From Ramazzottius varieornatus (taxonomy: Eukaryota; Animalia; Tardigrada), in NCBI GenBank assembly GCA_001949185.1, contig BDGG01000001.1, positions 4,329,624 through 4,393,623 on the forward strand: a stretch of DNA of 64,000 nt. The letters run 5' to 3'. The notes beneath the pieces are model-generated. The model saw only the letters and a program-made list of their open reading frames with translations, ran no database searches and was not told the DNA's origin. The first letter of the stretch is position 1, and each line of letters opens with the position of its first letter. Both the position numbers and the translations under genes were made by a program. Shown here one piece after another: positions 1-64,000 of this stretch.

Positions 1-2277
1 CGGGCTCTACGCACAGCTTCACCGGCTTCTGATCACAACAAGCTGCAACATGGCGACACCGTAAAAACTGCCCAGTGAATGCTTTCTGAATATTCTGGAG
101 CTCACCACACAAACTCAACAAGATCGTTTGTCAAAGTGGAGCACGTATTTGGCCGATAACACTGCAAGCTTACGCCACTTGGGAAAACCACTGTATCGAG
201 TTTGACCGTCAAGCGGCCCGAGTACCATGTATGATATCTATCAACCTTATTTTTCTTTCTATATTACTCGAACTATTCCTATTGGTGATTTTTGGGAATG
301 TCCAGGAAACGTACCTTCAACAACGGCAGTGGCAGTCTGGATAGATCTCAATGCCGGCGATACAAAGACACGGTTGAAGCTGACACCGGCATCTTTCATC
401 GCTTTCCCCGTTATCTGTGCTTGTAGTACGCCCACTGAAGTCAGCGGAGGATCGCTGGCATAAGCCAAAGGGCCATCCTTGCGCTTCGGCAGAGACTTGG
501 GCATGTTCAGATCCGATCTCGTAAAGCTGCCTGCTACAATATCCCAACGTCAGAAGGCAATGGAAGTGATTTCAGAATTCAGCCCCCCCTTACTTGTTGC
601 ATCGAAGCATGTCTTGATCCAGTCCATGCCAAAAACAAAATCCATTCTTTCGCCGTGTCTCATTACATACAGCGTGCTCGTACTGGAAGAACCGGAAGCT
701 ATCCCATCGTATTGGAAACTATCGTGAAGAAGAGGTTGCGGCGTTCCGTTATGGAGTTCCGTGCTGCTTCGCACTGCCGGATGGACTTTCGTATGCGAAC
801 GCCTCTCGGTCTCTACCCACCGTTTCCTCTGAGCCGCTGGACACAGTCGCTCCACTGCCTCACTGTTTACAGTTTCGTCCTTCAAGAAAGGCACTGAACG
901 ATGGAGAATCCATAGATCGGAATCGACACATCGCGTCAGTCCATTGAGGGGAACCAGGCCAGTCTTCCCGGTTGACCAACTGGTACCTCTTACCCAAGCA
1001 GTCTAAAAAACAGAAAAGATAGAGCAGAATCCAGGCTCAGGTCAGCACTCGGAGTGGTACGAGAACGGCGCTCTGCTGGGTACATTCCGCCGTTTTACAA
1101 CGATTACGCCTGTCAAAGTGGTGCCCAGCACGGCCTTGTTGGCGTTGTTCGTAGCAAAAAGGCAGAATTAACTGGAGCGATAAAACTATACAAGATGAAA
1201 ACTATACAGATATAACTGCTCCCACCGATCCGGACTGGTTTCGATCCAGTTCATTCGGTGAGATATAGACGTAGTCGTCGGGCGTGAAAGAGAGTTCGTC
1301 CGTCCGAGCTGGCGAAGACTCCCACGGATAGTACATCCGGTACACTTCATGGCCGTTGAAGCGCGGATCTCTGGACAGAAGAAGAAAGTACCAGCCGGCG
1401 CGGTTCTTCAGAGGGATGCTCTGAGCTAATTTCATTATGGCTTGTCGTTGTTCGGGAGGAAAGCTGTGGGCCAGGGTCAGGTGGTACCTTTTGGTGGAAA
1501 GAACCACTGGCGCTTCCCTATCTGAAAACATAACCAAAATGTGGGCAGGGTGATTACGGATCGTTTGATTCGTTTTCTTCGGTAACGGGCATTTCCTCCC
1601 TACCCGCGGCAACAAATGTGACATACCTGGTGCGATGAGAGAATGCGCCTGATCGAGGAGAACACGTAGAAACTCTTTAGCTGCTTTGTCACTGTTCTCA
1701 TCGACGAACAACCCGACGAACGGTTCTCTTTCGGATCCGTGGAGATCCACCCGAACTTTCTGAGGAAGCCCGTCGCGTTCTTCCAGGGAGCGATGAGCAT
1801 GGTCCATCGCTCGAATTATGACCGGAACACTAGCAGCGTCTACCTGTCGTCGAACATAACTCTGACAGAACATCCGACCGGAAATGATGTCTAGTGAGCG
1901 AAAGTGATACCCGAAACGCAGGACAGATGGTGACATGTGGCATATGCCTAAAGGCTCCGTTCTTCCCACATAGATCTGCAGATTTGGCCCGGAAGTCCTG
2001 GATGTTACCGGCCAGTACCCCAGCTGGACATAGGTAGACGACGTATTCCCTGTTGTCATTGCTGTCCAGCGATGGGTCGTCCTTGTGTGAGAGAATCCAG
2101 TCCAAGGCAGCCTGTACGCTAATGTCCCCAGTGTTCACGACAGCCTTTTCCCTGCAAAACGATGGAAAAAAACGTAAATTCTTCATGCAGCTGGCAAGAG
2201 AAGGGATAGATAGCTACGTACGCTCGATGAAGAGGGAAGCCCATTCGGACGAGAACATCCTGCGTGGCCGACGACAT
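1..2277 (-). CDS. UBASH3: UBASH3/Sts-family protein (UBA, 2H-phosphoesterase, SH3, histidine phosphatase); multi-exon, 3' end runs off the window
   Basis: ATG at 2277 gives MSSATQDVLVRMGFPLHRA, spliced to EKAVVNTGDISVQAALDWILSH (UBA). 2H motifs PHVT and YHLT; SH3 with DELSFTPDDYV; phosphatase motifs LYVMRHGER and VFVSPALRSIQTA. Confidence 0.9.
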
Positions 2278-2400
2278 CTTACTGCACCTCCCGACTCCCA
2301 GCCTGACACAAATGGGTAATAAATCTCCTACTCCAGCGCTGCACTACATCTTCCGGAAAGAGTTGATGGAGGAATCAGCGGAGGATGTCGACGGTAATAG

Positions 2401-2604
2401 CAGCGGCGGCTTTATGTCGCCAACTATCTGCTATTTTTTCATTTTGACCTTTAGCCCCCGGGTACTAGGGGGAAATTAGTGAAACAACGTGCACAACGCA
2501 GCCCGCACTTCCAGCGTGTTTCTATACCTTTGCCCACGGTATCTCCGGGCCGCCCCGGGAAATGCAAAAAATAACAGATAGTTGGCGACAAAACGCCGCC
2601 GCTG
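2401..2604. repeat. ~38-bp inverted repeat upstream of the UBASH3 start
   Basis: cagcggcggctttatgtcgccaactatctgctattttt (2401-2438) is the near-perfect reverse complement of aaaaataacagatagttggcgacaaaacgccgccgctg (~2567-2604). Confidence 0.75.
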
Positions 2605-3347
2605 GGTGATAGTCAAACACGGGAACAGGATGAAAAAAGGTCTGCCGTCTGTATTTCTGGTTCTGAAAACCACAACATTGGTCAGGGTCACCACTCGCAA
2701 GACTGGGGGAGCCCGGGTACCGGAAAAATAACCCCCCTGAGGGGCTGGGGCTCCTGCATACAAAGTAGTACGATTTTGATTCTTGAACCTTCAAGATTCA
2801 AGAATCAAGATTGATCAGTCGGTCGGCGGGCGGAAATTCTTTGTTTCTCATCTCACAAGGCAGTCAGATCGTATTCTTCTTGGATTTTATATGCAAATTT
2901 TGCTGCTGAGAAGGGAAGCGGCACGCTAGGGGAGCACGCTGGCAGGGTTACCATTCGAAACGACCATGCTGCATGCACGCGGCTGGAACACGGAGAACGT
3001 CGACTGGGGATGGCAGGGTAAAGCGAGGAAGCTGTCGGATGCGAGGAGAATATCTGTTCAAGAACATGCCCATTCCAGCCGATGTCCATTCGTGTGTCGC
3101 AGATGAATACAGCAAGACAGAGAAGATGCCTGCTTACAAGTAAGTGTGAGGATTATGCTGTGGATTATGTCTTGCTTGCTATTGCAAAGGTACAATGTTA
3201 TACAAGTTATGGACCCTAATAGGACATTGTGGTCGGACGGATTAACTGTTTCTGTCTTGCTCTTACGCCATGTCTCCCTGTATCTTCAGCCTGTTTAACA
3301 GGATAGCATTCAGCCCTTGCCTTGGTGGAAGCTGACTTCTCAACGTT

Positions 3348-3379
3348 CCAGCTCTAGAGGTACCCAGCTCTAGAGGTAC
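3348..3379. repeat. 16-bp tandem duplication
   Basis: ccagctctagaggtac present twice in tandem. Confidence 0.85.
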
Positions 3380-3655
3380 TTCCTTACAACTCCATGAAGT
3401 TCACTTGCACGATTACCGCACGTCCTTTGAAACTGAACGAAAGTATCGTACTGTAATTCTCCAGCAAAGGGAAACCATCGTTTTCCGAATGGAACGTCAC
3501 GTTCGTCGATCGTAGCTCCGCAACATCTAGTTGCTTACCAGAGTACCAGTATCTCGCACCATTCGAGCAACCTCATTGTGGAACAATCCACGAGGTCTCG
3601 CTTACTCTGCGCGGTTATCCGGCCGATCAAAATAAGAGGCGAACATCTTCGGCAA

Positions 3656-4389
3656 ATGACACGAAATACACCAACGGAATTTTTGCGATATCTTCGATTC
3701 TGGGCCGTCCTCTGTTTGTTGCTTATTCCAAACATATGTAAGTTGCCCGCTGTTCTTTGCTTGTCCGAGTCTTCCCCGGTTTGATCACTTATTTTGTAGC
3801 CGGGCAGCTACAGTGCTACGTTTGCGACGACATCGTCAGTAAAGACTGCCTCCTAAACAGCACGTCCCCGTCACTGGCCCCGTTCCTCAAGCCATGCGAT
3901 GCAGGATATGGCCGGTGTGTAACAGAAGATATCGCAAATGTGTGGGAATTGAACCTTGCAGGTACTTCTTCGTTTCTGTCACACTAGGAACACATGAATA
4001 TACAACCGAATAATCTCTTACTGTGGCTGACAGTTTGGCTCGAAATGTAACCTTATTCGTGTTTTTTTCCAGCCACGGAGCCTGCCGTTCTGAGGCGTTG
4101 TGACCAAGGTCCCGCTGTCGACTCGTATATCTGCACGATGGGTCCCAATGCTGCCGGAAAAACTTCTAACGTTTGCGCCTGCAGCAGCGATTCGTGTAAC
4201 GGGATAGTTGAATTCAAGGCTCGCCGCGCCTGGGAATGGAAATTCATCGAGTTCGACAGAGTGAACAAGGCAAAGCTAGCCAAGCTTCTGGCAGAGCTGA
4301 ATTCGTCCAGCAAGTTAACCTTTGCAGTGCCTCCCTCATTTCACCTTTTATCCTACGCAGTTTTGCGCATTTTCAGTGTTCGGGCATGA
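3656..4389 (+). CDS. Ly6/uPAR three-finger protein (quiver/sleepless-like), probably GPI-anchored; 3 exons
   Basis: Exons 3656-3737, 3800-3961, 4073-4389 with GT-AG junctions. Signal peptide FWAVLCLLLIPNI; LQCYVC...RRC...CACSSDSCN with 10 Cys; hydrophobic C-terminus. Confidence 0.82.
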
Positions 4390-4626
4390 ATGTCAAATTA
4401 TTGAAGTAGTGCATGTTGTTTTATGACTTTTATCCGCTTAGCAACTTCTTTCCTTGAGGTCAAACTTCAAATTGGCACTTCATTAGAAAACTTGAGGTTT
4501 CGATCAACAGAATAACGAAGCAAGCTTTTTGTTTCTGGATTGCTGGCATACTGGTGTTACTACCAACTTTGATTTCACATACTCTCACAAGTTTTCCGGT
4601 GACATTTCGGCGTGATTCTCAAGAAA

Positions 4627-5052
4627 ATGATTTCGGTATCTTCGTCCAAAGTGTTTGCCAGTCTCGCTCTCATCATCGCAGCCAGCGCCGTCACGTCCAG
4701 TTGGGCGCGACCTTCGGCCTTCGGAGTTATGCCCATCCACGACATGCATCCGGAACCGAATGGCCAACACGACAACCACATTCCTCCACACCACCCGGAG
4801 CACCACGACAGACAGGTACGAAGCCCGCAGTTCAAGCCCAAGTACGAAGCGAATAGGCACGGGGAATCTCGCTTCAACAAGCGGGGTGCTCCAGCAGCTG
4901 GTCAGGAGCCTGAGGTAGCACGGTCCATGGGAGAATCATCACACGCTGAAGTACCTCTCGCGCAACGACAGACTGCCGACAAGATGTCTATGCAAGACTT
5001 TGTGTTTGGCCTGATGCCTTTCATCAAGACCCCCGCGCCCCCAACAGTATAG
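4627..5052 (+). CDS. Secreted His-rich peptide precursor-like protein (single exon)
   Basis: Signal peptide MISVSSSKVFASLALIIAASAVTSSWA, His-rich tract, RQVR and KR candidate convertase sites. Confidence 0.65.
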   Translation: MISVSSSKVFASLALIIAASAVTSSWARPSAFGVMPIHDMHPEPNGQHDNHIPPHHPEHHDRQVRSPQFKPKYEANRHGESRFNKRGAPAAGQEPEVARSMGESSHAEVPLAQRQTADKMSMQDFVFGLMPFIKTPAPPTV

Positions 5053-5446
5053 AAGCTGTCTGCAGTTCGTTTCAATAGACGCTGTTTTTCGGGTTCGCCC
5101 GGAATACGGCCGCTTTGTTACGGTTATAGTAAAGGAGGAGTTATGGGGGACGTGGGCAGATAAACTGAACCAGATTATTTTTCCAAGTGGCGCAAACTTC
5201 AGTCTACCACAAATATCTATCACAGTGGAGACGTGCGCCACGTGGGTAACGATCTTTTTCAGTTCATTTGCCCAGGTTCCAATTTTGTTCAACTGAAAGT
5301 TATGTACACTAAATGTGGAAGTTACGTACGGAAGTTAACTCTCACAGCACACTCAACTCAAAACTAAGCGTTGCTGCGTAAAGCAATCAACATAATACTA
5401 AATTACTACTGGCAAACTTTCCTGTCAGAATCGGGTTTCCGGAACT

Positions 5447-8400
5447 TCAAAGAATGCAACACACTGCCGAACTGTTCGTCTTCGGAGGACCACACGGTAG
5501 GAACTTCCTCCCGTTCGTCGTCGTGAAAAGCAGAGACTTGACCTGGCGTTTGGGTTTCTTACCGTTCTTGACAAGAGTCTCGACGGAACTTTGCTTCACC
5601 AAAGGCTTCGTCTCCACCAGTTTGGTATTGGCACCCGGAAGTGAGTAGCTCGAGCCATTTCGATTTCCCACCAGTTCCGCCAAGTTTCTCTTTACGTCTT
5701 CGTCCATCGATTTCGACTCTGGTTGAACTGCAGGGGGCGGAGGCGGCGACGCTTTGTTGGGGTCCTTCCGGTTCAACAGCCACACCGGCATCGGCTTGGG
5801 CTTGCCCTTCATGGCCACGTGATCGTGGAAGGTAAACTCCATCTTGCTAATGTCTTGCTTGCTAGTTTGCAACCGACTACAGACGACAATCGAATCAACA
5901 GTCGATTTCTTCTCTTCTTTTATCGATTCATACCACAAACCTTCGTTTGTTTGGAATTCGCCACTTACTCGTAGGTGGATTGCGTAAGGTTGATGCAGCT
6001 CTTCTTCCCGTAAGTTTTTGTCCTGCTGGTCGTATTGATTGTGTCACCAAACCTGCAACAGCGCGTTTCGATCGCAAAGCTCGTTATAAGGGTGTGGGCA
6101 AGGTTTCCACAAAACGGACTTACAAACAATATCGAGGCATACGACTTCCGATAATACCGGCGACGATTTCGCCAGAGTGAATACCGACGGTGATCTGAAT
6201 AAATATTACCCTTGGCGTAGCGAGCATTTGGATACACTTAATAGATAGAAACACAGATCGATCGACGTACATGGAAGTTTTCTGTGCCGAAAAACAATTT
6301 CTCACATCCGGCGTAGAGGTCCATAGCCAACTCAACCACAGCATTAGCCGGATCTAGGATTAAAAAAGGCGTGCATTCGTATTCTGAACTGTTTGAATAA
6401 TGAACCATGGTCTCCGTCACTTTTTTACCCGCTTAATAAAGAAAAGNNNNNNNNNNNNNNNNNNNNNNNNNNNNNNNNNNNNNNNNNNNNNNNNNNNNNN
6501 NNNNNNNNNNNNNNNNNNNNNNNNNNNNNNNNNNNNNNNNNNNNNNNNNNNNNNNNNNNNNNNNNNNNNNNNNNNNNNNNNNNNNNNNNNNNNNNNNNNN
6601 NNNNNNNNNNNNNNNNNNNNNNNNNNNNNNNNNNNNNNNNNNNNNNNNNNNNNNNNNNNNNNNNNNNNNNNNNNNNNNNNNNNNNNNNNNNNNNNNNNNN
6701 NNNNNNNNNNNNNNNNNNNNNNNNNNNNNNNNNNNNNNNNNNNNNNNNNNNNNNNNNNNNNNNNNNNNNNNNNNNNNNNNNNNNNNNNNNNNNNNNNNNN
6801 NNNNNNNNNNNNNNNNNNNNNNNNNNNNNNNNNNNNNNNNNNNNNNNNNNNNNNNNNNNNNNNNNNNNNNNNNNNNNNNNNNNNNNNNNNNNNNNNNNNN
6901 NNNNNNNNNNNNNNNNNNNNNNNNNNNNNNNNNNNNNNNNNNNNNNNNNNNNNNNNNNNNNNNNNNNNNNNNNNNNNNNNNNNNNNNNNNNNNNNNNNNN
7001 NNNNNNNNNNNNNNNNNNNNNNNNNNNNNNNNNNNNNNNNNNNNNNNNNNNNNNNNNNNNNNNNNNNNNNNNNNNNNNNNNCTCCTTTTACCTTCGACTA
7101 CTTGCGGACATCCGCTCACAACGATGTAGCAATCGGCAATCGTTTCAACCTGTCGAAAGTAAAAAGAACTTGAGTGTTTTACGACAATGAAAGTGACCGC
7201 GGAGAAAACACTGACCTTGTAAATTTTCGGATGGATGGCCGGATCGAGGATGGTATCGAAGATGGTATAGCAGCTGTTCAGCAGTATCACAATGTCCAAA
7301 GGTTCGTGGGAGGCGGAGAAGGCCTCGAAGCCGTCAATGGTACTGAACATCAACGTGATGTCCTCGTACTTCTTACTGGGAATGGGTTTCTTACGTCGAA
7401 GGTCGTCTGCGATGGCTGGAGGCACCACCGAGTAAATCAACCTGTAAAGACACGAGTACAAATCATGCATCAAAAATTCTGAAACTCGGAGGTATTAAAT
7501 TTACTGATCGGTTTTCTTCTTTTCGTCCTCAAGTTTTTCGAATCCGGCCTGAAGATCGTTTGTCATCTTTTCCAGTTCTTTTGAAATTTCCTGTTCTTCG
7601 GCAAAATTCTCGGCCATGAACATTAGCTCTTTCGATGCATCATGAAGTGGAATGTCTGCGAGTCTTACGCCCATTTCGTAAAGATCTTGCAAATCCGTTG
7701 GGTTAGGCGAGCACAAGAAGATGATAACGTTGTACTGCCATTGGAAGGCCATACGCCCTTTGATTTTCAACGGTTTGGTGGCGGTCGCTTCATTTTGCAG
7801 AAGGACGTACACTGTATTGATGTGGGCCAAAATACTGGCAAAGTTGAAGTCCAATCGAGGTCGGGTGATTTGAAAAAGTTCGTCGATCTTACCACCCACT
7901 ATTCCCAGTGGAAATAGGCGCTTCATCACGTTGCCCACACTGGTGATCTCCAGTTCTCGGTTGAAAGTAATGTGGAAGGGGTAGAGGCGGGAGAAGCTCT
8001 CGGGACTGATGGCTTCTTTCGAAGGTATGACGTTCTTATTAACCACCGCGACAGTTTCGCCCATACCTTCTTTCTTGTGGGTACCTTCCTTGTCGGTCGC
8101 GACGATTTTGATGAAGAAACAGACTTCGCCCACTTCTTCCGCGCGATCGTTGGCTTCGTTGATTTCAATAGTCACCCCGAACAAATCTTTCATAGCACCT
8201 TTGAGGACGCCCTTAACGACGGAACTCAGACCAATACGGACTGAGTAGTAATGGAGGTAGAACTCGGTTCCGTCTCCGTCTTCTTCGAAAGTGACACGGA
8301 AGGAAGGCGCCCGGTAGCCGACGAATGTGGAGGAAAGGTGATCGTGCAGACCGTCCAGCTGTTCCAGGAAGTCCATGGGTGTTCCTCCGAGGGCGTAGAG

Positions 8401-10064
8401 TAGTTTGTCGTACCCGATTTCTTTGCAGTACTCGTAAAACATTCCGCCGAACAACTCCAGGATCAGAGTAGCGGGAACGCCTATAGAAGTTTTGATTCCT
8501 TGATCAGCTGTGTGAGTTTTCTTGACCCTGTTAAACTGAAACGGGACGTCGGCCAATGGATTGTTATCTCAAGTGGCGCATGTTCTGATTGTCATCAGCC
8601 AAAAGTGTGCGCCACTGGAGAAATCGATTCCGTTCAAGTTACTTTAGGTGTATTGCTGGACTTCAATGGGTCCCACCTAGGATTTTCTCCCCCGCCGCGA
8701 CCAGATCGAACGTCACAGAATCCTCGTACCGTTCGTACATGGAAAACGGTCCGACAATATTCGCTTGTTTCCTAAGAAAGAACACAATAGGTCAGCCGGT
8801 GCACAGGGCGCGAATGCAATAACGAACGGTTCAAGAAAACTTTTGGTTCCTTACTTTATGAGTTCCCATGTTTCGAGACCGAACTTCCGGGTTACAAGTT
8901 GTTCCACAATAATGTTGATCAGTCCATACTGAAACACAAACGAAAGCAAATGTCACGTGCATAAATACGGCGTACCACTGGGACAAAAGGGTATTTTGGG
9001 AGGCTCGTGCTGAGGTTGAACGGATTTTGATGAGGTCCATAGGCTTTACATAGGTCATCGTCACACACACACACACACCTTTCATTTATTTCACAATATC
9101 TCCTGGTCCCGTTGTCCATTTTCCAAAATTTAAATTCCACCGCGTAGATAATACTTCAGACTTTTAGATCACGTGACAGACCAGTCATCTTTTCAATCAA
9201 TCAGCCGGGAACCGTCTGCAGAGCGAACAAGGAAATACGGGTCGTTTTTAACTACTGGTCACCCGCCACATGACAGGTTCATGAGAGCGTCTAAATGGCC
9301 AGAAAAAACACTAAACGGCCAGGGAGAAAACGGGTTTAATTTGCGCGAAAAAGCGCGATGTAGAGCCCATGCGAATAAATTTGTGAAAAATTTACTGAAA
9401 ATCTTTTATCATGGAGTCGCTAGACCGATGTTCGAGCTGCGTTCTGGCCGTTTAGACGCTCTCATGAACCTGTCACGTGAAGGGTGACCAGCAGTAAAAA
9501 AGGAACCATATTTCCTTGTCCTCTCTGCAGACGGTTCCCGGCTGATCGATTGAAAAGATGACTGGTCTGTCACGTGATCTAAAAGTCTGAAGTATTATCT
9601 ACGCGGTGGAATTTAAATTTTGGAAAACGGACAACGGGACCAGGAGATATGATGAAACTAACGAAAGGTGTGGATGAGGATAACTTACGACAGTGACTGT
9701 AGTTTTACGAAAATAGTTACGTTCCAAAAGATTAATTTGGCTGAAAGTGAGGCGACACTGACAAAGGCCATCACCCAGCTATTCATATCATATTATCTAT
9801 GGAAATGAACTTCACCCTTCTCAATCGGAGGTTCCGAAAACGGAACGTATAATTAAAAACTCCACGCCAGTAGAAGCTACCAATAAATGACGAAGATTGG
9901 GAACTGGGCGAACGAAACGCGCAAGATCGTTTCCCAACAAGCGCACCCTTCTCGCCAGTAGAAATGGCCAGTAGAAATGGAAATGTGCGCCACGTGAGAT
10001 GGCGATCTTGAACGTACAGTATTATCCACTCAGCTCAAAATTACTAAAATAAATTGCTTACCAT
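5447..10064 (-). CDS. Soluble guanylyl cyclase, beta-type, paralogue 1 (H-NOX, PAS, coiled coil, cyclase, CaaX)
   Basis: ATG|gtaag at 10064; exon 2 from 8928 reads [25 protein letters not shown]. Haem His in [13 protein letters not shown] (YxSxR), KVETIAD, RYCLFGDTIN; ends CCIL. The N gap falls in an intron. Confidence 0.9.
6447..7081. other. Assembly gap (635 N) inside an sGC-1 intron
   Basis: Run of N; the flanking exons join in frame (VVE G|gtaaaa ... ctag|AT CCG). Confidence 0.95.
9074..9672. mobile_element. Foldback/MITE-like element with ~230-bp inverted arms, in sGC-1 intron 1
   Basis: ~9074-9304 is a highly similar reverse complement of ~9442-9672 (e.g. atatctcctggtcccgttgtcc...cgcgtagataatacttcagacttttagatcacgtgacagacc); no coding capacity evident. 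Confidence 0.88.
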
Positions 10065-11408
10065 GATTGGAACTTGGCGTCGAAGCTCCCAAGCCGAAGG
10101 CTTTTTTCTTGAAGTATTAGGATTCGCTGTCGATACCGAACGTTCAGAATGAAGTCCACCGTCTTAACAGCAAGTGTTGAAGGATAGTATGAGGCAATCA
10201 CTTCCCGAGTGCTACCACATTATGGATCTGAAGCACGGCATCGCCGATATTTCAATCTCGGATTTCTATAAGAGCAGACTGGATAGCGTTTTGGACAGGA
10301 GAAATGTGTTATCTGACCAACAAAGAGTTGTCAATGACTCTGTGGAACACGGAAGTCGAAAGTCAGGTTGCATTCGACTTTCGGTTTGATGGTGATTCAA
10401 AGTGTTGCAACAGCGGAACGTGGCTTGAAAGGGGTTAGCCCAATGCAATATAACCTTCACAACTAGCTTTACACGCTTCTGCAATTACGCATACCTATTG
10501 TTTGACAGCATTACCTGAAGTGTTTATTCATTCCAGAACCCACTCTCTTTGATCATATCCGCTCTAGTCCTCCATGCGTTCGCCAACCTTCTCACCTTCT
10601 CTCCTTATCCTCTCGCTGGCTAATACTTTATAACCTTTGTCTTTCAAGCAGCGTACTTTCTGTAACACAATGAAAAAGCACATGGATCAGATTTGATTAA
10701 AAAACTCACAACTAAATTACGCACCTACGTTATGATGAGTGTACTTTGTGGTGGCGGTCCAGGTCTCGAAAGTTACTGTATGTCGCCGATAATATCGATC
10801 CTCAGAGCACTGCAGCCGCAGTAAGCACGTATTTTCAGGGGAGAAAAGGATTCCCAGTACGAAACCTCACCGCATCGTGTGGTACTCCCCATTGTTCCTG
10901 GACTAGCAAAATAATGCGGGAAGATGGAAAGATAACAGAACGCCTGTAAGTCTATGTTGTGCGGATTCTACCCGCAGGAGGCAGTTTGAACGATACCAAG
11001 GTCGAGCGCGACCAATCCTGGTCGCACAAGGAAGAATACTATTCCTTTCGCTCTAAATCATCGTGTTATGGGGAACGAACACGGAAACGGCTGGCGTTAT
11101 GGAAGCTGCACACCGCAAGACTCGCAGCGGAAGCTATCAGTTGATGACGGTAAACCTTAGAAAATGAAGCGAGGGTGGGCGGACAAAATGCGAGGAGCTA
11201 GCAGAATGAAGAATGAATTAAGGTAAAAGGTAAAAACTAAAAAAATCATTTGTCATCTGATGGTCATGGTCAAATATGGCTATAACTTTTACGTTCACAC
11301 CGAGTGCGTACAAGTAGGAATATGAGAAGGACGAAGCCAAGGAGAGGGAAGTTGCTTCACAGCAAATAAGCTCTTATTTTCTATTCACAATGCACAGAGC
11401 ACCTATTG

Positions 11409-14400
11409 CTACAAAATAGTGCAGAATTTTGTACGAGTCTTTTGAAATGCTTTCAGGCTCTTATGGCGATACAAAGCATCTGGTTGTTCGTAATTCAAGC
11501 TTTGATGGAGGTCCGTAGCCGACTTCGACCTTCGCTTCTGCAGGGAATAGTTGATACTGACGGGGCTCTCATTTTGGTCCTCGATTCTTGTACTCAGTGG
11601 CTCCATCTCTATAAGGCTCCCGTTTAACTGGATGCCGGGAACAGGGACTACCTCGCTCGCCACCTTGTTTGAGGTTCCCCGAGTCACAAGCCAAACAGCA
11701 ACCGGTTCCGGCTTGCCTTTCATGACCACTTGGTCGTGGAACTTGAAGTCGAGCTCGGTGAGCGTTTGATTACTTTCGTGGACCCGACTGGAAAGACAAA
11801 CCAATGAACAACGTTACAGTAAAGGTCGGAAAATTCATTGAACTGGCCAGAGGCCCAGAGCTGGTCTTACGTGTAGGTCTCTTCTGTGACATTGATAAAT
11901 CCCCTCTTGCCGTACGCCGCTGTTCGGCTGGTCAGGTTGATCGTGTCGCCAAACCTGCAAGTTTGATGGACAGAGCATAAGCAAGTCCAGCCGCTGGTGA
12001 GCCCCGACGGCGTCACGGAGGTATTCCTAGCCGCCGGCGAGAAAGGGTCCAACAATTTTGAGTAGGGTCGACTCAAGACCCTGAGCGTTGTTAGGGGTCA
12101 CGAGGTCAGCCACCTCCAAAGTTAAGAACAAATGAGGGCGAAAGATAACAGATTTCCCAGCTGGGAAGACATTCTCAGATTTAACCACCAACTGACGACA
12201 AACAACGAAATTCTATTGGCGATAAATACAATATTTCATCAACTATCAAGATAGAACTTGGGCCAGTTGTTGAAAAGACAGCTGCTGAGCTGTCTAGTTT
12301 CATCTTTAGTGCGGAAGTAGTTTCACGAGACCAGTTTCATCAGTAGCTGCTGATTCCTGATTCGCTGTGCTTTCAGTTTCATCTCGCGTGAACGGTAACA
12401 TTTGTTTGCGACCATTTTTCAGAAGCGGTTTAGGAGGACGATGTGCTTAGGTGGATTCTCTGTTCTTGGTAACGGTTGTAATTGGGGTTTTCTTTGTTTT
12501 GGTGAGTTGTGCCAACGGTCCGTTAATTGGTGTCCCCAGCTCTTTTTAGTCAAACTGTCTAAAAGTCCTTCTACTTACTAGTGCTAAATGTTCGTCCTCC
12601 AACGAAGTTTTGATATAATATCACTAAATATAGTAGATGCAAAAAGGCATCTACTGTGTCCTACTCTTAGTATAAAATATAGTATTGCGATAAATATGAT
12701 GCAATGTTTTGTGATAAATATCTCTGAATATTGATGTTTCGTTTTCGATATACAGTACATATCAATAGTTCGGGGTGATTAAGATTCTGACATTCAATTT
12801 TCGATGTATCAGATTTTATTGCAGTAATATGTCGATATATCAAGCTAGTACCAGTTAGTAAGAATTATCGAAATCAAGAAAGAGCCGAAGAGATAAAAGG
12901 TTGACTGAGGCGAGTAAGCACGTTGCTTGATCAATCAACGTCTGCCGTCATGCTGTCTAGTTCGCCGACGTGTAGATGGAGGCATGTGCATGATGACCCC
13001 GACCCGGAGCATCTATTCCCGATTCTCGGTACAGGTTTGCGGTTTATCGATATATCAGTAATATATCGATATATCAGTAATATATCGATGTAGAGCGATA
13101 TGGTACAATTTATTTTTAGTTATCATATTCCCCTCGGTGATATCCTGTCCATACGAGTATCGGCGGCCCAATTTGGCGACAAACTCTTCTCACACTGACT
13201 TAGCCTTTTCTGACATTGAATTCTTAGGAATATTTAGGGGCATCGATATCGCCGCACCGGATGATAAGCTCGCCCTGCTTCGCCACAGCTTATCCTGGTT
13301 CCACAAGGAATATCTTAAGTTAGTAATATACCCAGATATCATAAGTTCAAATACGAGGTAAACGACATAATTCTAGCATACCGATTTTCGCACCATAATT
13401 CGGGCAACGCGAAAAGTTTGAAGATCATCGTCAACGCTTGATTCATCTCTCATCGTACGCATGTTGATACAACATTAGGCTTTTTGACGTTGGACAGACC
13501 CATCTCTCTCCCAGGCCAAATTCCCGTGCTCCACAACGCTTTGTCGTTCTCAAACCTGTTGAAACCTCGAGGAGGGGGACCGGTCTACCTCAGGAAACAA
13601 GAACCAGTTCATTACGTGCAGCAAGAGCTGAGAAAAAATATGCCCGAATTACGAGTGAAAACTACTATGCCGAATTATGGCGTTTACCTCGTATCCGGAA
13701 ACCACTCTTTTTGACAAATATTGAAATCTAGATCTGGAGGCCAGTCTTCGGCTTTACGGGGTATGCTATGTTGTGCTGCATAGATTTTGCTGTCTTGTGC
13801 GCAGCGCATGCGGCCAGATTCCGTGCGCTAGTTAGGAATACCCCTGAGCTTCGAAGTATCGAAAGCGGACACTTACAGGCAGTACCGAGGCATACGACTC
13901 CCAATGATTCCTGGAATCAATACGCTCGGGTTAATCAGAGAATTTAGTAGTACCAGTAACTCAGTAATTCAGCAGAATGTGTTTCTTGGCCAATCCACCT
14001 CACGGAGACACGGACCTGCCACAATTTCTCCAGAATGGATGCCGATCGTTGTCTGTAAAGAAGAAAGCGATACGGCAAAAAACCTACTCAACCCAGCGTA
14101 TACAAGTGGATTTTTTACAGGTTAAATTCTAAAGGATTCCGATAATGTTTAGTCGAATGACATGAAATTGTTACCTTGAGAGCACGAGTTGCGTCAGTGA
14201 CATCATCGATCCGCTCGCATCTATCGACTAGATCGAGTGCCAGATTCGCTATGGCTAAGGCGTGGTCCTCCACTATGACCGGACATCCACTGACCACGAT
14301 GTAGTTGTCCGCAATGGTTTCGACCTATAACACAAAAACATCTTTGAGGAAGAATCCACCTGTGGGATGTCTCGGGGGAGGTTGGACCGTTCACGCAGCC

Positions 14401-17226
14401 TACCTTGTAAACTTTGGAGTGGACACGAGGATCCAAAATGGCATCAAACATCGTATACAGTCGATTGAGGAACCTGACTATCTCAATAGGATGATGGGTC
14501 GAAGAGAAGGCAGCAAACCCATCGACGCTACTGAACATAAGCGTAACGTCATCGTAGCGAAGACTGGGAATGGTCCGTTTGCACCGTAGATCGTCAGCAA
14601 TGGCGGGTGGCACCACCGAGTAGATCAACCTGGAATAATCAAAAATTAGAAGGAGGAAAATTAATACCATTGTTCATCATGTCTGACAAAAAATTGAAAA
14701 TCCGATAATATGTCAAATGAGAAACCGGCAAATGAAACATGCAAAACTTCTATCCCGAGTGGCGCTGATTCTGGCCAATAACAAGTGTAAAATGCGCTAC
14801 TTGAAATGATGTTTTTAGGGTACAGTTTTCGTTTGCCGACTTCCAAGATAAATATGCGACTATGGACTCTTATGAAACTGACCGGTCGGTTTTCTTCTTT
14901 TCCGTTTCAAGTTCTTCCAGCCGAGACTGCATGACTTGCGTCATGGCTTCCATCTGCTTCGCCGCTTCCTGCTCTTTGGCGAAGACTTCCGACATGAGGA
15001 TCAAATCCTTCACGGCATCGTGAACCGGGATATCGGTCAGGTACACGCCTTGTTCGAACAGATCCTGTAAATCGGTGGCTGACGGCGAACAAAGGAATAT
15101 TACGGTATTAGATTGCCATTGATATGTCATTCGTCCCCTGAGTTTCAACGGCTTTGTCGTCGTCGCCACTCTCTGTCTCAGGACATACGTCGTATTGATC
15201 AGGGCCAGGATATTCATGAATGAAAAGCCCGTCAGGCGAGGTCTGACTATCTCAAACATGGAGTCAATCGTCAAGCCTTGTTTCAAAAGGCCGTCACTGG
15301 ACTGGAAGAGTCGCCGCACCACGTTCCCACATGACGTGATCTCTAGGTCGCGGTTGAACGTAATGTGAAACGGGAACAAGTGCGAGAAACTCTGCGGGCT
15401 GATCAAGCTTTTAGTGGAGTTCACTGGACGAGGAACGTTCGATTCTTGTCTATCGATTTCTTTCTGCTTCGAACTCATGGTTATAAAGAAGCAAATTTCA
15501 CCCGGGTCTTGCTCTTCCTCCTGGTCTGTCGAGACTTCGACTTGGCAATCGACATTGAACAACTGTTTCAGAGAAGCTTTCAAGACACCTACGACTACGG
15601 GACCTAGGCCTGGACGAGTGGAGTAGTAGTGAAGGTAGAACTCTGTGCCGTCACCCCATTCGTCTCGCGTGACGCGGAAGGAAGGTGCGTGGTACCCGAC
15701 GAACGTGGTGGATAAGTGATCGTGGAGGCCATCGAGTTGTTCGAGAAAGTCCATGGGAGTCCCGCCGAGAGCATAAAGTAGCTTGTCGTAGCCAATCTCC
15801 ACGCAGAACTCAAAGAAGAACCCACCAAAAAGCTCTAGAATGGCCGCAGCAGGAACTCCTGCAACAATAGTCACAAAGTGTCAGGTCATCATCGAATACA
15901 AAGAAACTACGTATATGTAATCGCATAAATTAGTTTCGACCGTTTTTCTACAGGTTGCATAATCTGTTCTTTCTTCCGGAGAACTGTTTCTTACCGAGAA
16001 CTTTCTCTGCTGAAGCCACCAGATGGTAAGTGACCTCATCTGCATAACGCTCGTGCATGGCGAAGGTATTCGGAACATGATTTCCGGCTTCGCTCCTGTA
16101 ACACAAAATTCTAGACGAAATTCAATGTTAACAACGCAAGCCTAGCTTCCTAGCCATGGCACATTTTGCAACGGTGGAAAAATCTTTGGATTCTATTTGA
16201 CTCTTCAGTCGGAACTATGCTGTCCGAGCATCTGCTGGGTTTCGTCAAGCGGCGCAATGTTTTTGGCGGAAAACCCTCGTTAGGCTTACATCTTAGCGGC
16301 ACGAGCATGAAAACCATTTCTTCTACTCAATACTAACTCAGATGCGGATTTTGGAGAGAGTCATCGCGTACATTTCAGTCTCTCGAAAATGCGCCGGAGC
16401 CAGCTGGTCCATCGCGCGGGTTTCTCGATTCAGTCGAAATGGGTGATTATGCAGCGATTCCACTTCTCGTAACTGGCGCGTTTTTGCTCTTTACGAAAAT
16501 TTTCCATCTCGTTCGAGTATATATACTTAATTATCATAAATTCACAACGAATACAATAATGAAGAGGTAGCTACAATAATGGAGATGCTAGAACGGATGC
16601 GGACGCGATGGTCATTAGTACGTCCTCTATAACCATGAGCGTTATCGCTCATGTCGGACGCGGTGCATTTCGCACTTTTCGTATATAAAAGTCATTACGA
16701 GAAGCTATCACGGACTTCCGTCAAGAGCTCCGAAATGAGTGATTCCACTTCTCCTGTCATAACCGACTCGAAATGATCGAAAGTAGAACCACTCATTACG
16801 GAGCTCCTGACGGAGGTCCGTACTGGTTCTCCGTGATGAAGTGGAATCGCTGCATACACTGCAATCCTGGTGAGCGGAACTCTATGAAAATCAATCTCTC
16901 GAGCCGTACCTGACGGACTCCCAGGTCGCTGCTCCAAATTTTCTTGTTATGAGTTGTTCGATGGCGCAATTGATAAGTCCGTACTACAGAAGCAGAAAAT
17001 TGTGTTAACGTAACTGAATTCGACAAAGAAATTTGAATCAAGACTAAATTGGATGGCAGAAAACAATTTCGGGAGGACTGCTGTCCGAAGTGCCGCAGTC
17101 TCTAGTAACTGGCTCGAAACGCGCGCGACGTGAAATGGCAACCATCCCAAGATCGTTTGCCGGCCCCCGAAACCCCCTTTTTTGAAACTGAAACACGGAG
17201 AACGGATAGAGTCAAACACTTGCCAT
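11409..17226 (-). CDS. Soluble guanylyl cyclase, beta-type, paralogue 2
   Basis: Probable ATG|gcaagt at 17226 (GC donor). Exon 16983-16910 reads [51 protein letters not shown]|FGDTINLTSRT; ends CTIL. Confidence 0.9.
13045..13089. repeat. 19-bp tandem repeat (tatcgatatatcagtaata, ~2.3 copies) in an AT-rich intronic tract
   Basis: Read directly from the sequence. Confidence 0.7.
13354..13691. mobile_element. Mariner/Tc1-type MITE (~340 bp) with TA target duplication, in the long sGC-2 intron
   Basis: TA|cgaggtaaacgacataattc ... gaattatggcgtttacctcg|TA; imperfect TIRs of about 55 bp. Confidence 0.75.
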
Positions 17227-17942
17227 GCTTGTACTAAAATTCGCGTAACAATCGGGCCAATGCGCAGTGATCAACAAAACATCGCGCCTCAAGAACGGGG
17301 AAGAAAAGCCCACTCAAAAGGGTATTCCTCACATTGAACCTGTTGCCACATTTCTTGGTCGACCTACAAGACGGGGAAACAGAACTATTGCTACAGGTTT
17401 AGTAACTGCAGTTTCTACTTGAATGAAGAAGACCTTTACCAGCTCAAAGACAGGCAACTCGAGTATAATCACCCTCCTCTTATGAAGCCCGATCCCGATG
17501 ACAGGAAGATCGAAGCTGCGCTGGTCCATCAATAGCCTGATTGGGTATCGATACGGTTCCCAGACCAGGCTTTCCTTCCCGGTCGAGGTACAGGGCAGGA
17601 CGGAACAAGCTTTACAAATGGGTGTCAACGAAATCAGGTGGCTATTGCCAATCGGGATGAGCATCGGTTTGTCTGAAATTTTAATTTGTTGCCAGTATTT
17701 GAAGCGCTACGCCCATTTTTGGAAGCTTGTTTTGTCCTGCACTGTACTCAGCATTCAGCAGTCAAGAAAAATCCCCGGGGTCCAAACCCCCGAAACCGAT
17801 TCCTGAACAACCGTCTTATTAACACTCTGCGTACGACCGTCCTCTTTGTGTATACAATCACTCAGTTTTATTCACCTCTCAGTTTTAGCTATTGGTCTTT
17901 CTGGTCTGGGTCTTTTTGTTTGCATGTACCTCGGTCTTCTCA

Positions 17943-20353
17943 CAAGGGATTAACGCCAGTCTGTCCACTCTGATCCTCAAACCAATATGATAGCATGATA
18001 GAGCAGAGTTTGCTCATCAAACTGAGATAAACTAAATCGGCGAAATAAAATCCTGGAAGACGCCACAGGAAGCGGACGTGACGTCAAATTCAGGGCGAAT
18101 CACCAGTGTGACAGCAAATCAACTGATTTGATTGCCTGATGGGTGATTTGATATTGATTGAACCAGTTGCGCTTGTACTCTACGCTAAGCCAAGCGCGAT
18201 CAGTTTTGCTGTGCCTGTTGCTTCATTGCTCTTACATTCATCATTCCGTTACTGCGGGATTTCCACTGTCGCCCGAAATGGATTTCGTTAATCCGATGAA
18301 TGTGTTGAAGCTTCTGGAGGAGGACCACAAGCAGCTCTTCCAACTGGATGGACAACCGAGCGAGGCTGATAAGCAGTTAAAAGAACTCGTCAGAGGTATT
18401 GTACTGTTGCCGTTTACTATGGCTGACATTGATATGAGATATTCCACCTGTTTTTGTTTCAGAATTTATGGATGTTGAAATCAACCGAGCAGGTAGTTCT
18501 TCGTTGGCACTTGAAGAAGACCTGCAATATGAAATGCAAACAGACATGCAGACGTTCGACGAGTTCGAGAAGTTGGTTGCTGCGTCTAATCAGCTGGCTG
18601 AACCCGACGAAAATCCTAGCCAAGAAGATAAAGTCGTCGAGCCTCTCTCCAGTGGAACGGAACCATCGTCCAACGAATTCTATGTCCCGCGAATACCGAA
18701 CCCAAAACAGCCGCCAAGTAACGCAGTCACCCTCGACTACAAGAAACGCTCCGTCGATTTCTGGAGGAATGTCGCTACGAAGAAACGACGTAGCCTTTCG
18801 TGTGTCCAGACCATGTTCAAGAAAGTCACAAGTATTCGACAACTCCAAGAATGGGAACGACATGTTGCTGAGGGCGGTTCCAGATATGATAAGCTGAAGG
18901 CGCTGCGTTTGGAGACTGGCAAGCAGTTCTTCCTGGCCAAGCAGAAGCCTCATATTGTGAAAGATATGGATATTCGACGTTGGACTGTTACTGCGAACCG
19001 AACCATTGGCCTGGTAGATTTCATGGCGTCTCCGGATTGGGTGGGAAAGTTGAAGAGGTAAACACATTGAAGTATTAAAATGAAATATGTATCATTGCTT
19101 ACGCAGATCACTTCAACCGAGAATTTCGCTCACGAGTTACTGCGCCACACTAACGGGATCGATATTGTAGGTATTACGGCATCGTCGATCGGAAGATCAC
19201 CAAGTTCGTGACCGACAAGTACATTCAAGAAGCCCCGCAAGTAAAGAACACTGCGGAGGAGTGTGTCGCCCTTGTCAGATCGAGGATCTCAGATTACGGC
19301 TTGGACTGTATGTGGAACACGGATCAGTCTGGGTTCGATTACGAGATGAGACCAGGGCGCACACTGCATCTGGCCGGCGCAAAACATGTTCTTGCGGTCT
19401 GTCAGTCGGAGAACTCCATGATGCATGGCTACACGGTTATGATGACCATTTCGCCCGCCATGCGCAAGTTTCTCCCACAACTGTGGATCACTCTCCAGGA
19501 GGACAAAGGCGTTTTCGGTCCTATGGTGGCAAGGACAATGTTTAAAGCTGACAACCTGTATGTCACTGCTTCGGCTTCGGGCAAGATGACAAAGAAGCTC
19601 TACTTGGAATAGTGTGAAAAGATATTGTTTTCTCATGTGGAAGATCGCTGCATTCTGCTGGCCGATTCGTGGAGAACCTATTCTGACTAGGACGCTGTTT
19701 TGGAATTCAAGCCTGAAGAACTGGAATACGAAATGATCACGATTCCTTCGAAAGTGACTGGTGATATCCAACCACTGGACAGACTCTTCTTCCGAATGTA
19801 TAAAGACTTCTTCCGGAAGATCTCCAGTTTCATCATTTTGCACAGCCTTCCACTTCAAGTTCATCATCGAGACGTAATCCTCAAGATGCATTCTGTGGTT
19901 TACCAACAGTTCCAGTCTCCCCGGTTTGGAGACCTAGTCAACCAGGCCTGGCACCTGTGCGGCTATACTGACGAGTCCTTTGACTATGTAAATCCTACCG
20001 AATTCTCTTTCCCCAAGAAGTTGACTGGTCATTGCGACCATGAAAACTGCGACGACCGGCTTTTGCTTAAGTGCGGCTGGTGCAAAGCTCCTCTCTGCTT
20101 CCATCACTTCTACGATCAGTATCACCTCTGTAAAATTTATCTTCCATGAGTTCTGTGAAATTATAGACTGTGCTAGTATAGTTGGTCATGTCATGTCGAT
20201 GTTAGGATTTGACGTCACTTCCGCTTCCTGTGGCGTCTTCCAGGATTTTATTTCGCCGATTTAGTTTATCTCAGTTTGTGGAGCGAACTCTGCTCTATCA
20301 TGCTATCATATTGGTTTGAGGATCAGAGTGGACAGACTGGCGTTAATCCCTTG
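17943..20353 (+). mobile_element. Tc4/Tc5-like (pogo-related) DNA transposon, 2.4 kb, 147-bp TIRs, TCA target-site duplication
   Basis: TIRs 17943-18089 and 20207-20353 begin CAAGGGATTAACG. Flanks c-tca[...]tca-g reconstruct a CTNAG target. Internal DDE-type transposase. Confidence 0.92.
18278..20149 (+). pseudogene. Intron-containing DD37D transposase with two in-frame TAG stops
   Basis: HTH region ASPDWVGKLKR; triad WNTDQSGF / LADSW / IQPLD; TAG at 19610-19612 and 19688-19690; introns ~18396-18462 and ~19058-19170; Cys/His-rich C-terminus. Confidence 0.85.
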
Positions 20354-21123
20354 TCAGCAAAGCAACACTAATGATCAGCGGTCAACAAAACCCCAGCACG
20401 CTGGAAGTTTTTCTACGGTTTCGGGTGGTTTGGGTGAAATTTGGTGTTTCGTCTCTTCGTGCGACACACGTGCACGGTATTCGCTTAGGAAGAAAATCAA
20501 GACGACCAGTTCTCCCTTTTGAGATTTGGCGTTCATGGCCTGCCAATTATCCGAATTTCGAAATTTCGAAAATTGTCTATTGGTTGGACCAGCCGATAAA
20601 ATTCCTGTATACACAAAGAGGACGGTACTATTCTGCAAACATGAAAACGATCGTGCTGAAAGTGTTAAGTAGTCAATGTTCCGGATCATGGACCGCCGAA
20701 AGTCGATCGCAGTTTTGAGACTCTAATATTTCGCCCAATTACCGCTACCTTTTTCTTATCTCGAAGTGTGGAGGAAAGTTTTCTTGTGGGAAGGCACGTT
20801 CTTGGGTTATACCAAGGTTATACTGTAATATAATCACCGCACCCATCCATGGTACTTGCAAGTTGCAACTCCCCGAACTCACAGAGCGAGCCGCTGGCGA
20901 GCCGCAGGCGAGCCTTTCGCTGCTTAATTATATCGGGGATTCTACCGCACTTACAAGCTCGCAGGCTGTCAGTAATATTCTGCATTCTGTGAGAATGTGG
21001 CAAAAAAACGTAGCTCTTTGTTAGCCCTGAAAAACATGAGAATACAACTTCCCATAATGAACAAGCGTTATTCTATGATGGATAAATGTTATATGTTATT
21101 ACAATGTTATAAAATGACGAAAG

Positions 21124-24100
21124 TCAAACACGCGGTCCACGATCGTCCGTAGAGAACAGGATTGTCATCTTCTTCTTCTTCTTGGACGTCTTGCCACCCG
21201 TCCGGACAGGAGCCTGCTCGCTAGCCACCTGTAAACGGCTGAACGCGGCATCCAAGCCCGAAGAGAAGGTACGAGCAAAGTCCGGCACTGGGTGACCAGC
21301 TTCCCCTTCGCCACCGCTGTTCTCCTCCTGGCTGAAATTTCTCTGTCGTCCGCCGGTCGATGTACTTGGCTGTCCCGAGACAGCAGTGCTGGTTGACAGA
21401 CTTGGCATGCTTCTCTGCACTTTTCCGTCACGCAACATCTGTAATGAAATACTTTTATGATTGTACCCACGTAGGTATGTCATTAAGTCGTTTTGCCGAA
21501 ATGGAAGCTTACCTGAGCGAAGGAGCGCAAACTCGAAGCGGTATCATCCTTCGATGGTGAAGAAGAGGGCGGAGGAGAAGGCTCACTGCCAACCACCGGG
21601 AACATCTCCTGGGAAGACAAGTCGAGGTCTTCGCGACGGACGCTGGTGTCGCGCTGACGGCGAATGATGTCGCCTTGTAGACTGAACAGCGTCTGACCAC
21701 GAATGTCACGTCGGAAAGCGTTCTCAGCAGTCTTCCGCGCTCCTTCCTCCTCTCTTCAAAATTTATTAAAGCATCAAAGCAATGGCACTGTCAAAGGTAG
21801 ATTATTGGATCCACGGGGAAGTTACCTCGTTTTCATGGCGCGCATCATTTCGCGCTGTTGAACCTCCGGTTCAAAAGCATGCATCACTTCTTCGCTGATG
21901 TATGGCGGCTTCAAGTCCAGCTCCACCAATTGAATAACACAAGTCAGGGGCAAGTGCGACAAGTACCGATATCTAAGGGTAAGACAAGTCCGATACCAAA
22001 AAGTATGAGAGAGTGACTAGCTCAAAGTGTGCTGAAAAATCAACGAGGACGAATCATAAAGTACAACTTACCGTTTACGGACTTCTTCGGTGACACTCCA
22101 GGTCTCGACTTCCAGGACCTGGCTGGTGATTTCTGGCGGAGACTGGCTCAGCTGTCCGTATTGCGCATTCAGCATGCGAACGTTAATGGGATGGAGGTAG
22201 ACGTGTTGTCCGTTGGCCGACTGGTAGAAGTAGCTCGTGCTATGCGGTGCATTCTTTCCCCTCTTTCCACCATCGTTCTCCTTCTTCTTAGTCACTTCCA
22301 CACTGCCACTGGACGACGAGGCAGAGACCGGGCTTCCCACCACCGTTTTATGGGCCATAGGTCCAACATCTTCCGCTTCTTCATCGGAGAAGGCCGAAGA
22401 GTACACCTTCTTCGGCGCGATCTCCATCACCTTCGAAACCTTCTCGTCTAGCTTTTGCTACAATCACAAAGACCAATCGATTCATATCTTCATAACAACA
22501 GACAAAACTGCAAAAACAACACTGGACGTTTCCTGCAAAAGGAAGTTTGGCAAACAAACTCGACCAGATTGTTTTTCAAGGTGCGCACTCTTTCGGCGAG
22601 TTACACTACATGTATACGCCAGTTATAAAAACGATCCGATCTACTGCAGCTGGTTTGCCGGGCTCTCAAATATTTCTAGTTCCATATTGATTACCGTTTG
22701 ATCAGACGTTTCCTCCAAAGATGGCGGTGGACTTTTAGCCAGCTTCTGAACTCTTTCATGGAGACTCTTTAGTGCCGCCTCGAGGAAACAGGCTTCGGGA
22801 GTGTCGCCTTCAGTGGCCATGGCAAACAGCAGCTCGCTTTCCTCCTGCGAAACAGCTTACTGTCAGAATTTCTAATTTCTAATCTGGATTCGGTTTTGCG
22901 TTTTCTACCTTTGCGACGATCTGTTGTTGAATCTGTTCAGGTTTGATAGTGAGTATCTTCGAGAATGCTAGCGACGCTTGATCTTCCTTCAGGTTGTAGA
23001 AGACACCCAGCCGGTCCTCGTACTCCGTCGCCGGAAAAGGCCAGACACTTCCCCGTTGGCACAGCATCAGGCGCATCGTCACATCCATCCCACCCTTGAT
23101 CAGAGGCCTCATCTGGCTGGAAAAGCTCTTCAGGTCCCTCTCGTAGACGGAGTCGTAGCAGATAGGACATTTGCGGTATCCGAGGTCGGACAGGGCTAAG
23201 TAGTGCAAGATGCACGGCCAGCAGAAGACGTGACCACATCGCGTGATCTTGGCAGCCACCGGCTCATGCAGGCAGATCGGACATGACAGCTCTTCGTGCC
23301 CGTAGCTCCTCTGCAAAACACCTCGTATAATACCTAATATATAACTGAATACCCCACCAAAAGTAACATACCAAGATGAACAACCGAATGATCAGCAGTT
23401 TTTTCGGAATACTAGACGCACTTACAATCTGTTCGATATTGTTCCAGTCCACCAACACATCGGGATCGACATGATGCACCGCGTAATCTCCGTCTTCCCG
23501 CACGACAAACTGGCAACTAATAGCAGAAAGAAGTTACGGTCTGTTCTGTTTGGAAGAACTGTTGGAAGTAACTTACTTCGCCTGCATGAACTGTTCCTTG
23601 CTGTAGGTCCTGATTTGACCACCGTGCTGACCAGTCAAGTTTCTTTCCCAGCGCGTGTTCTGACCCTGACTTCCGCCTCGTGTGCGCCCAACGTACTCTT
23701 CCTCCCGTCTCCGATTGTAGTCCAGATTCAACAAGTGCGCATAGTTATGCTTGCGCGAACCCTGTTCCAAGCCATTGATACCTAGCTCTTCGAAGGATCC
23801 CAGGCCTGATGGCTGAATTCCTCCGCCTCTGTTGGGCCCACCGGAGAACAACGACACACCGCCACCTCCTCGGTTCCCGCGAGCTTGACCGCCACGGTTA
23901 TTCTGGTTAGATGTGGCACTCGAGCGTCCCGAGCCTCTGACATTACATTGATGGCTGCTGCCTGCGGACGGAACAGAGAGAGCAGGCTGATGAGATGCGG
24001 GCACGAAGACACTGGCAGCTGAAACAACGAAATCAAATCAATCAACCCGAGTCAACAATGAGGTAGCAGCTACCACCACCGGATGTAGCAACTACCACAG

Positions 24101-24399
24101 TACTCAACACAGTGGCTTCCGCTGATTGCAGCTTTCTTTTAGATTCGCCGGAAGTCAAGATCATTTTTTAAAAAATATCCGCACGGGCGACGTGGAACAG
24201 CTGATTCCAGATTTCTAACATCTTCCTCTCTTCCACGAGAATTTGTCTCCGAACCAACGGACTTACCAGGATTGAGTCGTCCGCTGTTTGAGAGTCTGCT
24301 GAAGCCACCTTGGTTGCCACCCGAGGCATTCCCCGCATTGCGTTTGGCAACCTTGTCCATGCTGCGATCGCTGACTAACTCTACTTGTTCCCTTTGCAT
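21124..24399 (-). CDS. RNF10: RING finger E3 ligase RNF10 (Mag2-like), multi-exon
   Basis: YSKEQFMQA, DPDVLVDWNNIEQI, CPICLHEPVAAKITRCGHVFCWPCILHYL...KCPIC, YFYQSANGQHVYLHPINVRML, C-terminal KKKKKMTILFST. The start may instead be 24360. Confidence 0.92.
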
Positions 24400-24619
24400 G
24401 GGATAACTTCAACGAGTGGGTCTCACGGACCTTGACGGTCTTCCGTGTGACGAGGGATGGTTCCAGAAGAAGGAAATCGTTACATACTCTCAGGCGTTCA
24501 GAATATTCCATTGTGTAGGAGCAGCTTACAAATCCATTCTCAAACTACAATGCAAACTGCTAAATAAATTGCAGATTTCGATGAGTAAGTGTTGAAAGAC
24601 GGAAGACGTGAGAATAGAG

Positions 24620-25133
24620 GGACGCCTGTCCCGAGGTTGAGGGCGAGGAGCGGATGAGAGTCGCAGGGCACTTTGGTCCGGAAGGTCCGTGAACTGAATA
24701 TGACTAGTGAATTTACTGAAAATTGAATTCAAAACTTTTCTGGGCTGAAAATTCTGCACGCTGTTGCGTAGCCTAGCGTAGGGTTTTCCCTCCGTTCGGT
24801 TTGTTCAGTGACGCCACTATCATACATCCCAGGCTCCCAAGCTGTATCACACATCCCAGATGGAGCCACGGAGGTACGTGTATGAGTGGTCGTTGTAGTG
24901 GTGGTCTTGATGATTTTTCAAGCGATGCGCTTGTTGCCTTCGTTGATTTGCCCAGCCAGCTTACCCATCTCTGGCCTCCATCTTGCGCATCTCCTCCTCG
25001 AACTGGGCAGAATGCCCGCCGAAATCCTGTTCGATGACGCTGGTGCATGTTGTGCTGCCTTATAGAGATGCGTTCGCTTCCACAATTCCACTTCTTCCGC
25101 CTTATTTGCCTTATTATCTGTCCTGTTTGCCAT
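24620..25133 (-). pseudogene. Decayed small heat-shock protein gene (HSP-25/Hsp21.4-like)
   Basis: Fragments spread over frames: ERISIRQHN / SVIEQDFGGHSAQFEEEMRKMEA / EMGKL...KTTTTTTTHT / GGKTLR* / SVQNFQPRKV; several frameshifts and stops. Confidence 0.6.
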
Positions 25134-25328
25134 TTACGCCAGACGAAAATCAGGACCTCTAAGTAAAAATTACGGCACGATACTAAAGACTTTGGATTTT
25201 ATTAAGTTTCCTTCACGACAGGCCCTGTTCCTGGAGCACTGACACAGTGCCACGGCACGAACACAGTTTTTGGGATGAAATACAATTCTGCCTAAAGAAC
25301 AAATTCGACGAATATGCAACTGCATAAA

Positions 25329-28300
25329 TCAAAGCAGCGTGCAGACACTAGATCTGCTTCTCGGGCAGCCAAAGGTGCTAAGAGAAGTAGATTTTCCGAC
25401 TATGGCCTCGTAGGTTTTGGGCATCTCTAAAAATGCTGTTGCGGAAGACACTGCAAGGTGCCCCGACTTTATCGCTCCGATCTTCCTCCAACGATTCGTT
25501 ACGTTTGATAAAGATTTTGTTCGTCTTCGGCTCAAGAGCCAAACCGGCATCGGCTTCGGCTTCCCTTTCATTCGAACGTCTTTGTGGAACTGGAGACACA
25601 GATTCCCGGAGATATCCGGGAATGCTTGAAGGCGGCTAGAAAGACAGCGAAGTGTAAAATCTAGGTTTTGATAACTATGAAAAAGGATTTGTGCTGGTAG
25701 TACTACGTACTTGTAAGTTTCGGCGGTCACATTAATTCGCTCTTTTCTGCCGTTCGATGCGGTGCGACTCGTAATATTTATCGTGTCACCAAACAGGCAA
25801 AACCGAGGCATGCGCTGTCCAATTATACCTATTGCATTACAAGCCTGATTAATCGGTCTGATGGAGTTCCTGAACGGAAATCCTGTACTTACCGGCAACG
25901 ATTTCGCCGGAATGGATCCCAAGCGTAATCTGCAAGAGCCAGAACACCGCACATTAATTCCCTTCAGTCTGCGTACCGACCTTTCCCTAAGTTTCGGCTC
26001 CCTGAAGTGCCAAACTCTCGAGCACACCGGTGCAACCATCGATTACTGTACCTTCAAAGCAGTGCCACAAGCATCAAATAAATCCAACGCCAGGTTACAT
26101 ATGGCGATCGCGTGATCAGGAACAATCTAAAGAATAGTCGAAAGCTTTCATTAGATAGTGACGGATGCTGATAGCATTACGTCGGCCATGGATGCCTTCA
26201 ATTCAAAATGCAGGAATAAAGGAACTCCACTCTACTTTGAGTGGTACCTGGGGACATCCGCTGACGACGACATAATGGTCCGCAACGGTCTCTACCTGTG
26301 CCAAAGAACGATCAGCCACATTAACGTCAGAATAACTTTCTGGGGCCGCAAAATTTGAAATAGTGGGACATGTACCTTGTAAACTTTCGGGTGGTTTTGG
26401 GGATTCAAAATTGTGTCGAAGACGCTGTGGCATACGTTGAGCAACTGGACGACCTCGATAGGGCGGTGCGTGGCGCAAAATTCGGTGAAACCTTCGATGG
26501 CGCTGAACATTAGTGTCACGTCCTCATATCGAAGACTGGGAACATTCCGCTTGTGCCGGAGGTCGTCGGCGATAGATACAGGAACGACGGAGTACACTAA
26601 CCTAGAACAAGAACCATCCATTAGTATGCGAAGCAGCGGTGCCCCATCTGATTCTGATTCTTTTCAGCAGTCGAATTTTAAATATGTGGCCTCGGCTCGG
26701 ACAGCCGAACCGAACCGTTTCAGCATTTTCTAGTCCAACACAGCCCGACTGGACAATCCAGAACTGCCAGATATTCGAATTTTTAGCTGCCAAAACGAAT
26801 TAAACTCGTATGGGCACCACTGATGCGAACCGTGTCACTCATCGAATGAACACCGCCCAAATTACCTACCGATCGGTTTTCTGCTTTTCGCCATCCAGTT
26901 CAACGTACCGCACTTGCAACAAGTTTGTCATGTTCTCAAGCTGGCGAGCATACTCGTAATCCGTAGCGAACTGTTCGGAAAGCAAGAGCAGGTCTTTCGT
27001 CGCGTCGTGTATAGGTACGTCAGCCAAATGCACTCTCTGGTCCAGCAGGTCCTGCAGGTCGATCGCGGAAGGTGAGCAGAAGAACAGCATAACGTTGAAC
27101 TGCCACTGGAATGTCATCTTCCCTTTCAATTTCAAGGGCTTGACGGTCGCTGCATTCTTCTCAATCAAGACGTAAACCGTATTGTTATGCGAGAGAATAC
27201 TGTTGAAATCAAAGTTCAACCTCGGTCGGACAATATCGAACACTGTGTTGATACTCCTTCCGACTAGACCGTCAAGTATGAAATGCCGAGTCACCGCGTT
27301 CCCACAGGATGTCACCACCATGTCCTGGTTGAACGCAATGTGGAAAGGGAAGAGACTGTCGAACGTCTGCTGAGTCATAAGGTCTTCGGTGGTAGTGGCT
27401 TGCCGAGGAAGGCTGATACTGGACCCTAGACGATGTGGGCCCTTACCGTCCCGATCAGATAACTTGATCAGAAAGCAAGTTTCCCCTTCTCGAGTTTCCT
27501 GCTCCGACACCTTAATGTCTACGACTACGTCAAAGAGAGTCTTGAAAGCCGCGCGGATGATACCGACTACGACGGGACCCAGTGCGGGTCTTTGGGAATA
27601 GTAGTACAGGTAGAATTCGGTTCCGTCACCGCCTTCTTCCTGAGTGCAGCGGAAGGAAGGGGCGTTGAAGCCAATGTAGGTTGTGGACAGATGGTCGTGC
27701 AGGGCGTCCAACTGTTCCAGAAAATCCACGGGGGTTCCACCCAAGGCTCGCATGATGCTGGCGTAGCCGATTTCTGTACAGTACTCAAAAAAGAACTCGC
27801 CGAATATTTCCAAGATTATTGCGGCAGGAACACCTGCAAAACAATACTATACGGTCGACTGACCACAGTTATCATTCTTTTGGACGAGGATTTCGTTATC
27901 CGCACTCTAACCCAAATTTTCTTGGTTTGAATGACTAACAAACGCTGCAGTTTCAGAGCATTTATCTACAGTACGAAATTTGTATACCGAGTAATTTTTC
28001 AGCTGCGAAGACCAAATCGTAGCTTAAGGCATCCTCATATCTTTCGAATATTGAAAAGGTTTCCGGGGTGTGAATTCCCACTTCCTTCCTGAAAGAAGAT
28101 AAATGTAGAACAGAAGCAACCCTTGAGCGAAACTTGTTTATCATAATCACCTGATAGCTTCCCAGGTTTCCGGGCCAAACTTCCGCAGCACCAGCTGTTC
28201 GATGGTGTGGTTAATGAGGCCGTACTATGAAAAAAGCATGAATAAAGCCATCGATAAGTAGGTGAAGTTCTCGAGAAACGCCAGGTCTGAAACCGAACCA

Positions 28301-28370
28301 TCCAAAATATTATAACATTCCGAGAAGCTCGAAAAAATAACTTGAACGAATTTCAAAACGAACTTACCAT
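25329..28370 (-). CDS. Soluble guanylyl cyclase, beta-type, paralogue 3
   Basis: ATG|gtaagt at 28370; exon YGLINHTIEQLVLRKFGPETWEAIR. LDALHDHL, YYSQR, KVETVADHY, PRFCLFGDTINITSRT; ends CTLL. Confidence 0.9.
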
Positions 28371-29196
28371 TTTCAATCAGATGAAGAATGATCTTGATGG
28401 TGATTATACTGTAGTTCGCACGGGAGTTCCATGCTCAGAAATAATGACATAACCGCTTTCGTAATGGGAAAAACCACCTTTTATCTGAATGAATCCGACA
28501 GCTGGACAATGGGGTTTTGGAAAGGGTTTGAAACAACTTAACAAGGGATCTTGCGTCAGAAGATCAGGACCGCCAAGATACAAAAGAAGGTGCTGGTGGA
28601 CTCCTACAGTAGCCTTTTCGAACACCCGCCAAGTTCAATCAAAAGTGATTAATCTGCCATGACGGCCTTCCGTGTTGTTATGTACCTTTACCGAGATTAC
28701 GTCGGTGCATCACAGCTATGGTTTTCCCGCCATGGAGCTGCATGTCTTCCGCTCTACTCCAGAAAACGTGTTATTAATCAAAGCGTATACACTGCCTACC
28801 GCTTGTTTCTACCTTTCTGGCTTCTCACTTCCTAACTCAACTGCAGGTACCCTTGCGTGCGGATCGCTGCGGGAAACCTCTCTACCTGAACCCATATAGA
28901 GTTGTCATGATCAACACGCGACCATATGACCGGCGTCTGCAACAGCACGCAAGATCCGTCCCAAAAACAAGTCAAGAGATGTCTACAAAAAATTTTGCAG
29001 AAATCTGGCGCGACGACTGAGTGGTTTCTGTCGTGTTCGAAAACAATACTTTCGCGTGACGGGAAAAATGGTTTCTTCCAGACGACGTTTCAACGATGCT
29101 ATAATCTACTGCGCGAAACTAACAGGCCGACGATTAGAAATTCAGGCTGAACTTCGACATCCTGCTGAGCATCTTAAAGTACGACCGAGAGGCCGA

Positions 29197-29304
29197 CCGG
29201 CAAACAAACCCGGGATGATCGTCATCTCAAGTGGCGTAGCTTCCCTCGTTACTGGCTGGAAATATGCGCCACTTAAAATAACGACCATCCCGAAGTTGTT
29301 TACC
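29197..29304. repeat. Well-preserved copy of a dispersed ~110-bp palindromic element
   Basis: aaacaaacccgggatgatcgtcatctcaagtggcgta...tgcgccacttaaaataacgaccatcccgaagttgttt is self-complementary and similar to many other copies in the window. Confidence 0.8.
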
Positions 29305-29628
29305 GTTCTCCCAATTATTGAATACAGGAAGACAAGCGTTCCTTCCACGAAGGCGCGCTTTGAAGTTTTGTCTTTCCACGCAGGGCCTCTAACAAACTTC
29401 CATTGAAACACATAGCCGGCAGTATGAAACTGCCTACACAGATAGTCAAAATTGAATACTCATAAATTGTATTATTGATATCGCACTTGATAAAACGTAG
29501 GCTGATAGGAAGACAATTTTAATGTGCCGCCGCAGCAGTAAACGCTGACACTCAGCACGGAATGTTCCTCGATTTTGCTGATTCTGGTTCAGTCACTGGC
29601 ATAATTGATTCCACTTGTTGCGTCAAGG

Positions 29629-32600
29629 ATGGATGGCGAGCCGCCGCGAGAGCGGAAGGACAGTCGGCAAGTCAACAACAACGCCTCCTCAGGCATTCGA
29701 CGTTCTTCACGCCTCGGCCATCAAAACGCTAATCTATCGGGACCATTTCGTGGTGGATTCTTCGAAACCGTCGATGAGCTGGCTAACCTAGACGCGCCAC
29801 AAACCGCCAAGAAAACCTCGGACCGACGAGTCTCACAGGTGTCCGTCGCTCATGGCGCACAAGACAGTGGGGTACGAGGAAGGCGAACCTCTCGAACCAG
29901 GTCGCCCTCGATCGTGGCTTCCCCGTCCGCAGGCATCATCAATCCAACGTTCGAGACGAAAGATGCCCTCGACGACCTCGATCCAAGCTTCAGGAAGCTG
30001 TCTGTCGTCGCCGCTCGGAGGATGTCCGTACGATCCCCAGTTGGAATACTGGATGAACCCAAAGCCGACGATCCAGACGAGTAAGCATGACGCCTTCATC
30101 AATCTTCAGCGAGTGAAATGTTTTATGTTGTCATATACATCCTGATGATGCCTTTCAGACATTTCTTCTTCAAAGGACCTCTCAGCAGATCAACCAAGGT
30201 CCTTATCTCCACAAGTATTATCTTTTTCATGATTGCCGAAATCATGACGTCCATCTATCTTCTTGAAATATATAAAGGTGTGTCCAAATAATGGCGACCG
30301 GAAGCAAAAGTCCGCGGTCAGGTTAATGTTGAAGTGACGACTGTGAAACCTCATCATCTGGTGACTGATCATTTCTATGCATTCAGAGCCCCCTCCCAAA
30401 TCATGCGACAGTGAGTCCTGCCTGATCTTCGGTGAGTACTGCGCGCGTATTAATCATTAGCGCGAAGGTTTGAACGGTTTGAATGTCATCTGCAGGTCAA
30501 CTGATGAGAGGGTCTCTCAATCTATCAGCAAACCCCTGCACAGATTTTTATTCTTATGCATGCGGGAATTTTCAAAGGCGAACGCCCTACGGCGATCAGT
30601 ACCGGGACCTGGACGGACTTGTGAATGATGAGCTTGTTGCCCGAATGCACGGTAAGACAACGGTCTCTTATTGCGCCCTAAAAGCAGATAACTTCCAAGT
30701 TCGTATTTGCAGAGGCCCTGGAAAACCTGAGACATACAGTGAAGACCCACGAGGACTACGAAAAAAAAGCTTGGCAGTTCTATCGGGAATGTCTGGAAAT
30801 CGGTACGACAGATTAAAGGTTTCCAAAGTGTAAGATATATACAGTAACATCTAGCTGTTGTACAGACTCAACGAACGTGAGAGAATCTCTTGTGAAAGTC
30901 CTGCAGAATCTCAGCTGGCCCCTAATCACACCACCCCATCACACTACCACTGCCTTACTAGAACTGTTCAAAGAAGCTCATATACATGGCGCCGACCCGT
31001 TTTTCCACGTTTCCCGTTTGCCCAACCACGACAATACCCATCAGCCTTACTGGACGGTCCAAGAAGGAAGACTATCGCTACCACTACCCGTCTACGATTC
31101 CCCACTCTATCGGACTCAATACGCCCTTTTCATCCAGAATCTCGTTGCGGAGGTTCGAGAAACTGTCCAGGGTAATTTAGTTACCGACCTAGGTCCAGCC
31201 ACTCTTGACGTCTTCGAGCGGATAGTCGATCTGGAAGCTGAGCTAGCCGACGTCCGACACGAACCACAGTTCTTCAAGCTAACCATCCGAGAGTTCTCCG
31301 ATGCTTATCCCTCCATTGTCAGAAATTACAATCTTGTGGAATACTTCATTGCACTGACAAAAGCCGAGGAACATCTCGACCTTGTCCCAGCACGAAACCA
31401 GACAGTCGCCATCACGGAGGACACTGTGATCATTATGAAGAACCGCGACTATTTCTATATCCTGAACCAGATGCTGGGTCGCACCTCCGAAAGAGACCAG
31501 TCTATCTACCTGGGATGGCGTGTACTCTTTCACTACATCGATCTGATCGATGAAGACCCGGTGGTTCGGGGAATTGTCCAAAGGTTTTGGATGTCCATCG
31601 GGAACTGGCCACGGCAATACCACTCGCATGGGAAGAACTGTGCCCAAACGGCGATCGACGCACTACCTGATGGCGGACTGGCGCTTTATCGCAAGGAACA
31701 CTTCACTACAGATCAGGCAGACCAGATCAACGACATCCTGGACAGACTCACGAAAATCGCTACGGAAGTAGTGAAGGTAAGTGGACACCACCAGCCAGCC
31801 TTTCGACCGATAATACCTTCTCAGTAACGATTTTTAGGCTCAGGAATGGATGAGCGATCAAGACAAAAATACCGCTATTTCAAAATTCCATAGCCTCAAG
31901 CGGCAACTCCCATACTCCGACGAACTATATTCGAAAAACCTCACGAACCAGCTCTATTCAAAGGTTCGGACATTCTTACAAGCTCTTTCTTCCAAACAGA
32001 ATAGGTAACTGTCTTTTCCGACTGGGTTGCAGAGTGTGGTGGAGTACGACTCATTTTTCCTCACGATCAGAAATTTCCAACGAGTCCGGCAACATTTTGT
32101 CCTATCTGGAGTTTATGATACCCCAATTGAGTTTCCCGATCTGCTCAGTTTTGCCTTTGGAGCTGACTACCGTCTTGACAATCCCAGCCAAGGACTTGTG
32201 GTAGTTCTGCCCCGAACGTTTGTGGCTCCCTTTTACGACTCATCGTACCCAAGTTTCGCCAATTACGCCATGCTTGGCTTCCTGTACGCTCGCGAACTGG
32301 CCCATGTCGTTGACTATGACTGTAAATCTGAAGAATCAAGCGTAACTTCTTACCTACAGTACTTCCTGAGTTGCGAAGACCCACGTCCATGTTTCCGGTA
32401 GGGTTCATGTTGAACAAGACTGCGGGAGAGAACGGCGGACCATCCAACAGCACCCTGCAGCAGTACCATTCCGGTCTTGGCTACATCTTGGAGCTATACC
32501 GAAATACTTCCATCCTCCTCGGACTGCCTGTGAATTATGAAACTCTGTATGCGGACATTGCAGATCAAGCGGCGCTACGCATATCATACCGGGTAAAATA

Positions 32601-33230
32601 AAAGAGTTACTGTCGCTTACCAGTGTCTATACACAATAATTGTTGCAGAAATACTCTACCAGCCGTGAGATTGATTTCCTTTTGGTTTAGGCCTACCAAG
32701 ATGTCATCCGACGAGCCAACGACGCACTTTTTCCAGGAATACCATACGATCATTTCGACTTTTCTCAGATGTTCTTCTTGACAGTCGCGCAGGTCGGTTT
32801 TACCATTTGTTAACTAGACTAGCTTATGACGTCATCGCGGTCAGCCTGAAACAGCGACTCCGCGCTGACGTCATGTAGTGGATACAACCGGAAACTGCGG
32901 CTTGCCAAGTCTGTCATACCTCTATTTTTTTACCTCTAGCAATTCTGCATCAACGAGCACTCCATCCGGCTGAAGGATGTGGTGAACATTGGATTCAGTC
33001 ATCCGAAAGTAAGGTTGACGGCTCTGATGTACAACTCGGAAGAGTTTGACACAGCTTTTTCCTGTGGGAAGGCAGCGAATGCCGACTGGAGCGGTCAGCA
33101 ACTTTTCCATATTCCTAACTACGAAAGAAAAATCAAATACAGAGCCAACATTACTGCTAAGCAAATTGATGAATGGTACCACTGGTACGAGCGAAAACCT
33201 GGTTTGCCGACCTGGCCTAAAGCTTGGTAG
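29629..33230 (+). CDS. M13 family neprilysin/ECE-like type II membrane protein, probably catalytically inactive
   Basis: Cytoplasmic N-terminus; TM exon ~30160-30280; NPCTDFYSYACG; YAMLGFLYARELAHVVD; YADIADQAALR; NSEEFDTAFSC. Confidence 0.85.
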
Positions 33231-34013
33231 TTTTCAGAACTTTTCATGACAGCAACAGATTGCGAGATCTAACAATCTGACTCACATGTTAGCCTCTAGC
33301 TCTCGTCCGATATTTCAAATAAAGAAGCTATGAACGGCAAACAATACAAGAATACGAACGGAATACAATACGAACGGTAAACAATACAAGAATTTCCAGC
33401 AGACGGCAGTCACTCCGCTGACAGAGATGTTCAAGTCTAGTCTTTCACTAATACGAGCAGAAGTTGGCAGAGATCAGAGACCCAGAGTTGCGATTCTGGA
33501 AGAATTAGGGTCTGCATTCCGAGAGATCAACCAGACATGATTTAGAACTGGGGAATGCCTGAAATGAGGATTTGGGAATCAAGATTTAAGATCCGCGCCT
33601 TTTGGGAGTTTTTGAGGGGCTTACCCGTAGCTTCAGGGCGGAAGGTCGGAAGCCCCGCAGTAGAATTATTGCGCCCTGGGCTTGCGAACTTCGAGTCTTC
33701 TGCTCATTAGTCAGTAGAATTTTTCTTCTTCGGTTCAATGCCTCAAATCCTAATCTTATGGACTTCAGTCTTTATTGCCAGTCTGTTACTGAAAAGGATA
33801 CACGGACGTCACATCAACTGGATGATCGGCGTGGGCTGTGGGGGAGATTGTTATTGTCTTGAGGAGAACGCGATTGATTTAAGCGGAATGGGCTGAAAGG
33901 TAGATCGTATCCACTCAACACCTTCTCAGCAAGCTACAGCTTTGAGAGTTCGTATACAGGATACCGAGCAGTGCTGACGGAGACATCCTCGTAGACTGCA
34001 TCCATTCCACAGC

Positions 34014-36472
34014 ATGACTGGCAACTTCAGCAACACGACGGAGGTGGATGAATTACTTCTCTGACAGTGTGACTTGCAGAATCCCCTATTTAGAGCTTAC
34101 CGTTTTCTCTTCCAGTGCTATGACATTATACGGGAGTATCAGGCAGCGGGTTTCACATCATGCTACGCCATCCAGAACTCCGCCGACTGCAAAGTGGACG
34201 GTTATCTTCCCTACCTCAACCTGTACTACTGTCGACTGGGAGACTCTCTTCTTCCCCTCTCCATCAGCCTAACTGTATATATAATTCCACCTAAGCTAAG
34301 AACGCGCTTGCTCAAGACCGTGATATATGCACGTTAGTTTCCTAGATATTATGGGTCTTCATGCTGTTCATCACAGCGGGTCTCGCTGCGGACAACTTGT
34401 AAGTTCCACGAACTCACTTTGAGGGAATATCTTCACTCACTTCCGGTGCGTCGTTTTAGCTTATGTCCGTCGTTACACGCCATCGCTAAGAACCTTCATC
34501 TCAGCGAAAACTTAGCGGTAAGGATCTTCTTTCAACTGACGCAAATATTGCGGGTACCGAAAACCGTCATCTGCGAAACCTGGACGGCAATTATACTAAC
34601 ATCCTGTATAGGGTGTGACATTCCTAGCGTTCGGTAATGGAGCTCCGGACATCATGTCCTCCATCATCGCGCTGCATTCAATCCACGGCGATCCTGGATT
34701 AGCAATTGGCGAACTCTTAGGTACTGCAAATCAAGCTCTTGTGGGACCTTTCGAATGATATGTTGGGTATTGTCTTGCAGGCGGTGGAATCTTCGTGACG
34801 ACGATCGTGGCTGCTGCGGTAGCTATACTCAGTCCCTTCCATGTAATGAGAAGGCCCTTTCTTCGAGACATTGCGTTCTACATGGCCGCAACCATATGGA
34901 TTCTTGTGATCCTCGTCCGAGGAGAGATTTACTTCTGGGAAGCGATATGCTTCTTGGCGTTGTATGGAGTCTACGTACTCGTGGCCGTACTTGGGCGAAT
35001 CATCAATCAGTCCATGCTAAAGAAGAGTAAGTTTTCCATTCGGTCCCCTGTGCAATGTACTTTACAGACTATTGCTTTCGTTTAGACGCAAAAGCAGTTT
35101 TGACGGTGAATGTCCCGTCGCCGGAACATCCCGACGATGAACAAGCGGAAGTTGTCGCGAACGCCAGGGAAGAACCAGAAGATAGTGTGGAAGAAAGACG
35201 GCTGTTCTTTCACCGTTCGCATTCAGAGCTTGCTGTGACGCATTTGACTTGGTACAGCGACCTGATGCGTGGCGTTCTACCCAAAGAGGTGTTTCGCTTC
35301 CGATCCTTGTCACCGTGGAAGAAGTTGCTGTGTATCATTTGCGTGAGTATGACTTTGCGGTCAAACCGTTATCCGGATACTGCATGTACAGTGTGGTACC
35401 CTGTAGATAACAAGCTTGCTGGTGTGTAGCTTCCCTTCGAAGTCATGTTGAACCTCACAGTTCCTGTTGTACTAGAGGAGAAGGATGACCCGAAACGCGG
35501 ATGGTGCAAAGTGCTACGTGTGATAAACTGCGTGACGCTTCCTATGCTTGTTGTCGTACTGGTCCCAGGTACGAAACCTCTGGAAGCCCAGTAGCGGCAA
35601 TAAATCTGCGATATCTGACTTTGTTCTTGATCTTGGTGCAGGTTACGCAAGGCAGCTTAGTGGAATCTTCCCAGCATGGGCTCTAGCCCTGTCCATAGCA
35701 CTCCTTATCGCCGTCTTCGTTTTCTTCACAACGCATGTCAACGAAGCTCCATGGTACCATGAGGTACGTCTGCCTAACTTTATCTTTAGCGAACAACCGG
35801 AAAGAGTTCTGTGTTTTGCAGTTCTTCGCTTACCTGGGTTTCCTCGGTGCCTGTGTATGGATCTACGCCACAGCTAACGAGATCGTGGCTTCCCTCCAAA
35901 CGCTGGGCATTGCCCTGAACATCACTACGACCATCTTCGGTCTCACCGTACTGGCTTGGGGGAACAGCATTCCAGGTATGTAAACTCGGTGCAAATCGTT
36001 GAGCCCCAGAGTCGGAAGATCTTAGTATGTGCTCAACATGGATAATGCTGTGTTTTCAGACTTTATATCGAACACGAGCATGGCTCGTCGCGGGACGCCT
36101 CGAGTGGGTATCTCAGCTGCTTTTGCCGGACCAATGATGAGTAAGTGCATAGCATGGTCATCTGTGGATAGGGTAAAGTCTCTGTGAAATCGTATTGTGT
36201 AAAGCTTGGATTGTTACGTGTGTTTAGACTTACTTTTGGGTGTGGGGATCTCCTTCCTTTTCGCGACGCGCACAACAAACCCCTTCCCGGTTGACACAAC
36301 TTCGGTGTCGTTGTTGTCGACAGGGACTCTACTGTTCTCGTTAGCATTTTCCCTAATTTTCATTGTGGTTTCTAAATTCCAGGTAGGAAAGCTGTACGGC
36401 GGTTTGCTGATAATGCTTTACGTTGTCTTTCTGGCTTTGGCCATTCCGACCGGTTTGGGCATCTTGATGTAA
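34014..36472 (+). CDS. SLC8B1: Na+(Li+)/Ca2+ exchanger NCLX (CCX clade), multi-exon
   Basis: YLNLYYC, AADNLCPSL..LHLSENLA, alpha-1 GVTFLAFGNGAPDI, RPFLRDIAFY, alpha-2 GLTVLAWGNSIPD. Confidence 0.88.
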
Positions 36473-38933
36473 CCGGTAATAATCATTTTCACCAAAACCT
36501 TTTCCAATGGTGGACTGTGAAACTCTTCCTGGCACTGCTCTTTCTACGGGTGATTTTCCAATGTGATTTCCTGACGTTTAACAGAGTAATTTTTCGAACA
36601 TTCGAAATCCCTGTTCTTTCCGATTTTGTGTCTTGATCTAATGAGACCTGGCGAACAAACACGAGAGGATCGTGTCTCCCAAGTGGTGCGCGCTTTCAGC
36701 CAGCAACACTGAAATCGTGCGCTACTTGGTAAGACAATCTAGTCGAGTTGGTCTGCCGAATTTTCATATGAACTCCGAATACCTTTCTGAAGGATTTCTG
36801 GCTTGACGACGGCGGAGAAGAGTATTTTTGTGGCGGGTTGTAGAGAGGATGATTTATGAATAATTTGGTCCTGCTTAAAAAAATCGGAATGACAGCCTGT
36901 CCATCATTTACGAGCCAGATGAAATATGGCATTGTAAGCAGGCGTCATTTTCGCTTAGAGATGCCCGTAATGTTTGTGTCGATCACCATCAGATGCAGCT
37001 GACTGAAGCGTTGATCAGCTCCCTGGAGAGTTGCAAGAGGCATATTCAAGGGTCTCAGTTGGAGTCTTCTCGATTAACTAATTCTCACCCAGTATCAATC
37101 AAAGCAGAGTTGTGTGTAATTTGATTACCGAGAACGGGATGCACATCTGTTCAGCAAGAATGACATACAATTTCCTGGCAAAACTTTTCTGTCTGGTGCA
37201 TCCAGACAACGTCGCGGACTCTAACGGGTAAATTAATCCAGCAGCTGGTTTCACATTTCAACCTCATTTCTCAAACCATCACAACATACTAGTGTCTAAA
37301 GTGCCACAGCCGTCGGCCTTTGCGGCCACAAATAAACGAGGAAGGAGCGATATCGATCTGCTCTAGCTGACAGTCATATCAGCAGCAACTGTGCTCTTTG
37401 AAAACCCTGATTGATGAACCTTCAGGTCAACCGCTCGAGGTACGTGTGATCTATCAATCCGCCCTTGCTGTGCTGGTCATAAAACAACGAGGGATCGATA
37501 TCGCTTTGACGGTCTGAATTCCGTTTGTTTTTGCAGTGATCCGGAACGCCATTAAGGACTCGTTATGGCACGAGTGCAAACAAGTTCGCGGTTTGATAGT
37601 GAGAATGAGCGGCGACCCTCAAATGCTGTACTGAGGGTGTGCTGGAAACATTTCAAAGAGGATTCTTCGGGCTTTCGTACCCACTATACTGCGTACTGGC
37701 TGGGAACGTGCGCTACTTGAAATGACGATTGACCCGAGACTGCGTGCGCCAGCCTCCGATTTCTCTCAGGACAGAGCTCAACTAAGCCTTAGTGTCCTCG
37801 CAAAGGCTGCTTGAGGGTTCTTCGCCGGAAGATTGGTATTTGGCACGAGTTGATGAAGCGCTTATTGAATGAACGGCGTAATAATCGGTAGTCTCGGGAG
37901 AGGAAATCACCGGAGCCGATGGCGTCGTTCTCGATGCGTCCCTTCTTGGGGCTTGATAGGCCTAGCAACGACAGAAGGGGCCAGCTGCAAGCTAGTGATT
38001 GACTGCGGCCTGGCGTGGTGTGCAAGTTAAGCAAGCGGAAACCCTTTTCACTGTTGCCTCTCAGTACGGCGAACAACTCGATGTTTAGCTATCACTTCCT
38101 AAAGACTCGAAAGAGTAGACAGTACGTACGATCATCAGTACTAACCTACTCTTGAGGCTCCATGGCGGCATGGCGAAGTTCAATGACAAATTGAAAGTGT
38201 TATACGCACAGCTGGGCTTGCTGTGCAATCAAGTGACGGAAAGGCAGAAACCGGACGCAGCCACTACCAACGTTGAAGAAGCTAGGTTTGGGGTACCTCC
38301 CAACCAACGAGAGCGCGTATAAGCCTTCGCTTGAGCAATTTTCTCCTAAACTCTACCACAGTGTGATGTGTTCAGCCTTTGGCTACTGCATCGCTTCACT
38401 TTTCACTTTGCATTGTTTTGTTGTGCTTCTCGAGCGCGTTTCGATTTTCGGTCTCCTCGGCGATCCAATAGACACTGTGTATACCAGTACTTATACTTGC
38501 TTTCCGCTGTGTACATTTAGACACGCATTCGGCACTCTGCGTCGTCTGCAGCGCCTATATTGGGTACTCTCTATCATATTATCGAGCTCGGCTGCTGAAT
38601 GAATTTGACCACTTGAATTTTTATCATTCATCTGCAAACAAGTTGCGCGCATTATTTAGTTCGTCATATCCGCTAACTCACCAGCCTTGCTGACTGTATA
38701 CTGTACCCTACCATAGCACTAGCAGGGACTAGCTTGGATTTGTGACAGTTTTGACATCACGGCGACCTCGTTCCGCATACCAAGGTTTTCTCACGCCGAC
38801 GCAAATTTGCCCACCGTTTACAGTTTCCTCACGTTTACTGTCTTTTCGTTAGTCCGTACATCACTTTCCACTCCTGCTTTATTTTCCGTATTATTCTGAG
38901 TGCAACATTTGCATTCAGCCCACATTTTCCCCT

Positions 38934-39392
38934 ATGCTGAAAATAATCATGGATCGTTCGACGAAGAAGCTGCCGGAAGCTCAGACTGCAGCTCTACCCT
39001 TACCACCTTTGCCTTCCTCGAAGACCGATCCCACAAGCCGCGTCGGTTTCTCAGACAAAGTCGTCAAGGTGGAGAATGACAGGAAGAAGTACCTAACGGC
39101 AAAATATGGACAGCATCAGATGGCCCTAATCAAGAAACGCCTCAGCGTCGAACTGTGGTTGATTGAAGAGCTACAGATGCTCTACCCCAAAGAAGGTCCC
39201 GGAAGCTCTTCGTCTGGATACGGCTCTGACGTCGTCGACGAATGCGACATTGACTTGGATGATCTCCTCGATATGGAACGTGATGATGAGCGGCGGAGGT
39301 TTCTGCGGCAGAAATTATCTGCATGCCCTCAACCATCGATTGTGGTGGCGCGATTCATTGAGGACCTCTTAGTGAAGGCCAAGTCGCTGTGA
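38934..39392 (+). CDS. PPP1R14: PP1 inhibitor of the PPP1R14 (CPI-17/PHI-1) family, single coding exon
   Basis: RKKYLTAKYGQHQMALIKKRLSVELW...LY and DIDLDDLLD...FIEDLL match the family pattern, with the phospho-Thr motif TxKY. Confidence 0.85.
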   Translation: MLKIIMDRSTKKLPEAQTAALPLPPLPSSKTDPTSRVGFSDKVVKVENDRKKYLTAKYGQHQMALIKKRLSVELWLIEELQMLYPKEGPGSSSSGYGSDVVDECDIDLDDLLDMERDDERRRFLRQKLSACPQPSIVVARFIEDLLVKAKSL

Positions 39393-40851
39393 TTAAAGAA
39401 CGGTGGCCGCTACTATTACCCCCCTTTGTTGTGTTTGCCTGACGAATTAATCTCTGACGAGAGTCTCTGCACAAAGCTCATCGTCTGTCCTTCTCAACGC
39501 CCGAGTTGCCGACCTGTAGTGGATTACTGTTGGATCAATTATTGACCGCTTTACAATGAGTCCAAGGAAGACAACTGCGGTAGCCGTTAACGAGCTTCCG
39601 TCTCCCGGGGTAGACACTCCTCGTAACATGCTGACCATACTGTCATGTCTGACACCAAAGACTTTTTCTGTATCCGTGAAGGCAATTATTATGTTCAACT
39701 GGCCGGAATAGAGGTTTTTTTCAGTTTGACGACAAGAAAACTGGTTACGGCTGTGAAGAGGGTAATGCACTAATTGCCACGCCCGTTTTTGACGGCGGAT
39801 CATAAACCTACGCGAAGCAACGTTGCTGGCCAGCACAAATTTTTCACAATGGGAAAGTTTTCGGAAATGTTGATTATGCCATAATAAAGGTTGAATGTCA
39901 GAGCGCGATTCATGTCCTCTGTCATTTCTGACACGTAATAAGCAATTAATCATTGTTGATCGAACACACTCATCATAAAGTCTGTTTGGCATTATATCCA
40001 CCTTTTTTCCCGTTATCTAAAAAACATTTCCGAATTTGGTGGATAATTTTTCGATGAAGAAAACCATGTGCAATAATGTAGTGTCTGTCATCTCGGTTTC
40101 CGAGTGTGCGTGACGGAAATGGAGTCTTGTACACCATGAAAGGCCAGCCGCTACAAGGAAGTCTAGAATACCAAACGTAAAACTTTCACCGCACATCCCG
40201 GGACTTCTGCTGGTTGATTGGCCAGCAACTTCCAGCCGGAAGTCAGATTAGCGATCCGGGTGAGCCTTCTGGAGCAAGTCAACCGCGGCGCACGACATCT
40301 CCATTTTCGCTAACGAGCTTTTGTGCGGCTCGCTGAGCATGCGTGGACAGTTCCACAAAGACTTCAGCCGACACTGTTGGACTGCCCTACAGTTCTAGGC
40401 TAACTCCCAACTGTGGGTCGCTTACTTACCCACCAGCTGCGATTCTGCGGGAAGGAGTCATATTGCGTGCTTCAAGAGACAAATAATATCCATGTGTATA
40501 TTTGATCATCGAGGCGTCTTATTGGCAGTCATTTATCAGTATTAGAACGCCACATTGGCCTGGAGATGTGTTTTCCAGGCCGGGATTCGGGGAACGCCCA
40601 TTCCCCTACATAATCTTCAGACTTATCGGGTCGGCATGTCGGAAATCTCCTCGTATAAGCGATAAATATTTACATACGAACGTGATGATAAATACGTACA
40701 CAAGACTAAAAGCTTAATGGGTCCCGATAACCAGAGTGAGACATGCAACCTTTCGAGCAACTTATCATGGAATACAAATTTAGGATTGGCGTTTCAGTAT
40801 TGTAGGCTGCTGCCCAACGTCTGTGGCAGTGTTTGGGTTTACGAGGTTACA

Positions 40852-42602
40852 TCATCTTCGTGTCGGAGTTTGGTTTCCACCCCCTGCAGGATTCTCCTGG
40901 CTTTCCATGTCCAAGTCGGTCGTGTTCCACCTCATTAGGTTTCTCCTCAGATTCATCAGCAGCCCGTTGGACTCGCGATAGTCGTTGGAATCTAGCTCTG
41001 CCAGCATCTGGAATCCGCGGTTCGCTTCGTCAAGCGCCATCTATCGGTAAAGAACGGCTTTCAGGGTTATCGGTTAAGCACTATAAGAATCATAAACTGG
41101 ACTAACCTTTGTGATACGCCATCCACGGTTGGAGTCTTGGCAGGCATCTCGAAGGAAGACTCCAAAGTTCAGCGCCAGTCCAAGGCGAAGAGGATGAACA
41201 GCCGACACGCAGGTCTTCAGGCGGTCAGCTTCTTCGTACGCGCTTCGTCCAAGACTTCCGGCTTTGGCTTTCTGGGGTCCGCTGGAGTACTCGGCCATAT
41301 ACCGATACAGATCTCCCTTCCTGAAATTCAATAGTCAGGAATAGTCTTACTCAACGTAACAAAGCTATGTAGTAGAACATTCCACATAAAGTCAGCAATA
41401 TGCAGCATGAAAAGATGAGGATCAGGTATAAAATCATTTTAGTTTCTGAGAAAACTTGATTATCCACAAGACAGAGGAAAAGGGTTCCTGGAAAGGGAAA
41501 TTTCACGCACTTACACCTTGCAGAAGTAGAGCCTTGTTTCGGGACTGACGGCGGCGTTCGTCAGGAGACCACTTGATACTTTCAGACCTTCCGTACACAC
41601 CATTCTCATCTTATCTTCCAGCTCACCGCGATACTAAGAAACACATTACTAGTACGTTATTACGGCGTACCGCGGTTACACTCTGTCTTAGAGTAAGAGT
41701 CTCACCTTACAAGATACACGAAGCTTGAAGGCGTCTTTCTCCCCCACTTCCGTCTTCTTGACCTTCCTCCATGCATCTCGGATGCCTCTTATCGTATCCT
41801 TGTAAGCAACCGCGATGAAATACCTTTCATCCTTCACCAAGTCTCTTCGTTGCTCCATCACTGTCAAAAACGCTCGCACATGAGCCAAAAGTTCTTCGTG
41901 ACGATGCGCGCGAAAAGAACAATCGGCTAAGAAAATGTAATCCTCCCTAGTTTGAGCTCGTGTCGATCCCAACAGCATGGGATTGATTTCCAAATTCAAG
42001 CTGGCTCGGGCAAAATTAGCTGGTGCATTCGACACAGGCGGAGCATTTTGAGAGCTTTGAGCTTGCTGGAATGAAGCTTCGATGGCCGCGCGAACAGACT
42101 GGAGCATCGCTCGATTCTGACTGGTCGCATCTTGCTGAGATAGATCCAACGCATGAAGAAGAGGCGTTCTTGAGTTGTTATCAACACTTTGAATGCTGTT
42201 GTTCAAACTATTTTGAAGGTTCAGTCCTTGTAGTCCTTGAGTCTGACTCAAGAGCTGGATAATCTGAGCGCGGACTTGTTCGTCCAAGTTACTAAGATTC
42301 AATGTATTCGGTGGATTGATTTGCTGTTGCGGTGGAGGTGGGCTGACAGGTGCCGGTGGGCGATTATTCGACTGTCCTAAACCGAGTACTTGCCGTAACT
42401 GAGCCCGTATTGTGTTTTGGAGAGCTGTGAGAGGGTTCGTAGTGTTTTGAGGGGTAGGTTCAATGAGAGTGAGGGAATCAACAGGGAACATGGGATTGGC
42501 TTGTGCGTTCGGATCTGGCGGACGAGGAGTTCCTGCAGAGGGCGCCGATGGTTGCGCACCCTGGCTCGCCTGGTTCGGCGGCGGCCTTCCGGGATCCGCC
42601 AT
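40852..42602 (-). CDS. Divergent 14-3-3-like protein with a ~215-aa Q/N/P-rich N-terminal extension; 4 exons
   Basis: ERYFIAVAYKDTIRGIRDAWR, KGDLYRYMAE, HPLRLGLALNFGVF, YRESNGLLMNLRRNLMRW. Confidence 0.85.
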
Positions 42603-43079
42603 AGCGATGTATGGAGCGCAGTTACCGGGATGATATCATTGGCTCAAAAATGTGGAAACAAGCAGGAAATACGACAAAATATTACACAGAAATTTACCGA
42701 GCTTTCTAACTGGCCGTTGAGGGTCAGCTAGAGAAGCGTGCTGCAGCTGCTGTTTCGCCTACTGTGGTCAAGGTTTACGAGCGTAAAAAACAATCAGTTC
42801 CCTTAACAACCTCAGAAAAGCGAAGACTTACGACACAAGAGAAAGGCAGGGTTCTTCTTTTCGGCAAATCGGTCACAATTTATCAAAAAATGGAACTTGA
42901 ATCAGAGATTTCAGTGTCAGAAAAAGCAATGGAAGCTCCGTGTCGCAAAGGTCCGAAGAATATTAAAATTGAAAATAAGAAACTTTACCGTCGAAGACCT
43001 GAACACAGCAAGATAGAAGAAAAACTTTGGCAGGGTAGTTCAATCCAGGTCTAACTTTCAGCAAACATGATTCGGTCCT

Positions 43080-45032
43080 TTATCGTCGAAATCTATTGGC
43101 GGAGCCGCGTCCTCTAGGGCTGGAAGAATATCCCCCTGAAAAAACAAACTTCACTGGTCAGTTACCTGGAGTATTCTTGAAAATATTACACTTCCCCAAT
43201 ATGGTCGAACTCACCTCGAACAAGATATGGCGAAGTATGAGTCAAGAGACGAGCACGACCTCCAGCATAAGCCGGTCTCATCGGGCTCGGAGCGGCAGAA
43301 GTCCCTCCTCTTCCCCGAGGAGCATAACGGGGACGAGCAGGAACTGCTTGGTAGAGAGGACTCTGGTATTGCTGGGGTGGTTGCCCGTAGGGTGTGTGGG
43401 GCGAGGATACAGGCTGACTTCCCCATCCGTTGTAGCTGGTGTAGTCTCCTTCGACGACGACATCAGCCGAACTGAACGAGCTCGTGGAGCCCCGAGACGG
43501 GCTCAGCACTGAAGGCGATTGAGAAAACTGAGGTTTCCGTAGCGCCGGACGATTACTAGGGCTGACTTTCTTCACCAGAAGACGAGCTGACTTCAAGTAG
43601 TGCTCGCCAGTCACTGCAAATAAACAACAGACTGAAAAGGATCCATAATGAAAGGCAGCCGTCTGGACTTACAAACGATCTTGTCCACGACGTCGTGGTC
43701 CTTGAATGTGACGAAGGCGTAGTTCAGCCTTCTACCGGTAGTTTTTTCGTGGGGGATATCCACTCGCGCCACCTCTCCATAGCACGAAAAGTATTCACCC
43801 ACGTCCTGCTCGGTCATCTGGTCCTGGACTCCGCGAACGAAAATCTGGATGGCGTCCGACAAAGTTCCATCTTCGAATGCTTGCTGTCAAAATACAAAAA
43901 TAAGACTCGTTCATTATGACAGACACAGATACGGACATCGCTAATATTGTCAACCTATAAATTACCTGACGAGGAACGACGCGTCGGGTCTTGAGCTCTT
44001 GATTGTGCAATATGTGAGGTCGATTCTTCTGAGCGACGTCGACCATTCCTTCCGTTTCGTACGTGAGGAAAGCAAAGTATCTGTCCGACTTTTGGTCGAC
44101 CATAATCTGGATGTCCATAATCACTCCGAAATTGCCAAAAAGAGCCCGGATCTCCGTTTCTGTAGTGTCTCTTGGAAGGTTCCCGATGTAAAGCCTTCGC
44201 CTAGTGTCTCCGTCATGACGATTTTCTTCACCCTTATGCTCCTGCAATAAATAAAAAACCTGTTTACCGCACACTAATTTTTGGTCGTAGAAGATGACTC
44301 GCCTGTCGAGGTGCCGATGGAGGAGTGATGGGTTCCGAGACTGTTGAGATCTTTTCTTCGTCCGTCGGTGAATATGCCTGTCGTGGATCCGTTTCGTCCG
44401 TGCCGCCATTTTCGACAGCTGCTGTTTTCAACTCCAAGTTTTTGGGGAAGGCGCCTGGAGAATTTGTTGGGATGGAAGCCACTGGGGTAGACACAGCTTC
44501 TTGAGATCGATTCCGTGGCTCTGACTGGACAACCAGGACTGGAGGAACGATGTGGTTTGCTGGAGGCACTGGTTTTACCGAAGGAACCGGAGGTGTCTGG
44601 ACATTTTGCGCACTGCTCTTATTGCTGGTGGTCGTGTGTGGGATTCCAGCCAACACGTCGCTTCCGGGCACCTGAACGCCGAGTTCCTTCAACCAGCGCA
44701 GAGCAGCTTCTTCATAGTCCTCTTCGTTATCCGCAGCTTTCTTTCGAAGCTGATCCAGAGTTTTGCCTGTAACGGACAAATATCTCACAAAACCATATCA
44801 AGCATTTATTCAAGAACACGAGAAGGAATTTACCGGTATTGATTTCAAGAACCAGACAAGGAAAACTTCCTCTTCGGATCTTTGCATCACAGACGGTCTT
44901 CTCGCTGATTCTAGAGTCACCTCGTGGCAGCAGATCTGTCAACGGCACAACCTTCACGTTTGTGGCTGGCGGTGTGACGACAGAGGTGTGGAAGAATACT
45001 ACGGCATTTCCGTTCACCGTTGATATCTCCAT
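43080..45032 (-). CDS. Two-RRM RNA-binding protein (hnRNP A/B / Musashi-like RRMs) with an extra N-terminal domain and a Y/P/RGG-rich tail
   Basis: RRM1 LYIGNL / YFAFLTY; RRM2 IFVRGV / NYAFVTF; tail with YAPRGRGG; last exon GYSSSPRGRGSANRFRR, stop at 43080. Confidence 0.8.
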
Positions 45033-45328
45033 CTTGGAGAAGAAGTTGAAGCGGACAACCTATGGAGATACCTTGAAGAAAACAGAGCTTCGATACGGAT
45101 AGCAGAAGAAACGTTAAACGTCGCCTCGGTGCATGAAGAACGAATAGGTTTCTCGTCCGAGTTTACATCCGTCTTAGTCAGTTGTAAAGTAGGCTGTTGC
45201 TTTGTTTCTCAAACCAGAAAAATGTCATAAGGTGTTCAGAACATGTAATCCGGATACGTCAAATTTTATGGGCCTTTGGGTCAGCGATTTAAAAACATCG
45301 GTGTGTAGGCGAGTGAGTTTTATCTTAC

Positions 45329-47100
45329 CGGCTAGGTTGATTTCGGCGCTGTACGCCAAGAAGTCGTCCAAGCGAATTTTCGCCAGCGGAAGGTCTTGGA
45401 GATCTTATACGTACTTGACCTGGCGGTACACGCTGCTTGAAACCGGCAGCAGAGTTCGCCGGACAATTTCCTGACGGAACTTGATCCATAGCTCTTTGCG
45501 CTGAGCTTTGTTCTGCTTCTCCGCCTTGCGCTGATTTTCTTCTTCGACCTGATCAGCATCGGCGTTTTCTTCCGGTTCTTCCAGTTCTTCTTCTTCGTCA
45601 GTGTTCTTGATGAAGACCGAAAACTGCATTTCCTGTAAAATAATATTCGTAAAGATTTCGGTTTTTCATAGTGGAGAAGTTTTATTACAAGCCTTCAAGT
45701 TTTATTGTACCTTCAAGCCGAGAATGCGGAAGACGTCTCGTAAGACATTTCTGTACGCCTCGTTGGCTTCGATCTGGACATCCCTTGTTACGACTGGCAT
45801 GAGAATCTGCTCGAGGATTCGTGCGTATGTGATACGTTTCTGGTCGTCCACCATCTGCTTGAACATGAGGGAATAAATTTCCATCCTGTTGTCCGCGCAC
45901 TCTCTTCCGACCAAGGCGAACTCCACGCCTTGGTTATCCAGCTTGGCGGCCACCTTGAAACGAGGATGACTGTGACAGGCGTTCAAGAAGATGATGGCTT
46001 CGGAGAAGTCCGAGAAGCACTGGTTGCGCTTCTTCATCAACGATCGCAGACAGGAACGAACCCATTCCCTAATCTCTGGATTTGGATCTGAAAAACAAGC
46101 AAAACATTTAGTACCCACTTTCAGTTCTTGAAAGGGACGACCCTTGTATCTCGAAAACCGTACTTACAATCCATAGCTGAAAGCTCGGTAAACGAACCCG
46201 ACAAGACTGTTTTCCCACGTGGCGCATGCATGCGGCGTTACAGACTGTAAACGTGCGTCACTTGATAAAACGATCCTATCGAGTGTGTTCGCCTGAATCT
46301 CACCTGACATATTGAAACGTTTCAGAAGAGCTGAGATGTTGATTACCGGATATCGAAGTCAAGAACTGGTAGAAAACTTCCGGGTTCCACTGCAGATGTT
46401 CATTCAGCAGCAAGTTGTGCAACTGATTGCTGACGTCACCGCGAACGAATGTATGGATGGCTGTTCTGGTCGCCCAGCCATCCATACACTTTGAAGAGGT
46501 CCTTCTCCATCACGTCTCCAAACATCTTCAGCATGTCGAACACCACCACGATGGCGTCCCTTCTCAAGCCGATATCGTTGGTGTGGGAGTTGGCCATGCT
46601 GACAATCTTGGGCGCGTACTTCCACGACAGCTGCTTCACACCCAGACACAAACGTCCCAGAGCGAAGACTCCGTGTGCTCGGACCCACGATCGACACTGC
46701 AGGACCGAGTCAAAGTCGCACACACGTTCGATCAGGGCCTCGGGAGACTCATCACTGACCACAGCCTTCGCTGCTCGGTTGTTGCCTTTACCCACACCGA
46801 GATGACAGCCGAGTTCGCTAACAAGTCGGACGCAGAAGCAGATGTCCATCTCCTGTGGGGTGACTTCTTCCTTCGCGTCCGCCTCTTTGAGCATCAATCG
46901 ATCTACCGACGCAAGAGATGTTAGTTACGCGTGGTCTCGAAGACAGCTGACTTTCTGCCGTTCTTCACTACATCAAGTCCAAGGACACAACAGTCCTCTA
47001 CACTACACTGGAATAAGCACCTTCGATTGTATCGCCACAAATCGTCCGTTTCAGTGCCACTTCCGCTCGAAGATGCTGTATCATCTTCCGATGTGTCCCT
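45329..47100 (-). pseudogene. NCAPD3: Condensin II subunit CAP-D3-like C-terminal fragment with a frameshift and an in-frame stop
   Basis: VRAHGVFALGRLCL, LRRDAIVVVFDML, FYQFLTSISDPNPEIR, FSEAIIFLNAC, RMEIYSLMFKQM. A 4-bp duplication near 46442-46449 shifts the frame; TAA at 45405-45407. Confidence 0.7.
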
Positions 47101-47217
47101 GTAAAAAACAGACAGGCGTGAATGTTAGACGGTAGCGTGCAAACAGCATTGTGCAGCTGTTCGTGTCCTGTTCGACTTAGGTACAGTGCTTGAAAAGAGA
47201 TTCAGGTGGTGATTTTG

Positions 47218-47267
47218 NNNNNNNNNNNNNNNNNNNNNNNNNNNNNNNNNNNNNNNNNNNNNNNNNN
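47218..47267. other. Assembly gap (50 N)
   Basis: Run of N. Confidence 0.95.
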
Positions 47268-47512
47268 CGTCAATGTCTTTGTGCATAGTGCAGTATGAAA
47301 CTCAACCACCAGCCAGACAATGTGAGGGGGGAGTATTCAGCACGGACAGTGTAGTTTTGTCAACGACCGCCAAACAGGCGAGTCGTTCTCCTGCGACGTG
47401 AGAGATTGGTTATCAACTGTACGCTATGATGGACTGTTGCTGTGGGATTCAGCTTGATCCACTACTCTTCCAGACAAACTAATATACGTGGATTCCAACC
47501 TGAGCGACAACG

Positions 47513-50500
47513 ATGTGCAAAATTACACCCAAAAATAAGCTTATCCAGACTACCAGCTTATCCCCATTGAGTCGGCCATTAATTCCGCTCTTCCTTTTCT
47601 GTGTAGTTTTTTCGAATGCACGTTCCATCGATGGAAAACAGAAAACATATCGTTTCGGCGTCCTGTCTAGTCGGACTCTGCTGGCCATATGCAACGACAC
47701 CGCGTCTAGCTACATGGCGGAGCAAGAAGCGCTGGGACACAACGTGATCATCACCTGTTATAGCACGGAACTTGCGACTCAGTTGGGCGTCATCCGAGCA
47801 CGAGATATCCCCACCGTGGTTAATACTCCGGTGGCCACTGCCAATGGCAAGAACGCTACTGCAGCCGACATCGATTTCATGACTATATTCTTTCTTCGAA
47901 CCATCTTCACCAATGCCGAACTAAACGATAATTCAGACAGGTTCATAGCGTACCCTGTGCTAGTTAATGGCGCTGTCGTCGGCTACAATCTACCGGATCT
48001 GGAACCAGGAAACATCGGAGGACTGGACGCCAAAGCGGACCCGGTTGTTCTACGGTTGAGTCAAGCCGTTATTACTGGTACTGTAATTATGGTCCAGAAC
48101 GCTCTTGAGATGGTTAATCAATCTGGTCAGATTTGTATGTAGCCAGTTTACTTTATAAATGATTTTATTGCACTTGGCCTTTTGGTCCACCGTGAAACGA
48201 ATGCGAGCTTTTGGACGTCAACCGATGGGAACTTGACTTGCACAGACAGTTTGCAACGGAAGGACCAAAACTACGTGGTTTTCCAGACTGGTTAATAAAC
48301 GCTTGATTACAGGGATATTCTCTGGAAAGATCAAGACGTGGGACGATCCGGCTATAACGAGCTCGAACCCTGATTTCTCACGGCTGACGAATAAGAAGTT
48401 GCCCAACAAGGCGATACAATTTGGGTTCCGGAGCGATCGCTTTACGACTTCGATGATCATGAGTCGCGCCCTGTACTCGATGGATAACGTCACCTTTAAG
48501 AAGGCATTCACTCCGGAAGGACTGCAAGCTGGTACGGATTTGAGGAAGAATCTGACTAGCGGAATCGCTGCCAGCTTGAACTCGACGATCTTCACCAGCG
48601 TGGCGCCGTCTTCCTTCAGTCTATTTGGTGGCTTGCAAGCAACTCCGTACTCGATGATTATCACCATGCAAGAAGACCTAGAGAACTATGGCTTCCGCGT
48701 TGCGGCAATTCAGAACAAAGCTGGGCAATATATCAATTCCAATCGAGATTCTGTAAGAGTCCAGTATTTAAAAAAGTCAACAAGAAAAGTTCAGAAATAC
48801 AGAACTAGTAAAGCTAATGGGATGCTGGCAGATGAATAATTGAACATGATCGTGTGTCACGCGGCGCACGCTCTCGTGTTTTCGGTTAGACCTGAGTAAG
48901 GGGCAAAAACAATCATGTTCAGGTTATATGCCAATCAGAAATAATTATGTAAATATCCGAGTGAAACAGAACAAATCGCCAAAGAAACAACTGAATGTTT
49001 TTGTTTTGTCAGTAGATTCAAGCAGCAATTGCCAATGCCAGCCAAGATCCCAACTCGGCCAACTGCACCTTTAGCATGTCAAACTTGGACGGAAATGGCA
49101 GCTACCCATATCTTGAACGGGTCTACCTGGGGGTGATGAAGTACAGAGTCGGTCAGGCGACCCAAGTCCTGCCCGACTGCGACACAATGGCTGCCACCTT
49201 TCGTTTCATCAACTGGGTGCTGGACTCCGCTAGCTTATTAGCCCAGTCCTCGTTCTCCCGAAACTACTACGTGAAATCTGCGCAGAGCTGGTACGCGGGG
49301 TTGGAGGATCTGGAGAGCAGTATGCGGTGCGGTGATCACCGGCAGAAGGTCTCGACCTTCATGGATGAGATAAAGACTAGCGTAGCGCTGATCGCTGCGA
49401 TGAATAACCCGGCGACGTGGGGTGAGGTGGCGGCTGGAATGATCTTCGGTGGCGCTGCGGCCTGGTACTTCGGGCGGAAAATCTTTGTTTTCCTGAACCG
49501 GCTGAGGAAGGAAAGTATGGAACAGTACGCCATCAGCAGCAAGAATATTCGGCTCACTCCTACGCTGTACTCGCCGGTGGACAGGTAAAAACTTTATCGG
49601 AAAAATCGCAACAGCCAATGGTCGAGAATGCTGTGTGGGAAATATCGTAGTAAAAAGCTTAAAGGACAGCAGCTACAATAGACCTGTTTCGTAAGTCACG
49701 TTTCGGCTCTGAATAGAATAAAATCTCATGATTTTATACTGTGTCGGTTTCTGTGCAGAAACTGTTTCGCGGTTTGCTCGCTTCCGGCACAGAATATTAG
49801 CATAAAGGGATATTAGGCCACGCAAGTTCAGCAGGCCATCGGAATTCGCGGGGCCTGTCATTCAGCCCTCTACTGGATAAAGCCTGGACTTCTTTCGCTT
49901 TTTCTGCCGATAGTTTCGGGAAGACAAATATCTCTCCCTAACTTCAATGCTAGTTTCGGTCGAAAACATGATGGATTTCGAGAAGGAACGAGAGCGGAAG
50001 TCAAGTGCGCAATGTGGGAGAGGCGTGTAGCTCGGATCACTTGACGCGCCAAGTCCAATTCGCTGATTGGTCTGATCACGCTCCACTCCACCAAGATTTC
50101 AAATTTCGACCAAAGTGGTCAATAGTACAATCAACTCAGCTTGCAAATAATTTCAAATTCTGTGCAGCGATATTAGGCAAAACATAAGCCGTGGATAACT
50201 GCACAGCATAAAACCTGTACATATGCTGTGCAAGCCGAAAACATGACTTGCGAAACAGGTCCAATCACTCACGGTAGAATAAGCGCACAAATCGAAAAGG
50301 TCGAGAACTGATCGAACGCTGTAAGAAAGAAAAAGCTGGCTGTGGTAAATATGTTTTCTGGTTTCCCTTGATAGGTACAAAGGCGTGGTAGCGTCGAGAA
50401 GGGTGGTGGACCGCTACATCCCTTTAGCCTCCTTACAGTGCATCACGACCGGCACCTGGGGAGAGCACGAGGTCTTCCTGCGGCCGTGCAGTCTGGTCAT

Positions 50501-53500
50501 TCATCGGCTGAATCACAGAGCCAGGATGAAGGTCCTCGAGCTCGTGGAGATTTCACAGCACAAAAACGTTGTGATGTTCTATGGACTTACAGAGCTTCCG
50601 GCTGGGCGCTGCTTGGTCTGCAACTTTTGTAAGTCCAGTTTCCTCGTTGCAATTTTTTTTTCGCCGCCGTACATTTCGGTATTATTGAACTTGTGCTCAC
50701 TTTTGTCCTGTCTCTTATAGGTCCGTTTGGGGACCTGCGTACTTTGATCATCTCCAAAAAGCACGTCTTTAGTATGAATACAAAGTTTTCGCTGACTGGC
50801 GACATCTGCGAAGGGATGGAGTATCTGCACGACTGTGATATCGTTCACGGTAACCTTCGAAGTTGCGCAGTGTACATTGAAGCAAACTGGACCGCCAAAA
50901 TTTCCGACTAGTACGTTCGATTCGAAGACATTAGTTCTGTCTTTTCTCGGTGGATTTACCCACGCAAAACTTTGCTGTTTCTTTCAGCGAGTACGATGCG
51001 GTCCACCAGGTTCAAGGATCTTTTCACCCAACAGTGGCGCAACTGAAGCAGAAGCTCTCTTTGTACCAGCAAACCTCTTTGTACCCCTGGTTATACTGGA
51101 CAGCTCCGGAAATCCTGCGCCAAGGCATAACCGGTCGAGAGATTCCACCAGAAAAATCAGCCGATACATACAGGTAGAAATTATCTACGTTTGTCGTCTC
51201 ATCTCGACTACGTTGTATAATCGAGGTTCAGTTTTGGCATAGTGTGTTCGGAAGTCTTCGCTATGGAGCCAGCCTACCAAAAGTACCAAGAACTACCTTA
51301 CAAGCTGAACCCTGCTCAGATCCTCAACGGTATTCTGTCGGCGGATATGCGACCGCGCGAAGACTGGAAGAACACATCCACACCGCGATGCGTTCTGAGA
51401 GTAATGGAGCACTGCTGGCAGGAACACGCGTCGCATCGGCCTTCGTTTCATAGGCTGAAGAGGCTTTTCAGAGCGGTTCAGTCCATGCGAAGACATGTGG
51501 CTGATAAGGTAAACTGACCGACAAACATCTAAACCGGGACGTGGTCAAATGATTCGAACCCGATTGTTCTCCTCAAGTGATGCACACTCCCAGCTTTGAA
51601 GATGTGCGTACTTGATATAACGATCTGCCTCCATCCATTCGCTCACGTCCCAAATGCAGTAGCGGAAATTTATTGTCAGTGTTCAGTCATCTTTCCATTC
51701 AGATTATGATTGCCGCCGAGAAGACGTCCGAAACGGTGAAGAATCGCTGTGAGGCCGCGACACAGCGACTGAACCGCTTCGACAACGAGTTTCACAAGTA
51801 CTCCAAAATTCTCGTTCCACCGGCTTACTGGCGTTCCATCTACAAACAAAAGCTGTACATGTCCATCACAAGGCACAAATTAGGGATAGTCTTCATCTGT
51901 AACCTGGTGGATTACAGCAGTTTAATCAACGCGGACCGGACGGCAAAGGCCATCGAAAGCGTGAACTTGCTCCATCGGGGTTTCCAAAACCTGATCGAGA
52001 AGGGTGGAAGGGTCTACAGGGTCTACCGGAACGGCACTTGTTTTGTGGCGCTGGGAAATGTTCCGTATGGAATCAAGGAAGATCCGATTGACTCCATCGC
52101 ACAGCTGGCGTTTGACTTCATGACCTGGGCGTGGAAGGTGAAGGTCCCGGCAAATATTATGGACGGTTTTCACTTACAGATTGGAATCCATAGTGGACCG
52201 GTAAGTGCCAACGGTACTTGCTGTGAACAATCTGTAGGAAACTTGTGCGCCTGCCTTCAGCAAGCGCTATTGTACGAATGTCGATCATGAAACGAGTTAA
52301 TAATCACGTCAGTTCAGGTCAGAAAATTAATGTTAATGTATTGGGAGATGCTGATTTTTCGGTTTGTTTTGATATTTTTTATGTACACGCATTACACATG
52401 GATGGTAATTTTTCTAAGCAGTACATCGTTATTTTTAGCCATAATTATTATTGCTTCGTTGTGCGAACTCTACCGGTACATGGTTCCATAGATGGCAGCA
52501 GGTACACTGAAGCACAGTACGAACCAGTTCATCGCACTGGGCATGGTGCAAAAAGAAGCCTGGAACATCGCTCGGTCCTCCGCGCCCTGTCGCATCCTGA
52601 TCAGCGAAGAATTTCACCAAAACCTCCGACAGCTGGCCCAGATCTTCATTAAGTACCGCATCGTACCTAACACCGAACCCGTCTTTGGCTACACCGGCAA
52701 GACATATTGGCTGGTCGGTATGAACTACTACCGCGCACAAAGTCTCCTGGATGATATATTCGCACTGGACCCCGAGAACCTCGAAGCGCTGGCCAAATGG
52801 CATGAGAAGAAGCAATCAAGAAAGAAAGAGAAGAAGGGCATCTTGGCCAACGAACTGATCAAGACGGTGTCTGCTCTACCGTTCGACTACCAAGCCCTCA
52901 CAGCTGGTGGTAATACGCAGTACTTAGTGGACGTACCGGACGCTGGCGATGATGAGCAGGCTGGTGAGAAACAGAAGCCGGTGACGCAAAGAGGTGGACG
53001 GCGATCTGTTGTGGCGGGAAACCCTAGGTCGATCAGTTATCAAGCAGCGAAGGCGGGACTTGACCAGAACGAACCCGAAGAGGAAACGGTAATTTTACGA
53101 GCAGTCGAGACATTGTTTCGTTTTATGCTTTTGTGTATATAGGTGTTATTTGCTTCCGAATGGGACGTCTGCGCGTGGTTAGGGGTAACAATCAGATCGT
53201 TTTCCCAAGTAGCGAACCCGCTCAGTCAATAACGATGCGGACGTGCGCAACTTGAGATAAATATCTGAATGGAACCATTCGCCGGCATGCAAAATACGTG
53301 TGTACAGCTGAACATATTTGGCACAATAATGATATTATTTTTCATTCTTCGTAGGTGGTTGATACAAGAGAGCCGCCTTTTATGGAAGCCACAGTTCTAA
53401 TAACACGTGGAAGACAACAAGGTGTTAGAGCCAAAGTCAGCTTGAAAGAACTTCAGTCTGGCGACCTGATCGAAAACACCTCGGTGAAGTCGTTGCTGAG

Positions 53501-54418
53501 TACTCCGCAAGCTCAAGCGTCTTTGAAAAAGCTGAGAATGCAGAAACGGAAGGAACAACAAGAACTGGCTGATCGACAGGATGAACAACGCTCCAGGATG
53601 GAACTGGCAAAATCTGCGCGCTCAGATGTGGAAACGGAAAATACGCTGAAGTCGCTGACGAACGAGGAAATTGAGCGGGATAGCCTACCTGCCATTCCAG
53701 TACGACGTATCCCATCAGCCAAAGCTAGTCGCTCTGAAGCAACGTTGGGAGCCAACCAGGATGGACTGTCGCGAAATCAAGCTTCAGACGTTTCTGGTAT
53801 GTCATAATTGGTCCACTTCTACCCGCCAACTCATCTTGTTGTCAAATCTAGAGTCCGTGTGGCTAAACAATTATCCAAAGCCATTCTGGCAGGAGGCTCG
53901 CCTGCTAAAATGGCTTTGGATTACCACTGCTGCTGCTTTCTGGAAACTCGTCGCCTCTTTAATTACTAGCTAATGTAATGGTTTGTAAGTTACAGTTCGC
54001 CGAAGAAGGACGTCTGATCTTCAACGAAGTCTGGCTGAACGAGCGTCGGCATCTTCGATAGAGCTTTCGAAGCCACTGGACGTAAAAAGATTGGACCGTA
54101 TTGCAAACGAAGAAAGACAGCCCTTGCAAGCGGTCAGCATTGCAAACAAACCTGGTGAGTTCAGAGCGATAAGACGATATGCGATATGACAAGAACATGG
54201 ACAACCAAGCAGTATTTGCACGTTTCTCTACAGGTTACTCTGTCATACAGTCACGAAATGCGGTGAACCAGAACAGGCAACAAACCGAAGATGATCTCGA
54301 TCAGGTCACCACGCCGTTGCTGGATACCGAGACGGAGGAGAACGGCACAGAGGAAGAAGACGACAGCTTGGTCAAGCTTAAAGGGAAAAGTAAATCAAGG
54401 AAGAAGAAAAAGAAGTGA
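47513..54418 (+). CDS. Receptor guanylyl cyclase-like protein with PstS-like ectodomain, TM, pseudokinase, degenerate cyclase and long charged tail
   Basis: Signal peptide; exons 47513-48077, 48313-48752, 49016-49584 carry PstS motifs. TM ~49420-49495. Kinase-homology EYLHDCDIVHGNLRS...AKISD...WTAPE. Cyclase-fold LQIGIHSGPV...ILISEE. Stop at 54418. Confidence 0.85.
49680..50262. mobile_element. MITE (~580 bp) with AAT target duplication, PIF/Harbinger-like, in intron 3 of the receptor gene
   Basis: aat|agacctgtttcgtaagtcacgtttcggct ... agccgaaaacatgacttgcgaaacaggtcc|aat. Confidence 0.7.
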
Positions 54419-54844
54419 TAGGTCGAGCGAACGAAGTATCATCATCGAGATGAATGAACTGTCTTAAAATAAAAGTGTTTCAATTTTTTACGAACTGCCT
54501 AGTTTTTCGTAGCGCCATTTTCCTACAAAGCCTTATGTGTTCTTGATTGCATTGTAGAGCGATGACCCGCTCGTTTGTTGTCTCAGGTCGAGATCATGTT
54601 TCGACAGCTTTATAGTTTTGATATTTCTCTGTCTTAGCTTTTGGCTTATGATTCTGCAGGTGTCTTGGTCCATATAAATATAAAACTCTGAGGAAGAACT
54701 GAGTCAGAAAATTACTCGCGCTCGCACGGCGCAAAATCACATCGGACTCACAACCGTAAAACGCATGGAGAAAGCGATATGCATGCGAATCAGAACATCC
54801 GACCATCACATGATTCCGATTTCAAAAGGACAGCTTTTGGCTGG

Positions 54845-57800
54845 TTAGGTTGACGACTTTTCTGATGGGTTCATGGAAACTTCCATGCGGTTCGTACGAC
54901 GGGAGATTTTCACTGAGCCAGGTGGCGTAACGTCAGACAAGAACTCTAATGGACCTTGCGAGTCTGCTTTGAAGTGGACCAGCACTACGTGGCTACCGAA
55001 GTGGACAGGGAACCTGAAAACACCAGACGGTCTGTTTGACTTCAGAGCGATACCCGGAAAGTTTGAACTTACTCGGCTGCGATGACCACTTCCGGTGGCT
55101 TCCCCGTTGTATTCTGCACGACCAGACACAGCTTTGTCACCATTTCGATAACGTGAGCGCTTTGGAACATGAAGTCTCCCTTTCTTTTGAAGAGCTCTCC
55201 CTAAATTTCAGAAGCGCATTAAGGGCGGAAACTTGAACCGGAAGTTACGTGGTTGGACTTATGACGGACTTACAGGTTTCAGATGAACGACGACGATATC
55301 ATCCTGGTACGGACTGACGGATATACGAGCGATATCGTTGGCTTGTATTCGGTACTTGATGATCATGGTTCGTTGGTCAATAACGAGAAACGCTTTTGTG
55401 GATACCACAGCAAGAACATAACTTGGCTGTAAACAAAACGAAACAGCGTTTAAGACTCAGGAACCTACCGTAGAAAACTGCAATACGTGACCTTGTGTTC
55501 TTGTCAAAAGCACGCTCTTCAAGTAACAGTTTGAACTTACTCGACCACTCGCTCGATTTATCTTCGGCATAATGTCCGCAAAGACGACGTACTGATCGTT
55601 GGTATCGCTGGAAAGTTTTTTCCACTTTACGTTCTGGCGCAAACGGACGTAGTCTCCTCGAAATGGGTGCGGCACCCTAGATAGAAGATGCTGACAGAGT
55701 ATACGTCTTGCATAATTTAACAAACAGAGCATGGCGATGGAAAACCTTACAACTACGCTTACGTTTTCGCATAGGTAATTTTCTTTCCCAGGAAGATCGA
55801 ACTGGCAGCTACCTTCTCCCGCATCCGGCTTATGGATATCTGGTCGAAGCGTTTCCGGAAGTGCCAACACTAAAGTTCCGAAATTCCTACTTATCCGCCA
55901 CCACACTTTACTTTTGAAAAATAGGCTAGAATATTAATCGAACACTTACCCGCCAACGATGATGGACCTGTTTTAGCAGCATGTTGGCTTGGAGGAGCCA
56001 GGAAGGACTAGCTGGCCATCGTTGGTCAATGGGCGACATCGACGGTAAGTGGCGCACCAGGTACGATAAGAATTTGTACCGCTGAAATTATGATATATTT
56101 ATGATCGAAATGATTTGGGAAGAACAGAGTGGAAAGAAGTATCTTACGATGTAGTTCTTAAAGAACTCGGTGATCTTTCGAGCGGCTTCGTCCTGATCCA
56201 GGGCCCTATCGACGCAGTTGCTCATGGTCATGGCTCTTCTGATGGGTGGAGTAGGTAGAGGTCTCTGAAGTGTGGGAATATTACTGTGGCTCTGTGACAT
56301 GACTGATACGCATCGTGGCTTGGGAGGCACTTGTGGACGGAATATCGGAGGTGAGGCTACGCTTCGAGTCACAGATGCAACTGTGACCGCTGAGACAGCG
56401 GCATCCCTCGGCTGAGAGACTGACGGAGAGTCCGTCACTGGCGGACTGGCGGTTGAAGTGGTCGGAGGCTGGTATATTACGTTATTGCAGTAGGGAGCAT
56501 ATGGAGCAGAATGTGAAGAATCCATGGAAGACGATATGGATGAATGTTGCTGGAATACCATGAAAAACTTTCGAGTTTGGATGCAGTTTGAATACTTCAA
56601 TATTTGGGGCTTGAACCTGATCATCTCCAAAGTGACGCACACTCACCGCCGGTAACAATCAAAACTTGCGCCACTTGGTATAACGAACTTGCTCAATTTC
56701 TTTGCCGACGACTCATTCGTGTTTCTTGAATTGCATTGTTCGAAATAAAATAGAATTCGCTTACGTCATTGTAAAGGGAACGTAGGAGCAACTTCGACAT
56801 CCGTTCAGGAGGTCGACCGCTCTCCTTGGAGCTCTGACTAGAGCTTTGAGCAGACTGTGATGTGCTGGCACTTTTTCGGGCTCGGAAGGCTCGGAAAGTC
56901 TTCTGTATAGTTGTGGCAATCTCGTCAAGCTTCATTCTGCGCAGGTCATCCAGGCGACACACCTGGAAGCGAAGAAGCGATCTAACTAATTTCGGAATCT
57001 CCAAGTTCGCTCAGGTGCGTACCGTCTCAGAAAACTTGATGAAAATTTTGGTCCTTCCAAAGGCATATTCGATAGGCTTGAGTTCGAGGGACATGAGCAA
57101 GAGTCGCACGCCTTCCTTGGCATCCGCATCCCAAGTGGGCCAAGTAAGATGGCTGAGCATCTTGTAATGCTTCAAGAAGTTCTCATAAGACTGTCGGAAG
57201 GCGAAACCAGCTCGCCGGACTTCGGCTTGGTCCAACAATCTACGATCAACAAGAACAACAACTGCCCATCTGTCCATCTTCCACTTCTGAAACCAGAAAG
57301 CTTACCCCATGTATTTGACTTGCTGTTTGATCTTCGCTTCGTCAAAGTACCCGGCTTGCTTCCTGTCGTTGGGCTTTATGCACTTGAACTGCACGGCGTT
57401 CTTAGTCGAGATGTTACTTATCAGCGACGTCAGCGCAACCTAACAAAAATACTTCCGGTCATACAGTAGGCCATCCTAACCGAATGCCCGACAGGAGAGC
57501 AACCTACCTTGAGATGATTAGCCAACGTCGCTGGGCGCTTAGTGTTTGTTCGTGCGGGATTACCTACAATATATGACGTGCGAACCATGGAAAGCTTCTT
57601 CATTGTGACACGTCGTGGTCGTACCATCAGGGAAGAGCTCTTTGACAAGGGCGTGCCGGCAGGAGAACATGAGCTCAGCCAATGCTCTGTTCACTCCGTC
57701 AATGTTCTTCTCGACGAACCCCGTTACGCTGTAAGTGACATCCCCAGCGAAATGCTTGATGGTGAAGCGATCCATTGGTACGTTGTTCGTTGATGTCTTC

Positions 57801-60800
57801 TTCGGCAAAGTGATGGCTTCAGTACCGAGGTTCGTTGAGCAGAGCTGCTCGATTAAACGCTCGTCGACTTTCTCCGGCAGTGGACTGCTGGAAGGATACT
57901 GACTCGCTTCGTCCAGCGCGAACAGTAAACCATGATTCTAAAACCGCAGGAACACGTCAACGCATGAACTAAATGACAGGCCGCCGAACAGCCTCGGGAT
58001 GAGCGTAATCTCAAGTGGCGCGGCTTTCTTTGTTACTGACTGGAAACGTGCGCTACTTTGGCTAACAATGAACTTAGAAGTAGACAGCGTACCTTTTCCA
58101 TGACGTCGCACACTTCCGGCGAACTCGCGTGGCCCACACGAGTCCACGATAAACCTTCGCGGATATATTCCTCTTGTTCGTAACTCATGATCATATTGTA
58201 CGTGACCACGTGAAGCTTCTCGGCGGTATAGTTTATCAGGAACTGCTCGAACCCATTTTGCTGGAAAAAAAAAGAGAACAACTGTGTGAAAAGTTCCGTT
58301 AACAGGAAACCCGGAAGTTATAAGAATACACGTGGTACTGTTGGTAGTCTACCTCGAAGCGTTCGAAACCATAGAGGTCCAAAACACCCAGAAAAGAGCG
58401 GCTATTTGAGCTGGAGTAGGAAAGGCAACGGTTTAGTCGGGAGACGATCCAAGTGAACAGGCGATTATACAGTGCTTTGCATAGCTGATCCCGCAGCCAG
58501 CTAGCCTATAGTAATGAAAATAGGTGAAACGAAGTGGAGCTGAGGACCGTTCGTGAATCGATATCAGAAAAGACGTACTTCAGCAGCACTTAAGGCATTT
58601 TCCGTAGGCTCATTCTTCTCCGGGATGATCCCATTGGTTAATACTACGTGGAAGCGCGTCGGGTCCGGGTACTCCAGCAGTTCACAGACCTCGTCTATTT
58701 CTGGAGTGGAAATGACATTAGGCAGCAAATCGATAACTAATTAGTAAAGAAAGTAAACCAACCATGATCATTGAGCACTGTACATGATTCCGTTCCGTCG
58801 ACATTGGTTTGTGGAAGAAACTGCAGATTCCCCAACTTTAACACAACTGCTAGGACTTGAAAGACCAAATGGCACTCGGTGGCGCTGAAATTCAGACCGT
58901 CCATCGCATCCTGAAAACGCGACCAAGTCTGTATCATTTCAAAATAGAAGCTCATTCCGAAACACCTCAGTGCATATTTTAGCATCGAATATTCCTATAA
59001 AATATTGGATTATGTCGACTCACTCTTGTCGTCATAAACTCTCGCTTTTCGTCAATTCCTTCGCACCGATACGCCCCACCACACCGTAGCAGCGTATACT
59101 TTTCCACATTCCGTTGCAGTTTGAGCGATTCTGTGAACGTAAGGAAGCATCGTAGAAGACAGATGGGAGGGATTGGGAGCGCGGCGAACAAACTTGACCA
59201 GATCGTTCTCCCCAAGTGACGCATGTCTTCAGTGGTATTGGGTAGACGCATGCGCCACTTTGGAAAACGTTTTGGTCAAGTTTATTTGCCGACCTCCCAA
59301 ATAAAGTAATGTTCTGGAAGAGTGAAAGTGTACGATACGTACTTAGAAGAATGGCATCCGCACCGGCTAGCAGTTGGTAGAATATGTGGAAATTGCGTTC
59401 ACTTGGTCCTTGGATAACTACGCGGGACCTATCCAGCTGATCTGTAACAACCAAGCCCATCTCATTGACATGAACTGTTTTCGATGCAGGGTAGAATTTC
59501 CAAGAAGCCAGTATTTACATGTGGTCAAGTTCGCTCCCACAACTTCTCCATGCGAATTCAAAGCGATATCAACGTATTTGCCCTAAGAGGCAAGATGATG
59601 TGAGAGTAGATTCAAGAGGGTATTTTGCAACACGGAAGTGAGCATTCGTACGAATCGGGACGCATTTTCATTGCTTGCTGTCTTGGCGTTGCCGAAAGCT
59701 CGCAGGACAAGATCCGAAAGGGTCAGTCGAGCACCAACTTGCTCGCCTTCTCGCGACAGAATCCTCATCGACGTTATCACATCAATAATGAGCTTTGCTA
59801 TTTCTGCAATAAGATATCATGTTTTACATCTATCGTGGAAATATTTGAAATATTCCGGGGTTGCACAGCAGGAAGTAGATACTGTGGAAGGCCACATACC
59901 GGTCTTTCCGGCTCCACTCTCGCCACTCAAGATCAACACTTGGTCGGTGCCGTGATCGATCAAGTCCCGATATGCAGCTGTCGCCGCTCCAAAGCTAACA
60001 TCAAACAGTATCGTATTATCATAATTTACAAGAGTTACTCCAGGTCTTTTCCGCGGAGAATGCATGAAACAAAAGAGACTTACATATGGGGCGGCAAGTC
60101 GGTCACTCTTTGGTTCTTGTACAACCTCAGCGTTTGTTCATCATACAGAGAAGGAAGTGGACGGAAAGGGTTGATAGACAGAAGAAGCGTACCCATGGCA
60201 GTCTGCATCAGAGAAGTCTGATTGGAAACGCAATGAAAGTTTTCAAAATTAATTTCTTGCGGTTTTAGTTTTGGGCGTGGCTGACCTTGTGTGTATTAAC
60301 AGCGCAGCTCAAGAATGAGCAGGGATTATGTGCTAGAGATTTTGTGTATTCTTATTTTGATTATTTTATTAGACGGTTCAGCTGATCTCCTTGACGGACA
60401 AGGAAAAAACAAGCTGCTTGGCCTTGATTTCTGTCATTCAGAAAGCGGCTAAATATAAGCGAAACATGCACTCATGGAGCTTCTCGTGATCAAATTTCCA
60501 AATTTAGCAAGGCGCGCGCGCTGCACCCATGCACGAGCTGATGATCATGAGTCTCCGCGCACCCAGTCTAGCCTGGCAGACGACTCTTTCTTGCTCCACT
60601 CTCTGGGCTCTTGAAAGATAAATTTACTTCTAATCCCACATGCTTGTTGGCGAGCCAATTGTACGTGCTAATCTGTGTTATCATTCTGTCGTTTGCCGTT
60701 GGAGTGCCAAGCTCTTCAACGTTGCTGACTATCTCTTCCATTCACAAAACTCTAAATGAGTCCTTTCTGCTTGCCAACATTGAGCCAAATATGTCTCCAT

Positions 60801-62588
60801 CTTCCACCATCTTCTGGCTCCGTTTGGCAATGCAAGCGGGATTCTGCCATGCATGCTAAGTTGGTTAAGCTAGTTAGACCGGCAACATCTCCTGCATAGC
60901 AGTTTACAACATAGCTGACATACACGTGGTGACATGGTGTGCCCCATCTCGTTTGAGGAGAGCTGCCAGTGACATGCAGCAAGATCCACGCGCTCAGCCT
61001 ACTCGAATTTGATCCCAAATCAATTGCTCACATGCCAAGCCATCTTCCTGTCATGCTCCCTCCTCCATGAACCGGAGATTACCATCCCCCATCCTCACCC
61101 GTATTCTCGGCGACCCCATTAGGAAAAACTTCGAAAAATGAGCTATATAAGGAAGGGAGGAATGCAAAAATATTCTTAAACCCTTCATTCACAGCACTTC
61201 ACCTTTGACAAGAATGAAATTAGCGTGATAGGTTACACTGCGGCTAATTTTCACAAAATGATCGCAGTATTTGGGTGACTTTTCTTTCTACAAGGATCTC
61301 CCTCTGGCAAACTGCGGGAAGGACAACTTGACTGGCCTTTTTTGGGCCATTTGCTGGACCACGTTTCAGCCATAAAGCTTCATTACGACAATTGTCCCAG
61401 GCGGCCACTCAATGATTAGTACTAGCAAGTGGAGAGGATGTTGGGCCAACAACTGCAAAGTATTGGCCACGAGCTGTCTCCACAAGCCACTTGCAACCAT
61501 CATAAATCATAGCGCATTATCGAGCCGGATACTTGGAGAGCCTGGGATTTGTCCATCACGCATGTACGGGATGGGCGAGGTGTACGTCGTCCTTGCTGGC
61601 TGTGGCATGCCAGAACAAATGTTTTGCTCGATCGATATAAAGCTGCTGCGAAGAGATGATTTTTATTCCTGATTTCTGTCCTGGTTCAGTATCAGCCCCA
61701 AGGAGACAGGCAGACCAGCCTAACAAGCTCGGGCCGAAGGAAGTTGTAAATAAAATTGTTTGTCAAGCTTTTGTGACCGCAATGGATATTATTGTAAGCA
61801 GCGCGCTTTCACTTAGATCACGTACTACGCCCAACAGAAAACCCTGATTGATTAAATTTGTATTCTATAACTGATGGAAAAACTCGTATCAGTACGACAA
61901 CCGTAGAAAAGCTGGTAATTCCGTTCGCATTCATGCCGAAAAGCTTGGAAAGCGTAGAAAAACTTTAACTATGTCTAAACACTGTGGAGGTGAGGGAGCG
62001 TCACTGTTCTTTCTCTTGGAAACTTCTTAATGGAAAATATTGTTCTGTGGTGTTTTCTGAACATTTGGACGCTGTTCGTGATTTTGAACCAGTCAAAACA
62101 GCGAACTCGTCTCTTCAATATTTTGTCCACCCGTATGTTTTCCGTTCAACAAGAATTTTTCGCGGGTTATCTGCAAATGCATGGTTTGTCTTCCTTCAGC
62201 AAAGACGACAAAAAACTCTGTGGCAATATGCATGGAGTTAAGGAGGTGCGGGCTTATCAGCATGCATGCAGCCAGACAAGATGCTTTAGCAGGGTCCCTG
62301 ATGAGATTGAAGTAGCATCCTATGCCCAGTGCGCGACTTCCCAAACTAAATGGATATTCCATGTGTGGCGTACCCACCACTCGCGACGCGCGGAGGTCGG
62401 GCCAGAATACTTACATAAATCTTATCAGCATGAAAACGGCGTCGCAGATTGTCGATAAAAGACTGCTCAGTCAGGGGTTCCAGGAAGAGGAGATCACTGA
62501 CTCCAACGTCTGCTTCTGGAGTTGAAGAGTGATGGGCCGCTGTCGTGGTCGAAGGTATGTGTAGGCCATCGGTCATGATCGTGCTCAT
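54845..62588 (-). CDS. Unconventional class I myosin (Myo1A/B or Myo95E-like): motor, IQ, TH1 tail
   Basis: VGVSDLLFLEPL...DKIY; P-loop GESGAGKT; FGNAKT; ERNFHIFYQLL; DLYGFE; FTIKHFAGDVTY; VRRAGFAFRQ; IQKTFRAFRARK; TH1 HPFRGDY...VVFAD...KINR. Confidence 0.92.
57979..58070. repeat. Copy of the dispersed palindromic element (myosin intron)
   Basis: cgggatgagcgtaatctcaagtggcgcgg...ctggaaacgtgcgctacttt. Confidence 0.7.
59183..59293. repeat. Copy of the dispersed palindromic element (myosin intron)
   Basis: ggcgaacaaacttgaccagatcgttctccccaagtgacgca...tgcgccactttggaaaacgttttggtcaagtttatttgcc. Confidence 0.75.
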
Positions 62589-63016
62589 GCATTAACATTA
62601 ATTACAATGGTACTGCGGCACAGCTCGAACCCGCCAATGCAGCAGGGCTCAGCCGTGGCAACTCCCGCCAGCCAAGCCTCCTGGCACCCAACACCACCAA
62701 ACTCTCGCTCTAATCTTCTTCTTGCCAGCCAGCCCAGCCTTTGTGGGCCTTCCCACCGCCTGATCACAAAAAGTGACTGCGGTGGCTCTTGTAAGCCAAG
62801 CGGCAAAATTGATCCCAATTTGCACTCTTTCTTGCTCTCGAATAAAGAGCAAACACAAATCCCAGTATTCCGTGAGCGAGACGCTTCTCTTCGCATACCA
62901 GAAACTTGACACGAGCAACTTCCAGCAAATGGGACCAGCCGCACCTGAAAAACGAAAGAAACAGGTTACGTTTCCCAAAAGTCATAATGAACACAACTAG
63001 GAACTGACTAGGATCT

Positions 63017-63126
63017 CGGTAAACAATTTCTGGATGCGCGTCATCGAAAGTGGCGCAATTTTCGGTGTTACTGGCTGGAAACGTGCGCTGCTTGAGAAAA
63101 CGATCATCCCGCGATCGTTTGTCGGC
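63017..63126. repeat. Copy of the dispersed palindromic element
   Basis: aaacaatttctggatgcgcgtcatcgaaagtggcgca...gtgcgctgcttgagaaaacgatcatcccgcgatcgttt. Confidence 0.75.
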
Positions 63127-64000
63127 CTTCCAGTTACAGTGCAATGCCAAATCTGACGCTTCGCTATTGTTCTAATCACCACGCAAAATTTGATTTGCGT
63201 TTCGAGTGGATTTTTATGGAAGACTTCGCCCTTCGGACTAAGTTAACCGGTGGAAGTATCTTGCTAGTTCTGTTGTGGTACGGTGATACGGTAATACGGT
63301 CAGAGACTATGAAACTGGCCTGAACAGCTCCGGTGTTCTTCACAAATGTTATCGTTGACGTGGTGGATAATTCAAAAGTCTTTGATATGTGTACGGAGAA
63401 AGTCTGTGAGTGAAGGAGGACGTCGATAACGTGCCGATTAGGATCAAGAGACGGCATCGTCATCATTATGCGCGCTCCTTCTCTCCGTTTTACTGCTTTA
63501 GAGCGTGAATTAAAAAGAGGATTAGTCGCTACATTGCTGTCTCTGGCCTTAAAGGAATGTTTAACTTTAAGCCGGGATGGCTGGAGCAGACCGTCTTTAT
63601 GCGGGTGTGTGGGTGTGTTGCACAGCTGTAATTATCTGTCTGGTAAACATCCATTATCGAGTTCTTCCTCGCTCTTCCCCATATACACAGCCACATGTGC
63701 AAAGCCAGCGTCCCTTCTTTCCCCCACTGCTAAATGCTCTCTCAGGAAGCTAGGGTATCAAATCCTGCAAGCGTAAAACGAGCAGCCGGGATTGTGGCAT
63801 AAAAGTTGACAAACAGCTTTTTCCACTTACATCACTGCACAATCAGAGAGAAAAAAGTGAGGACGACTTTTGGTTGCGCGCGCGCGCGGCCATAATCGTT
63901 CCTTCTTTCGATTTTTACGATCTTCCCCCTTCCTCACTCGCTCGGAATTCATGGCCATCCTGTGGTAGGAGGCCGACTTCCGGGAAGAGTCTTCCTTGCA

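Follow-up and report, generated by a model that had tools for sequence, protein, structure and literature searches.

Receptor guanylate cyclases (GCs) usually carry an ectodomain of the ANF/LIVBP type, a class I periplasmic binding protein (PBP), and PstS is an overwhelmingly bacterial family. A locus of the tardigrade Ramazzottius varieornatus that appeared to join a PstS-like ectodomain to receptor GC domains raises the questions of whether this combination is encoded by one genuine animal gene, what the gene product might bind and whether it could produce cGMP. To our knowledge, the sensing of extracellular phosphate and other small solutes by animals is poorly understood, and we know of no characterised animal receptor that binds its ligand through a PstS-type domain. 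A literature search found no paper on the PstS-like plus receptor-GC architecture in animals.

The locus was analysed within a window of 64,000 nucleotides of R. varieornatus DNA, and all gene coordinates given below are positions within this window on the + strand. The analysis points, with fairly good confidence, to an intact, lineage-restricted gene of 12 exons from the receptor-GC lineage, encoding a type I receptor with a PstS-type ectodomain, an altered small-ligand pocket and a pseudo-cyclase.

Structure of the predicted gene

The predicted gene (47513-54418, +), referred to as the window gene, has an open frame of 1453 aa (Table 1). All 11 introns of the gene model have GT-AG boundaries, the splice phases are compatible and no inner stops were found. 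The six peptide motifs quoted in the earlier note were all located in + strand frames where it had placed them, and both phase-consistent GT-AG introns that it described inside the ectodomain were recovered.

Table 1. Features of the predicted receptor gene; a slash marks a junction or cleavage position
Feature	Position in window	Strand	Content
Exon 1	47513..48077	+	Start codon, signal peptide, N-terminal part of PstS-like domain; YPVLVNGAVVGYNLP, LRLSQAVIT; donor g/gtactg, phase 1
Signal peptide	about 47513-47626	+	Ends ...FSNARS/IDG; read from hydrophobic N-terminus ...LIPLFLFCVVFSNARS
Intron 1	48078-48312	+	GT..AG, phase 1; Gly codon restored in ...AVITG/IFSGK
Exon 2	48313..48752	+	Central PstS-like part; IFSGKIKTWDDPAITSSNP, LPNKAIQFGFRSD, IFSGKIKTWDDPAI, GFRSDRFTTS pocket loop, AAIQNKAGQYI; phase 1 in, phase 0 out
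Intron 2	48753-49015	+	GT..AG, phase 0; junction ...NRDS/IQAAI
Exon 3	49016..49584	+	C-terminal PstS-like part (SNLDGNGSYP, FRFINWVL), Cys-containing stalk, TM helix, juxtamembrane NRLRKE...YAISSKNI; donor ag/gtaaaa, phase 2
TM helix	about 49427-49495	+	Hydrophobic stretch VAAGMIFGGAAAWYFGRKIFVFL, then NRLRKE
Intron 3	49585-50374	+	790 bases, longest of the model; phase 2; spliced product PVD-R-YKGVVASRRVVD
Exons 4-7	50375-50628, 50721-50910, 50988-51173, 51232-51508	+	Receptor-GC-type kinase-homology domain; HGNL in exon 5
Exon 8	51703..52200	+	Linker helix and N-terminal half of cyclase-homology domain
Exon 9	52492..53088	+	C-terminal half of cyclase-homology domain; tail begins
Exons 10-12	53355-53796, 53996-54154, 54234-54418	+	Long charged low-complexity tail, KSKSRKKKKK then stop; predicted from splice logic

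Exons 1 and 2 are represented by contiguous sequence in an orthologue fragment of 76% identity (P0001). At the join of exons 3 and 4, the equivalent sequence of paralogue L010, PTDRFKGVIASRRVVD, lies in a single uninterrupted ORF that runs from the ectodomain through the transmembrane (TM) helix into the kinase-homology domain (KHD), and the predicted join agrees with this ORF residue for residue. Exon 4 begins within a domain, itself lacks a start codon and is compatible in phase with exon 3. The in-frame run from the ectodomain into a TM helix and a receptor-GC-style KHD with HGNL, as proposed earlier, is thus borne out by the fitting phases and by L010.

The hydrophobic stretches of the sequence indicate a type I topology, with a signal peptide and a single TM helix, and the eight N-x-S/T sequons in exons 1-3 are all N-terminal to this helix. 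The G+C content of the gene equals that of its flanks, and the neighbouring genes, which encode soluble GCs and an M13 peptidase, are animal genes. Introns, signal peptide, sequons, flank-like G+C and neighbours all support the view that this is a genuine animal gene and not bacterial contamination. The window contains three further cyclase matches, which were considered as relatives of the PstS-like gene and rejected, as they are the soluble GCs. An assembly gap of 50 N at 47218-47267 precedes the start codon by 246 bp, and an extra 5' exon may lie beyond it.

Homology of the ectodomain to PstS

The ectodomain of the window gene was searched exon by exon, not as a joined chain, and its orthologues and the ORFs of its paralogues were used alongside. 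Exon 2 matched the NCBIfam PstS model TIGR00975 (E 1.6e-12) with 47.2 bits against an equivalog cut-off of 205 bits, which is below the level of a true PstS orthologue, and it also matched NF008171 (E 1.3e-4). Against Pfam PBP_like_2 (PF12849; gathering cut-off 27 bits), exon 2 alone reached 20.1 bits (E 5.9e-4), the orthologue P0001, which covers exons 1 and 2, reached 30.2 bits and the paralogues reached 29-46 bits; the cut-off was exceeded in orthologues P0001 and P0004 and in paralogues L011, L012 and L013. The best 12 matches of exon 2 in PDB were all PstS, and chance resemblance is far too weak an explanation for this similarity. A family profile that takes in exon 1 (A3) matched PDB PstS at 3e-24, with matches confined to PstS/DING-type entries, those to DING proteins being weak (E 1e-4 to 3e-4).

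Exon 1 alone had no match in Pfam and no significant match in PDB by phmmer, and exon 3 alone had no significant PstS match in PDB by phmmer. Exon 3 did align by BLASTP with the C-terminal end of a PBP_like_2 domain (residues 278-340) in a protein of the protist Fabomonas tropica, P0012 (E 1e-3), and a profile of exon-3 equivalents (A5) matched the C-terminal ends of PstS structures weakly (E 0.02-0.07), alongside chance matches to Cas8. The pattern YP...DC...RFxRW in the exon-3 region is common to the paralogues.

The earlier note had called the ectodomain PstS-like and distinct from ANF_receptor, and had suggested that profile searches against both families and a Foldseek search with an AlphaFold model be used to decide. 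PstS models were matched as described, and no exon matched ANF_receptor in Pfam. In the Foldseek search with an AF2 model, of mediocre quality, of the orthologue fragment P0001 (pLDDT 64), the top approximately 40 matches were all PstS (best E 2.9e-11, TM about 0.4). At the level of sequence comparison, homology of the ectodomain to PstS (class II PBP, PBP_like_2), and not to ANF_receptor, is confirmed.

The ligand-binding pocket

The canonical phosphate ligands tested were T10, F11, S38, D56, R135, S139, G140 and T141 of E. coli PstS. The pocket loop RSDRFTTS of the window gene aligned to RSDGSGTS of PstS, with equivalents of R135, D137 and T141 present and with G138, S139 and G140 of the anion loop replaced by Arg, Phe and Thr, respectively. 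The S38/D56 region was not conserved or not alignable, the N-lobe positions T10, S38 and D56 had no confident alignment, and the canonical ligand set is incomplete. The remodelled motif, R-[SNK]-D-R-[FY]-x-[ST]-T, is kept in orthologues P0001-P0004 and is common to relatives of 31-44% identity.

Because the pocket is remodelled yet conserved among orthologues, the product of the window gene most likely recognises either some small ligand that is not orthophosphate or phosphate itself, held in a non-canonical manner. Of the earlier proposal of a candidate sensor for phosphate or another small solute, the phosphate part is therefore weak for this copy, and a sensor-like receptor with an altered small-ligand pocket is kept as the best reading. 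Paralogue L012 retains T10, S38, D56, R135, D137, S139, G140 and T141, with the ligand motifs GGGATIP, GVGSGTG, DFAGSD and RTDNSGTT; since it has all canonical phosphate ligands, it appears to be a better candidate for a true phosphate-binding receptor than the window gene.

Kinase-homology and cyclase-homology domains

Pfam PK_Tyr_Ser-Thr matched exon 5 (E 2.1e-10) and exon 7 (E 4.1e-4). The KHD reads IVHGNLRSCAVYIEANWTAKISDY, with HGNL in place of HRD and ISDY in place of DFG, and WTAPE and YSFGIV are present; the catalytic Asp is absent (HGxL), as expected of a receptor GC. The nearest relatives within the genome are L010 (61%), L011 (53%) and L044 (51%), all with PstS-like ectodomains, and the KHD and the cyclase-homology domain (CHD) are only distantly similar to those of canonical cyclases of the same genome.

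Exon 8 matched Pfam Guanylate_cyc with 36.5 bits against a cut-off of 21.9 bits (E 4.9e-9), and exon 9, which is 44% identical to L010, could be aligned through this paralogue, so that both halves are assigned to the class III cyclase fold. A phmmer search of PDB gave nothing meaningful for exon 8, and Pfam and phmmer searches of PDB gave nothing for exon 9 alone. The catalytic residues were read against canonical sequences from the same genome (YFSDIVGFT, KVETIGDAYMV and PRFCIFGDTVNTASRMES), with exon 8 also compared with P0012 and exon 9 aligned without gaps, via L010, to the canonical pieces L016, L022 and L031. In exon 8, the first metal Asp is replaced by Asn (FICNLVDYS), and the guanine-specifying Glu and the second metal Asp are replaced by Tyr and Thr (RVYRNGTCFV). 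In exon 9, TNQFIALGMVQKEAWNIARSS stands where the canonical cyclases have PRFCIFGDTVNTASRMES, with Arg replaced by Gln, Cys by Ile, Asn by Lys and Arg by Asn. The catalytic residue set of receptor GCs is thus absent, with Asn, Thr, Tyr, Ile, Gln, Lys and Asn in its place. Exon 8 retains IGIHSGP, and exon 9, otherwise strongly diverged, retains RILISEEF and TYWLVG.

Since every class of catalytic residue is replaced, a cGMP output of this protein is very unlikely, and the predicted protein would be of the receptor-GC type by descent only. Rescue of catalysis in a heterodimer was also considered and rejected, as the chain could contribute neither half of an active site, whether metal-binding or transition-state. 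In the four paralogues, too, residues essential for catalysis are missing, and HGNLRS...KISD, IGIHSGP, RILISE[ED]F and TYWL[IV]G are conserved among them. Judged from the alignments, this conservation of fold motifs alongside lost catalysis is the pattern of a maintained pseudoenzyme.

A family of PstS-like receptors in the genome

The earlier note had proposed domain capture for this locus. The locus is no lone oddity of this kind, as the genome holds five loci, the window gene included, that encode a PstS-like ectodomain, a TM helix, an HGxL pseudokinase and a CHD in this order on one strand, and one further locus, L013, that encodes an ectodomain-only paralogue. The paralogues are spread over four scaffolds. 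A single fusion with subsequent duplication is consistent with the data. L012 (G000:C3:4461578-4465562, - strand) shares with the window gene the order of PBP_like_2, TM helix, pseudokinase and degenerate CHD, whereas it differs in having the full phosphate ligand set instead of a remodelled pocket.

A homologue search with P0001 found one further fragment, P0035, while a metagenome search for related loci with P0002 and a genome search for related loci with a single piece of L012 found none. A protein-cluster search led no further than generic PBP_like_2 clusters of green-algal, bacterial and viral proteins. Of the 15 representative matches, five (P0006, P0008, P0009, P0011 and P0013) were set aside as chance low-complexity matches.

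Alternative explanations

The architecture could be an artefact in which two genes, one for a PstS-like secreted or membrane-anchored protein (exons 1-3) and one for an intracellular pseudokinase/cyclase-like protein (exons 4-12), were falsely merged across 790 bases; intron 3 is indeed the longest of the model, and the ectodomain-only L013 exists. However, in L010 a single ORF leads from the last part of the ectodomain through the TM helix into the first part of the KHD and agrees with the predicted exon 3/4 join residue for residue, the same one-strand order recurs at five loci, and exon 4 starts in mid-domain, without a start codon and in phase with exon 3, so that a false merger is extremely unlikely. 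Equally hard to credit is that the ectodomain is a recent bacterial acquisition, or bacterial contamination in the assembly, even though PstS is so largely bacterial and a PBP_like_2 control search with Pfam found matches in 13 of 14 microbial genomes. The domain contains two spliceosomal introns, a signal peptide and glycosylation sequons, its G+C is like that of the flanks, and its paralogues lie on four scaffolds. Moreover, the best identity of sampled bacterial PstS to even the best-conserved paralogue was 33-46% over 70-95 residues, the family fell outside the cluster of sampled bacterial sequences, and the AU test rejected neither a single origin for the tardigrade-type rows (p-AU 0.57) nor a clade uniting all eukaryote rows (p-AU 0.38). 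The possible horizontal transfer raised earlier thus finds no support as a recent event; an ancient transfer may have occurred.

With regard to function, a working extracellular phosphate sensor that couples phosphate binding to cGMP synthesis would agree with the PstS homology, with the retained equivalents of R135, D137 and T141, with the recognition of the CHD by Pfam and with L012, which shows that a full phosphate pocket is possible within the family. This reading is highly unlikely nevertheless, given the replacement of both metal Asp residues, of the transition-state Asn and Arg and of the Glu/Cys specificity pair, as well as the changes at G138, S139 and G140 and in the S38/D56 region. 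The same loss of catalytic residues, together with a cyclase C-terminal half too diverged to be recognised alone in Pfam or PDB, could also mean that a receptor cyclase, active at one time, was duplicated and that this copy is on its way to becoming a functionless pseudogene. Such decay is improbable, because all 12 exons have kept both an open frame and consensus splice sites, the ectodomain shares 76% identity with an orthologue, the new pocket motif is common to relatives at 31-44% identity, and the paralogues, all of which have lost catalysis, retain the fold motifs of the KHD and CHD. Since the pocket is remodelled and the cyclase catalytic residues are lost, the predicted protein is an unusual receptor of a sensor-like kind rather than a simple switch from phosphate to cGMP.

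Proposed mode of signalling

As a sensor-like receptor, the protein might work through ligand-driven closure of the Venus-flytrap ectodomain, which would be transmitted first by the TM helix and then by the linker helix to a pseudokinase/pseudocyclase dimer. This dimeric module could serve as a scaffold, or its chains could pair with other members of the cyclase family and silence them, and the long charged tail possibly acts together with it. More speculatively, and with doubt outweighing confidence, the genes could form a tardigrade family of PstS-fold receptors in which L012 is a true orthophosphate receptor and the window gene a duplicate with new specificity, all signalling without cGMP through the dimeric pseudokinase/pseudocyclase scaffold. 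If this were true, L012 would be the first phosphate sensor of an animal for which the binding domain is defined.

These observations indicate that a receptor-GC chassis is able to carry a class II PBP ectodomain in an animal, and that the combination has been kept, duplicated and maintained after the loss of cyclase chemistry. The family is thus a naturally occurring example of a receptor that combines a pseudokinase with a pseudocyclase. The intact pocket of L012 and the remodelled copies offer a comparison built into the family, by which ligand specificity and non-catalytic signalling become directly testable.

Comparison with known receptors and PstS-like proteins

The window gene shares with animal receptor GCs (NPR-A/GC-A, GC-C, retinal GCs and nematode GCYs) a signal peptide, a ligand-binding-type ectodomain, one TM helix, a KHD without the catalytic Asp (HGNL), a linker helix and a class III CHD. 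It differs from them in having a PstS/PBP_like_2 domain (class II PBP) where they have ANF_receptor, in the replacement of all cyclase catalytic classes and in its long charged C-terminal tail. With bacterial PstS (E. coli 1IXH, Y. pestis 2Z22) it shares a homologous fold and the patterns IFxGxIxxWxDPAI, RSD...T and YP...F..W. Whereas bacterial PstS serves the Pst ABC transporter, the window domain is anchored to a signalling receptor and is eukaryotic, intron-bearing and glycosylation-ready; genes for the partner permease PstCAB do not accompany the window gene, which is multi-exon, fused to receptor domains and surrounded by animal genes.

Outside animals, where the earlier note had pointed to receptors of amoebae and their giant viruses that combine PstS-like and kinase/cyclase domains, one protein with such a combination was found, the Fabomonas tropica protein P0012 (EukProt EP00163, 1664 aa), which has PBP_like_2, protein kinase and Guanylate_cyc domains in one chain. 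Unlike the window gene, P0012 contains a second PBP domain as well as an EGF-like piece, keeps the kinase catalytic Asp (HGDLK, DFG) and retains FFDVVGFT, ETIGD and GDTVNTSARMES in its cyclase, so that both its kinase and its cyclase look active. No specific similarity was found between P0012 and the tardigrade KHD and CHD, and a relationship of the kinase/cyclase part was thus not sustained; for the same reason, the two architectures probably arose independently. Global alignment of all exon pieces to P0012 gave scattered fragments, and a homologue search with P0012 returned chance kinase matches only, with no second PBP plus kinase plus cyclase protein.

PBP_like_2 also serves as an extracellular sensor module in a chytrid class C GPCR-like protein, SPPG_06488 (PMC3251606), and on a eukaryotic receptor of Chromosphaera perkinsii (P0005). 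The window gene shares this use of the domain, but the output of these proteins is either 7TM or a TRP-like channel combined with Ephrin_rec_like, and an animal receptor-GC chassis underlies none of them. DING proteins are members of the PstS superfamily reported in eukaryotic tissues (PMC2817009, PMC7922408), and their eukaryotic genes have been reported missing from genome databases (PMC2817009, PMC2225411). The window gene differs from them in being genome-encoded and intron-bearing, part of a receptor and closer to classical PstS, and thereby provides a genomic counterpart to these long-disputed eukaryotic PstS-like proteins.

Gene structure

As judged from its sequence, the receptor gene belongs to the receptor guanylyl cyclases as a lineage-restricted variant with a PstS-type ectodomain, a remodelled pocket and a dead cyclase. 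It was modelled as 12 exons (47513-54418; 4362 nt, 1453 aa) separated by 11 introns of 58-790 bases, all GT-AG; the downstream exons were modelled by eye and then checked by script, with consistent phases and no inner stop codon. All peptides quoted in the earlier note were present in three open, exon-sized forward-strand frames at 47513-49584, and its claim that two phase-consistent GT-AG introns interrupt an ectodomain running into a transmembrane (TM) helix and a kinase-homology domain (KHD) with HGNL was borne out by the exon phases and by an ORF of the paralogue L010.

The exon 1/2 join (LRLSQAVITG/IFSGKIK) was uninterrupted in P0001, a 344-aa ORF on a public contig that was treated as an orthologue and is 76% identical to exon 2 and 60% to exon 1. 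Exon 3 contains a hydrophobic stretch (approximately 49427-49495) followed by NRLRKE, and the exon 3/4 join, where ectodomain passes into kinase, reads PVD-R-YKGVVASRRVVD; L010 mirrors this join in one uninterrupted ORF, in which the end of the PstS-like domain, a TM helix and PTDRFKGVIASRRVVD...MLRPCSLNIHRMN follow one another. The order ectodomain then kinase on a single strand was seen at five loci. An assembly gap (N run, 47218-47267) lies 246 bases upstream of the start codon, and the 5' end and promoter are therefore incompletely represented.

Coordinates of receptor exons, neighbouring genes and paralogous loci
Feature	Position	Strand	Remarks
Exon 1	47513-48077	+	ATG and signal-peptide-like N-terminus; end g/gtactg, phase 1
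Exon 2	48313-48752	+	preceded by ttacag; gtaaga after end, phase 0
Exon 3	49016-49584	+	preceded by cagtag; end ag/gtaaaa, phase 2
Three soluble guanylate cyclase genes (tandem array)	~5400-8560, ~14150-15880, ~25300-27820	-	HNOB, HNOBA and Guanylate_cyc
Peptidase_M13_N ORF (neprilysin-type)	30877-31824	+	ordinary animal neighbour gene
L010	C2, 7.99 Mb		full architecture with PstS-like ectodomain
L011	C2, 1.75 Mb		full architecture with PstS-like ectodomain
L012	G000:C3:4457001-4467000 (4.46 Mb)	-	PBP ORFs 8206-8619, 7850-8236; kinase 5226-6212; cyclase-like 4416-5060
L044	G000:C11:1541001-1551000 (1.545 Mb)	+	ORFs: ectodomain 4188-6389, KHD 6421-7200, CHD 8263-9272
L013	G000:C2:3442001-3452000 (3.45 Mb)	-	ORFs 7424-8512, 7033-7527; PstS-like ectodomain

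Identity of the ectodomain

Homology was analyzed exon by exon, and whole-domain questions were addressed via database orthologues and paralogue ORFs. Exon 2 alone reached E 1.6e-12 against TIGR00975, the PstS model of NCBIfam, with 47 bits, well short of the 205-bit equivalog cut-off, and E 5.9e-4 against Pfam PBP_like_2; its best 12 PDB matches were all PstS, each marginal individually. PBP_like_2 was over the cut-off in the orthologues P0001 and P0004 and in paralogues L011, L012 and L013. A family profile (A3), built from orthologues, paralogues and two environmental PBPs, matched solely PstS/DING-type proteins in the PDB, with PstS at 3e-24, a score helped by the canonical rows in the profile. 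Exons 1 and 3 searched singly had no significant PstS match; exon 3 aligned with the C-terminal part of a PBP_like_2 domain of Fabomonas tropica P0012 (E 1e-3), and a profile of its equivalents gave weak alignments with PstS structures at their C-terminal ends, alongside chance hits. When the mediocre AF2 model of P0001 (pLDDT 64, pTM 0.59) was submitted to Foldseek, each of the first ~40 hits was a phosphate-binding protein (TM about 0.4; best E 2.9e-11). ANF_receptor matched no exon of the gene in Pfam. These matches, and the absence of ANF_receptor, indicate that the ectodomain is PstS-like, as the earlier note had proposed.

Ligand pocket

HMMER aligned FRSDRFTTS of the receptor gap-free with HRSDGSGTS of PstS. 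By the numbering of E. coli PstS and its ligand positions, Arg135, Asp137 and Thr141 are kept and Gly138, Ser139 and Gly140 are replaced by Arg, Phe and Thr; the N-lobe region with Ser38 and Asp56 is unconserved, and the alignment there is ambiguous. The loop motif R-[SNK]-D-R-[FY]-x-[ST]-T is common to the related ORFs P0001-P0004 (38-76% identity to exon 2), and since it is kept across them, the remodelled site looks constrained rather than decayed. For this copy, the altered pocket weakens the suggested reading as a phosphate sensor. Outside the window, the paralogue L012 carries all canonical phosphate ligands (T10, S38, D56, R135, D137, S139, G140 and T141, in GGGATIP, GVGSGTG, DFAGSD and RTDNSGTT), and is a better candidate, the best in the genome, for a true phosphate receptor.

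Kinase-homology and cyclase-homology domains

Exons 4-7 encode a KHD of the receptor-cyclase kind, in which IVHGNLRS replaces HRD and ISDY replaces DFG, with WTAPE and YSFGIV present, and exon 8 matched Guanylate_cyc over the cut-off (36.5 bits). In class III cyclase dimers, the active site combines a metal half from one chain with a transition-state half from the other. Residues of the cyclase-homology domain (CHD) were read against canonical cyclase pieces of the same genome (VTIYFSDIVGFT, YKVETIGDAYMV, PRFCIFGDTVNTASRMES) and P0012. Asp is replaced by Asn at the first metal site and by Thr at the second, Glu by Tyr and Cys by Ile at the guanine-specificity positions, Arg by Gln at the phosphate contact, and Asn by Lys and Arg by Asn at the transition-state positions; the fold motifs IGIHSGP, RILISEEF and TYWLVG are retained. 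Since the chain has neither half, the CHD is predicted to be catalytically dead, making no cGMP and completing no site with an active partner. The receptor might instead act as a scaffold or a silencing partner. The CHDs of the four paralogues are likewise degenerate, L011 and L044 retaining the second Asp only.

Paralogous receptors in the genome

A search of the genome (55.84 Mb, 200 contigs) showed that the gene is no single-gene oddity: five loci, including this one, have the full architecture, and L013 has the ectodomain only. L012 shares the architecture, including a CHD without catalytic residues. The fifth member, L044, has a weak PstS-like signal, and was missed by the family profile search and found only via its KHD (51% to exon 5). 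In L013, whose ectodomain is nearest to that of L010 (36-40% identity), the roughly 7 kb downstream contain neither kinase nor cyclase; the locus could represent a truncated copy, or else a binding protein that is secreted or anchored. Directly upstream of L010, a Med31 (SOH1) gene (L010:8416-8931, reverse strand) sets the boundary of that receptor on its 5' side.

Profile matches across the genome include at least 158 exons for Guanylate_cyc and 72 hits for ANF_receptor, a large cyclase expansion that the genome paper mentions without detail (PMC5034306). The KHD exon matched only L010 (61%), L011 (53%) and L044 (51%) at E < 1e-5; because so few loci are matched among so many cyclase exons, the PstS-type receptors look like a single diverged clade inside this expansion.

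Distribution and origin of the ectodomain

An exhaustive HMMER search with exon 2 against 1.84 billion representative proteins, which is less than a full metazoan survey, gave 15 matches, none of them a named animal protein. About ten were real: five eukaryote-like ORFs (P0001-P0004, P0007), two environmental PBPs, one Acidimicrobiales PBP, and two EukProt proteins, Chromosphaera perkinsii P0005 (four PBP_like_2, Ephrin_rec_like repeats, TRP-like channel) and P0012 (PBP_like_2 x2, kinase, cyclase). These two are protist receptors that likewise have extracellular PBP_like_2 domains. P0012 has an apparently active kinase (HGDLK, DFG) and cyclase, neither with specific similarity to the tardigrade KHD and CHD; its architecture is read as convergent.

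For the central PBP region, a quick ML tree built from 49 rows and 171 columns grouped the sampled bacteria, a biased sample drawn by one peptide pattern, with SH-aLRT 94, and the protist domains with SH-aLRT 90. The receptor fell with P0001-P0004 and P0007 in a clade supported at 99%. AU tests did not reject a clade that unites all tardigrade-type rows (p 0.57), or one that unites all eukaryote rows (p 0.38). Of the horizontal transfer that the earlier note considered possible, a recent event finds no support, given that the tardigrade-type rows lie on long branches outside the bacterial and protist clusters and that the top bacterial identity of the central L012 piece is 33-46%; an ancient transfer is possible.

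Full-text literature searches returned no paper with a PstS-type ectodomain on an animal receptor cyclase. Among eukaryotic receptors, PBP_like_2 is mentioned for a class C GPCR-like protein from a chytrid (PMC3251606), and stands as a term in the abbreviation list of an amoebal GPCR survey (PMC10445921), and the PstS-like DING proteins have been reported from eukaryotes without genes (PMC2817009). Overall, what the earlier note observed holds, and its interpretation is partly supported.

Neighbouring genes

The soluble guanylate cyclase array upstream of the receptor gene is unrelated to its diverged CHD. One gene of the array is cut by an assembly gap (N run, 6447-7081).
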